Source: Octopus sinensis (lineage: Eukaryota). Taken from it: a stretch of DNA of 64,000 nucleotides. Under the pieces are notes generated by a model. The model was given only the letters and a program-made list of their open reading frames with translations, did no database searches and was not told the origin of the DNA. The DNA is taken from positions 9,858,001 through 9,922,000 of the forward strand of contig NC_043017.1 in NCBI RefSeq assembly GCF_006345805.1, in the 5' to 3' direction. Below are positions 1 through 64,000 of this stretch, one piece after another; the stretch's first letter is position 1; the number at the start of each line of letters is the position of its first letter. The translations under genes and the position numbers were made by a program.

Positions 1-198
1 AATTTTAAGTGGATTAATGAATATCAAACAAATCCATCTTTAGAAATGTATGAATTGGAATCTGTGAAATGCAATTTAGTTCTTTACTTTTCACAGTTTA
101 TTTTATATTTTAATTATGTATTTAAACATTTCTACTGTATTGGAGTCTATTCAGGCTATAAGCTCAGTGAGACTCTTTTGTATTAGACATCATATTAT

Positions 199-475
199 GC
201 CAGCGCTGCCTGACTGGCGTCCGTGTCGGTGACATGTAAAGAGCACCAACCGATCATAGTTGTTTGCCAGCCTCCTCTGGCTCCTGTGCTGGTGGCACAT
301 AAAAAGCACCCAACTACACTCACAGAGTGGTTGGCGTTAGGAAGGGCATCCAGCCGTAGAAACACTGCCAGATCAGACTGGAGCCTGGTGCAACCTCCTG
401 GCTTCCCAGACCCTGGTTGAACCGTCCAACCCGTGCTAGCATAGAAAACGGACGTAAAACGATGATGATGATGAT
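199..475 (+). mobile_element. SINE-like family C (core GGAAGGGCATCCAGC, RTE-type ...GTTAAACGATGATGAT tail)
   Basis: Same element recurs at about 3843-4005, 15020-15320(-), 28290-28622, 38652-38915, 51238-51506, 51982-52305(-), 60205-60368, 61080-61560 and 62720-63060. Confidence 0.85.
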
Positions 476-642
476 TTAGACTGTCTCCAGAAAACCAGAA
501 AATCTAGAAATCTGGGACATTTCTGGTTCCAAGCTTGCCAATATAATTGATCCAGTACTGTATAATATAGACAACAACAATCAACATGTGAGCAAAAGGG
601 AAAACGGTAAATCTGTGGTCTTTTTGTTTTGTTTTTTTTTAC

Positions 643-811
643 CTTTAGTGCAAGAAACTCCATCATCAATGCCTGTCAACTGAGACTCGGACATCTGTGA
701 TGTATACATGTGATATTCGTAGCTACTGATCTGCCCTCTCTGTACAGCCTGGCTGAGGTTCGAATGGAACTGCTTCTTGTAATTACCTCTCTCTGTCATA
801 CCATACATGTC
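643..811 (-). CDS. ZUP1: ZUP1/ZUFSP coding exon (last in window): DMYGMTERGNYKKQFHSNLSQAVQRGQISSYEYHMYTSQMSESQLTGIDDGVSCTK(G); gene continues past base 1
   Basis: tttgaag| acceptor, AAG|gtaaaa donor, 169 nt, phase 0 to 1. Aligns by eye to the region just before the ZUP1 peptidase domain (human QYGLDNSGGYKQQ...GFDDGKTKTSG). Confidence 0.92.
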
Positions 812-1017
812 CTTCAAAGAAACCAATATTCACAGATTAAACATGGAGACCACCCAACTTGGGAGTTTACTGACTGTGCATTTATGTGTGTATGTATACA
901 TGCACATGTATCTGTGTGTATATGTAAGTATGAATGTATACATACATACGTGTGTATATGTGTGCAGGCCTCGTGTGTATAGTGTTGTAGTTGTTCAACA
1001 CATTGGTACATGCTATG

Positions 1018-1391
1018 TGGAGGTGCAATGGCCTAGTGGTTAGGGCAGTGGACTTGTGGTCATAGGATCACAGTTTTGATTCCCAGACTGAGCATTGTGA
1101 GCGTTTATTGAACGAAAACACCAAAATATCCACGAGGCTCCGGCGGGGTGGGGGGAATCCCTGCTGTGCTCTTTCACAACTTTCTCTCGCTCTTTCTTCC
1201 TGTTTCTGTTGTACCTGTATTTCAAAGGGCCAGCCTTGTCACACTCTGTGTCATGCTGAATCTCCCTGAGAACTACGTTAAGTGTACAAGTGTCTGTGGA
1301 GTGCTTGGCCACTTACACGTTAATTTCACGAGCAGGCTGTTCCATTGATTGGATCAACTGGAACCCTCATTGTCGTAACCGACGGAGTGGC
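1018..1391 (+). mobile_element. tRNA-derived SINE family D, full length
   Basis: A-box TGGCCTAGTGG and B-box-like GTTTTGATTCCC; a partial second copy lies at about 61627-61800. Confidence 0.75.
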
Positions 1392-2355
1392 ATAGTAGTA
1401 GGTATATGCTATAAAATAATATCTGATGTAGAACAAAATATAGTGTGTGTGTGTATACATACATACACACAAGAACACACATATATATATAGATACACAC
1501 ATACACTTCTACATATATTCATGTACATTTACACATATATGCATGCTTCATCTTAGAATTATATTATGAGAAGCTGCTCTGAAAGTACATAAATATGAAT
1601 AAATAAATTTATATTGTAAATTTCAAATGCTATGTATGTGTCATTTAAAATAAAACATCTACGTACAAACATTTGTTTACTGTGAACATGCAAATGTGCT
1701 TCATGAAGATACAACTTGGGATTATAACCCCATCTATATGCTTGATGGTCACACACACACATACAAATACATGCATAGATAAGTAGACCTGTGTGTGTGT
1801 GTGTGCATGCATGAATGTATGAAATTCTTGATTTGTGTATGCAACTGTATTGAGGTGTGTTTTTTATGCCAAAAAAAAAAAAATGGAGGATCTCAACCAT
1901 TTGATAAAGAGAAACATTGTTAAAATAAAAACCAGATTAAAATATGAGCACTAAAGTAGGTAGAATTGACTGAAACTATTGTGGCGGGTGCCCCAGCATG
2001 GCCACAGCCCAATGATTGAAACCAGTAAAAGAATAAACAAATAAAACTGTAGATGAATAATTATCTCGCCTTATCTCAGCACTAATCTAGAGCATTCTAA
2101 GTAAATATCTTTCTAATTAAATCATAGATTTGTGAAAAATATTTACTGAATATCTTGGTGATTCAACAATGTGTTGGTTTAGCATTTAGATTTTTTGTTC
2201 TTTTCCTCCCCAGTTTTTTTTAATCAAAAACCAATCACTGTATTGAAATAAATCACTGTCCTAGTTTGTTATCTGTTCTTGAGTGTATTTAGAAATTCTG
2301 ACATTGTGTGTTGTAACCACTGAAATGAGCAGTGGCATAATTTTATTATATAAAC

Positions 2356-2475
2356 CAGTGGTTCTCAGTTGGGGGTCCATATAAGATTTTGGGAGAACCA
2401 CAGAAACAAAATAGTAAATTGGGAATCTCCAGCAGTACCTTAAGGGTCCGTGGAAAAATTTTGCTTTAGACAGGA
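2356..2475 (+). mobile_element. Truncated hAT-type MITE
   Basis: Starts CAGTGGTTCTCA; homologous to the reverse complement of the MITE end at 61440-61514. Confidence 0.6.
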
Positions 2476-2669
2476 TTAGGTTTCTTTCTCTTCAACATGT
2501 TTCTGGCCACAAAAACATGTTCTCTCAGAGAGTGTTACGGCAAACCTACATTAGTGAATATTTGAGAAATGAGAGATAAAGTAAGAATTTTGAAAGGAGC
2601 ATCTATGAAAGTAATTTTTAAACTCTGAATGGCTATAGGAGGTCCACTGGAATAAAACAGGAATCAAAG

Positions 2670-3025
2670 GGGCCCTCCTCACCGTGGTGGGGATGCTGGC
2701 AATGATTAGTGTCAGAGCTATGCCGTCAGGAACTTTGGTTCCTGGTAGGGCCACCCAAGGCAGATTGGTCTGACACCAAGTGGTATTAGGCCACAACCCA
2801 GCAGACGGGGCTCTGGGGAAAATCCTCGGAGTGTCTGTTTCGGCAACCGGTGGCTCCTCAGTCGTTCTGTCCCTGTGTCTGCGGACAATCTGCGGCAAAC
2901 AGGATGCCTCTACATGCGGGATTGTTGGGGACTGCTTGTGAAATCCACATATTCCCACGAAACTTCTTCCAACTTCTTCAAGATGCCTCGAGGGTGGTAG
3001 AAGCCGACTCAACCCACCCAGGGTG
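2670..3025 (+). mobile_element. RTE-like LINE 5' UTR fragment
   Basis: GAGCTATGCC-hairpin-TAGGGCCACCCA motif shared with the RTE remnant at 54205-54600; GC-rich island in a ZUP1 intron. Confidence 0.55.
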
Positions 3026-3522
3026 AATGTCACCACAAGTACAAGTAAGTAGTATGTGACTACACAGACACCTAAAATAATTATTGTTATTGAGAGCATG
3101 GTACACTCTGCTAAGTCACTCTTGATTTCAAATGATGGTTGCAGTAATTCCTACATAAATCTCAATATATCTTCTGCGTCTTCCTTTCTTCCCAGTTTAT
3201 GCACACACTGATTTAATACAGTCATTATGAAGAATCTTGTCTCATTCACTGACCATTTTCTGAGCATATTTCTAAGAATATATATTTGAAAATAATCAAG
3301 AATCTGGATAAATTCATTAAGAATTATGTCACAAAGAAGGGCCTCTTTTACTTAACAAATGTGAATGAGGTGATAATTGCTTTAAATAACATAGTTCTGC
3401 TACTACATCAGTTGAAGTACAATGGCACCAGAGCAGTTGTACTGCAGCAAAAATATCAAGAATTTTCAATGGGAAGCATAGAATGGTCAACACAAAAAAA
3501 TACAACAACAATAATAACATAC

Positions 3523-3596
3523 CTGCAATTTCCGAAATTCAATTTCTTCATCAAATTCTTTCTGAAGCATCTCTGCAATCAATCTGTCATTCTGCT
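3523..3596 (-). CDS. ZUP1: ZUP1 MIU exon: (E)QNDRLIAEMLQKEFDEEIEFRKLQ
   Basis: ccaaaaacag| acceptor, CAG|gtatgt donor, 74 nt, phase 1 to 0 (fits the 643-811 exon). MIU-like DxxIAxxLQxE plus EFRKLQ (human EFQKLQ). Confidence 0.9.
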
Positions 3597-3779
3597 CTGT
3601 TTTTGGAAAAAAAAGATTGGCATCATATACATACATAAAGAGAAACATGTCCATACAGATACACACTATTCCATATTGCTTATCTAAAAAAATAATGCAT
3701 ATATATTGAAGTGATCTCTCTCTTTTCCTCTACAGCAAAACACCTATCTCTATCCCTTTATTATATGCTAACCTCTCAC

Positions 3780-3821
3780 CTGGCACAAAGACACTTCCTG
3801 TAGTATCACACCTTCTTTCGT
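3780..3821 (-). CDS. ZUP1: Probable 42-nt ZUP1 linker exon: (D)ERRCDTTGSVFVP
   Basis: CAG|gtgaga donor; phase 1 to 1, frame-preserving between its neighbours; acceptor (atttgcaag) is weak. Confidence 0.6.
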
Positions 3822-4239
3822 CTTGCAAATTATTTGGCAACCCCACTGGTGTTGGTGCCATGTAAAAAACACCAGTGAGCTGGTGCCACGGACACAGCAC
3901 CCAGTCCATTTTGTAAAGTGGTTGGCATTAGGAAGGCATCCAGCTGTAGAAACCAAGCCAGGACAGACAAATGGAGCCTGGTGCAGACATGCCAACCAAA
4001 TTCTGTGGCTAGTAATAATTGTTGCATAGTTCCATCCCAACGAAAGGCAGCTTGGGAGGACAAGAGGTTTACCAAATAGATATTTCTAATATACAGTTTT
4101 GAATTTATTTAGTATTTTTTTGCAGGGCTTAATCAAAGGGAGAAGAAGCTACTCAGGGTCTCTAAAACTAGCATACACTAGTTGAAGGTTGTGATATTTA
4201 ATTGAATCAGAGAGAAAAGATACCAAAAATATCCCTTAC

Positions 4240-5050
4240 CATCTTTGGTTAAAGCAAAATGTCCAAACTCTGAATCAATACAAACAAGTTTGTTGTCTTT
4301 GTCAGCCACTTTTGTAGCAATTGCCTCTGAAATATCGGTTCCAATCGGTTTTACTGGAGAATCAAAATGGTCTCGATTGATATGTACTTGAAGTTCTGGA
4401 ACAGAATTTAGCTGCCGTTTGCAGAGAAAGCAAGTTGTGAAATTGTCGTCTTGCCGTTTTTCTTCTGAACGAGAATCGAAATGATCTTTATTGATGTGGA
4501 TTTGAAGTTCTTCAGCTGAATTTTTGGGAGTATTACAGATGAAACACACGAACCATTCTGAAATGTTTGTGTCGACTGGTTTGTCACTATCTCGGTTGTC
4601 TAAAGATGAAGATTGCATTAAGAGTTTTGGTTGGCAGTTGTTAGCTCTGAGAGATGTATTGGCGTTCTCCTGAGTGTTGCATACAGAATTATCATTGGCC
4701 AAATTGTTGTCGGTGAAATGGAGGGTTATATTAGGGTCCTTGCCAAACTGGGAATTATTATCAAGCATGGCTATAGAGAGCCCCTTTTTTGTGCATATTA
4801 ACTGAGTCTGTTTGAGTTTTTTGGTCTTGCATCTGGCACCATTGTTTCTGTGTGCGCCAAGTAACGTATTGTAGTAGCTGCTTTCATTCTGGATATCAAT
4901 GTCCATCGGCCTGACCACCTTGCTTTTTGAGGAATTGGACAGTTCATTGCTGTTGATCTCAGAGCTTTGAGGCAGTTCCTCAGATCTGGCCAAATCCAAT
5001 AGGTCAGCCTTGCCGCCTTTCTCTGCAGCAGTCTCTTTCTTGCCTGCCAT
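4240..5050 (-). CDS. ZUP1: ZUP1 first large coding exon (MAGKKETAAEK...): low-complexity N-terminus then two C2H2/UBZ-type zinc fingers
   Basis: Open frame from ATG 5050 to the G|gtaagg donor at 4239. Fingers CFICNTPKNSAEELQIHINKDH and CFLCKRQLNSVPELQVHINRDH. Identity comes from the downstream exons; the start codon is not proven. Confidence 0.85.
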
Positions 5051-5065
5051 ATTTCTAGACTTAAG

Positions 5066-5275
5066 ACTGTCAGTGCATACCAGCAATACCAAAGACTATG
5101 TAAGTGAATACTAATGAGACTGATGACTGTATCTGTGGATACTAACAATAGCAGTGAACATTAATGACACCATCGACTGTGTTAGTGAATACTAATGGCA
5201 ACATTGACTGCATCAATGAATGCTAAGGACACTAAGGACTGTGTTTATGAATCCCAGCAGCTCCAATGTGTTTAT
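5066..5275. repeat. Degenerate about 31-bp minisatellite directly upstream of the ZUP1 ATG
   Basis: Six to seven diverged units resembling CTGTGTTAGTGAATACTAATGGCAACATTGA. Confidence 0.55.
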
Positions 5276-6492
5276 AAGACACATAACAATGACACAAGGG
5301 AGAAAGAAGTGGCAGGGATATCAAATTGTATGGGACCATACAGATATTCCCAAAAATAAAGACTTTAGAGGAAGGAAGGAATGGCAGAAAGACAAAAAAA
5401 TTGTAAAACAATTCAAAAAATAGTCTTCAAAAAGATTTTGGTGTTATCTTGGAATTTGCTTCTTTTCTGCAGATACTGTTTTAACAAATGTAAAATAGAC
5501 TTTGTAGTTTATATCATAGTATCTGCTATCTGCTGTATACAATAGACATGGTGTTTCAACAGCTATGAGATCTGTAAAAGATAAACAAGAAAAAGAAAAA
5601 AGCAATGTACTATTTTATTACTTGTGTGTTTGTGTGTAAATATCAGTGAGAGAACATGGAAATGATTAAAAGGAAGATAAATGGACAGGGCAAACAACTC
5701 GTCAGCTATGGAGTACAGAATCAATGTAGTTTCAGTGGACTTAACCCATAATACCACTCCTTTGGCATGTTTCACTAATTTTAAACATAACTGAAGTAGC
5801 ATACATTGCAGTAAAATGCCTGAAGACATAAAACACGCCAGACACAACCAGATTGGGGGAAAAAAACCTTACAAATTAAACAGATGCACAATAATACAGT
5901 TCAATATAAAGAAACACAATTTTTCAACTTGACATGGAAACAAACAAAGTAAATACACTGTCATTGTTTTCAAGTCCACTTTTCTATGCTTGCATGAATC
6001 AGTGAAAACTTGTTGAAGCAGGGTTTCTATGACCAAAGGCACTTGCTCCCAGCAATCCTCACCAGATTCCAAGCAAGGTGATGGTCTCTAGCTCTTCAAG
6101 CAATGACTGTTTCAGTGGCTGCATTTATTTTTATAAAAATTGCAAATGAATGACACAGCTTGTATGAAAGGGGAGTCTGGTTTAAAATCATCATGCGGAT
6201 GTCAAAATGAAGGAAGAAACACACACACACACATACCAGTAGTCTAAAAGCTTCCATCTACTAAATTAACTGTGTGTGTGTGAGAGAGAGAGAGCAAATG
6301 CATGCAAAATGGAGGTTCATGGATTTGATCCAAGCTTAAGCAGATTGACATAACATGGCAAACACATGACTTATACATCACACACTCTCACATACATTTA
6401 TGTATGTACATACAGTCACATACACACCATACAGATGCACACATATGCATGTACGTACACACACACACATCATCATACACATGCACACATAC

Positions 6493-6657
6493 ACATGACA
6501 TATACACACATGCACATGACATATACACACATGCACATGACATATACACACATGTACATGACATATACACACATGTACATGACATATACACACATGTACA
6601 TGACATATACACACATGCACATGACATATACACACATGTACATGACATATACACACA
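6493..6657. repeat. 21-bp minisatellite (ACATGACATATACACACATGY) x about 8
   Basis: Directly visible; source of the spurious MTYTHMH/CICHVHV ORFs. Confidence 0.95.
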
Positions 6658-6859
6658 TTCAGATAATCAGACACACACCCAGTCATACAATAGAAGGGTA
6701 AAGTTTGGCCAAAATAAACAAGTTATTCTCCCGGCGAATCAGTGAATTGATATTAAACAGACAAATCAACAGAGTTTCTGGCAGAGGTCAAAACCCAAAG
6801 ACCACATTGAAATACTATCAAATACACAACAGCATTAGAAAACGAGGTCAACAGATCTT

Positions 6860-8210
6860 TTATCTTCTAGCTTTTACTGGTTTCACTCATTGGACTGCGG
6901 CCTTGATGGGGCACGGTGTTAAAGAGTATAATCGAAGAAATCAACCACAGTCCCCCTTTTTTTTTTGCTTAGGGCAGGGACTTATGCTATCAGTCACTTT
7001 TGTTGAACCACTAAGTTATGGGGGTTTAAACAAACCAACATGTGTGTGTGTGGAGGGACAACAAAGACATTCATACACACGTACACACACACACGTGTAT
7101 GTACGCACACAGTGAGCTTCTTTTAGTTTTTGTCTAACCAAACCCTCTCATAAGGCTTTGGTCAGCCCAAGACTATAGCAGAAGACACTTGCCCAAGGTG
7201 CCATACAGTGGGAATGAACCCTGAACCAAGTGGTTGGGAATCAAGCTTCTTACCACATAACCATGCCTGTACTTATAGTTGAGAATATCAAGTCTTCCCA
7301 CAGGGAAAACATCTCAAATCCATCAATCAAATCCATTCTCTGGATTAAGCAGAAAGTTGTGGTTGGCCCATGGCGATAGTAGAAGACATATGTCAAAGGT
7401 GCCATGGAGTGGGACTGAACCAAAAACCATGTGGTTGGGAAGTGAAATTCTTAACCATGCAGCCATGCTTAATATAATGTAATTCTTTTCTTTTTCTTTT
7501 ACTTCATTGCCTTTAGTCAAATAAATCGACCCCAGGACGTATTCTTTGTAAGCCTAGTACTTATTCTATCAGTCTCTTTTGCTGAATAGCTAAGTTACAG
7601 GGACGTAAACACACCAACATCGGTTGTCAAGTAATGGTGGGGGGACAAACGCAGACACACACACATATACCACAGGCTTCTTTCAGTTTCTGTCTACTAA
7701 ATCCACTTACAAGGCTTCGGTTGGCCCGAGGCTATAGTAGGAGACACTTGCCCAAGGTGCCATGCAGTGGGACTGAACACGGAACCATGTGGTTGGCAAG
7801 CAAGCTTCTGACCACTCAGCCACTCCAGCACCTAAATTGTTAATAAAAAAAATATATCTTTTCTATCTTTTGACCTGTTTCAGTCATTAGACTGTGGCCA
7901 TGCTGGGGCACTACCTCTCAAGCATTTTTAGTCAAATGACTTGACCCCAGTACTTATTCTATCAGCCTCTTATGCCAAACTGCTAAGGGATGTAAACACA
8001 CCAACACCATTTGTCAAGTGGTGGTGGCGGTGGACACACAGACACAAAGATACATACACACGTGTATGTGTGTGTATGTGTGAATTTATTTATGGTGGGC
8101 TTCTTCCAGTTTCTGCCAACCAAATCCACTCAAGGCTTTGGTTGCTCGAAGTGGGACTGAACCCTGAAACATGATTAAGAAGCAAGCTTCTTACCACACA
8201 ACCGAGCCTG
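6860..8210 (-). mobile_element. Cluster of 3-4 tRNA-derived SINE family B copies
   Basis: Reverse complement of the family consensus seen at 32027-32427. Other copies at about 10400-10780(-), 11243-11521(-), 15900-16300, 39176-39455, 40195-40540, 46800-47180(-) and 48545-48840(-). Confidence 0.85.
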
Positions 8211-8361
8211 TGGCTATTATAGTGATATGGTGTGGAATTTTAAATTATTCATACAGTCATTTTGAAGCTCAGCAAACAAGTCGTTAAAATTTTGAAAGCC
8301 CAACCTTGTGTGTGTGTGAGCATATATGTGTGCATATAACTGTTTATATGACATACATACA

Positions 8362-8402
<41 letters not shown>

Positions 8403-8493
8403 GTATGTAATATATACATATTGTGTGCATGTTTGTTATATGTGTGTGTGTGTGAGCATAGTGTGTATATAGTTGTTTATATGACATACATAA

Positions 8494-8526
<33 letters not shown>

Positions 8527-8682
8527 GTATATATGTATGTAATATATATGATATTGTGTGCATGTTTGTTATATGTGTGTGTGCACGTGTGAGCATATAT
8601 GTATGTATCTGTGTGTTTATACATGATATGTGTGCATATAGTTGTTGATATGACATACATGTGTGTGCATACATATACAAGA

Positions 8683-8713
<31 letters not shown>

Positions 8714-9284
8714 ATTTATGTGTTTGTCCAAGCAACAAAAATAAAACATACCTTCTCTCGTAACTCTTTAAAATAAATAAATAAAAAAACAATAGTAGTA
8801 GAAAAAAAACTGCTGCTACTACTATGACCACTGCCACTACCACCACCTCCTCCTCCTCCTCTGCCGCCAACACCATCACACTGTCTGGTGCTTTATTTGA
8901 ACAGTTTTTGGATCGATAAAATGACTAGTTGATGCAGGTCTACCACTTAAAAACTAACCTGGAAACATAAAGTAGGGTGTCGGATTGAGCACCACAGGGA
9001 TATTTTAGCTAGGGACTCGTTTACATTCTGAGCTCAAATTACAACTCAGAACAACTTAAAATGTTACCCTTCCAGAGTAAAGAGAGAGCCTGAAATGAGG
9101 GCTTGAACTGAGGGGTGAGAAGTGAGGGATAGGGTTTATGATTACTGGGCATATACTTTCCCCACCCCCGAAATGTGGTCCAACTCTTAAGTTCATAATC
9201 GTTATTATTCTTTAACTGGTTCTGAGTTCAAATTCTGCAGAGGCTGACTTTACCTTTCACCTTTTCGGGGCTCGATAAATTAAG

Positions 9285-9525
9285 TACCTATTTCTTTACT
9301 ACCCACAAGGGGTTAAACACAGAGGAGAGAAACAAGGACAGACAGATGGATTAAGTCGACTATATCGACCCCAATGCGTAACTGGTACTTAATTTATCGA
9401 CCCCGAAAGGATGAAAGGCAAAGTCGACCTCGGAGGAATTTGAACTCAGAACGTAACGACAGACGAAATACGGCTACACATTTCGCCCGGCGTGCAAACG
9501 TTTCTGCCAGTTTGCCGCCTTAAAT
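9285..9525 (-). mobile_element. SINE family A (tRNA head plus Nin/Deu-like core)
   Basis: Core GCCGAGGTCGACTTTGCCTTTCATCCTTTCGGGGTCGATAAATTAAGTACC in reverse orientation; family is abundant throughout the window. Confidence 0.88.
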
Positions 9526-9585
9526 TAAGTACCAGTTGAGTACTGGGATTGATGTAATCGACTTAGCGCCTCTCCCAAACGCATG

Positions 9586-9616
<31 letters not shown>

Positions 9617-12079
9617 TTTTTTGCTGTAATACTTAAATTCTTCTTAAGAAAGTTCAAGCCAGATGCTAAGAAAGCAGCATGACTTCTTGAGTCTTAAGAG
9701 AGTTTAAGAGAATGAAGGTTGGTTTACCACATAAAGGAAACCTTGATGTGTCTACAATGAGAGAAAGAGAGAGTGAGTGTGTGTGTGTAGAAACACTTCT
9801 CTATATGAAGTATGTTGTAGTGTGACAGTGAGTGAAGGATGGTTTACCATGTCTTTTTTTTATTGTGGTCAACAATAGGTGTGTATGCATGCTGTGATGT
9901 ATGCATGTAAGTAAGACAGTGTGTGTGTGTGTGTCCATCCATGAAAGTTATGTATATATATAGCAACACTCTACATCCCTAGATTGAGCATATTACAGTG
10001 TGATAATGAGCGAAGATTGGCATATAGATTTCTTTTTAATGTGGTCTACAATATGTGTGAGCATGTGTGTATATAGTGTATATAGGAATATGTATGTGTG
10101 TGTGTGTGTGTGTCTGAACACATGCTAACATTGCCTCAGAGAATGTGTATTGTGCAGGATAATGAGTGAAGCCTTGCTTCACGTAAACAGCTTTCCTTTT
10201 ATGTTCTCTACAATATGCATATGCCGTATGTGATATTTAGATGTGTGTGTGTATGACATGTGTGCATGTGCATGCGTGCGTGCATGCATGTGTGTGTTTA
10301 GCAGCATTGTTGCATGTATAGATTATTGTATTCGATAAGTGAGTGATAGTTTGTCTATCATATGAATAGTTTTGTTGTGGTATACAGTATGTGTGTGTGT
10401 GTGTGTATTTTATCTTTTACCGGTTTCAGTCATTGGATTGCAGCCATGCTGGGGCAACGCTTTCAATGGTTTAGTCAAACTAATGAATCCCAGTACTTCA
10501 TTTTTTTCTTAGCTTGGTACTTATTCCAACAGTCTCTTTTTGTCAAACCACTAAGTTACATGAATGTAAACAAGCTGACAACAGTTGTCAAGTTGCGATG
10601 GGACACACACACACACACACGGGCTTCTTTCAGTTTTCATCCATAGAATCAACTCACAAGGCTTTGAGCCAATTGAGGTTGTAGTAGCAGACTCTTGTCC
10701 AAGGTGCCATGCAGTGGGACTGAACCTGGAACCATGTGGTTTGGAAGTAAACCTCTTACCATACAATCACACCTGCACCTATGTATGTGCTTTTATATAT
10801 TTATGAGTGAGTGTGTGGGTGGGTGGGTTTGAGTGAGTGGGGGGGGGGGTAGCAATACTATTAAAGATATGTGATCGCTTCTCTAAACTGTTTGGTAGAA
10901 GAAAGGACAACACCTTTAGCTTTTACAGGGGGTCAGGGGATGGGATACTTTTACATCAGAATGAAGTCAATCAGCTATCCCCACCTACCACCTCCACCAC
11001 CACAATGATGACCACTGCCATCACCACCACCTCCATAATCACGATTACCCCCGTCACCATCATCACCATGATCACAACCATCACCACCACCACCATCACT
11101 ATAACAACAATTTCTGGTAGAAATTTGAAATAATTCAACTGGTTGGAAGAATTTAAAAAGATTTTCTGGTTATCAACTGTATAAGCAAAGAAAGGAAAAT
11201 GTCCAAGAAATGAGGAGAGGAACTTAATTAGATTCGTTAATAAGCCTAGTACTTATTCTATCAGTCTCTTTTGCTGAATAGCTAAGTTACAGGGACGTAA
11301 ACACACCAACATCAGTTGTCAAGTAATGGTGGGGGGACAAACGCAGACACACACATATACCACAGGCTTCTTTCAGTTTCTGTCTACTAAATCCACTTAC
11401 AAGGCTTCGGTCAGCTCGAGGCTATATCAGGAGACACTTGCCCAAGGTGCCATGCAGTGGGACTGAACACAGAACCATATGGTTAGGAAGCAAGCTTCTG
11501 ACCACTCAGTCACTCCTGCACCTAAATTGTTAATAAAAAAAACAGAGACCATACAATTTTTTCCTCCTCAAAATTCAGATACAGCACATATATGTCTAAG
11601 GCTACAATATCCAATGTCCAAATTAACATAGATGTCTTGTTAGAACATCGAATACGGCATTATTAACCTCGACAGATCCCCTCATGAAGTCACTTGGTGC
11701 ATAAAAACACACACACACAAAGCGTAGCAGACAAAATTTGTGCCATGGCTGCAGGAATTTCCATATCATATGATTTTGGTCTATTGGACCTTATCACTGG
11801 GAAGTGCCAGTTAATGCATACCAGTCCCATATCTTGCCATTATGTGTCATAATCCAACATGTTACTTTTAAGATAGCAGGGTGTGATTTGAGGGAGATTT
11901 AACTGCAATTTTTAACAGACTGCATGACCATGTAGGGTCTGCCCCTTTACTGACCCCTATTTAATTTGATGATATTGTTGCTGCTGTCATTTTAAACCAA
12001 ACATGTGCAACCTTTTTCAAGAGGCAAGCCACATGAGACATGGCTCTTGATCAGGTGAGCTACACTAAAAGAGTAAAGA

Positions 12080-12320
12080 TCCTTCCCAAGTCATGTTGAC
12101 TCATAAGGGCTGGTTTCCCCAGTTTCCATGGCGTGTAAATTCCCCTCCTGGCTGGGACACCAGTCCATCACAAGAGGACTCACTTTTGCCAGCCGAGTGG
12201 ACTGGAGTAACGTGAAAATGAAGTGTTTCGCTCAAGAACACAATGCGTCGCCTGGTCCAGGAATCGAAACCACAATCTTACAATCATAAGCCCAACACCA
12301 TTAACCACTAAGCCACGTTC
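12080..12320 (-). mobile_element. tRNA-derived SINE family E (CTTGAGCAAAACACTTCA core)
   Basis: Copies also at about 29440-29725, 51640-51770, 57040-57255, 58480-58640 and 63340-63470. Confidence 0.75.
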
Positions 12321-13405
12321 CTCCATGTTGAGCTACATTAATTAGAATAATAATTAAAAAAAAAAAAGAATTCAAGGCAACTTTTTTTTTACTAGGCTTG
12401 CCATTCAGAAAGTCCCATGAGCTGCATGAGGCCCATGGGACTTTCTGGAAGTTTGCCTATAACTGTTTTAAACAATGGGTTAAAATATATCAGATATCAC
12501 TGAGGGCTGCAGAAGAGCTTGAAATTGTTTCAGAGAGACAGAACCTACCCATCTACACGAATGCATGCAGGTACATGCACGCACGCATGCACACACACAC
12601 ACATACAGAGTATGTGATGGAGAGAAAAGTGCTTGATAAGGGACTGAAAAGACACAGACTGATTACTTTAATCAATTATTCTTGTGATTTGATCCTCACA
12701 ACCTGTTTTTCAAGCCTGCTTCATTGAATGCCTACCAGTTTGCACCTTCCTTTGGTTCTCCACTCCTCCTTCCTCCTCCTCCCCCCCTTTCACACATGTA
12801 CATGCTCTCCATCTCTCAGAAACACACAGTTATTACACTTCCTCTGTCTTTCCCTTGCATACAAGCACAAATACACACACATACATAAATACACACAACT
12901 ATCATTCACTATCTCTCATTTACACACACACACACACACACTATCTTGCACTACCCCCCCCCCCCCGCCTCAGTCCTTCCACCACATACAATAATGCTAA
13001 AACATGTCTGACAACAAAAGTAACTTACAATAACAACAACAACAACGACCACAAACAATGATAGTGACCACATCAACAATAACAAACACCACCACCACCA
13101 ACACTACTACCACCACCATGAAGAATATATAATGGAATCTATTAAATAGCCAGGACAATCAATAGCTTTAAATTAGGAAAAACACTAACTTAACCAGAGA
13201 GAGAGAGGGGGAGGGAGAGAGGAAGAGGGAGGGAGGGAGAGAGAGAAAGAACAAGGGGGGGAAATGTGTGTGTGTGTGTGTGAAAGAAAGGGGAGACAAC
13301 AATGGAAGGAGAGGAGGGGAATACATAAACAAAGGAGAGGAATAGGGAGAGATGAAAGAATGGCCAGGTTTCAAAGGGGTTGTTTATGAAGATTTTGTAC
13401 AGCCA

Positions 13406-13437
<32 letters not shown>

Positions 13438-13816
13438 CTGAGATGGGTTCATAACAAATACACATACATATCCTAATGAACACATTCTCACACACACACA
13501 CACATACACAAGTAGCTACCTGGAGAGATACACATTTCAATTCCTCCAGAACACACACACACACACACACACAGAATCCCTTACTCTTGATCTAGCAAGA
13601 AAATAACAAAAAACAAAAACAAAGCCATCAATCCCACCACAGAAACGTATGCACTGATATATCAATACATAGAAATGCATAACTGTTCACTGATGCACTT
13701 AGTTACACAAAACGCACCTTAATATAATCACTCGTTAAATGCAACACACAACTACATAATGTCCATGGTGACAAACACGAGGAAGGATGCCCCAATACCA
13801 GCAGGTAGAATGTGTA

Positions 13817-14218
13817 GCGGCGAGCTGGCAGAATCGTTAGCACGTCGGGCGAAATGCTTTGCGGTATTTCGGCTGCCGTTACGTTCTGAGTTCAAATTCC
13901 GCCGAGGTCGACTTTGCCTTTCATCCTTTCGGGGTCGATAAATTAAGTACCAGTTACGAACTGGAGTCGATGTAATCGACTTAATCCGTTTGTCTGTACT
14001 TGTTTGTCCCCTCTGTGTTTAGCCCCTTGTGGGTAATAAAGAAATAGGTATTTCGGCTGCCGTTACGTTCTGAGTTCAAATTCCGCCGAGGTCGACTTTG
14101 CCTTTCATCCTTTCAGGGGTCGATAAATTAAGTACTAGTTACGCACTGGGGTCGATGTAATCGACTTAATCCGTTTGTCTGTCCTTGCTTGTCCCCTTGT
14201 GGGTAATAAAGAAATAGG
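13817..14218 (+). mobile_element. Dimeric SINE family A insertion (head plus two tandem units of about 180 bp)
   Basis: Flanked by the direct repeat AGGTAGAATGTGTAGCG at 13803-13819 and 14216-14232 (TSD). Confidence 0.92.
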
Positions 14219-14415
14219 TAGAATGTGTAGCGTTGTTTATTTAACATACAATCAGTGTCCCATTCAAAACCTTGGGTTTCCTGCAAGTACAGCGAGCCTA
14301 GTGCATTCTACGATAGTAGAAAGAGGAGGGGGTAAGAAACCCAAGACTTTGAAAGTTTTGCTGTTTGCATTTTAACATTTTTCTTGTGGAAATTAAATAT
14401 ATTGACTCAAATCTT

Positions 14416-14828
14416 GGATCTTTTCGGTTTGAACGGCAGTTTTTTTCTAGCGGTGTCATGAAATTGTCACCCATAATTATGACCCTAGAATCGATCTATT
14501 GCATTTCAATCTGTTTTAGGGTTAGGGGTGGGGGGAAGGTATCTTTTTTTTTTCTTCAGAAATGTAAATAAACCCAATCTGTTTCTTAAACGAGGGACAT
14601 ATTCATTCGGCACAGAATGTTTTTCACCTCAATATACGTCATTGATTGGTTGAAATTGCAGAAATTGAGAAAAAAAAACAACAAATGTCTTACAAACCAT
14701 AGAATTTTCTCGATAAAGCCAAGAGAAAAAGATGTTTTATAAACACATTCTACCAGTATACGAAGTTTAAACATGTTTAGTTACGTGGAAATTATTTTTA
14801 AAAACTGCCGTTCAAACCAAAAAGATCC
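14416..14828. mobile_element. 413-bp MITE, Merlin-like (GG termini, 8-bp TSD)
   Basis: 28-bp TIR GGATCTTTTYGGTTTGAACGGCAGTTTT with 1 mismatch; TSD CAAATCTT at 14408-14415 and 14829-14836. The superfamily is inferred. Confidence 0.85.
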
Positions 14829-16324
14829 CAAATCTTCATTACCTTTAACTGCAAAATGCAGTTTCATAGAGCAACCAAATTTTTGTTGTGGAATCTCAAG
14901 CTTGAAACTTTTTCTTTTTTTTTCCTTTTTCTTTTTGAGCTGTGTCAAGTTTGAGACAATGTGATCTGCAAAAAATACCATTTCTATTTTTTGACAGATA
15001 TTTAACATCATTACTAGAATCATCATCATTATCGTTTAACGTCCGTGTTCCATGCATGTATGCATGGGTAGGATGGTTGACAGGAGCCAGCCAGGTAGAA
15101 AACTACCCCAGGTGACTGTATCGGTTTTGGCAGGGTTTTTATAGCCGGATGCCCTTCCTAACACCAACCACTCAGCAGAGTGGACAGTGCTTTTTATGTG
15201 GTACCATCACAGGCGAGGTCAGTTTTGGCATGGTTTTTACAGCTGGATGCCCTTCCAAATGCCAACCACTTAACAGTCTGGACTGAAGGCTTTTAACATG
15301 GCACCAGCACTGGCGAATAACTATGAAATTTAATTTCATAGTTAAAGGGTTAATTGTGCTCACATACATAACACACACACATTATTTGAAGAAATCTTTT
15401 CTACAACAGGCAAAAACCTTGAATTTTCAGGGTAGGGGATCCGTCAATTACGTCGACCCCAGTACTTTACTGGTACTTATTTTATCGACCCCAAAAGGAT
15501 GAAAGGCAAAGTTGACCTCAACAGAATTTGAACTCAGAACCTAAAAATGGATGAAATTCTGCAAAGCATTTTGCCCGGCATGCTAATGATTCTGCCAGCT
15601 CACTAGCAACCACATGGTTTTGAGTTCAATCCTACTGTGCAGCACAATGGGAAGGGGTCTTCTACTTTACTCAGAGCTGACCAATGCTTTGTGAATGAAT
15701 TAGCCAGATGAAAACTGTGTGGAAGTCTTTCGTGTGTGTGTGTGTGTGTGTGTTTCCTATAGCTTGACAACTGGTGTTGGTGTGTTTACATCCTTGTAAC
15801 TTAGCAGTTTGACAAGAGACCAATAGAATAAGTGCTAGATAAAAAAATAAGCAACAGAGTCGATTTGTTTGACTAAATCCTTCAAGGCGATGCCTACAGG
15901 TGTGACTGAATGGTTAGGAGCTTGCTTTCCAATCCCCTGGTTCTGGGTTCAGTCCAACTGCATGGCACCTTGGGTAGGTGTCACCTACTATAGCCCTGGG
16001 CTAACCAAAGTATTGTAAATGGATTTGGTAGACAGAAACTGAAAGAAGCCCCTCGTATATATATTTGTGTGTGAGCATGCGTGCATGCATGTGTCTTTCT
16101 GTCAGTGTTTGTCCCCAAACACTGCTTGGCAACTGGTGTTGGTGTGCTTATGTTCCTATGACTTAGCAGTTGGGCAAAAGAATCGATATCAGGCTTCAAA
16201 AAGATTTTTTAAAAAAAAGTATTGGGGTTGATTCATTCGACTAAGATTCAAAGCGATGCCCCAGCATGGCCGCAGTCTAATGACTGAAACAAATAAAAAA
16301 GAAAAGATATAAATCTATAGATAC

Positions 16325-16325
16325 A

Positions 16326-16370
<45 letters not shown>

Positions 16371-16392
16371 AGAGAGAGAGAGAAGGAGAGAA

Positions 16393-16430
<38 letters not shown>

Positions 16431-16462
16431 AGAGAAAGAGAGAGAGAGAGAAAGAGAGAGAG
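16325..16462. repeat. (GA)n microsatellite
   Basis: Directly visible. Confidence 0.95.
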
Positions 16463-17849
16463 CCTTCATGCAACTTGATTTGCAAAAAAAAAAATCCCAC
16501 CCTACGCATTTCCACAGTGAAGGCGACCCCAGGATAATATAGACCTAGCTACACAATGTCTTACAAAAAAAAACAAAAGAAAAATTGACAGGGTGGCCAT
16601 AGTTTGAATGTTGTCTGATTTGATCAGAACTATGTTCAGTTAGTCAGGATTTGTGTTAAACAACAACAAAGAGATAGAACACACACACACATCCATCCAC
16701 ACATCCAGATATGCACACATACACAGATATACACACATATACACACACAATGCTCATCAATAATTCTATACAAAAATAGAGTTAACATCAACAAGCTGTA
16801 TATAGAAATTACCAACCGCAAGGGAGAACAGACTAATGATGATGGTGGTGGTGATGATGCTGATGATGGCTGTGGAATGTGGTAAAAGATGATTCTATGG
16901 TGGAAGAATAGAGAGAGGGAGGGAATAGGATGCAAGGCCATGTTGACATACAAAATATAACGATTTATTTGCCACAGGGGCAAATATGATGAGAGGGGAT
17001 TCTACAAGGGTTGGTTACAATATGAGTGTGTGTGTGTGGGGGGGGGGAATAAAAGAGGAGGAGGAAAATGGAAAAGATCACGAAATGAAGGCATCCATAA
17101 TATACAGAGCGTCTGAACTCATGAACGATGCAGTCCCTCTGATACAGAAGAGCCTCCGACTAGGCCCAATCAAGGAACTCTACAGATTCAGGATCAACCG
17201 GATGACCAGAGGTATGAACCTTTGCGCTGCTGTTATTCTAAAGGCGCATGCTTAGAATAGGTCCAGTCCACCCTAACCATAAGGCTGTCAAAAATTTGGA
17301 GGAAGGAAACAGTCGAATATACTGAGACCCAAAAATTGACTGGTACTTTAAGTCGACCCCAGAAATGGTTGGAAGCTGAATCCGGTGTTGGCAGGAATTG
17401 AATTTTGTAATTTAAAAATCTCGTCCAAACTGAATGAGACACGAAGCTGGCATGGGCAGGATTCGAACTTGGCACAATATTATACAAAAGATCAGAAGCC
17501 ATAAGAAAATAAGGGATTCTTTCACATGTACAAAGCTGTGTATACACAAATGCACGTGCACACACACACGGGGGCTTCTTTCAGTTTCTGTGTACAAAAT
17601 CCACACACAAGCCTTTGGTTGGCTTGAGGTTATAATGGAAGATACTTCCCCAAGGTGTCATGTGGTAGGATTGAATTCAGAACCATGTGGATGGAACACC
17701 ACGGACAGACGTTACAAAGTAACTCAAAAGGCTGAGAGTTTTGAGTCTTGGTGTGTCAATACACGAAACACTCCATCCCCGAGACACTAACTTTTGTCGA
17801 TAATTAATAAAACAATATACATACATAGATATGACAGTCATACACACAC

Positions 17850-18360
17850 AATAAACATTCACAGTACGTATACATACACAACACACACAATAAACATTCA
17901 CAGTACGTATACATACACAACACACACACACACATTTAATATGTATACACACACACACACACTTAATATGTATACACACACACACTTAATATGTATACAC
18001 ACACACACACACACTTAATATGTATACACACACACACACACACACTTAATATGTATACACACACACACACACACTTAATATGTATACACACACACACATT
18101 TAATATGTATACACACACACACACATTTAATATGTATACACACATTTAATATGTATACACACATTTAATATGTATACACACATTTAATATGTATACACAC
18201 ACATTTAATATGTATACACAACACACACACACATTTAATATGTATACACAACATACACACTCAACATGTATACACACACACACTCAATATGTATACACAA
18301 CACACACAATATGTATACACACACGCACGCACACATTTAATATGTATACACAATACACAC
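17850..18360. repeat. Compound minisatellite, TTAATATGTATA(CA)n units
   Basis: About 15 units with a variable CA tract. Confidence 0.9.
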
Positions 18361-19259
18361 ACAAACTCCTTTTACATAATCAATGTACACAAACACAATA
18401 CAATAAACGGATCGCTATCGATTTCGACCATGAATACTCCAGTCATTCAATCAACTTCTTGTAATTGTAATCTAAATGGTCGGGTATCCCACGGACACAT
18501 GTACCCATAACGTATTGCTTAATCAGAATCAACATGACGGGGGTGTGACCAAAGACTAGCCCTGCTTGAATTACAAGTACCATTCATCAGGCGAGCTTTC
18601 CCCATTGCCGAATTCATTCGCCCTGTGGCCTCCGTCTGTCATTAACGACCATGGGCGAAAGTCCTAGTTGTCCGCTCAACTGAAACACTGTTGTCTGATG
18701 TGCAAATGGCCGTGTCTACAACACAACTGCATTTGCGTGTGGTCACTCACTGTGCTGTTTAACTTGTGTGTGCAGTTCTGTCTCTCCAATAAAAGGGAAT
18801 CAAAAAGGGCCAGAGTTGGGCAGTTATGGTAGGGAGATCAGGTTGTTGCCCATGCAGTGCGCAGCCCATCTACATGTCACTGATGGATCCACAGAAATAG
18901 TAGGGCCAGCACTGGAATAATCATTGAGCGAAATAAGTGCATCCTTAGGGCACCACAGAAATGGTAAATGGTTTATGGCACAAAAGAAATTACTTCAAAC
19001 TTGCTAAAATCACATCACATTCGGGATGCTTTGTCTCTTCTAAGTATAGAAGCAGATGTGTTACGTAAGATGAATTTTGAGGATTTGATTAAAAGATGTT
19101 GCAATTTTAAAAAAATGTAGGAGAAAACTTTACGAATTTAAATAAAGTGAAGGTATAAAAAAAAGTAAACATTATTTTCTCCTATCTTACTGTCCGTTTT
19201 GTTTCCTTTCGAAAAATGAAAATTTATTTTCTGATTTAATGTTTATATTTTGAATTACA

Positions 19260-19690
19260 TATATAGGATGGAGGGTGGACACACCAAAATCTTTTAAGGG
19301 CTCTATGGGTCTTAATCCGGCATTAGCATTGTCACAGGAATAGCTAGACGAGATTGTAGACAACGTCAACAACCCCAGGGGCTCCGACTCCCGATTATAT
19401 ACCTCTAAGTTTACTCCCGAAAGCCTATTCCACAGGTGGTTATGCAAAGGCAGCAGAGGTTGGGAATAAGGGTTTCCCTTCTGCTAGATGGGTTGTCCCA
19501 CACCCAGGCTAGCGAGTTCCATCTGCCCACTGACTTATTAATTAACCCATAGCTGCTACCCTATCAAGTGCTGCTACTACTACGGGCCAGAGCAAACCAG
19601 GGACAATAGTAGCTAAGAGACGGTTCCAAACTCCCCAAAACTCTGGAACTCTCTAACCAGGGTCCCAGTTTAAAGTCATACCCAGGACAT
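19260..19690 (-). mobile_element. Probable RTE-related 5' UTR/non-autonomous fragment
   Basis: GC-rich island with GATGGG...CCATC self-complementarity that I recognise from RTE leaders; no ORF; classification uncertain. Confidence 0.4.
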
Positions 19691-20089
19691 ATTGTAAAAA
19701 AAAAAAAAAAAAAAAAAAAACCTAAAATGTCACCAAAATCGAACCCAGAACCCCATGAGTGCGAACGGAATTTCTTAACGATAAATTCATGCCGGCATCC
19801 ACCCGCATACACACAGCAAATACACGAATATGTTGAGTAAACAAGGGGCCCCTATATTGTCGAAATGCCAGAAAAAGCAGTGAAATCTATCTCAGATCAT
19901 ATGTTTAACGTCCGAAATAAAGGTTACACTGGTCAATGTGGTTCTTAAAACAGATACTTAACAAGGCAGGATTGTTACGATTGGAACACATTCGATCGTA
20001 CGTCCGTTCGATCAAGGCTGACCTGGCGAGACAATATGCTCACAAACAGAATATATAAATGCATACATACACTATGCACATACTTATGT

Positions 20090-20822
20090 AAACAACACAT
20101 ACATACATCAACACAGACACACACACATACATACATCAACACAGACACACACACATACATACATATATCAACACAGACACACACACATACATACATATAT
20201 CAACACAGACACACACATATCAACACAGACATACATCAACACAGACACACACATATCAACACAGACATACATCAACACAGACACACACACATACATACAT
20301 CAACACAGACACACACACATATACATACATCAACAGACACACACACATATACATATATCAACACAGACACACCACATACATACATCAACACAGACACACA
20401 CACATACATACATCAACACAGACACACACCACACATACATACATCAACACAGACACACACACACATATACATACATCAACACAGACACACACACACACAC
20501 ATACATACATACATCAACACACACACGCATACATACATACATCAACATACACACACACATACATACATCAACATACACACACACACACATACATCAACAG
20601 AGACACACACACATACATCAACAGAGACACACACACACATACATACATCAACACAGACACACACACATACATAAAGGCACACGCACACATACATACATAA
20701 AGACACACATATACATAATCAACAGAAACACATCAACAGACACACACATACATCAACAGACACACACACATACATCAACAGACATACACACATACATCAA
20801 CAGACACACACACGCACACACA
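20090..20822. repeat. Compound CATA/CA minisatellite (ATCAACACAGA(CA)n units)
   Basis: Directly visible; produces the spurious 212-aa His/Thr ORF. Confidence 0.93.
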
Positions 20823-20948
20823 TTAACGCAAACTATAATTATGTAATTGTGGTTTGTTGTGTATGTCAGTGTACGTATGTGTGCTTCTGTGTACACACAC
20901 ACACATACACAAAATTATATTTTGTCTACAGACACAAATAGAATTACA

Positions 20949-20950
20949 TG

Positions 20951-21021
<71 letters not shown>

Positions 21022-21237
21022 CTAGATGATAGATAGATAGATGATATACAGATATACAGATAGATAGATAGATATACAGATAGATAGATAGATATACAGA
21101 TAGATATACAGATAGATAGATAGATATACAGATAGATAGATAGATAGATAGACAGATAGATAGATATACAGATAGATAGATATACAGATAGATATACAGA
21201 TAGATAGATAGATATACAGATAGATAGATAGATATAC

Positions 21238-21290
<53 letters not shown>

Positions 21291-21337
21291 TACAGATAGA
21301 TAGATAGATAGATAGATATACAGATAGATAGATATAC

Positions 21338-21368
<31 letters not shown>
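20949..21368. repeat. (GATA)n / GATATACA array, about 420 bp
   Basis: Directly visible. Confidence 0.97.
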
Positions 21369-22883
21369 CACAATACATACACAGATGTGTACAGAGAAAA
21401 CAATACTTACACTTACATACAATATATACACACATGGATATGTGCATCTGTATTATACACACATCCATACAGAGAACACGCGCGCATCCATTCTTAGAGA
21501 ACACAGACACACCTGACTTAACTAAAGGGATTCTTACGTAAGCTTAGAATGGAAAGAAAAAATAAAATTAACGAGGAAGGATAGGTCATTATTATTATGT
21601 TCTATCATTCCTATTTCTTCCTGAACAGGATTAAGTGAATAATAATAAGAATAAGAATAATAATAATAATAATGGTGATAATAATAATTTCTTTTATTAA
21701 TAATAATATTTTTTATTATAAATTATATTTTTAGCAATTTACTTTCTACAGACAAGACATGATGACCGAGATTTATTTAGTCGAGGGAGAAAAATGAGAA
21801 ATAAAATGTTGTTTAGGCCCATGTCAGCTGAACTGGAACGGATTACAAGCCAACCGTGTCCATCTCGTAGTTTAAGGATATGTATGATTTGGGTCTCTCG
21901 TATGTTTTTCCTTAGATTTTTTTTCTTTTTCCGTTTTGAGAGATGCTAAGGATTTGCAGATGGAGGGAAATTTAGCTGCTATTTCTAGCAGGTCGAGAGA
22001 CCGCGTAAAGATTCTCTCGGATGTTGTGATGTTCATGCTTTTTCCCGAGTAGATTGGTAGTAAAGCAAGTGAGTTGACATGCTTTTCTTGTATCGGCTAT
22101 GCAGTGTAAACCTAAAAAATATTGTATATAGTGCCCCAGCATGGCCACAGTCCATTAACTGAAACAAATAAAAGTATGGTGTGTGTGTATACAGATATGT
22201 ATATCTGTATATATGTGCGTGTGTGTGAGAGAGAGAGAGAGAGAGATCAAATCCCGCTTGAGTGGACTTGGTTTTTAATTCCCTTCCGGGGTCGATACAA
22301 TAAAGTATTGTACCATGCCATTATCGGGATAGGAAATTGAAACCGAGAAGTAGACAGAAGGTGTACGTTAGAAAGATTTAACATATTCTTATAAGCCATT
22401 CTAGACATGAATGGAATTCTAACAGAAGAGAATACAAACATACAACTCCAATTTCCTATTTATAAATACTTAATATACATGTAGAGTCAAGAAGAGTATA
22501 TATATATATATATATATACATATGAGCGCGCGCACCACACACATTAAATCTATGTGATTATAAAATATACCTCTCAAGCCTGAAATTGCAGCGCTGTACC
22601 TACGCGAGAAATTATTATTATTATCCTATAGTAATAGTTAATGTAAATACATATAGTTAAGAGCAGTATGTTTCTTGCAATTAAATGTGTAAGTATATGT
22701 GCATTATATATATATACACACACACACATCGTATTCTTTTTTTTTTTTTTTTTTTTTTTGTGAGTGGTTCTATTTAAGCGCTGAAAATGAATCGGGAGGA
22801 AAAAAAAGAATGAATTGAATTGGTATGTAAGAAAAAAAAAAAATTTGAAAATAGACCATGTAGCTTATTTCTTCATTACTTAC

Positions 22884-23450
22884 AAAATGTCACGACGAAT
22901 TCTGTCCGTGTCACTCCAGCAAAATGTGACAGTGCTTGGTAGAAGCCGAAATTCGAGGTGAAAAATGGGTAAAATTTGCAATTACAGGTCGGTGGTTAAC
23001 GGTTATATTAGATGTTCTGTTTTAAAGAATGGATACATAAAACACGCCGAGGAGGTGGAGGAAGGGACAAACTTGTTACTGCACCGTACGGTTGCCTTAT
23101 GTTTATTTATTTATGTAGTAGTGTCGGTATTGATAATAGAAAGGAGAGAGGGGGGAACCGGCCAGCAACGCGGAATAATTTTATTCAGGGGAACTACGTT
23201 TCGCTATACACCGTCTGTCATTGACATCCAAACATTTATTAAGAAAATATGTCTTCATCATCTCTGTTTTGTTGTCGGCTCCTTCGGCTGTCACATTCTC
23301 TTCGATGCTCTAATTCTTTCGTCGGCAATCGCTTCAAGTCGTTATTGCAATTCACTCCTGGGATCCGTACTTCTTCACAACTTCAAGGTTAGATCCTTCT
23401 CACATCACAAACTGTTGCTTTAAAACCTTATTCTTCATCGCATCGCGTTT
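22884..23450 (-). other. Probable non-coding first exon of a minus-strand transcript (most likely the ZUP1 5' UTR)
   Basis: Perfect gtaagt donor at 22883-22878, unique CpG-rich sequence, and no ATG-initiated frame reaches the donor. The 5' boundary is a guess. Confidence 0.5.
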
Positions 23451-23600
23451 CTTTATCAATTACCACCCAGTCGGAGTTTTTCCTACTCGCCAATGTCCTT
23501 GAAGAATTACGGGGGCGATGTGCGAATATTGTGCGCGAAACGATTCCATTTCCACTTCCTTGCAAGTTTAAAAAGTTTTGTACTCCCGTTATTAAGAAGC
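23420..23600. promoter_or_regulatory. CpG-rich promoter-like patch for the minus-strand gene
   Basis: Cluster of CpGs, CCAAT (about 23490), GGGGGCG (about 23511) and CACTTCCT ETS-like motif (about 23553) next to the putative first exon. Confidence 0.4.
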
Positions 23601-24597
23601 AGTCAATTAATTATTAACTTAGTCCTAAATAAGAGAAAACTAATTGGACTTTGAATTAGTTTTCTCTTAAACCCCGGACCATTGTTATTCTGATCGCCGT
23701 TATTCTAATAATCTGAGGCATCTTCCTTTGGCCTGTGGTCGACTTGGTGAAGTTTTTGGCAGAGACAAAAAAAGTTCAAATTGCTTAACCTGTCGCGTTA
23801 GTACTTCTCACCTGAGAGAGTAATGATAGTGCATCTTATCAAATTTGTGGTTTTGTATCTAAGAAACGAAAAGCAATAATTACCAGGACCATATATGTCC
23901 GAATCCTTCCAAGGTCAACGCCGCCTTTCATCCTTTCGGGGGTCAACAAAATAAAGTACCAGTCAAGTACTGGGGTCGATGTAATCGATTGACATCCTCT
24001 TCCCCAAATTATTGCTAAGAACGCAAGTGACAAGGGCTGTTCAAGGAGTTAAATAAACCCCGGCAGTCCGTAGGTATTAATTGACAACACCATTCACCGT
24101 CTTTTCCAGCCTAACCTCTTTATTTATATTCTGAAGGAACGTTGTGTGGGTGAATGATGTCGTGTACTAATACCGAATGATTGCTTAAACTCATGACAAA
24201 CCGTGCCTGCGACTCGGGTTCGAATTCCAATTGAAAGCATTTCACGTACGTCACTAATATATTCGGTAGAAGCAAGAACCGTTGTGCTTTCTTCCTATTT
24301 TTATTAGCCCCTAGTCGAAAGAACTTGTTATTCGGAATTTAAAGAATATGGAGCATTATTAGATTAAAGTTGTAGTGTACCTGAGCACTGTACACAATTT
24401 TTTTCATATCTATTTCATATAAACGGTTTCATTCCTCCATCGGTTCTTCCGTCGAAGTCAACTCTACCTTTCATCTCTCCTGGGTTGATAAAATAGTAGC
24501 AGTCGAGTACTAGGATCGATATCATCGACTTAACCCTTTCTCCCAAAACTGCTGGTGTTGGGCCTTAATTAGAAACAATTATTATTTCCCGTTGTTT

Positions 24598-24770
24598 AAT
24601 CTCAAGTCAGCCCTGATCGAGCAGAACTATAAGTAAAGACATTCTGAACAACACCGTTTCCATCATTTTTTCCCCCACTTTTTTTTTTAACTATAGTAAT
24701 ATGCGATAGGAGGGAAATTTGGTTGCTATTTCTAACAGTTCAAGTGTCTGCGCCGAAGCCCACTCTTGGC
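24598..24770 (+). mobile_element. Unclassified interspersed repeat (GTCAGCCCTGATCGAGCAGA...GCTATTTCTA)
   Basis: Related pieces at about 11855-11950, 21930-22025 and 57340-57510(-). Confidence 0.5.
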
Positions 24771-26059
24771 TCGAATATGTCACATTTATTTTCCATATGT
24801 CCACATCGTGTACCTAGTGCTATCATGACACACCGGACAATTGCCCGGGGTCCTTACGGGTCCATAGGCTAGCTGTCAAGAATAAATGCTACAGGTCCTG
24901 TGTACTGATTTGCTCGAGGAATTCACGGGTTTGGGGGCCCAATTCTGACCTACCTATGCTATGACTTGAATAAACACTATAGGCCCAGGGCATTGATTTA
25001 CTCAAGAGCTTATAATGCTGCCAAGGCGGCCCTGCATGTAAACTGGGTTTCGAGTAAAACATAAGAAGTGATTTTATATGTAAATTCTTCATACGCTTTG
25101 GTACAAATATTCTTATGTTCTTTCTACTGCACAGCACTATTTCGTTTTATTATTTTTTTTACAATAAATATAAATACTAACAAAAAAATAGTGTAAAAGT
25201 TCAATATAAGAAATTTAACAAATTTCTTTGGCTTTTCATAAAGTATTCTACCTTTTGCAAACCTGACAGCTTTTATACTAAACCAACATCACAGTTAAGC
25301 TTTGTTATGTGCATAAGCTGAACAAATACCTATGTTAATTAATGAATTATTTTTTAAGTCTTAAAATAAAACTTTTTGTCAGTATTTTTCAAGAGAATGT
25401 GAACAGTCATAATAAAAGACAGCAGAAATCGTTCTTATCTCTACGACTTCGTGATTTTGTACGTGTGTGTATTTGGAAGGAACAAGGGTCAAAATTGTGG
25501 AAATAGGCCATAGTCAACTGGTTTTCCTTGTGACTTCACGAATGCACATTATACTGTACACACATGAACACAAAACACGAAATGAAGAGAGGGAGAGAAA
25601 GAAAGAAAAAAGAAAGACAATAGGTGTATATACTAGACATTCAGTAAATACGAGAGTAATTGGATAGTCTGTGTGTGAGTGTGAGAGAGAGAGAATTGAT
25701 TAATAGTTAGTAAAGTAAGTCTAAATCTTTAAAAAAAAAATCAAAATCAGTTGTTAACAGCCAAGAACTCGGTTAATTAAAATTGGGAGTAGAAAAATAA
25801 AACTGGTCTTTAGCAAGCGTGGTGATAACTCCAGGCGTGCTCCAGTCTTATTGGACCTTCTTATGAAATCTTATCTTAACTGTGCCTAGCAAAACCTAGT
25901 AAGGTACAACAAGAAGATATGACTACATAAAATAACGAGTGGGGAACTACCTTTGAAGTCTGTGAACAACTTGCCCTTTTTGTTGTTTGGTCCCTTTCTC
26001 TATTAAACCTATAATCAACAACATTCTAGCCGTGACAAGATCTCCTCCCCCCCCCCAGA

Positions 26060-26500
26060 CTAATGCACTTATGGCTACGTTATCTATGAGATTATAAGAA
26101 AGCTTATGACATGATTCCACACTCATAGTGAATGTTTGAGTACATTCAGTATTGCGGTCAACTTAAAAGATTTAATTATCTATTGCATGAAGAAATAGAA
26201 AGTAGATCTTTACTCGGGTGATACAGCCTTAGGAAAGTTAATATCAAGAGGGGAATTTTCCAGGGAGACTCGTTATCCCCTTTAATATTTGTGTTATGTT
26301 TAATTACCCTCAGTTTAGTATTAAGAAATGCAAAGGCAGGGTGTCAGTTTAGATATAGTAAAGGAAAAATGAACCATTTGCTCTACATTGATGATCTGAA
26401 GCTTTTAGTAAGAATGAAAAAGATATGGATTTTTTTAAAATACAAACTGTAAAACTTTTCAGCAGAGATATAGGTATGGAATTTGACACAGGTAAATGCG
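26060..26500 (+). mobile_element. Degraded R4/Dong-clade non-LTR reverse transcriptase fragment
   Basis: Translates to DYKKAYDMIPHS, IKRGIFQGDSLSPLIFVLCL, MNHLLYIDDLKL and FSRDIGMEF..KC, with stops and frameshifts. Confidence 0.85.
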
Positions 26501-26727
26501 CAATATTAGTCATAAAAAGCCCCTGAAGTTTTCATCTCACCCTCGTAAAGGGTATTTGGTTGTTATTTTTTGCAGGTCGAATGACCGCTTAACGACCTCT
26601 TTTGGTGTAAAAGTCCGCCGGACATTGCTGTCTGCCAGTCGTAGGACTCGTAGATCCACCAGCTTTCCATGGCATATGTCACCGAAATGACATTTCCTCT
26701 GAACAAACACCAGTCCATTTCAGTCCA

Positions 26728-26929
26728 TGGCCTAGTGGCTACGGTATTGCACTTGCGGTCGTAGTTTCGATTCCCGGACCGGGCAGTGCATTCCATTCTT
26801 GAGCAGAACACTTCATTTCATGCTGTTTTAGTCCACTCAGATGTAGTGTTCTGCTCAAGAATGGAATGCACTGCCCAGTCCGGGAATCGAAACTACGACT
26901 GCCAGTGCAACACCGTAGCCACTAGGCCA
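26728..26929. repeat. Fold-back inverted duplication of a SINE head: 85-bp arms, 32-nt spacer
   Basis: Arms 26728-26812 and 26845-26929 are reverse complements with 4 mismatches. Confidence 0.95.
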
Positions 26930-27287
26930 CGCACCTTCACCGCCCTCTTGGTGGTTCACATTGAAGTTGTACTTCAATCGTTTGTGTATCCGATGCCGAA
27001 GGACACCACTTCACATATATAAGATATATGTAATAAATAGACTTCCATATTAGTCTTTTATTTACACACTTCAATGTTTTAATTATGGCATGTCTCTACC
27101 CGACTTTGCTTCGTCAAAGTTTTCTGAAAAATACGTATTTTTTCAATGAAATTTTCCAGAGGTACATTTTAGATGGTATAGATTAGGGTTTGTTGTAAAA
27201 AAAAAATTATGCCTTAATTAATTGGACACGGCAGACGATATCTGTGACCTTCGACCTTTGTAGATCCACCGACGTTTGGTTCAGTTG

Positions 27288-27403
27288 ATGACGCTCATTG
27301 GAATGGAATTTTTGAGGAATGCATTGGGGAAAGTGTTTAGTAGGAGGTCTGGGGTAGGGATAACGAGTGTAGAAGAGATAGGGGATTCTTATGGCCTACA
27401 TAG
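27288..27403 (+). CDS. Candidate first exon of FAM162: ATG 27391 (MAYI-G) is in phase with exon 2; an upstream ORF MTLIGMEFLRNALGKVFSRRS... is one base out of frame
   Basis: AG|gtaacc donor at 27404, CpG-containing flank, nearest unique exon-like segment upstream of exon 28013. Start codon unresolved. Confidence 0.35.
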
Positions 27404-28012
27404 GTAACCAATTAGGTGAGATAGAGTTCAATGGAGGAACAACAGAATAAGGCAGCCTAAAAACCGAACGTGACTGGGTTGATGTAACTTGCTTAATCAG
27501 CTCTTTTGAGATGTTGGTAGTGTGTGTATGGAGGGGGTATCAGTCACCGAACTGGGGTTATACTAGGGCACTGCTTTTCAAAAGTTCTGGCCTGTCATAT
27601 CGACCCCCAGAACTTTATTCAGTCTGATACTTTTATTTATCGAATCGCGAAGTTAGGGTTTTTTTGTCATAACCACACTAGTGCACCCCGCCGATTTTGT
27701 TTCCTCATAACTTTCAGAAAAATGGATATTTTTTAATAAAAACTATTGCAAATACGCTTCAGATGGTGTCAGAATTTATTATGAAAAAATTTTTTCCACG
27801 GGTGGAGAGGAATTTCGGTTGAACAACATTCGGTATTAGTACACATCATTCACCCACACAACGTTCCTTCAGAACATAAATACATGGAGACCCATTTGCT
27901 TTTATTGTAGTAGAGAACAAAATTCTACCCCCAAATTAGTCCATCCTGTTATAAAACCACTATAAATGTGACTAAACATACGATGCAATAAAATGTGATG
28001 CTTCAATTCTAG

Positions 28013-28112
28013 GAACTCCTGCCAACCTTAAGAGAGCAACTAATTTTGATAAACGCGTTTTGGTTTGGCATAAGAAATATAAATCTGTTGAAGATGTCCC
28101 CGAATACATTTC
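28013..28112 (+). CDS. FAM162: FAM162/UPF0389 middle exon: (G)TPANLKRATNFDKRVLVWHKKYKSVEDVPEYI(S)
   Basis: ttctag| acceptor, TC|gtgagt donor. Matches the family motif PTxxDKKILxWxGRFKxxxxIPExVS. Confidence 0.9.
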
Positions 28113-28830
28113 GTGAGTATATTCCATTTTATTCCAATGTTTTCCCTCATCCCTACCATGATATCTTGCTATCCTCTTCTTAACTATGCTGTGTTGGCCT
28201 CATCTTCATCCCCCCCCCCCCATAGTGGTCTGAGCTTAGTTTCAATGTGGTTAGCAAGCTTGTTTGCTATGCTGCAATTTATAGAAATTGTAGTTGTGAT
28301 ACCTGTGCTGGTGGCACGTAAAAAGCACCATCCGAACGTGGCCGATGCTAGCGCTGCTTTGACTGGCTTCTGTGCCAGTGGCACATAAAAAGCACCAACC
28401 AATCATGGCTGCTGCCAGTCTCCCCTGGCACCTGTACCGGTGGCACGTAAAAAGCACCCACTACACTCATGGAGTGGTTGGCATTAGGAAAGGTATCCAG
28501 CTGTAGAAACACTGCCAGATCAGACTGGAGTCTGGTGCAGCCTCCTGGCTTCCCAGACCCCGGTCGAACCGTTCAACCCATGCTAGCATGGAGAACGGAC
28601 GGTAAACGATGATGATGATGATTTGCCTTTGCTCGATCTGAAAACGGCAAAGAGGCACCTGAAAAAATTTCAGTGCATAGATCTATGGATGTGGTGTTTC
28701 AAATGTGACTCTCAGAATATCAGCAGAATGAAATGTTGTCTTTCAGTAAAGAAATTAACATCCCAGTGCTGCAGCATGTATTGTGTAGTTAGTATATTTC
28801 ATACATTTGGCACAGTCCAATGCAGAGAAA

Positions 28831-29222
28831 TCTCTCTATATATAAAACTGAAGTAGTCTGTGTATGGCAGGTTTGGTAGCCTTCAACTAACACTATCTCC
28901 TCCAAGACCCTTCGGCACAAATTGACCAAAATTGAGAGTATGATAGAAGAAAGCTTGCTCTTCCTTCCGTAGAAGAAAAAATTCAAATCGGACCATGTTA
29001 ACACCTAAAATTATTTACATGAAAAAGGTGCCTTTTTTCTATGAAAATCCCTATTTTTTACGATTTTTTGACTGCTGTGTCACCATTTTTCGGTGTATTT
29101 CAACCAGAAAAATGTTCACTTAAAGAGAATAACACGCTACATAATGCAAAATATTTACTTTTCAAAAATTCCAATTCTAAAGGGTCGAAACAAACCCAAG
29201 CAACGCCAGGCGATACTGCTAG
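28831..29222 (+). mobile_element. Non-autonomous Helitron (about 390 bp) in a FAM162 intron
   Basis: A|TCTCTCTATATATAAAA 5' end; 3' end with degenerate hairpin CCCAAGCAACGCCAGG then CTAG|T; no TSD. Confidence 0.75.
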
Positions 29223-30031
29223 TAAATAATAAATAAATAACATATGATGGGTGGCATAACAGAAGTAATGCACCCAGAACAGTCAATATAAAAGTGTACT
29301 GTATTATATATGTGGTTGGTTGAGTGATTCTCAGTCCAAAGATGGTCATCTGACCACAAATTGAATCAACCCAATGTAAAAATTTCTCCACCCATACGAT
29401 GAATGGAAAAATGGATCTGAGACAGAAAAGATTTAGACCTGGGGTCAGCCATGAGCCCCAGGGCTCATAAGGCCAGAGCCCAGCCTGGTTTTCCATTGCA
29501 TGTAAATGACTGAGACCACAACACTAACTCATCCCCGCCCACCCCTGGACAGGCTGCCAGTACATCGCAGTGTTAACTCCCCCAATATTACTGGAATTCA
29601 TTTACAGCTGAGCAACGTGAAAATGAAGTGTTTTGCTCAAAAAACACAAAACACTGCCTGATCCAGGAACCAAAACCATGAGAATCTTGCAATTGTGAGT
29701 CACACCCTAACCACTTGGCCACACATCTTAGAATCAAACTCTTCTCCCCCATCCATCCACCGAGTGTTCTCAAGTTATGTTTGACTTCCGATAATCTCAT
29801 GGACATGCCATTAAAGGTTCCACCTATCCCTCATAGACGTCTGGGATTGATGCAGAGATGTCATCCCTCCCACCTTCTTTTCCCCATTATGTACATTGCA
29901 TTAGCCTTGTCAAAATAATACAACAAACTTATTGCATATAGGGCTCAGGTTCTGCACTACAACTCATCAGAAAATGCAACCAAAACTGCATGAACAGTGC
30001 ATAGGATATGCACAGGAAGGGGACAGTTTAA

Positions 30032-30253
30032 CCCTTTCGTTACCAACCCAGCTGAAACTATCTCTGGCTCTGTAGTACAAATGTCTTATTTTCAAAAGTT
30101 CTTAATTAAAATCTTCCACCAAACCTTAGTCACAATTTATGTTCCTAACACTAGCTTAATGATAATGAAGTCATTTTACTAAATTCTTTGTTATATTTAA
30201 AATTAATTGAAAGAAACACAGAGCATCTCAAAATAAATACAGTAACAGAAGGG
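30032..30253. mobile_element. piggyBac-type MITE
   Basis: TTAA|CCCTTTCGTTAC ... GTAACAGAAGGG|TTAA. Confidence 0.88.
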
Positions 30254-30299
30254 TTAATGAGTTGTATAAAAAAAAATGGGGTGAAGGCATCAGGTGTAC

Positions 30300-30650
30300 T
30301 GTTGATGAGTTTCAGGAAGCATGGCTATGGAAATTTTGAAGGATATAGTGTCCTGACATCTAATAGCTGATATGGGTAGTTAATTCTATGCTTCAGCAAT
30401 TCTGAGCATGGAAAACTTGTTTTCAAAAGTGTTGTTTTTTTATTTTGTAAGTGTATCCATGAGTGTTAGGCATATGGGATTCAAAAATGTGCCTAAGGTT
30501 GTTGTTGGAAAAATAATGGATCATCTTGTGGGTGTCTACCAAGTTAGTTGCCAAATGTCTGAGCTTTATTGTGCCCATGCCCAGGGAAGCAAGATTTTCA
30601 GAGTATGGTTGAGGCCTGATGGCGAGTATTTGTCTGGTTGATATATTCAT
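30300..30650 (-). mobile_element. Degraded CR1/L2-group LINE 3' end
   Basis: PYSENLASLGMGTIKLRHLATNLVDTHKMI...HGYTYKIKKQH resembles the CR1 pattern Y.ERL..LGL.TL..RR...DL...YKI...TRGH..KL. Confidence 0.7.
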
Positions 30651-30659
30651 AGCATTGGC

Positions 30660-30965
30660 AGTTTTTTTTAGCTTGGATTCTCAGTTTTTCTTAAAATAAT
30701 GTGTTGTTCTGTGCTATCTGCCCTCATAACATGACCAAATTTTTATTAATATTTTTATTCTTTATTTGAAAATTTCACAATCAATAGCTGCCAAAGTTCT
30801 CTCAGATTTCATTTGCTGCAGTATTGACCTGTTTTTTTCTTTGTTCTTTTCTTTCCATCCATAATGGTCTCAACAGTCTTCTCCATCTCCATTTTCCAAA
30901 TGCACCAGTTTCTGAACTGTCCAGCTCTTGGAGCATCCATACATCATAACTGGATACATCATTGA
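30660..30965 (-). mobile_element. Degraded RTE/BovB-like LINE C-terminal fragment
   Basis: YPVMMYGC..SWT, WRRLLR and FGHVMRADS motifs. Confidence 0.75.
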
Positions 30966-31607
30966 TTTTTATCTCTCTCTCTTTGTCTCCCTCCTGTCTC
31001 TCTCTCTCTCTCTCACTTACATAATTTTCTATAGTCCCATCATGGTAGCCTCTCCATGAGTTCTTTTAATTTCAATCACGTATTCCCCTCTTTGCCATTC
31101 CTGGCAACCTTGAATCTAAGAAAAGTAAAATTGATCCACTTTTCCCACTGTCTGATATCCAGTGTATGTGCACGCATATGTGTGTGTTACACACAGACAC
31201 ATATATGGTGGCTTCCACACATTTTCTGTTTATTAAATTCATTCACAATGTATTGGTCTGGAACTATTAGTCTGTTATGCTGAACCACAAGTTACAGGAA
31301 TGTAAACAAACCAACACTGTTATCAAACAGTGTTGGATGTCAAACACATGCACACACACGCACGTACACACACACATACACACACACACACACACCATTT
31401 AATATACACAGTATTTAAATATGAGCAACTAATAGTTTCATGCTGTGGAAACACAATGATCCAACGGATTTATATTTTTTACCTTCTGTCTCCAAGCAAT
31501 CCTTCAGGTAAGAGCCTGCAGATAGCTTGGAGACACAAGGCACAATATATCAATCTGCTGGATAATTGTGTGTGTTTTTATCGCATGAAACTATTGGTAG
31601 CCTATAT

Positions 31608-31832
31608 TTAAACATTTAGCATTTAAACTGGCCATATCTGGCCTCAAGTATTCTACTTGTTAAATGTTTAAACCAGCTAGATCCAGCTTCTCACCCCTAC
31701 CTGTCAATGTCATTCTAAAAATATACAATCACATCTTTGAAATCTCGAAGCTATGAAATAATGCATGATTATTTCAAAACAATGTGTGTAAATAAGCATT
31801 ACATTTGACAGAATAATCTGAATGCTAAAGGG
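31608..31832. mobile_element. piggyBac-type MITE, second family (CCCTTTAGCATT TIR)
   Basis: Right TIR TGAATGCTAAAGGG. Further copies at 46148-46353, 46494-46707 (inverted, TTAA flanks) and about 56485-56710. Confidence 0.75.
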
Positions 31833-32026
31833 TGAAACCAGCCAGAGGTGGCTTCTCACACCTACCCTACAATGTCATTTCAAAAATAAACAATAACGCC
31901 ATTAAAATCTCAAAGCTACAAGATAGTGCATGATCAATTCAAAACACCATAAATGGATAAGTATTAAATTTGATGGAAGAATTTGAAAGCAAAAGAATTA
32001 AATACAGCATATATCCAATGATATAT

Positions 32027-32427
32027 GCAGGAGTGGCTGTGTGGTAAGTAGCTTGTTTATCAACCACATGGTTCCAGGTTCAGTCCCACTGCGTGGCACC
32101 TTGGGCAAGTGTCTTCTACTATAGCCTCGGGCCGACCAATGCCTTGTGAGTGGATTTGGTAGACGGAAACTGAAAGAAGCCCGTCGTATATATGTATATA
32201 TATATGCATGTGTGTGTTTGTGTGTCTGTGTTTGTCCCCCTAGCACTGCTTGACAACCGATGCTGGTGTGTTTATGTCCCCGTTACTTAGCGGTTCGGCA
32301 AAAGAGACCGATAGAATAAGTACTGGGCTTACAAAGGAATAAGTCCCGGGGTCGAGTTGCTCGATTAAAGGCGGTGCTCCAGCATGGCCGCAGTCAAATG
32401 ACTGAAACAAGTAAAAGAGTAAAAGAG
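32027..32427 (+). mobile_element. Full-length young SINE family B copy
   Basis: tRNA-like head GCAGGAGTGGCTGTGTGGTAAG...GGTTCAGTCCC, internal CA/TA tract, tail (GTAAAAGA)n; nearly identical to 39176-39455. Confidence 0.92.
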
Positions 32428-32718
32428 AGTATCTCTCACTGGAATGGAGGGCTTTTTTTTTTTTCTTGATCTACTTATAACAGTGGGCTTCCAAATTCAT
32501 TTGCATGAGGCATCTGTCCTGGGCTACAGTCAAAAACATTTTCCCAAGGTGTCACATAGTGGGACAGAACCCAGAGCCACATGGTTGCAAAATGAATTTT
32601 TTTACCACTCAGCAATGCATGTTATTCTTTTATTTGTTTTTTTTTTTTTGTTTTTTTGTTTTTTTCATTATTTGGTTCTGATATTTGTTTATTTTTTTTT
32701 TTCTCTCTCTCTCTTTAG

Positions 32719-32920
32719 GATATCAGTGATCAACAAAGCCAAAGACTTGAGCCGTGTCTATGTCAGCCTCTGCATGGTTGCTGTCACCATTGTCCTTTGC
32801 ATCATTGTGATGTACAGCGGGAGACAGGCTGCAAAACGGGGTGAAGGAGTGTCAAAGACCAACATGGAGTGGCACCGCCAATATAATCAACAAAAGAATG
32901 GAGATGACACCAAGAACTAA
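32719..32920 (+). CDS. FAM162: FAM162 terminal exon with transmembrane helix: ISVINKAKDLSRVYVSLCMVAVTIVLCIIVMYSGRQAAKRGEGVSKTNMEWHRQYNQQKNGDDTKN*
   Basis: Long pyrimidine tract + ag; phase 2 fits the previous exon. Family pattern AKxxxRV-(TM)-GxxAAxRxE...N.EW. Confidence 0.92.
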
Positions 32921-33394
32921 GACATATTGCTTCTTCCTCTTCTTCTTCTCTCTCTCTCTCTCATACACACAGACTCTGCACACAGTTTCATGTAGAGGCA
33001 TGTATACACAAACAAGCACATGTCCTTACACATACACATTAACACCTACACACTCACATAAACCACCCCATGACAATCAATATGGACTAACACACCCACA
33101 CTCACAAATACATGCACACACGCATGCATGCACGTGCGTACTTAATCATGCAAACACGTTTTCATTCTTGTTCCCCAAAAACCCTGCATATATACACCTA
33201 AACGGATGCTTCTTCTTCCTCCCACCACACACACACACACACAAAGGCAGTGTCCCATACACATATATATATATCACATGATCATGTGATTGAGCAGACT
33301 GTTGAGTGCTGTTATACATCGCTAGTCACAATGCACTTTGCATCGTTTTAGCTTTCTAATGAGGCCACCCTACTGACTAAGTCAGCAGGCCAAA

Positions 33395-33439
<45 letters not shown>

Positions 33440-33477
33440 TACATACATACATACATATACATACATATACATACATA

Positions 33478-33688
33478 CAGGATGAGCCAAAAGTCATGCA
33501 CAAAATTCAATATGTTCTAGAATTGTCCATGACATTTTTCAGTTTTTCTAAAATTGAATAAAACAATATTGAACACATACATATTTGTACACGTTGAACA
33601 AAATGAATAATAATAATAATAATTACAAAAACAACATAATATACATAAAATGGCAAACGTTTTGGTGTATAACTTTTGGCCCACCCTG
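33478..33688. mobile_element. Tc1/mariner-type MITE
   Basis: TA|CAGGATGAGCCAAAAGT ... ACTTTTGGCCCACCCTG|TA; 17-bp TIR with 2 mismatches. Confidence 0.85.
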
Positions 33689-34614
33689 TATATATACACA
33701 GACCCTTACACACACACACACACTCACATTTTCTCACAGCAGTCCCTTAGACACATAATTCTGCCAACATTGAGTGTTGTTGATGTTGTTGTTGTTGTGG
33801 TGGAATATCTTATACTGATTACTTAAATCCTTCCACCATCAATAAAGTAAGTACTAGTCGTGTCCTGAGGTTCGGGGGGGATTTCTATATAATCTACCAT
33901 GTTCACCACCACCATCACCACCGAAATATATAGCTTTGTGTCTCTGTTAGACACCAAAGCAGCCAAGTGGCAGAATCGGTAAAGCAGTGGACAAAATTAC
34001 AACATTGTGGTGTTTAGTTGTGATTCTATTCGTTCTGGTTCAATCCCTACTAAGGCTTACTTTGTCTTTCAGACTTCCAGGGGTCAGCAAAATACAATAC
34101 CAGTTATGTACCATTGTCTGTTCCATCTCACCAAATTCTTGGCCTTAAGACTACATTAGACATCTATTTAAAGATGCTTGTTTGACCAACCTGTTAGAAT
34201 ATCAGAAAAAAAAAATTGCTTTCTCATATTTGTTCTGGCCCTTTATGTTTTGGGTTCAAATTCACTTCTCATCCATCCTTCCGAATTTGAAAAAGAAAGA
34301 AGCTACCAGTTACATACTGGGGTTACTGTAATCAACTACCCCCTCTCTTCAAAATGTTGTCTCGTGCCAGTGGTGCAAATTATTAACTTCATCATTAATG
34401 TTATTATTATTATTATAAATAAACGTTTAGCAGAATTTTGTCTGTCTTTACGTACTGAGTTCAAATTGTGCCAAGGTCGACTTTGCCTTTCATCCTTTTG
34501 GTGTCGATAAAATAAGTACCAGTTACTCACTGGGGTTGATGTAATCAACTACTTTTCCTCCCGCCAAAAATTTTCAGGCCTTGTGCCTATAGTAGAAAGA
34601 ATTATCATTATTAT

Positions 34615-35130
34615 TATTATTATTCAGTAGTCTTGTTTCTATCACGTCCTTTCACTGCAATACCAAACACAGCTCTGTGGGCCTTGGGTACGTGTACTGT
34701 GGTTTGTTGTGGTGCTCTTATTTTTACTGTATTGAAAGTGTTTAATGTAGGATGTGCATGGTGCTATGTTATATATATATATTCGTAAGTCCTGGTGTTT
34801 TGGTTATGTATTTGTCTAAATGTTTTTGAATCATACCTAATGCACCTATCATTATAGGTATTATTTCTGTTTTCGAGCTCCATATTCAGGTTATCTCTAT
34901 TTCAGATCTTTGTATTTTGAGTTTCTGCTGTTCTTTTAGAGATGCTATGTTATCTATTGGAACTAATATGTTGATTAGAAGTCATTTCTATTCTTGGTGG
35001 TCCCTAATAACAATATCTGGCATATTAGCTTTGATCTTTCTATCTGTGCATATTAGCATATCCCAGAGTATGGTTGTTTTGTGATTTTCTGAGATATACT
35101 TATGTCATCATTTTTCTGTTGTCATTCCAT
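34615..35130 (-). mobile_element. R4/Dong-clade LINE 3' end with restriction-like endonuclease remnant and (AAT)n tail
   Basis: ILWD..ICTDRKIKANMPDIV...IIPIMIGALGMIQKHLDKY, then a 3' UTR ending in (AAT)n. Confidence 0.82.
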
Positions 35131-35665
35131 AGTGCTGGCCAGGACTGGGCAGCCAGAGACAATATGCTTTATTGTGGAATGAAATGCCTTGCTTAAGGAC
35201 ACAATGCACTGCCCGGTCCAAGAATTGAACTCCTGATCAAACAATCATCTTCCCAACATCCTAACGACTAGGCCTTCATTTAGTCACGATTGTTCCTGTT
35301 ATTTATTTTATTCAGACATAGTATATCTAGGACTACCTTATTCAGTGTGTTTTCCAACACCACCACGTCCACCATCTTTTTTTATCTTTACAAAAGTAAT
35401 CAGTTTGAGAGAGAGAGAGAGATACAGCAGCTATTTATAACAGGGCTGAACAACTGTGTAGTGGAAACTTTATTGGCTCATGTGGGTGACTCTTATTTTC
35501 TTTTTTTTCTTCTTCTTTAGACTTATTTCTAATGTGTGTGATGCCTTGTAATGCTATTTTCTGTATATTGAGCATAATTGTAAGTGCAGGGGTTTTGGTT
35601 GCTACTAGTGTGCATAATTTTTAATCATTCCCAAGGCAGCTATTGTTAATATTATTATTATTATT

Positions 35666-36420
35666 AAGACGGTGAGCTGGTAGAATGGTTAGCACTTGGG
35701 ACGAAATGCTTCGCGGTATTTTTTTTACCTGTTGATATGTTCTGAGTTCAAATTCCGCCGAGGTCAACTTTACCTTTCATCCTTTTGGGGGTCGATAAAT
35801 TAAGTACCAGTTATGCACTGGGGTCAATGTAATTGACTTATCCCCACCTCCCCTAAGCTGCCCTTGTGGCAAAATTTGAAATAATAATAGTTATTATTAT
35901 TATTAAAGTGGCAAACTGGTAGAATTGTTAGCACACTGGATGAAATGCTTAGCGGTGTTTTGCCTGTTGTTACATTGTGAGTTCAGATTCCACTGAGGTC
36001 AACTTTGCCTTTCATCCTTTTGGAGTCGATTAAATAAGTACCAGTTAAACACTGGGGTCGATGTAATCAACTGAATCCCTTCCCAAAATTTGAGGTCTTG
36101 TGCTTCCAGTAGCAAAAATTATTATTATTATTATAGAGAAGGCAGTAAGCTGGCAGAATTATTAGCATGCCGGGCAAAATGCTTAGTGGTATTTCATCTG
36201 TTTTTACGTCCTGAGTTCAAATTCCGCTGAGCTTGACTTTGCCTTTCATCTCTCAGGGTCAATAAATTACTGGTTAAACATTAGGGGTCAATGTAATTGA
36301 CTATCCACCTTTCCCCAAATTTTAGGCCTTGTGCTTACAGTAGCAGAAATGATAGAGATGAAACTGCCTTTTAGTTTTTGATGTGTTCTTTTATATTCTG
36401 AGTTCAAATCCTGCCTGGTA
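35666..36420 (+). mobile_element. Head-to-tail array of older family A SINEs separated by (ATT)n
   Basis: Three near-complete copies plus a remnant. Similar arrays at about 33960-34620, 38250-38640, 44505-45350, 47715-48130 and 49039-49600. Confidence 0.85.
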
Positions 36421-37203
36421 TCTTAAATTATTATTATTCAAAGAACATTTAGAGGTTTCTCTTTGCTTTATTAAATTCGCCAAGAATATTACGGCTTACT
36501 TTAGTAAATCTGACAATCTACAACATTTTTTTGGTGTCGTAGGTGAAAGATAACGATGTGTGGTGTCACTGGTTGTGATAATTTCCATCATCAGAAAACA
36601 GTTGATTTTGAACTGGCGCTACCATTCAATGGATCAATTAAGTTCAAATTCCAAGCAGAAACCACCAGATCTATTGTGCTACAACAACAACAGCAACAGT
36701 GGCAACAAAAGACACCCACCCCTGTCAAGAAATATTTAGGGAGGACAACAAAAAACGTTTTTTTTAATTTAGAAATAAAATAAAATGAAATTTATATTTT
36801 CTTAGAAAAAAAATGCAAAAAAAAAACCCCAAAAAAACAAAAATATATAAATAAATAAAGTTGCTTCACACGGCCTTAACACTGATGGCTCCTCTCAAAG
36901 AAAGAACTTATTAGTGCTATCCTGCCCCTGTTACCGAAATATTGACTGTAGATATGTGAACACATGAATGAAAGTAAATTTGTTAACTAAAGTCACTCTT
37001 GTTTTTTTGTCCTTTTACTATTTTTATTTTCCACATTCTCTTTGTCTTCCATTTTTCTTCTTCATTTTTGCTTTCCTTTGACCATTTTCTAATGGTTTCT
37101 ATCATTTGTCTTTATCTACTTCCTATTCTGTCTTGTTTTTTCATGTCATCATTTTCTTATCACCATCACCACCACCACTACCTCCACAATCCTTGTTCTC
37201 ATT

Positions 37204-38225
37204 AAGGCGGCGAGCTGGCAGAAACGTTAGCACACTGGGCGAAATACTAGGCAGTATTTCGTCTGCCGCTACGTTCTGAGTTCAAATTCCGCCGAGGTCG
37301 ACTTTGCCTTTCATCCTTTCGGGGTCGATTAAATAAGTACCAGTTATGCACTGGGGTTGATATAATCGATTTAATCCCTTTGTCTGTCCTTGTTTGTCCT
37401 CTGTGTTTAGCCCCTTGTGGGTAGTAAAGAAATAGGTATTTCGTCTGCCATTACATTCCGAGTTCAAATTCCGCCAAGGTCGACTTTGCCTTTCATCCTT
37501 TCGGGGTCGAAACACAAAGACAGATGAAATACCTATTTCTTTACCACCCACAAGGAGCTAAACACAGAGAGGACAAACAAGGACAAATAGACGGATTAAG
37601 TCGATTACATCGACCCCATTGCGTAACTGGTACTTAAGTTATCGACCCTGAAAGGATGAAAGGCAAAGTCGACCTCGGCAGAATTTGAACTCAGAACGTA
37701 AAGACAAATGAAATACCACTAAGCATTTTGCCCGGTATGCTTACATTTCTGCCAGTTCGCCACCTTAGAATGATTAGTATTATTAAAGCAACAAGTTCAG
37801 GCAGTGAGCTGGTAGAATTGTTGGCACATTGGGCGAAATGCTTAGTGGTATTTCGTCTGCGTTACGTTGTGAGTTCAAATTCCGCCGAGGTCGACTTTGC
37901 CTTTCATCCTTTCAGGGTCGATAAATTAAGTACCAGTTACGCACTGGGTCGATGTAATCGACTTAATACCTATGTCTGTCCTTGTTTGTCCCCTCTGTGT
38001 TTAGCCCCTTGTGGGTAATAAAGAAATAGGTATTTCATCTGCCATTACGTTCCGAGTTCAAATTCTGCCGAGGTCGACTTTGCCTTTCATCCTTTCAGGG
38101 TCGATAAATTAAGTACCAGTTACGCACTAGGGTCGATGTAATCGACTTAATACCTATGTCTGTCCTTGTTTGTCCCCTCTGTGTTTAGCCCCTTGTGGGT
38201 AATAAAGAAATAGGTATTTCGCTGG
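37204..38225. mobile_element. Cluster of young multimeric family A SINEs: + (37204-37509), - (37510-37765), + (about 37797-38225)
   Basis: Near-consensus units with alternating orientation. Confidence 0.92.
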
Positions 38226-41169
38226 TTGCAATAAGTACCAGCGAAACACTGGGGTCGATGTAACCGACTAGACCCCACCTCCAAAATTTCCGGCCTTGTG
38301 CTATAGCAAGAAAGGATTATTGAAAGCAACGAGCTGGCCAAACCATTAGAGCCTCAGACAAAAAAAGTTCAGCAGCATTTTTCCTGACTTGTTCCATTCT
38401 GAGTTCAAATCCTGCTGAGGTCGACTACTTTTTATCCTTTCAGGTTCAATAAAATAAGTTGCAGTTGAAAACTGGGGCTGATCTAATCAACTACCTCCTC
38501 CCTACAAATTTCAGGTGTTTGTGCCTATAGGAGAAAGAATTAAGGAAATGAGCTGTCCAAACCATTAGGGCATCAGACAAAAAGCTTCAGCAGTATTCCT
38601 TCTGACTTAAAATTCCACTGAAGTTGACTTAGCCTTTCATCCTATTGATTGGCTTCCGTGCCGGTGGCACGTAAAATGCACCAATCCGATCATGGCCGTT
38701 GCCAGCCTTGTCTGGCACCTGTGCAGGTGGCATGTAAAAAGCACCCACTACACTCACGGAGTGGTTGGCGTTAGGAAGGGCATCCAGCTGTAGAAACACT
38801 GCCAGATCAGACTGGAGCCTGGTGCAGCCTTCTGGCTTCCCAGTTCCCCGGTCGAACCGTCCAACCCATGCTAGCATGGAAAACAGACGTTAAACGATGA
38901 TGATGATGATGATGAGATCAATAAAATAAAGTACCTGTCAAGTACCAGAGTTGTTGTGGTCTATTTGATCCCCACTCCATAAAATTGCTGGCCTTGTGCC
39001 CAAAACTTGAAGCAATTTTGTTGGGGGTGGGGGGTTAGTCCACCATACTGACTCCAGTACTAAACTGGCGTTGTATTTTATTAACCCCGGAAGTGATTAA
39101 AGGTAAAAATGACCTCAACTGGATTTGAACTTGAAATGTAGAGAATCAAATCAAATACTGTGGGGTATTTTTTTTTCCACGGGCCAACCAAAGCCTTGTG
39201 AGTGGATTTGGAAGACGGAAACTGAAAGAAGCCCGTCGTATATATGTATATATATATGCGTGTGTGTGTTTGTCCCCTAGCATTGCTTGACAACCGATGC
39301 TGGTGTATTTATGTCCCCGTCACTTAGCGGTTCGGCAAAAGAGACCGATAGAATAAGTACTGGGCTTACAAAAGAATAAGTCCCGGGGTCGAGTTGCTCG
39401 ATTAAAGGCGGTGCTCCAGCATGGCCGCAGTCAAATGACTGAAACAAGTAAAAGGGTATGTTGGTTACTCGAATTCAACGTATGAGTCTGAAAGAAAAGG
39501 ATTTTAAAAATAAAAGAAGCGGCATCTATTTACGATGGATGTGCGAATGTAATTTGAATCAAAGTATCGACTTTGCTATGAAGTCACAATGGGGAAAATC
39601 GCGATTTTTGGTTTTGCCTGGAATTGGACAAAATGTGTCTGTTGATTTCAGGATATAATTATTTTATTGTTCTGCTTCTCAACTCAAATTGTTTGGATGC
39701 GTCAAAAAGTATAAAAATGACAATGTACATATAAAGGGAAATAACTCGGTTGTCTTTTCCTGTTCAAGCAATATTTAAATTTTTAATGACAATCTCTAAA
39801 ATAAAGGCAACCTGCGGCCCGCGAGCCTTTCTGAATGGTTCGCCAAGCGAAGAATTACATTCAAATTCTTTTTTTTAAGTAGTGCTGCCAGCCTGATGAT
39901 GATGATTTTCCATGTCCCATGCGGCCTGTTTGCTCTCTGACAATCCCACGCCAAGCTTCATGTTTTTGCCTATTTGCCAACCAGGGAGCTTCTGCGCGGT
40001 GTCTCTCCTGCTAAAAATAGCAGTCAATTTTTTTTCTTTTCAAATCACACCCGATCATCGTACTATAAAACAGGTACATTAGATAATGTAGTTAAATATA
40101 CTATATCGCGGTAAAAAAATGGAATGGGCAAGGCTGGAATGGATTTGATTTGAGCTCAATTGGTGTTAAACTCTTAGGTGAGACAGAGTTACAACACAGC
40201 GTGGCTGAGTGGTTAAGAAGTTTGCATTCCAATCATGTGGTCTAGGGTTCAGTCCCACCGCACGGCATCTTGGGCAAGTATTTTCAACTATAGCCCCGGA
40301 TCAACTGTAGTCTTGTGAGTGGATTTGGTAGACGGAAACCCAATACGCGCACGGGTGTGCATGCGTTTGTCCACCACCACTGCTTGGCAACCGGGTTTGT
40401 TTTGTTTACGTTCCCGTAACTTAGAATAGGAACCAGGCTTCAAAAAAATAAAACCAATGAAGTCGATTTGTTCGACTAGAATCCCTTTATTGCATTGCCC
40501 CAGCATGGCCACAGTCAAATGCCTGAAACAAGATAGAGATAAAAAGATGCGTGTGCATGGGCAAACGAATCAGACTTTCTATTTCCGATTAATAAATGTC
40601 GGTTTGTTTATTTCACACGACAACTTCAGGAAACCCAAAAATAAATTAGAGCGATGCGTGTCTGTGTGTGTGATTGCGTTTAGTTGAGATTCTGACAGCT
40701 TGAGAATCACAGAAAAGCAAAACAATCTTGTCAGACTCTGTGAACTCATCATTCAAAGGCGTAGGTGGAAGCAAGCGTATTAAGAGTACACTTGTGTTTA
40801 GAGTGCATTTGTGTTCGTGTGTTCTGTTAAGTGTGAGAGTGTGTGTGCGTACTTAAGAGTGCATTTGACTGTGTGATCTACTAAGCATGAATTTGTATGT
40901 CTGTACAAAGCATTTTATTAATGTGTGCATTGAGAGTGTATGTATGTATGTGTGTGCGGTCCTGTTAAGTGTAAGTGTACTAAGACTGTGCCTGTGTGTC
41001 AGTTTATTTATATTTGTGTGTGCATTGAGATTATATGTATATATAGATTTATATATATATATATGAAAGAAAAAAGGTGTTCAGAATGCTGGATGGTTGT
41101 AAAAATATATATTTATTTACATATCACATATTATTTCTTCATATTAGCGCTTTCACCTACTCCTGTAGT

Positions 41170-41487
41170 TTCATTAGAAAACCTATATAAATATGTATGT
41201 ATAATATATATGTATGTATAATATAAATGCATATATGTATGTATAATATATATGTATATATGTATGTATGTATAATATATATGTACGTATGTATAATATA
41301 TATGTATGTATGTATAATATATATGTATATATATATGTATGTATAATATATATGTATATATAATATATATGTATATATATATATATATGAATGTATGTAT
41401 ATATATATGTATATATATATATATTATATATATATATATATATATATGATGTATGTATATATATATATATATATATGATGTATGTAT

Positions 41488-41521
<34 letters not shown>

Positions 41522-41705
41522 ATGTATGTATAATATATATGTATATATATATGAATGTATGTATAATATATATGTATATATATATATGAATGTATGTATA
41601 ATATATATGTATATATATATATGATGTATGTATATATATATGTAATATATATATATGAATGTATGTATAATATATATGTATATATATATATATATATGTA
41701 TGTAT

Positions 41706-41736
<31 letters not shown>

Positions 41737-41945
41737 GTATGTATAATATATATAATATAGATGTATATATATATATATGTATGTATAATATATATATATA
41801 TATATATATGTATGTATAATATATATAATATAGATGTATATATATATATATGTATGTATAATATAGATGTATATATATATATATGTATGTATAATATATA
41901 TGTATATATATTTATATGTATAATATATATATATATATATATATT
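41170..41945. repeat. Long (TA)-rich compound microsatellite immediately upstream of the TFIIB promoter
   Basis: About 775 bp almost entirely A/T with interspersed G. Confidence 0.95.
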
Positions 41946-42054
41946 TGTGTGTTTCCCTGTACGTGAGTGTCTCTTCCTCTTCACGGAACTAATTGTGAAA
42001 ACAGAAATCCGTCGTCGAAGACGATAATTAATATCGAAGTTAAATTGTAAAAGC

Positions 42055-42105
42055 AATGCTGATTGGTCAGTTTCTGTAACGTGTGCGCAGAATCGGAAGT
42101 AGAAT
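42055..42105 (+). promoter_or_regulatory. Compact promoter-like module upstream of TFIIB
   Basis: Reverse CCAAT (ATTGG 42062-42066), TGCGCA NRF1-like half site (42084-42089) and CGGAAGT ETS site (42094-42100) within 40 bp, about 240 bp upstream of the ATG. Confidence 0.45.
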
Positions 42106-42335
42106 TATGTATAAGTGAGACATTTCAAGTTGTGAGAAGTCAGTTGTCGATGGATTAGTTGACTCAATACATTCGCTCCTTTGTTTAAAAACATATCTAT
42201 ACACATTATATGTATATATATCTGTGTATATATATATGTATGCATGTCTTTCTACCTCTGTTCCATTCATAACAGTTCATTAATTGTTACATTATCGTCT
42301 CAAGTTTAAGCAAAAGCAAACAAATAACCTTACCG

Positions 42336-43280
42336 ATGGCGTTAAGGGCTTCGCGAATGGCTCGCTTGCACTGTTCAGCTCACCCGGATTCTCCTCTGAT
42401 CGAGGACTATCATGCCGGAGATATGATATGTTCCGAGTGTGGTCTGGTCGTCGGTGACCGAGTCATCGATGTCGGTTCCGAATGGCGTACCTTCAACAAC
42501 GACAAGAACACCAAAGATGCGTCGCGTGTCGGTGCCGCCGAAAACCCTTTGCTGGACGGCGGGGACCTGTCTACAATGATAGCCACTTCCTCGGGCGATA
42601 CACTACTGGACGACAACGGCAAACCCATGTACCACAGTCGAAGGAACCTCAGCGTATCTGACCGAACCCTGTTAACAGCTTTCCGTGAAATCAGCCAAAT
42701 GTCCGAACGGCTCAATCTACCCACGATGATTGCCGATCAAGCCAATACTTTGTTTAAACAGGTCCACGAGAGCAAATCCTTGAAAGGAAGGGCAAACGAT
42801 GCGATCGCTTCAGCGTGTATGTACATCGCCTGTCGACAAGAAGGGGTTCCGAGGACTTTCAAAGAAATCTGCGCCGTTTCGAAAGTATCCAAGAAGGAAA
42901 TCGGACGAACGTTCAAGTTGATTCTAAAGACACTAGAGACCAATGTTGACTTAATTACCACCGGGGACTTCATGTCTCGGTTCTGTTCCAGTCTAAGCAT
43001 GACAAACCATGTACAGAAAGCCGCTACTCACATCGCCAAAACTGCTGTTGATTTGGACCTGGTGCCGGGGAAAAGCCCCGTCACTGTTGCAGCTGCCGCA
43101 ATATATATGGCATCTCAGGCCTCCGAAAACAAGAAAACCCAGCGAGAAATTAGTGTGGTGACGGGTGTGGCAGAGGTAACTATACGGCAGTCTTATAAAC
43201 TGATGTATCCCAGAGCACGAGATCTATTCCCTTCGGAATTTAAGTTCGCTACCCCTATAGACTTGTTACCCACCCAGTAA
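42336..43280 (+). CDS. GTF2B: Transcription initiation factor IIB, full-length, single-exon CDS (314 aa)
   Basis: Zn ribbon C-x2-H...C-x2-C, B-reader [13 protein letters not shown], two cyclin repeats ([45 protein letters not shown]). No stops, frameshifts or introns in the CDS. Confidence 0.97.
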
Positions 43281-43634
43281 AACTCTGAAAACTTTATGGC
43301 AGGACTTGGTAAAACAAAAAAAAACAACTTTTTTTTTTTAAAAGAAAAGATCTTTATTTTGATGTAGAATTTTGGTTTGCTAACAACAGTGAGAGAGATT
43401 TCTGTTTTTTTTTTTTTTAAATTTAATTTTATTAATAATGATGTGGTACATTTATATATAACGGGGCTCGAAAATAACACCGAACTACTTTGTTGGGTTT
43501 CGAACCTCGCTCTCTTCCCAGTTTTCTGTCTTGCATTTTTTTTTCTTTTTGTATTTTGTTGATGTTGTATAACAGATATATTATTGAATGAAAGATTTTA
43601 TTTTTAAGTGATGAACAATGTGGTACTGTGTATG

Positions 43635-43680
<46 letters not shown>

Positions 43681-45628
43681 GTGTGTGTGTTTATAGCTCC
43701 CTTGAGCCTTATTTTAAAATTACAAGTTCCTGTTCCTCCTCATCTTTGTTTTAAATGCCAAAATATTCATAGGTGAGTGGTCGACCTGGAAGTCTACAAA
43801 CAAACATGTACCTTGTAAACACTGTCAATTTACATGTTGGGTGTGTGAATTTTCCCCGTTCGTGTGGAGGGTGCAGTCTGTGCGAGAACAATGTTATTTC
43901 AAACCAAAATAATACATTCAAAGTCCGATGAAAACAAAAATGACGTGTGTTAATGAGGGATGGTCGTTATTACACCGCTTATATCGAACCTCTTCTTGCC
44001 GCCACCTCTCTTCCTTTCCCTGACAACAAATGTTTATATTGATGATGCAAGCACCTTTAAACTGTAGAACGATTTAGTTTCGACTACTGACAATTTTAGA
44101 ACTTATTAAACCACTTAACAGAGACCAGTGGGAGCAAGCTTTCGGTGAAAGAATATAAAAAGCGAAAATATTTCTTCTGCAAATTACGCAAAAAAAATAA
44201 TAATCTTTAAATTTTCTCTTCAGCTGAATCGTTCAAGTATTTTCCTTGTGTGTATATGTAAATATATGTGCTCTTGTACATGAATCTATATTTACATGTG
44301 TATACACATACATACACAAAAAGTACTTAAACATTAGCGATTCAAAGAAGTGAAAGTATTTGCCGAACGAATTGCTTTCTGCGAAAGATTGCCTGTAACC
44401 TATGTATGTATAATGTTGCCAGACAATTGAAAAGAAGCAAAGAACTGCGTATATTCCTTCATCTGGTTGTTTTTGTTTTTCTCACCATTTCATTGTTTTC
44501 GAGAGGGTGGCGCTTTGGCAGAATCGTTAGAGTATCGGGCAAATATTACTTCGAGTTCTTCACGTTCTGAGATCAAACCCCACTGGTGTCAACGTTGCCT
44601 TTCATCCCTCTGATATCGATCGATCAATCGGAGTATCAGTCAAGTACTGGGATCGATGAAATCAGCTTAAACCTTCCTCTTATAAAATTGCTGGCTCTGA
44701 GTTCAAATCCCGTTCAGATCAACTTCACCTTTCACCCATTTAGGCTTCATAAAATAAAGTATCAGGGTCGATGGTATCGACTGAGACCTTCTAAAGCTGC
44801 TGTTTTGTGCTTAATCAGAAACCATTATAAGGCAGCAGCAAACTGGCAGAATTCTAAGATCTTTAAATCAGCTAGTCCCCTGTCCCAAAATTTCCGGCCT
44901 TGTGCCTATAGTAGAAAGGATTATTATTATTAAGGCAGCGATCTGGCAGAATTGTTAGCATGCCAGGCAAAACGCTTAGCAGCATTTCATCTGTCTCTGT
45001 TCCAGGTTCAAATTCCACCCTTACTTTTTATCATTTTTGTGGTCGATAAAATAAGTAGCAGTTGAACACTGGGGTCGATGCAGTTAACTCATCCCTTTCC
45101 CTTACAATTGTTGGCCTTGAGCCAGAATTTGAAACTGTTATTATCATTGGGTGAGCTGGAAGAATCTTAGCATGCTGGGCAAAATGCTTAGGGCCATTTT
45201 ATTTGGGCTCAAATTGTGCTGAGATCATACTTGCTTTCCGTCCTTTCAGGGTCAACAGAATAAGTACGTGTCAAATACTGGGAGTCAATGTAGCCAGCTT
45301 CCCCCTTCCCTCAAAATTTTTAGCCATGTACCAAAATCAAAACTAATTATTTTTCATTATAAAGGTAACTGTTATTGGGTCTTTGCATTAGTTGAACAAC
45401 AAAGCGTATCTGTTTATATTGGAAGTTTAAGTTTGAACCTCTTCTGCAGTGTCACTGAAATCTAGACTGGATGTAGATTCAAACCAGATTTCTGTAGAAA
45501 TACACTGCTTTCATTTTAATTAATTTTGAAAAATAATCTAGAATTTAGTAAAATAATTTTGTCGTTATTAAGTTGGTTTTTGAAATGTAAATAAACGTGA
45601 AATGCAGGTGGCAAGTTATAGTTTAGAG

Positions 45629-45807
45629 CAGTGCTTTTCAGACTTTTTGCTGGAGCGGAACCCCAAGGAAACATTCCACTGGCTCGAGGAACCTCTGTGC
45701 AATAATTTAATAGTCTTATGCACACATATCTGCACAGGAGAATTAAAAATTACTGCCGATTTTAGCAGTTTTGTAACTTCTTGCGGAACCCTGGTTGAAA
45801 ACCACTG
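45629..45807. mobile_element. hAT (Charlie-like) MITE, 179 bp
   Basis: CAGTGCTTTTCA...TGAAAACCACTG TIR; 8-bp TSD GTTTAGAG at 45621-45628 and 45808-45815. Confidence 0.92.
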
Positions 45808-48800
45808 GTTTAGAGACTTGAAACCAAGGGTAGTTTTGGGTGGGTTGATATGAAAAGGGTTAACAGATGATCTGCTTATCCCTTCTTACATAATTTTCTA
45901 TCAAAGTTGCTGACTTCAACTGCTTTGAGGACTATAGAATCTGTTACTATTAAATTCTTCACTCAGACCAGAAAAATCCACTAAAAAAGTGCAAAAATTC
46001 TTTTAGGATATTTCTGTTGAATTACACTATTTTCAGTTAATTTTGAAAATAATGTATTTAATAAATTAACTTTTGTCATTATAAAGCTGGTATTTAGAAT
46101 ATGAATTAACCTGGAATTTTGGTAGGTTTTGTTTTACATTACTTTAATCCTTTAGCATTTAAAACATCCAAAATATTCTGTTTTATATTCCCACTGGCCA
46201 AATCTGGTTCCCTCACACCTACTATACAATATCATTCTAAAAATAAACTACTACATCATCAAATTCTTGAAGCTACAAGGTATTTCATAATTAATTCAAA
46301 GCAACGTAAATAAATAAGATTGCATTTAACAGAAGAATCTGAATGCTAAGGGGTCAAAACAGATCTCAACTGGGGCAGTTTTGACTGTCCATCTCTCCTC
46401 GAACTTTCAGACCTTTTGCCTGTGCCAGAAATGTTAATTGTTTCTTAACCTAGGCACAGTCTGAAATTTGGACAGAGGTAAACAGTTGATTAATCGTTTG
46501 CAATTCAGATTATTCTGTCAAATGCAATGCTTATTTATTCACATTGTTTTGAATTAATCATGTGTTATCTGGTGGCTTTCAGTGATGTGATTATTTATGT
46601 TTGGAATGACATTGTTGGGTCAGTGTGAAAGATGAGATCTGGTCAGTTTGGACATAAAACAAGGTAGAATATTTGGGTTGGGTATGGCTGGTTTAAATGC
46701 TAAAGGGTTAAATCAACCTCAGTGCTTGACCACTATTTTTTTTTTCATGCCATTGGGGCAGTTTAATCAGATTTCTGGCCTTGGGCCTAGAGTGGTGAAT
46801 TAGTAGAGGACTGTGGCCATGCTGGGGCACTTGCTACCTTCAAGAGCTTTGTCAAAGAAACTGACCACTGCTGTTTTTTTTTTCTTTCTAAGTCTGGTAC
46901 TTATGCTATCACTCTTACGTCTAACTGCAAAGTTACAAGGATGTGAACAAACCAACATCAGTTGTCAAGTGGTGGGTGGAACAAACACATATACACACGT
47001 ATTGTACTTATAGATACAGCGGGCTTCCAGGCAGTTTCCATCTGCCAAATTCACTCACAAGGCATTGGGTGATCTGAGACTAGAGAAGACACTTGTCCAA
47101 GATGCCACATAGTGGGAATGAACCCCAAACTACGCAGCTGTGGTTACAAAGTGAGCTTCTTAACCACACGACCACGCTTATAGTTCTTTTGTCCCACTTA
47201 AATAACGAGGGGAATGTAATTAATTGCTCACCCTCTCTTTCTCTTCCCAACTCCCAAAACTGGTGACTGTCATTGGATGGTAATATGGTGGACGAAATAT
47301 CAAGCAGTTATGTTCCTTTACATTGCAAGTTTTATCTTGGGGTTGAAGAAATATATGTACCAGTCATGTACTTGGGAGTTGATATAATTAATCAATGGAA
47401 CCCGTCCCTAACCAAAATTGTATGTAGCCCTTTGTATGTGCCTATGTTCAACAACTGCAGCCAAACAGTGTTGTGCAAGGGTGTAGTTATTACTATTATG
47501 TGAAAACCATTATTGTCATCATCATCATCAGTGGGTGTAAGGTGTAGAGACCAAAATCTTGCAGTCCTTGTCAAAAGGAGTTTGTGACCCTCCACCTTAC
47601 CAGGCTTCTCTCTTCTGTAACACAGCTTAATTCCTTCAAATGTAACATTTCATAGTTACTTTCCTCCTTCCCTTCACATGTAAATCTGGGGCTTTAACAT
47701 TCACTGTCCCTCAGAGGCAGCCAACTGGCAGAATTGGTTAACGTGGGACAAAATGCTCAGCAGCATTTCTTCCAACTCTCTACGTTCTAAGTTCAAATCC
47801 TTTTGGGGTTGATAAAATAAAGACCAGTCAAGTTCTGGGGATGACGTAACCTCCTCCCTGCCCGCCCAAAATTGCTGGTCTTGTGCCAAAGTCAGAATTA
47901 TTTTCTGTGACTCTAAAGCATCAAACTACTAGAATTGTTTGGAGGTTGGATGAAATGCTCTGCAAAATTTCTTTTGGCTTTTCACATGCTGCCAAGGTCA
48001 ACATAGCCTTTCATCCTTTTGGGGGTCAATAAATTAATTACCAGTTACATAGTGGGGATTGATGTAATCAACTTAATCCCCTTTCCTTTCTAAATTGCTG
48101 GCCTTGTACCAAACTTTGAAACCATTATTATTTCTTGTCATTCTATGTATATTTTTTTTTAGTACAAACTTCATTCAACTTTTGAAAAAAAAAAGCCATG
48201 ACCTGGTTGTTCCAATCACATTTTCCAGGTGACTTAATCAAATTAATTGAAATCATAATAATAAATGATAATAATGAAGACTTGTGGTGTTCATAAGCAC
48301 ATCAAAGAAATCTAAACATCAATTTTTGATTTCTTTTTGTCTTTTAAAAAAAATAATAAAAAACTTTCCTAAAATTCTCGTCTTGTTTTGATCTCATTCA
48401 ATGAATCTTCATGGAAATGTCTTTATCTTAAACTCTTTTCTTGATTGTTATTTTTTATGAAATATATTGTTTTTGAATGTTTTAATTAATTTTGAAAAAC
48501 TAATCAAGAATTTGAAAGGGTTTGCTAAAACAACTAATTTTTTTCATATTTGTTTCAGTCATTAAACTGTGGCCATGCTGGGACACAGCCTTGAGTTTTT
48601 AGTTGAATGAATCGACACCAGAACTTATTTTTTTTGTTAAGCCTGGTACTTATTCTATTGGTCTCTTTTGCTGAACTGCTAAGTTATGGAGGTGTAAACA
48701 CCAGCACAGGTTGTCAAGCAAAGGTGGGGGACAAACACTGACACAAAAGATACACACACACAATGGGCTTCTTTCGGTTTCCGTCTACCAAATCCACTCG

Positions 48801-49790
48801 CAAGGTTTTGGTCAGCCCAAGTCTATAGTAGAGGACTTTATAAGCTAAGTATCTGTGTAGGTCTTTTAATAGTAAGAAATTGCAGATCCCTTGTCTGTGG
48901 CAGGTGAGTCCAACAAACACTGGATTAAGAATCCTTTTGGACACAAAAAAGTTGAAGGCTGCCCAGGCTTTGACTTTTTCTATCTCAGGTTTTTTTGAAC
49001 CCTGTATTTATGCATTACTATTTATAGGTTTACCTTCTTAAGGCGGCAAGCTGGCAGAATCGTTAGCATGCTGGATGAAAGGTGATCAACTCAGCCCATC
49101 CCTACAAATTTCCAACCTTGTGCCTATAGTAGAAAGGATCCTTATTATTATTAAGGCAGTGAGCTCGCAGAACCATTAGCATGCCCGACAAAGTCCTTAG
49201 TGGAATTTTGCCCATGTTCTGAGTTCAAACTCCACTGAGGGTGACTTAGCCTTTCATTCCCCTTCAGGGTGGATAAAATAAGTATCAGGCAGGAACACAG
49301 GATCAATTTATCCCTATCTTCCAAAAACAAATTCAGGCCCTGTGCCTATAATAGAAAGGATTATTAAGGCAGTGAGGTGGTAGAAGTGTTAGCACACAGA
49401 CAGAATGCTTGGCAGCAGTTTGCTCATCTTTGCATTCTGGGTTCAAATGACACCGAGGTCAACTTTACATTTCATCCTTTCGGGGTCGATAAAATAAAGT
49501 AAGAGCTAAGCACTGGGGTCAATATAATTGACTTACCCACTCCCCTAAAACTTCGGGTCGTGTACCTTGAACAGAAAGGATTGTTGTTGTTAAGGACAGT
49601 GAACAGAAGAAATGTTACAAACGCCAGAGTGATAAAGTTGTATTCCTTTTATGTTTTGGGTTCAAATCAAATACAGCTGGTTGAAGTTGGCTCAAGTCCT
49701 GAGGCAGAGTCCAAGAAGTCACTTGCATCTACAGAATTGGACTGGTGCCATATTTTGTAAAAAAAAAAAAAAAGTGAGGTAGGTTGAGTT

Positions 49791-49898
49791 TCATTTGCAG
49801 TGCATCGACAGCAGCATGTTGCACTGTTGTTGCAAGTTCCTCGTTTGTTGGTGCAGCGCACTGTCTTCGCCATGCGTGACACGGACCATTTTCTCACA
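49791..49898 (-). CDS. SMYD3: SMYD3-like terminal exon: CEKMVRVTHGEDSALHQQTRNLQQQCNMLLSMHCK*
   Basis: gttttccag| acceptor; VTHG motif (human MRVTHGREH); TGA at 49793-49791. Confidence 0.92.
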   Translation of the reverse strand, partial: CEKMVRVTHGEDSALHQQTRNLQQQCNMLLSMHCK

Positions 49899-50489
49899 CT
49901 GGAAAACAAGAACAAATCAGACATGAAGATGAGACGACACGTGTAAAGGTGTGAGAGTGTGTGCAATGTATGTAGACATCATCCTCGTTTTAATGTCCAC
50001 TTTCCTACGCTTGCATGAGTCAGACAGTTTCCTAATGCAGATTTTCAATGGCTGGATGTCTTTTCTGTCATCAACCCTCACCTGTTTCCAAGCAAGGTTA
50101 TTTTTTCCCCATGGCCAGACATCTTTGGAAATGAATGACACTGCTTGTATGACAGTGGCACTCATTTACATCTATCATGCAATGGCAAGAAAAGGAGGGA
50201 CACACACACACACACACACAGTTTATTCTTCAATAAAAATATTGTTGACAGTGGCTTCAAAGTTTTAGCCAATTAAGCTATCATCAGACTGCAGTCCGAC
50301 CATGGCTTAACTGGCTGGAACTTCGCAGTCACTGTCAGCAATATTTTTGTTTAAAAATAAATTTGTTTTCTACAGATTAAAGTAAAATTGCATCAATCTG
50401 TGCCATGCAGCTTCACTCTCCATGCTTTAGCTTTGTTACTATGGCAACAGTCCAGATACTTATTAATCAGAAATTGACTAACCACACAT

Positions 50490-50523
<34 letters not shown>

Positions 50524-51071
50524 TGGAAGGTTTGGAGATGATGTACAGGTATTTTATATTAGAAGAAATGAGGTACTCAAAAAATCGGATGGTTTATATT
50601 TACAGATATTTATTTGTATATTACATTTTTTATATATCATATATATATATATATACACACGTATACACACGTATATATATATACACACGTATACACACAA
50701 ACACCTACAAGGTTTTGTTTGGTTCAAGGCTATAGAAGTCACTTTCCCACGGTTCCACCCAGTGGAACTGAACCCAAAACCATGTTGTTGGGAGGTAAAC
50801 TTAACACACCCAGATGTGCTTGCATCTAAAGATATTCCACTTTATGCCTTGAGGTTTTTAGCAGCACCATTGAATTGTCAACACTGTTGCACTAACCTGA
50901 CACAGACTGGACACTAATTTTTGCCAGCCCAGTAAACTGGACAACATGAGGCAAAGCATTTTACTCGCAGACAAAATGAACGTGGAACCTTATGATAAGA
51001 ACACCGCTGCCCAATCATTAGGCAACTTGTTGCCTCAGATGTATAAAGACATTTCAAATATCAAGTCTCAC

Positions 51072-51180
51072 CTTGTCCAAAACCTGGACGGTTTCTGTAG
51101 GCCGGTCGAGATATATATACAGCTTCGCTAACTTCAGTAAAGACAGGCTGTCCATGATGTTGATGCAGGAAGAGTATTGT
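51072..51180 (-). CDS. SMYD3: SMYD3-like exon: QYSSCINIMDSLSLLKLAKLYIYLDRPTETVQVLDK
   Basis: ctttaaag| and AAG|gtgaga; LKLAKL corresponds to MKVGKL; phase 2 to 0. Confidence 0.9.
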
Positions 51181-52354
51181 CTTTAAAGAGAAAAGGGAAA
51201 AAAAAAGACAGTTTATTTATTTAACATTACTGAACGTGGCCAATGCCAGTGCCGTCTGACTGGCTCCCGTACATGGTCGATACCAGCCCCCTCACCCTGT
51301 CTGGGTCCTGTGCTGGTGGCACATAAAAAGCACCCACTATAATCCCAGAGTGGTTGGCGTTAAGAAGGGCATTCAGCTGTAGAAACACTGCCAGATCAGA
51401 TTGGAGCCTGAGGCAGCCTCCTGGCTTGCCAGACCCCCTAGTCAAACCATCCAACCCATGCCAGTATAAAAAAACGGACGTTAAACGATGGTGATGATGA
51501 TGATGGTAGCCTCAGAAAGACAATTCTGCAAATTCTTGTAGAGCAATCAGCACAAATGCTTTGTTTATCGTGATCAAACGCATGTGGTGCACATTAGCTT
51601 TGCTCCTTCCATGAAATCAATGTTACCTGAACAGGTGCCGCATGTCAGGTATCAGAGTGAATGTAGAACAACATCAGATGAAGAGTTTTGCTCAAGAACA
51701 TAACACACCACCCAGTCCAGGGATTGAAACCACAATCTTGCTATCATGAATGCAACACCCTAGCCTGTGCCCTTACATTTAGCATTATTATTACAGAGTT
51801 ACAAAAGGTGATGAGCTAGCAGAATTGTTAATATTTTTTTCTACTCTAGGCACAAGGCCCAAAATTTTGGAGGAGTTGGGGGAGGCAGTCAATTAGATTA
51901 ACCCCAGTATGTAACTGGTAATTAATATATCAACCCTGAAAGGATGAAAGGCAAAGTTGACCTAAATTTGAGTCAATTATTATCATCATCCTCATCATCA
52001 TCGTTTAACGTCCGCTTTCCATGCTATAGCATGGGTTGGCCGGTTCAACTGGGGTCTGGGAAGCCTGAAGGCTGCACCAGGCCCAGTCAGATCTGGCAGT
52101 GTTTCAACAGCTGGATGCCCTTCTTAACGCCAACCACTCCGTGAGTGTAGTGGGTGCTTTTTACGTGCCACAGACACAGGTGCCAGACAAGGCTGGCAAA
52201 CGGCCACGCTCGGATGGCGCTTTTTACGTGCCACCGGCACGGAGGCCAGGCGAGGCTGGCAGCGGCCACGATCGGATGGTGTTTGTTACATGCCACCAGC
52301 ACGAAGATTCTATTATGAAGAAGAGAAAGCAGAGGAAAGAAAGCTTTAACTTAC

Positions 52355-52532
52355 GGCACTTGTTTTAAGACCTTCTCGCTGTAAACTGCTGCTTTCTCCC
52401 ATAACTGCAGGGAAATGCAAGCGTCTTTGGCAATTGCCATTGTACTGACAATATTCAAATTAGATTCATGGAATAAACTATTTTCAACTTTCTTCAAGTT
52501 TTCTTCAGCAGAGTCTAAGGCATTTTGGATTT
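52355..52532 (-). CDS. SMYD3: SMYD3-like exon, TPR-like C-terminal domain: IQNALDSAEENLKKVENSLFHESNLNIVSTMAIAKDACISLQLWEKAAVYSEKVLKQV
   Basis: (ct)n-ccag| and CC|gtaagt; DACIxLxxWExA matches SMYD3 DACINLGLLEEA. Confidence 0.92.
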
Positions 52533-52942
52533 CTGGAGAGAGAGAGAGAGAGAATTTTAAAAATATAATTTTTTATTTCTTGTTTTGAGAAGGTTATTTC
52601 TGTGAACAAAAAACTAGTTGTATGATGTATATGTTGGTGGTGCAGTATGATGGGACAATAGGAGCAGCAGAGGTGGGATGTGTTGTGTAATGCGAGGGGA
52701 GTCATAGATGAGATATTGTGTGTCATTGATGTCATCATCATCATTGTTGTTTCAATGTTCACTTTCCTCTGCTCACATAAAATGGATGTAATTTGTTGAG
52801 GCAGATTTTCTAAGGCCAGATATCCTTCCTGTCACCATCCCTCACCTGTTTCGAAGTAAGGTAATATTTTCCCATAACAAGACATGTTTACCTTGGAAGA
52901 CAGGAAATGAAGGGCACAGCTAGCACGACAATGACACTCATT

Positions 52943-53145
52943 GGGCATTTTCCGTCCGGGTTGCGGATCTGTGGAATAAGCTGCCGGACGAGATAGTGAA
53001 GATGCCGACGACCGCTCGGTTCAAAGTCTCCCTTGACCACAAATGGCCTGAACTCTTTGTATGAACACCACCCTGTACATACCTCTCCATGTCCCCCCTA
53101 CATGGCCTTGCTTTTTGCTTTTTGAGCCAAAAAATTAACTTAACT
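52943..53145 (+). mobile_element. Young CR1/L2-group LINE 3' end with (TTAAC)n tail
   Basis: AFSVRVADLWNKLPDEIVKMPTTARFKVSLDHKW. Confidence 0.85.
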
Positions 53146-53374
53146 ATTTAAAACTATCACATGATGCCAAGTCAAGGAGACACCAACTCAAACACACACA
53201 TAAAGTTGTTTCAGTTTCCATCAACCAAATCCACAAGGCTTTGGTTGGCCCAGAACTATAGTAGAAAGCATTACACAGTGGAACCTCAGTTTATGATTCT
53301 GTTGTTAAACCTAAATAAATCTTGGAATTAAATGGTTTTGATTTACTGTCAGGTGATTTTCGGCCAACCTTGTG

Positions 53375-53700
53375 TTAAGTTAAGTTAAGTTAATTTTTTG
53401 GCTCAAAAAGCGAAAAGCAAGGCCATGTAGGGGGACATGGAGTTATGTACAGGAAGGGTATTCATGCAAAGAGTTCAGGCCATTTCTGGTCAAGAGAGAC
53501 TTTGAACCGAGCGGTCGTCGGCATCTTCACTATCTCGTCCGGCAGCTTATTCCACAGATCCGCAACCGGGACGGAGAAAGCCCCTCTCCTTCGATTGAGA
53601 TGAAATCGTTGCAGATAGAGCTTTTCGGAGTGACCCCGCAGCCAACGCTCTGGAGCAGGAGTGAAGAACAGCTCTTTCGAGAGGTTACACTTTCCGCTTA
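53375..53700 (-). mobile_element. Second copy of the same CR1-like 3' end, inverted and longer
   Basis: Reverse complement of 52943-53145 with scattered substitutions. Confidence 0.85.
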
Positions 53701-54013
53701 TGATATTGTGTGAGTGTATGCGTGTGTGTCTTCGTATGTATGTGTGTGTACTGTTGTCTAAATATCATGTGATGGTTTTAAATGAACATCATCATCATCA
53801 TATAAACAAGGTTGTTTGTTTCCAATCTTCCATGAAAAACAAGTGGTGCTCACCAAAGAGTTTGTCCAACAGACACAACTATGTTTTCAAGAATTGTCCA
53901 ATGAGATCCAGCAGGGCACAATGTTTGGCAGTGGTGATAAAGTGATTGTCAAGAAAGGAATGGTAAGTGATGAGGAACGATAGTTAGAGACAACAAATAA
54001 TGGAAATACTGAC

Positions 54014-54154
54014 CTCCACTCTCAAACATCTTATTTAAATCCTTTACAAATTTCCTGGTTTCCATCCACAACTGGCAAACCTCATCAACATATTCAGTAG
54101 GGAATTCCATCACTTTACACTTCACACAGGGCCACAACTGACAGTAGCCATCAT
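54014..54154 (-). CDS. SMYD3: SMYD3-like exon: DGYCQLWPCVKCKVMEFPTEYVDEVCQLWMETRKFVKDLNKMFESG
   Basis: ctttcag| and G|gtcagt; phase 1 to 1, open frame. Confidence 0.85.
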
Positions 54155-54204
54155 CTGAAAGAAAGCATTTGAGGAATCTTATAGAAAAACTGTGATGTTT
54201 AAGA

Positions 54205-54600
54205 TAATAAACTTTACTTAAGCTCTTTGCTCCTTATGGAGCAGAATGCATCAATGACATTTCTCCACTGTTTGCGACTCTGGGCAGTTGGATCCCTACT
54301 TTTACAGTACCCCATCTTCCTGAAGGAAGGCCTTCCGCTTCCAAGTCTTGGTGGTTTTAGATTGCCATCGAGGTTCTGTAACTTTGTTTTTGCCTCTCTA
54401 GGTAGCAAAGTTGGCCATATGTAAGCCCATTTTTACCTCTGGGAAGAGGTGGTCCATATTAGTTTAGCCCCTGTCCTTTGACCTGTCCAGCAAAGGAGGA
54501 GGATCTACCAGGGGCTTGCACTCCCCTGGCATAGCTCTCAGGGGACATCAATGCATACAAGCCACCTCAGTGCAACAAAGACTGCACCTTGTGGTGAAAT
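54205..54600 (-). mobile_element. Internally deleted RTE element (5' UTR joined to 3' end)
   Basis: Leader motif GAGAGCTATGCC...GGACAGGTCAAAGG..GGGGCTA, then DPTAQSRKQWRNVIDAFCSIRSKELK* typical of RTE C-termini. Confidence 0.65.
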
Positions 54601-54773
54601 GTTATAAATTACAAAAATCTAATTATTTACACAAATGCTGTCACCCTTAACTGCTTCAAACTCATGTCTTATAGGTTCCCTTTTTCTAATTCCATCCATT
54701 TATCTTTTCTACTCACAGACATGACCAACTGAGACTGTGGATAATGTCCAACAAACTCATTCTTGGTCTATCC

Positions 54774-55016
54774 CTAGGGGTCTTGTTGGTTGGCTTGGAC
54801 TTGAAGAATCCCTTTTGTGATTATTTCCTGTGACATTCTAAGCACTTGTCCATAATACCAGAGGTGTGACCTCTCAATGTGGAGCAGTGGTGGTTCAACC
54901 GAAAGGGACTCCCTGATCTCTGATCTATGCACTTTGTCAAGTAGCATTACTCGAGAGATCCTTTGAAGGATCCCCATTTCAGATGCTCGTATTCCTGATC
55001 GTAATCTTTTGGTCAT
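54774..55016 (-). mobile_element. RTE (Expander/Rex3-like) C-terminal fragment
   Basis: RSGIRASEMGILQRISRVMLLDKVHRSEIRESLSVEPPLLHIERSHLWYYGQVLRM. Confidence 0.85.
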
Positions 55017-55174
55017 TAAACAACATTTACAATCATATAGGTATGGACCAAGATGAAAACTGAGCAGAAGATAGCAAATTTATCTTTTTTTTTTTATATA
55101 CCAACCTCCCCTCTGGAAAGGAACAAATGCTGAAGATGGTGCCAGCAGCTGTAAATTTAGCATTAATTACTTAC

Positions 55175-55247
55175 TGTTAATTTCTTTAATCCCAGTAAAT
55201 CCATCACAGTTAGCCATAAAACACTTCACACTGGTCATTTGTTTATC
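55175..55247 (-). CDS. SMYD3: SMYD3-like exon: DKQMTSVKCFMANCDGFTGIKEIN
   Basis: ttttatag| and A|gtaagt; supplies the phase 0 to 1 link the flanking exons require. Confidence 0.85.
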
Positions 55248-55375
55248 CTATAAAAGAAAGTAGAAGCAAATTATATGCAAATACATGTATAGGTACAGGG
55301 GTGGTGGCTGTGTGGTTAAGAAGCTCACTTTGCAAGAAAAGAAAACCCCTAAGGCTATGAAAACAAAGTATTTAC

Positions 55376-55492
55376 CGTTTGCTCTGCATCTGTGGTACAC
55401 ATGGAACAGAGACATCTGAAATAGTATCGCTGTAGTAATTCTTCTCTCCTTTCCCAGCTGGGGGCATCGTTCTGGATGTAACTGATGAAAAC
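55376..55492 (-). CDS. SMYD3: SMYD3-like exon, catalytic Tyr and post-SET: VFISYIQNDAPSWERREELLQRYYFRCLCSMCTTDAEQT
   Basis: ctttcag| and ACG|gtaaat; ISY...RRxxL..YYFxCxCxxC. Confidence 0.94.
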
Positions 55493-55528
55493 CTGAAAGA
55501 AAGGAACAGCAAATACTGAAATATATTT

Positions 55529-55759
55529 ATTTCTTTATTACCCACAAGGGGCTAAACACAGAGGGGACAAACAAGGACAGACAACGGGATTAAGTCGATT
55601 ACATCGACCCCAGTGCGTTACTGGTACTCAATTTATCGACCCCGAAAGGATGAAAGGCAAAGTCGACCTCGGCGGAATTTGAACTCAGAACGTAGCGGCA
55701 GACGAAATACCACAAAGCATTTCGCCCGGCGTGCTAACGTTTCTGCCAGCTCGCCGCCT
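55529..55759 (-). mobile_element. Monomeric young family A SINE
   Basis: Near-consensus sequence; flanked by direct repeat AATATATT. Confidence 0.9.
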
Positions 55760-56355
55760 TAATATATTGTTTGGGCCAAACATCTGTGGTGTCTGTGTAT
55801 ATAAACATGTACGTAGTGTGCAAATATTTTTTTGTGCGTCTGTCTGTGCATGTATGGGTATATGGGTATCTGTATGTGTGTGGACGTGAGCATGAAGGTA
55901 GGTGTGTGAACGAGTGTGTCTAAGTCAGTGTGCACCAAATCAAAGATCTGTCGTGTATTTACCGATGTATGAGTAAATATATATCTGTATGTGTGTGTGA
56001 ATGAATGCATCTATGTAGGTGTCTGTTGTATGAGTTAGTGTGTTCATGTTATGCATAAGCATACGTGTGTGTATGTGTGTGTATCTAATAAACAAAGATG
56101 ACTCCAAAGATTGCACCCCCTTGAATGAAAATAGATGAGACCTTTCGTTCTGGTTCAATTAAGCACACAACACGCAACAGTGGCTACGTCTTGTTCAAGG
56201 GGAATAACTTAGAGAAGAGCAGAAGTTGTATGTGGGTGTGCATGAATCCTTTCTACTGGAAGCACAAGGCCTCCAGTAAAAGATGACAATGATAAAATGA
56301 GGAGAAAAAGAAAAGACAGCAGAAAAATAGTAAAACAGAAATACAAGTTGTATAC

Positions 56356-56464
56356 CTGATTAGGTAATGGTTGTGTTATTGGCTCCAGGGCCCTGATGGC
56401 AAGTTTTGTGCCACTAAAGCTTACAATAGCATTAGGACAACATTGGTGATCCAAATACGATGCC
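56356..56464 (-). CDS. SMYD3: SMYD3-like exon, SET signature: ASYLDHQCCPNAIVSFSGTKLAIRALEPITQPLPNQ
   Basis: tttccag| and CAG|gtatac; (N/D)HxCxPN...LxIRA motif. Confidence 0.94.
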
Positions 56465-57529
56465 CTGGAAACAAGTAAATCATATGATTAGCTATCGATT
56501 TAAACCAACCATACCTGGCCCAAATATTTTACCTGGTCTATGTTCAAACTGGCAGATCCAGTTTTTCACGTCTAACTCTTACAACAGCAATTCAAAAATA
56601 AACAATTACATCATTGAAATCTCAAAGCTAAGAGATAATGCATGATTAATTCAAAGCAATGTGAATATTTAAGCATTGCATTTGACAGAGAAATCTAAAT
56701 GCTAAATGGTTAATATAAATATTCATGATACAGATATTTGTAGGAAGATCTTTAAGCAATGCAGTTGAGAAAACACCAGTAACATTTTTTCTCTAATCTC
56801 TTGGATTATTTTGTAGCTTATATTTTATAAAGGGAAGCTTTCCCGAAATATAATAGAAGCATTATTAAACAACCTATGTAGGATGATATCATATTTTGCC
56901 TAACTTCTCACCTAAATTGCTTCAAGGTTTTCTTAAAAAAATTACTTATACCATTTACACATTGCAATGTTTCAAACAAATGACAGTACTCCATCCTGGA
57001 CATTATTGTCTGGAGTTCTAGAACTCATAATGCAGGTTCCCTGGTTCCTATGGCATACAAGTGACCAAAATCACAACATTTCCCTTAAACAGGATGACAG
57101 TCCGTCACAAGGGGTGACCCAATTACAGCTGAGTAGACTGGACCAACATGAAATAAAGCGTTTTTGCTCAAGAACACAAAGTGCTGAATGGTCCAGGAAT
57201 TGAAACCACAATCTTGTGATTGTGAGTGTACCACTCTAACCACTAGGCCACACAGTCTCACTTTAACAAATATCCATGGTTTTAATATAAAATACAATTA
57301 AATGGCTCGTTAATATGGCTCTATGGGTCCTAAATTAATGAGATAAATCAGAGAGAAATTCCTGATGCAGTTGCTAGACGTGCAAAATTCAGCAGTCAAA
57401 TCTCCCACAAATCACTGCGTTAAAAAGAAAAAAGGACACAGTGGATGATGCAGTCCCAAACAACCTGAGAAAAAGACTGGTTGGTCACAACTGGAATACT
57501 TTTGATCAAAGATTTGCCTCAATCAGGAA

Positions 57530-58192
57530 TGACTCAGGGTTAAATAAATAGCAGTGATGATGATGATGATGATAATAGAGGGGAGATGATAAAAATGGTG
57601 TAGAAATGATGAGGACGATAATATTGGTGGTAGTAATGTTGTTGTTGTTGATGATGATGATGGTGGTGATTCAAAGAGTGGAGATGATAAAGGCATAGAG
57701 ATGATGATGAAGTTGGTGATGGTGATGGTCATGCTGGTGGTATTGATGATGATGCTGATAATAGTGATGGTGATGCAGAGGGAGTGGAGGTGATGGTGGT
57801 GGTGGTGAAGGTGAGTGGCGGTGGTAGCAGGAGAGCAAAATATTTAAGGGGCACTTACAAATCCGAGGGAGGAAGGTTGTTGGTTTATTCCTCCCCTCTC
57901 ACTCACCCACCCACCCCACCCTCATCAACCAGATAAACCCAGTACAAACCAAACAGCCACCAGAAAGAGGTCGGAGGTGATACTCACCCCAGATAAACTC
58001 CAGATCCAATGACATTTTCGTGAAGCTCATCATGGATGCTGTAACTGTTGATGACCATCTGTAAGACAAAAGACACATCGGTTTTAAGGGCCCCAGAAAC
58101 AACAGAAGGCATTAAGGTCAGTAGTAGTGGTAATAGTGGTGGTGGTGATAACAGTAGTAGGACTGATGGTGGTAGTAATAATAATAATGGTG

Positions 58193-58227
<35 letters not shown>

Positions 58228-58245
58228 TCTATTGATATTAGCTCT
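57530..58245. repeat. (GAT)/(GGT)/(AGT) trinucleotide low-complexity tracts flanking an SMYD3 exon
   Basis: Directly visible on both sides of exon 57988-58058. Confidence 0.85.
57988..58058 (-). CDS. SMYD3: SMYD3-like exon: MVINSYSIHDELHENVIGSGVYL(G)
   Basis: cttacag| and GG|gtgagt; equals the VICNSFTI...VGVGLY segment of the SET domain. Confidence 0.92.
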
Positions 58246-58744
58246 CTATAACTTCATGTAATAAAGTGTTCCCTGATAATCCGTTCCAGTTAAGCATCCA
58301 AATACACCTGGAACATCCAATACAGGATTCTGAGCAACCGGATTTGCATACAAGCTTGGGTTTATCTTAATTTTTCATATATATATACATAATGGTATCG
58401 ACCAGGTTATGGGATGTTGTTATACATTGCTGATCACAATGTGCATTAGCTTTTGAATGACACCACCTTGTTGGTTAGGTGAGCAGGCAAACATTACCTC
58501 TGATCGGAAGGATATTCCGAGACAGGGTTACCTATTTAATGACTTCATGTGCTGGAGCAATGTGAAATGAAAGGTTTTGCTCAACAACAGAATGTGTTGC
58601 CCAGTTTGGAAATCAAACCCATGACCTAGCAATTATGAGTGTAACCACCAGACCATGCAGAAAGGGAGAGAGAGAGAGAAGGGGGAAGGGAGAGAGAGAG
58701 AGAGAACCAGAGAATGTGCTTGCTGAGGATCCAGCAATACCTAC

Positions 58745-58875
58745 CTTACCAAAGAACTCCCACAACTGTGGAACTGGTGGCAGAACTTCGCTACCTTCCA
58801 GAACTTTCGATAAAATACTCAGCACATGGGCAAACTGCTTACATCGTAGTTCGTCTTGCTGCATTCTCTCCAAAT
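58745..58875 (-). CDS. SMYD3: SMYD3-like exon: LERMQQDELRCKQFAHVLSILSKVLEGSEVLPPVPQLWEFFGK
   Basis: ccaacag| and AAG|gtaggt; phase 1 to 0 fits its neighbours. Confidence 0.88.
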
Positions 58876-59150
58876 CTGTTGGACAGACAACACAATACAT
58901 GAATTTATTAATGTCTTCTGTTTTACCTGCATTCACCTTACTGTCTGCTAATTGTTTGTCTTCTCATGCACCCCCTAATGTCATCTTGTTACCTCTGAAA
59001 TAAATTAGATGCATGAGAGGCTGTATAGCTAAAGAGCTTGGTTCCCAACTATTTGGTTTTCGGTTTAGTCCCACTGCATGGCATCTTGGGCAGGTGTCAT
59101 CAACTATAGCCCCTGGGTCAACCAATGCCTTGTGAGTAGATTCAGTAGAC

Positions 59151-59556
59151 AGAAACGTTAGCACACCGGGCGAAATGCTTAGCAGTATTTCGTCTGCCGT
59201 CACGTTCCGAGTTCAAATTCCACCGAGGTCGACTTTGCCTTTCATCCTTTCGGGGTCGATAAATTAAGTACCAGTAACGCACTGGGGTCGATATAATCGC
59301 CTTAATCCGTTTGTCTGTCCTTGTTTGTCCCTTCTGTGTTTAGCCCCTTGTGGGTAGTAAAGAAATAGGTATTTCGTCTGCCATTACATTCTGAGTTCAA
59401 ATTCCGCCGAGGTCGACTTTGCCTTTCATCCTTTCGGGGTCAATAAATTAAGTACCAGTTACTCACTGGGGTTGATGTAATCAACTTAATCCATTTGTCT
59501 GTCCTTATTTGTCCCCTCTATGTTTAGCCCCTTGTGGGCAATAAAGAAATAAGAAA
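59151..59556 (+). mobile_element. 5'-truncated dimeric family A SINE inserted into a family B SINE
   Basis: Interrupts GTAGACAGAAAC|TGAAAG of family B; AGAAAC is duplicated; two tandem units. Confidence 0.88.
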
Positions 59557-59950
59557 CTGAAAGCCTGCATAGACACATGTATGCATGCATATACATACAT
59601 ACATATATATATCATCATCATTTAATGTCTACCTTCCATGCTGGCATGGGTGGGACATATATATACACATATGTATGTATTTATAGATCTCTTGGAGACA
59701 GGTGAGGGTTAGCAACAGGAAGAGCATCAAGCCATAGAAAGTCTGCTGCAACAAATTCTGTCCAATTCATGTCAGCACAGAAAAGTGGACTTTAAATGAT
59801 GACTACATGATATCAAGACAAGGATACACACAAACACATACATATATGTGTATATAAGACAGGCTTCTTTCACACACACACACACATACTCACTGCTTAT
59901 GAAATACTGGGAGGAATAAATAATGAAAACAAAGAGAAAACCAGTCTTAC

Positions 59951-60020
59951 GTGACATCAGGTCTGAGAACGAACGCTTCCAGTAAGGGTCTGTGCTAATC
60001 ATTTTAGTGTGATCACCATT
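59951..60020 (-). CDS. SMYD3: SMYD3-like exon: NGDHTKMISTDPYWKRSFSDLMS(H)
   Basis: ctcttcag| and C|gtaaga; corresponds to SFxDLxS of SMYD proteins; phase 0 to 1. Confidence 0.9.
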
Positions 60021-60825
60021 CTGAAGAGAAAGGAAATTCGGAATATAAGCATATGCCAGCATGGAAGACAAACAGTAAATGATGATGACATCCATGTGTG
60101 TATATACACATGCACATATATATGCGCGTGCATATATACCATACATATATATATATATATATATATATCTAATTTAATATATATATATATATATATATAT
60201 ACACTCTTGGAGTGGTTGGCATTAGGAAGGGCAACCAGCTGTAGAAACATTGCCAGATCAGATTGGAGCCTGGTGCAGCCTTCTGGCTTGCCAGTCCTCA
60301 GTCAAACCGTCTAACTCATGCCAGCATGGAAAGCAGACGTTAAACGATGATGATGATGATGATAATGATATATATATATATATAGACAGATAAAGAGAGT
60401 CTTTGAAAAGGTTTATTTATATTTATTTAACCAGTTTCACAATTTCCTGATTTTCAAAAGTAGTGTTAAATAGAAGAAGGTGGAGGTAAGCTGTATTTGC
60501 CTTGGTTTTGACTGAAGTTTGATAATTTGCTCCTTTTTAATGAAAGATTATGATTTACATTGCTATCAGTGGAAGCTCATTTTGATTGGTTGAAGCTGGT
60601 CATAAGGTAAGAAGGTCATGTGACTGCATGAATAATAATTGCACCAATAGTTAAGGCTGAATCAGTCGAGTGGATGCATCATGCCATACATAGACTGGAT
60701 TACAATTGTGTATTTGGTCACTTGACTATATGGACATAATTCCACTAAAGAGAAGGCTGTGCCATGCGATAAAATGAACAACAGTTTGTCAGAAGAGCAA
60801 AAAATGGAGAAATAGCTTACTTATA

Positions 60826-61032
60826 TCAGGGGATGCAGAAAAGTTCCTGGCTTTGGGTAAAAGAAAGTACAGTTAATTATGATTTTATTCAAAATATACT
60901 CCTCTTAAATTCACACACTTATTGCAGTGGTCCTTCAGTTTTTCTAAGCTCTGTAAAAGAACTTGGAAGGTTGAGCCTTCAACCAGGCCTTTCACGATAC
61001 TTTTAAAGCCAAGAACTTTTCAACACCCCGTC
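60826..61032. mobile_element. mariner-type MITE
   Basis: Imperfect TIR GGGGATGCAGAAAAGTTCCTGGCTTT / AAAGCCAAGAACTTTTTCAACACCCC. Confidence 0.72.
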
Positions 61033-61216
61033 ATGGAAACTATGCGAAAGCTGACATTGGAACATGATGATGTGGACAATGCCAGTAACATGTAAAAGGC
61101 ACCCAGTACACTCCTGTAAAGTGGTTGGCATTAGGAAGGGCATCCAGCTGTAGAAACCATGCCAAAACAGATTGGAACCTGGTGCAGCTTTCCAGTTCCA
61201 GTGAAACCATCTAACC

Positions 61217-61514
61217 CAGGGTTACTCAACCAGTTTTTGTTTATGGATCCCTTTAATTACTACTTTATTCTGATAGATCCCCATAGCCGTTCAATATTTA
61301 AAAACTAGTTTTATAGAAACTTCTCTCAAACCTCCTCTTTTGTTTTTCACACATTAACTTGTGTAGGTTGAACTAAGTAAAATGTTACTGAAAGAAACCC
61401 AGCTGTTTCTTACAATACATACCAATACATACATCTAAAGCAAAATTTTTCCAGGGCCCCTTAAAATATTGTGGACCCCCAAAAATCTTATATGGACCTT
61501 GTTGAGACCCACTC
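61217..61514. mobile_element. hAT MITE nested in a family C SINE
   Basis: 8-bp TSD ATCTAACC at 61209-61216 and 61515-61522; degenerate CAG..CTCAAC TIRs. Confidence 0.85.
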
Positions 61515-62122
61515 ATCTAACCCATGTCAGCATGGAGAATGGATGCTAAATGATGATGATGAGGAGGAGATAAGCCCAGTTTGCACATGCCGAGTGAGGG
61601 CTGGCTTGGCACAAGACAACAACAACAGCTGTGGATGCGCAATGGCCCAGTGGTCAGGGCAGCAGACTCGCGGTTGTAAGAACACAGTTTCGATTCCCAG
61701 ACCGAGGCTCCAGCAGGGAAGGATGGTGAACCCCACTGTACTCTTTCACCACAACTTTCTCTCACTCTTTCTTCCTACTTCTGACACAAAGCAGAGGAAC
61801 CATGGTGTAACCCACTATGGTGTGGTAAACTTTCAGACCCTAGTCTAGATTGCAAATCCTCTGTACCCCAGGATGGTTCAGCTCTCCACCCGTTAAAAGC
61901 CACCATTAACAGAATGAGGATAACAATGTAGCTTTCATGCCCATGCAACCGCCAATCTATCGCATGTGGTGGATGGATCTTCAAGTTGCCACACGCATTC
62001 TTAGTAGCTTAAAGTAGGCTCGAATTAGAGATTATTCTTTGTGGCTAATGGCGCGAGTCCTGATTGGAAGAAGAAGAAGACAACAACAGCTAGCAGACAA
62101 ACAAACAATAGAAACATACTAC

Positions 62123-62233
62123 CTGGTACCTGATAATTATTCTCAGAAGCATTCGTATACTTTCAGACAAGACTTCAGGCACAACATCGATGAAAAATGG
62201 ACATTCTTGCTTGTGGATTGACCAATCAGCTTT
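62123..62233 (-). CDS. SMYD3: SMYD3-like exon: KADWSIHKQECPFFIDVVPEVLSESIRMLLRIIIRYQ
   Basis: End of MYND (WxxHKxEC) and start of SET-I; canonical splice sites, phase 0 to 0. Confidence 0.93.
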
Positions 62234-63117
62234 CTGGAAATGAAAGATACCAAACATGTTGAAATGTTTCATGTTAATTCATTGTAATTCATAAAATCAC
62301 AATAACATTTTGAAATTTTGAGACAGGCCCAGTAATTTTCGTGGGTGGGTGCCACTCAATTACATCACCCTCCCCCATGCCCCGTGCTCACAAGAACTTG
62401 TTTTATCAACCCTGAAAGAAGGAAAAGCTAAGTTGACCTTGGTGTCATTTGAACCCAGAATGTAAAGTTGGAAGAAATGCCACTAAGCATTATATTTGAT
62501 GCTCTCATGATTCTGCTAACTTGCTACCTTGATAATGGACTTTCCTGTCAAAGATGATGTCTGAGTGTTCAGTTTTGCCAAACAATCTTCACAAATGACT
62601 TGTTCATAGTGATCAAATGTATGTATTGTATATTAGCTCACCACTCTCTCCATCAAATCAACGTTACCTCAACAGGTGGATGGTGTCCCACACATCAGGT
62701 GTTGAAGTGATCGCAGATGACTGAGGACTGGCTGCACCAGGCTTCAATCTGATCTGGCAGAGTTTCTACAGCTGGATGCCATTCCTAACACCAACCACTC
62801 TGAGAGTGTAGTGGGTGCTTTTACGTGCCACCAGCATGAGGACCAGTCAGGCAGTACTGGCAACGGCCACGCTCAAATGGTGTTTTTTATGTGCCACCTG
62901 CACAGGAGCCAGTCCAGCAGCACTAGGGCATCCAGCCATAGAAACTATGCAATAACAGACATTGGAGTTTGACACAGTCCACCAACACACTGGATCCTGT
63001 CAAGGCATCCAACCCACGCCAGCATGGAACACAGGTATTACACAATGATGATGATGATGAAATAAATTAATGAAAAAGAAAATAGATGAAAGCAAAGGAC
63101 AGTTTTAAGGGATTTAC

Positions 63118-63181
63118 CTGACAGCTGGAATTGCAGTATCTCAGAAGTTTACATCTAGAACAGTGTTTCAGGCTGGAAGCA
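63118..63181 (-). CDS. SMYD3: SMYD3-like exon, MYND finger: ASSLKHCSRCKLLRYCNSSCQ (earlier exons lie beyond base 64000)
   Basis: cttcacag| acceptor, CAG|gtaaat donor; CxxC...YCxxxCQ MYND motif. Confidence 0.92.
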
Positions 63182-63534
63182 CTGTGAAGAAGATGAGGTG
63201 AAAGAAAATATAATGTTATAGTGTAAAGAGGCAATGGTTATGAGAACAGTGGGGTGGGGTTAGATATTTAGGTTCCTAACGACACAAGTGGTAGCATGGA
63301 AGTTTGCTTTGTAACTGCAGTACCTTGCATACGTGTCTTCTACAATACTCACCTTCCTTCTCAAGTCATGCTGACTCATAGGGGCTGGTTTCCTCGTTTT
63401 CCTTGGCGTATATCTTCCCCACCTGGACAGGATGCTGGTCTGTCGCAGGATTCCTCCCGAAGACGTATTATCAACCAACAAAGATTATAAACTCTTAACG
63501 AACAGGTGTTTGTGTGTGTGTGTGTGTGTGGCCA

Positions 63535-63900
63535 TAACTATAGAAGTGTTTTTTCCCCCTGACTTTGTTCTCTTATAACTTCCTCAAAAGTGCAAATTTT
63601 TTAAATGCAATTTCCTGAAAATACATTTTCGTGGGTGTACAGTACGGTGATCTTGATAAGACTTGTTTTAAAAATACATTCGTAATCTATACCATCTAAA
63701 ATGTATCTGGAAAATTTCATTAGAAAAAAATTGCCTTAAACAAAAGTCCGATCAGAGAGGGAAATGAAATCTTAAATTTTTATTTTTTCAGTTTTCTTTC
63801 TAATATAATCACAATCTACAATACCTAGAATAGGCGATCTTTCGTCTCTAGTAGACCTTTCCGTCGATTTCCGTAAAAAAAATTTTTTTTTTTACATATG
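63535..63900. mobile_element. Unclassified DNA-transposon-like remnant
   Basis: Shares CTAATCTATACCATCTAAAATGTA..GGAAAATTTCATT with 27105-27200(-) and a CATAACTTTC-type motif with 27680-27800. Confidence 0.45.
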
Positions 63901-64000
63901 GGCTTGCGGGAACTTTTGAAGTAATATACATACATATACACATACACCGAGTAAAAAATTTCAGTTATCTCTCTCTTTCACACATTACTCTCTCTGTCTC

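What the first reader, a model, noticed from the sequence alone, without database searches (positions are those of the whole stretch)
42336..43280. Intact, intronless, divergent TFIIB: retrogene paralogue or retro-replacement of a core transcription factor
Seen: a full 314-aa TFIIB with no CDS intron, in a genome whose three other genes here are finely split (42-200 nt internal exons). Zn ligands and both cyclin folds are intact. Normally well-conserved positions differ from human TFIIB as I recall it: EDYH for EDYR, RTFNND for RTFSND, DASRVG for DPSRVG, PGKSPVT for PGRSPIS, EISVVTG for EIGDIAG. Several changes fall in the B-reader/B-linker that influences start-site selection. Established: bilaterian GTF2B is usually single-copy and multi-exon, while tissue-specific basal factors in animals are known mainly for TBP, TAFs and TFIIA. 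Inference: either a functional second TFIIB made by retroposition, possibly tissue-restricted, or the sole TFIIB after retro-replacement of its parent. No poly(A) scar or TSD is visible, so any such event is old.
Basis: partly seen in the sequence, partly recalled or inferred. Interest (0 to 1): 0.72.

Follow-up and report, generated by a model that had tools for sequence, protein, structure and literature searches.

The report
Octopus TFIIB gene without introns
This is the working gene for the core transcription factor TFIIB in Octopus sinensis; octopuses, argonauts and cuttlefish all share a version that lost all eight ancestral mollusc introns before these groups split, most likely because a processed mRNA copy replaced the original gene.

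Summary
Window 42336-43280(+) is an uninterrupted 314-aa TFIIB with a zinc ribbon, B-reader and two cyclin repeats, colinear with human TFIIB. The window is Octopus sinensis.

The intronless coding sequence is not special to this genome. O. vulgaris, O. bimaculoides, Argonauta hians and the cuttlefish Acanthosepion pharaonis all have it. They also share a CCAAT/ETS promoter motif pair and coleoid-specific substitutions.

Chiton and oyster TFIIB carry eight introns at identical positions and phases, and three of these are shared with a mammal. All eight were therefore lost before the octopod-decapod split (Late Carboniferous-Permian).

Selection is strongly purifying (dN/dS about 0.03). Two database searches found no second cephalopod TFIIB. 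Cuttlefish transcripts are unspliced and start just after the promoter motifs.

The "sole TFIIB after RNA-mediated replacement" reading is favoured, and the "tissue-specific paralogue" reading is not. "Divergent" is only partly right.

Whether the copy moved to a new locus or converted the old one in place is unresolved. The status of Nautilus, a whole-genome check for a second copy, and octopus expression were not testable here.

The parts
42059..42070 (+). Inverted CCAAT box (CTGATTGGTCAG), the first half of the conserved promoter motif pair
   Evidence: The pattern GATTGG..(5-60 nt)..GGAAGT occurs exactly once per roughly 21-kb locus. It is on the gene's strand, 220-630 bp upstream of the ATG, in three Octopus species, Argonauta and Sepia.
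42094..42102 (+). ETS-like site (CGGAAGTAG), the second half of the conserved promoter pair, with the predicted transcription start just downstream
   Evidence: In a Sepia species, transcript contigs L021/L022 begin 4-22 nt after the equivalent motif and are colinear with genomic contig L015. The octopus start site is inferred by analogy and was not observed.
42105..42335 (+). Predicted unspliced 5' UTR of about 230 nt (inferred)
   Evidence: Inferred from the Sepia transcripts. An in-frame TAA at 42270 fixes the ATG at 42336 as the start codon (sequence).
42336..43280 (+). Complete single-exon TFIIB coding sequence, 314 codons plus stop
   Evidence: The protein is identical in the O. sinensis and O. 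vulgaris assemblies, and the window is 100% identical to O. sinensis CM016879.1.
42372..42494 (+). Zinc ribbon (aa 13-53; ligands C13, H16, C32, C35)
   Evidence: PF08271 match, E=1.3e-12; residues checked.
42465..42650 (+). B-reader and B-linker region (about aa 44-105), with E49 and R64 equivalent to human E51 and R66
   Evidence: Alignment to human TFIIB. Boundaries come from my knowledge of the TFIIB structures and are approximate.
42660..42929 (+). First cyclin-like TFIIB repeat (aa 109-198), including the G151/R152 DNA-contact residues
   Evidence: PF00382 best stretch 109-198; residues.
42948..43211 (+). Second cyclin-like TFIIB repeat (about aa 205-292), including the V281/R284 helix-turn-helix residues
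   Evidence: Second PF00382 stretch and Cyclin_C match 208-292; alignment to the human core domain; residues.
43311..43352 (+). Encoded A-rich tract (A4CA9CAAC, T11, A4GA4) followed by GATC, a possible relic of a retrocopy poly(A) tail
   Evidence: O. bimaculoides has A20..A14 at the same place and Sepia has A15 at +53 nt. Argonauta has none. The Octopus and Sepia 3' flanks cannot be aligned above shuffled controls.
49794..63183 (-). Neighbouring SMYD-like (SET+MYND) gene with at least 12 small coding exons, shown for context on intron density and octopod synteny
   Evidence: tblastn of P0151 against the window. The same neighbour is present in O. vulgaris, O. bimaculoides and Argonauta.

Best explanation
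This is the functional, and apparently only, TFIIB (GTF2B orthologue) of Octopus sinensis. It does the ordinary TFIIB job. The zinc ribbon docks on RNA polymerase II. The B-reader and B-linker help open DNA and choose the start site. The two cyclin repeats clamp the TBP-promoter complex.

What is unusual is the gene's history. An mRNA-derived, reverse-transcribed copy lacking all eight ancestral mollusc coding introns became the sole TFIIB gene in the common ancestor of octopuses and cuttlefish/squid. The most likely route is retroposition next to, or capture of, a CCAAT/ETS housekeeping-type promoter, followed by loss of the multi-exon parent. This is known as retrogene replacement or an orphan retrogene. 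Since then the gene has been transcribed as a single unspliced exon and kept under strong purifying selection, after a moderately accelerated phase that fixed about 11 coleoid-specific substitutions.

Shown: gene identity, the intronless state in five coleoid genomes, the ancestral intron positions, purifying selection, the conserved promoter motifs, and unspliced transcripts in Sepia.

Inferred: the RNA-mediated mechanism, the move to a new locus, absence of a parent copy from the complete genomes, and the octopus transcription start site and expression.
For: Identity: Pfam TFIIB x2 plus the zinc ribbon, a gapless alignment to human TFIIB at E=1e-144, and key residues intact.

Shared intronless state: the coding sequence is exactly 945 bp in O. 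sinensis, O. vulgaris, O. bimaculoides and Argonauta hians, with the same DUF1075 and SMYD-like neighbours. It is 927 bp in Acanthosepion pharaonis.

Ancestral introns: chiton has 8 and oyster 9 coding introns, and 8 of them sit at identical codon and phase. Three of those (133/0, 176/1, 270/1) are shared with a bat.

Single origin: the coleoid sequences form one clade and share signature residues and 11 fixed unique substitutions. They also share the CTGATTGGT..CGGAAGT motif pair upstream.

Function: dN/dS is 0.028 for O. sinensis versus O. bimaculoides and 0.053 between two Sepia species. Across the coleoid split dN is only 0.04-0.09 while dS is saturated.

Transcription: Sepia transcript contigs are colinear with genomic contigs and begin just after the ETS motif. 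The decapod protein variants P0123 and P0124 are carried by 51 and 23 contigs in total, a mix of whole-genome and RNA-seq assemblies.

Sole copy: the octopus-query and chiton-query searches (top 120 hits each, down to about 68% and 74% identity) return no other cephalopod TFIIB.

Retroposition hints: an encoded A-run lies 30-70 nt after the stop codon in both Octopus and Sepia, against a background of 0.25-0.8 A>=9 runs per kb. The oyster gene has different neighbours.

Concept and date: retrogene replacement is described in PMC5803294 and PMC3548309. The coleoid crown is dated to the Late Carboniferous-Permian in PMC5360930.
Against: No whole-genome tBLASTn was possible, so an unannotated or highly divergent second TFIIB locus is not excluded.

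No octopus transcript contig was found in the collection. P0001 is carried only by the two genome assemblies, so octopus expression and the 5' UTR structure are inferred from Sepia and from dN/dS.

The classical retroposition hallmarks are weak. The A-run is absent in Argonauta, and the Octopus and Sepia 3' flanks cannot be aligned. The only candidate target-site duplication (42096-42109 versus 43361-43374, 12 of 14 matches) has a chance probability of roughly 0.06 by my estimate. It should not have survived about 300 My.

Relocation relative to the ancestral locus could not be tested. The SMYD-like neighbour has no detectable homologue outside octopods.

The oyster has an ATTGG..ACGGAAG pair about 170 bp upstream of its gene start. 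This would fit retention of an ancestral promoter and hence in-place intron loss.
Confidence: 0.6

Rival explanations
1. In-place intron loss. A cDNA of the TFIIB mRNA recombined with the original gene (gene conversion) and erased all eight coding introns at the ancestral locus. The gene never moved and kept its own promoter. It is still the sole, functional TFIIB.
For: All the evidence for an intronless, sole and conserved gene fits this equally well. A functional housekeeping-type promoter lies immediately upstream. A similar ATTGG..ACGGAAG arrangement sits about 170 bp upstream of the oyster gene start, the only occurrence in 16.4 kb. No convincing target-site duplication was found.
Against: Recombination with cDNA in animals usually removes a few adjacent, 3'-biased introns rather than all eight across a gene of 6-13 kb (my knowledge; the model is discussed in PMC3652778). 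The encoded A-run just after a very short 3' UTR in two deep lineages is more easily read as a poly(A) relic. The oyster neighbours (RINGv, Endonuclease_NS) differ from the octopod neighbours. CCAAT and ETS sites are generic in housekeeping promoters, and the chiton shows no such pair within 5 kb.
Confidence: 0.3
2. Retrogene paralogue. An intron-bearing parental TFIIB still exists in coleoids, and this copy is an additional, possibly tissue-biased, basal factor.
For: A full genome search could not be run. No octopus transcript contigs were seen for this gene. Duplicated TFIIBs do exist in some animals, including Limulus, Tachypleus and Bradybaena. The coleoid lineage is accelerated 2-3 fold, as is often seen for new paralogues.
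Against: Neither search returned another cephalopod TFIIB, although annotated proteomes of O. bimaculoides, O. vulgaris, Argonauta and A. pharaonis are in the database. No unnamed sequence shares the coleoid signature or groups next to the coleoids. dN/dS of about 0.03 over roughly 300 My, intact DNA, TBP and Pol II contact residues, and a CCAAT/ETS promoter all look like a housekeeping gene. The gene is found in many independent Sepia RNA-seq and genomic assemblies.
Confidence: 0.07
3. Processed pseudogene or chance ORF with no function.
For: It has the intronless structure typical of processed pseudogenes.
Against: The 314-codon ORF is intact in five species separated by up to about 300 My. 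dN/dS is 0.03-0.05, and the transcripts and promoter are conserved.
Confidence: 0.01

Closest known systems
Human/metazoan TFIIB (GTF2B; PDB examples 29vf_M, 5iy6, 1c9b)
   Same: Same length and domain order, a gapless alignment, about 70% identity to mammalian TFIIB, and identical zinc ligands. The start-site residues (E49/R64) and the BRE-contacting residues are also the same.
   Different: The gene structure differs: there are no coding introns, against at least 5 mapped in a bat, 8 in chiton and 9 in oyster. There are about 11 coleoid-fixed substitutions at otherwise conserved columns, for example N101S, S107V, R135Q and S250T.
Retrogene replacement / orphan retrogenes (e.g. amphioxus and Ciona SYCP1, PMC5803294; human orphan retrogenes, PMC3548309)
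   Same: A single-coding-exon gene stands where all outgroups have a multi-exon gene. No parental copy is detectable, the state is conserved across a clade, and the gene is transcribed and functional.
   Different: A different locus from the parent is part of the usual definition and could not be shown here. The gene is an essential general transcription factor rather than a tissue-specific gene. I found no paper reporting this for GTF2B.
Cephalopod SP6-9b/c intronless paralogues (PMC7661307)
   Same: These are intronless genes shared by cephalopod genomes and attributed to retrotransposition early in the lineage.
   Different: Those are extra paralogues that sit next to an intron-containing parent. 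For TFIIB no parent is found, so this is replacement rather than duplication.
Tissue-specific basal-factor paralogues (TRF2/TBPL1, TAF7L, ALF/GTF2A1L)
   Different: There is no evidence here for a second TFIIB or for restricted expression. The conservation and promoter type look like a housekeeping gene.

Membership tests
TFIIB (GTF2B orthologue) | N-terminal zinc ribbon with C-H-C-C ligands | tested here: met
   PF08271 E=1.3e-12; C13, H16, C32 and C35 present.
TFIIB (GTF2B orthologue) | Two cyclin-like TFIIB repeats forming the core domain | tested here: met
   PF00382 with two stretches, E=4.4e-58. Residues 105-312 align to human core-domain structures at E about 1e-99.
TFIIB (GTF2B orthologue) | B-reader/B-linker with the conserved acidic and basic start-site residues (human E51, R66) | tested here: met
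   E49 in GSEWRTF and R64 in DASRVG. The variants N54, N58 and A62 also occur in 10-13 of 115 other animal TFIIBs.
TFIIB (GTF2B orthologue) | Orthology to TFIIB rather than BRF1/BRF2 | tested here: met
   Human TFIIB scores E=1e-144, against 1e-15 for BRF1 and 1e-8 for BRF2. The best database hits are all annotated TFIIB at 68-100% identity.
TFIIB (GTF2B orthologue) | Binds TBP-DNA and Pol II and supports initiation | not testable with these tools
   Needs biochemistry or genetics. The contact residues G151/R152 and V281/R284 are conserved.
Orphan retrogene / retrogene replacement | Lacks all introns that the ancestral gene had in its coding sequence | tested here: met
   Eight introns have identical position and phase in chiton and oyster, and three are shared with a bat. 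Five coleoid genomes have none.
Orphan retrogene / retrogene replacement | No parental multi-exon copy remains in the genome | tested here: inconclusive
   No other cephalopod TFIIB appears among the top 120 hits of two protein searches or in the window. A whole-genome tBLASTn was not possible.
Orphan retrogene / retrogene replacement | Located at a locus unrelated to the parental locus | tested here: inconclusive
   The octopod neighbours (DUF1075, SMYD-like) differ from the oyster neighbours. However, only 5-10 kb of flank was available, and the SMYD-like gene has no detectable outgroup homologue.
Orphan retrogene / retrogene replacement | Poly(A) remnant at the 3' end of the inserted copy | tested here: inconclusive
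   Encoded A-runs lie 31-72 nt (Octopus) and 53-68 nt (Sepia) after the stop codon, and none in Argonauta. Positional homology could not be shown.
Orphan retrogene / retrogene replacement | Flanking target-site duplications | tested here: not met
   The only candidate is a 12-of-14 match, 42096-42109 against 43361-43374. It is compatible with chance (about 0.06 by my estimate) and is not seen in Sepia. Loss of duplications is expected after about 300 My, so this does not exclude the family.
Orphan retrogene / retrogene replacement | Functional: transcribed and under purifying selection | tested here: met
   dN/dS is 0.03-0.05. Unspliced Sepia transcript contigs run through to A-rich 3' ends. 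Octopus transcripts were not seen directly.

The most novel reading that the evidence does not exclude
Replacement of the essential TFIIB gene by a processed copy at the base of the coleoids reset its regulation. It was followed by adaptive change at otherwise invariant core-domain and linker positions (N101S, S107V, R135Q, S250T, G273S). On this reading coleoid pre-initiation complexes would differ from those of other animals in start-site choice or core-promoter recognition, as one component of the coleoid-specific regulatory reorganisation.
Probability: 0.07. Interest if true: 0.7.

Novelty: new member of a known kind. Interest (0 to 1): 0.4.

Why it matters
TFIIB is an essential, nearly always single-copy general transcription factor. 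Wholesale replacement of such a gene by a processed copy, or erasure of all its introns, and its retention for about 300 million years across a whole animal clade is a clean example of retrogene replacement of a core housekeeping gene. It gives cephalopod genomics a discrete, datable rare genomic change, present in octopods and decapods and still to be tested in Nautilus. It also provides a small set of lineage-specific substitutions at otherwise invariant TFIIB positions that could be tested in vitro. It does not reveal a new kind of factor or mechanism.

Tried and rejected
1. Synteny test for relocation. I rebuilt the downstream neighbour from its exons and searched for it. It is a fast-evolving SMYD-like gene, only 49% identical between Octopus and Argonauta, with no hit outside octopods at E<=1e-10, so ancestral linkage could not be tested. 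It is also absent from the +/-10 kb around the Sepia gene.

2. Poly(A)-relic homology. Global alignment of the Octopus and Sepia 3' flanks scored no better than shuffled controls, so the A-runs cannot be shown to be the same ancient tract.

3. Target-site duplications. Only a 12-of-14 match was found, which I judge to be chance.

4. Looking for Nautilus or a hidden cephalopod paralogue among unnamed transcript-derived hits. Cluster look-ups gave no cephalopod names beyond the intronless clade. A neighbour-joining tree and a signature-residue screen found no sequence allied to the coleoids.

5. Octopus transcripts. The only extra Octopus-type contig (L014) is colinear with the genome and looks genomic, so it says nothing about splicing or expression.

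6. Literature. Four searches found no report of an intronless or retro-derived GTF2B.

7. Ancestral promoter. The strict motif pair is absent from the chiton and oyster flanks. A relaxed version occurs once upstream of the oyster gene, which is too generic to decide anything.

Full report
**Observation.**
- Pfam finds two TFIIB cyclin-like repeats (E=4.4e-58) and the TFIIB zinc ribbon (E=1.3e-12).
- The protein aligns to human TFIIB without a single gap, residues 4-312 against 6-314, at E=1e-144. BRF1 and BRF2 score about 1e-15 and 1e-8.
- The zinc ligands (C13, H16, C32, C35), the start-site residues equivalent to human E51/R66 (E49/R64) and the DNA-contact residues equivalent to human G153/R154 and V283/R286 are all present.
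- The intron-density contrast is real. The SMYD-like gene downstream (49794-63183, minus strand) has at least 12 coding exons of 22-62 aa.

**Source and distribution.** The window is 100% identical to Octopus sinensis chromosome CM016879.1.
- The identical protein is encoded in O. vulgaris. O. bimaculoides differs at 3 residues and Argonauta hians is 91% identical.
- In all four the coding sequence is an uninterrupted 945 bp, flanked by the same DUF1075 gene upstream and the SMYD-like gene downstream.
- The cuttlefish Acanthosepion (Sepia) pharaonis also has an uninterrupted coding sequence, 927 bp as annotated and 90% identical.
- The intronless state therefore predates the octopod-decapod split. 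[quoted passage not shown]

**Ancestral structure.** I mapped splice junctions exactly by requiring GT/GC..AG boundaries that reproduce the annotated protein.

| Species | Coding introns mapped | Positions in octopus codon/phase numbering |
|---|---|---|
| Chiton (Liolophura) | 8 | 41/2, 69/0, 104/0, 133/0, 176/1, 213/0, 244/2, 270/1 |
| Oyster (Magallana) | 9 | the same eight plus 6/2 |
| Bat | at least 5 | shares 133/0, 176/1 and 270/1 |

Because chiton and bivalve span the deepest split of living molluscs, the cephalopod ancestor had these eight introns. The coleoids lost them all, while neighbouring genes remained finely split. Simultaneous loss of every intron points to an RNA intermediate.

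**Function.**
- dN/dS is 0.028 between O. sinensis and O. bimaculoides (dS 0.15) and 0.053 between two Sepia species.
- Across the coleoid split dS is saturated while dN is only 0.04-0.09.
- A motif pair, an inverted CCAAT box (CTGATTGGT) followed 20-40 nt later by an ETS-like CGGAAGT, occurs exactly once per roughly 21-kb locus. It is on the gene's strand, 220-630 bp upstream of the ATG, in all five coleoid genomes. In the window it lies at 42059-42070 and 42094-42102.
- In a second Sepia species, transcript contigs L021/L022 are 99.8% colinear with genomic contig L015. They start 4-22 nt after the ETS motif, and L021 runs on to a distal A-rich end. The mRNA there is a single unspliced exon driven by that promoter.
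- By analogy the octopus start site should lie near 42105. This is inferred, because I found no octopus transcript contig in the collection.

**Is it the only TFIIB?**
- A search with the octopus protein listed 120 hits down to 68% identity. A second search with chiton TFIIB listed hits down to about 74% identity.
- Both returned the same cephalopod set and no other cephalopod-named TFIIB, although annotated proteomes of several cephalopods are in the database.
- Unnamed transcript-derived hits do not share the coleoid signature residues, and none sits next to the coleoid clade in a neighbour-joining tree. Further cluster look-ups named only a clam.
- This supports a sole copy but does not replace a whole-genome tBLASTn, which these tools cannot run.

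- Among 115 non-cephalopod TFIIBs, H26 occurs in 48, N54 in 13, N58 in 13 and A62 in 10, so these are ordinary variants.
- T250 (S in 115 of 115), S273 (G in 113), Q135 (R in 113), V107, S101 and E124 are coleoid-specific at near-invariant columns. K246 is octopod-only.
- Eleven substitutions are fixed in all three coleoid lineages and absent from 11 comparison species. Five fall in cyclin repeat 1, and two each in the ribbon, the linker and repeat 2.
- Tajima relative-rate tests give 27-44 coleoid-unique changes against 8-18 in chiton, abalone or oyster, with p from 2e-2 to 6e-6.
- Identity to non-mollusc outgroups is 72-73%, against 74-79% for other molluscs.

**Mechanism: relocation or in-place conversion?** This remains open.
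- For retroposition:
  - An encoded A-rich tract follows a very short 3' UTR in Octopus (43311-43349; A20..A14 in O. bimaculoides) and in Sepia (A15 at +53 nt). The background is only 0.25-0.8 A>=9 runs per kb.
  - The oyster gene has different neighbours.
- Against, or neutral:
  - Argonauta lacks the tract, and the Octopus and Sepia 3' flanks cannot be aligned.
  - The one candidate target-site duplication is a 12-of-14 match that chance can explain.
  - Oyster has a relaxed ATTGG..ACGGAAG pair about 170 bp upstream of its gene start. That would fit an inherited promoter, although such sites are generic.
  - The synteny test failed because the SMYD-like neighbour has no detectable homologue outside octopods.
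- I put retroposition plus parental loss at about 0.6, in-place cDNA conversion at about 0.3, and a surviving hidden parent at about 0.07.

**Comparison with what is known.** As a protein this is a regular member of the TFIIB family. As a gene it matches what the literature calls retrogene replacement or an orphan retrogene (PMC5803294; PMC3548309). Intronless retro-derived genes have already been proposed in cephalopods for SP6-9b/c (PMC7661307). I found no report of this for GTF2B. It is therefore a new member of a known kind: a tidy, datable rare genomic change in an essential basal factor, not a new mechanism.

**Verdict.** Interest is moderate (0.4).

Noticed in passing
L004-L009 (Sepia sp. 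transcript contigs), junction at L004 position 395/396; compare L015 2374 and L012 9995: Six transcript contigs from four sequencing projects carry a different, non-coding, AT-rich 5' segment of about 395 nt. It joins the TFIIB sequence 6 nt before the ATG, and the genome has no AG acceptor at the junction. The shared 1005 nt are 100% identical to the genomic contig. This could be an unusual alternative 5' exon or a very recent 5'-truncated secondary copy inserted elsewhere.
   Followed up: partly
window 49794-63183 (-), protein P0151: The downstream neighbour is a SET+MYND (SMYD-like) gene with at least 12 small exons. It evolves fast, at 49% identity between Octopus and Argonauta, and the database search found no homologue outside octopods at E<=1e-10.
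   Followed up: partly
window about 40000-41950: About 2 kb of (TA)n/(TATG)n-type microsatellite (GC 0.28) lies immediately upstream of the TFIIB promoter. Argonauta also has TA/CA microsatellites on both sides of its gene, so the locus sits in repeat-rich, fast-turnover DNA while the promoter motifs persist.
   Followed up: no
L012 9973-10003 and proteins P0123/P0124: The cuttlefish gene has an in-frame upstream ATG that gives MAGKIPRMAQLHC (315 aa), parallel to octopus [13 protein letters not shown]. The annotated A. pharaonis protein (308 aa, starting MAQLHC) is therefore probably 7 residues too short.
   Followed up: partly
L011 4005-5307 versus 5001-11436 (oyster): The oyster TFIIB gene range overlaps, on the opposite strand, an Endonuclease_NS gene. 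The only ATTGG..ACGGAAG motif pair in the locus lies inside that overlap, about 170 bp upstream of the TFIIB range start.
   Followed up: no
one search hit list (P0045/P0048; P0047/P0055; P0049/P0056): TFIIB is not strictly single-copy in all animals. The snail Bradybaena similaris has two adjacent-numbered genes on one contig, and horseshoe crabs have at least two.
   Followed up: no
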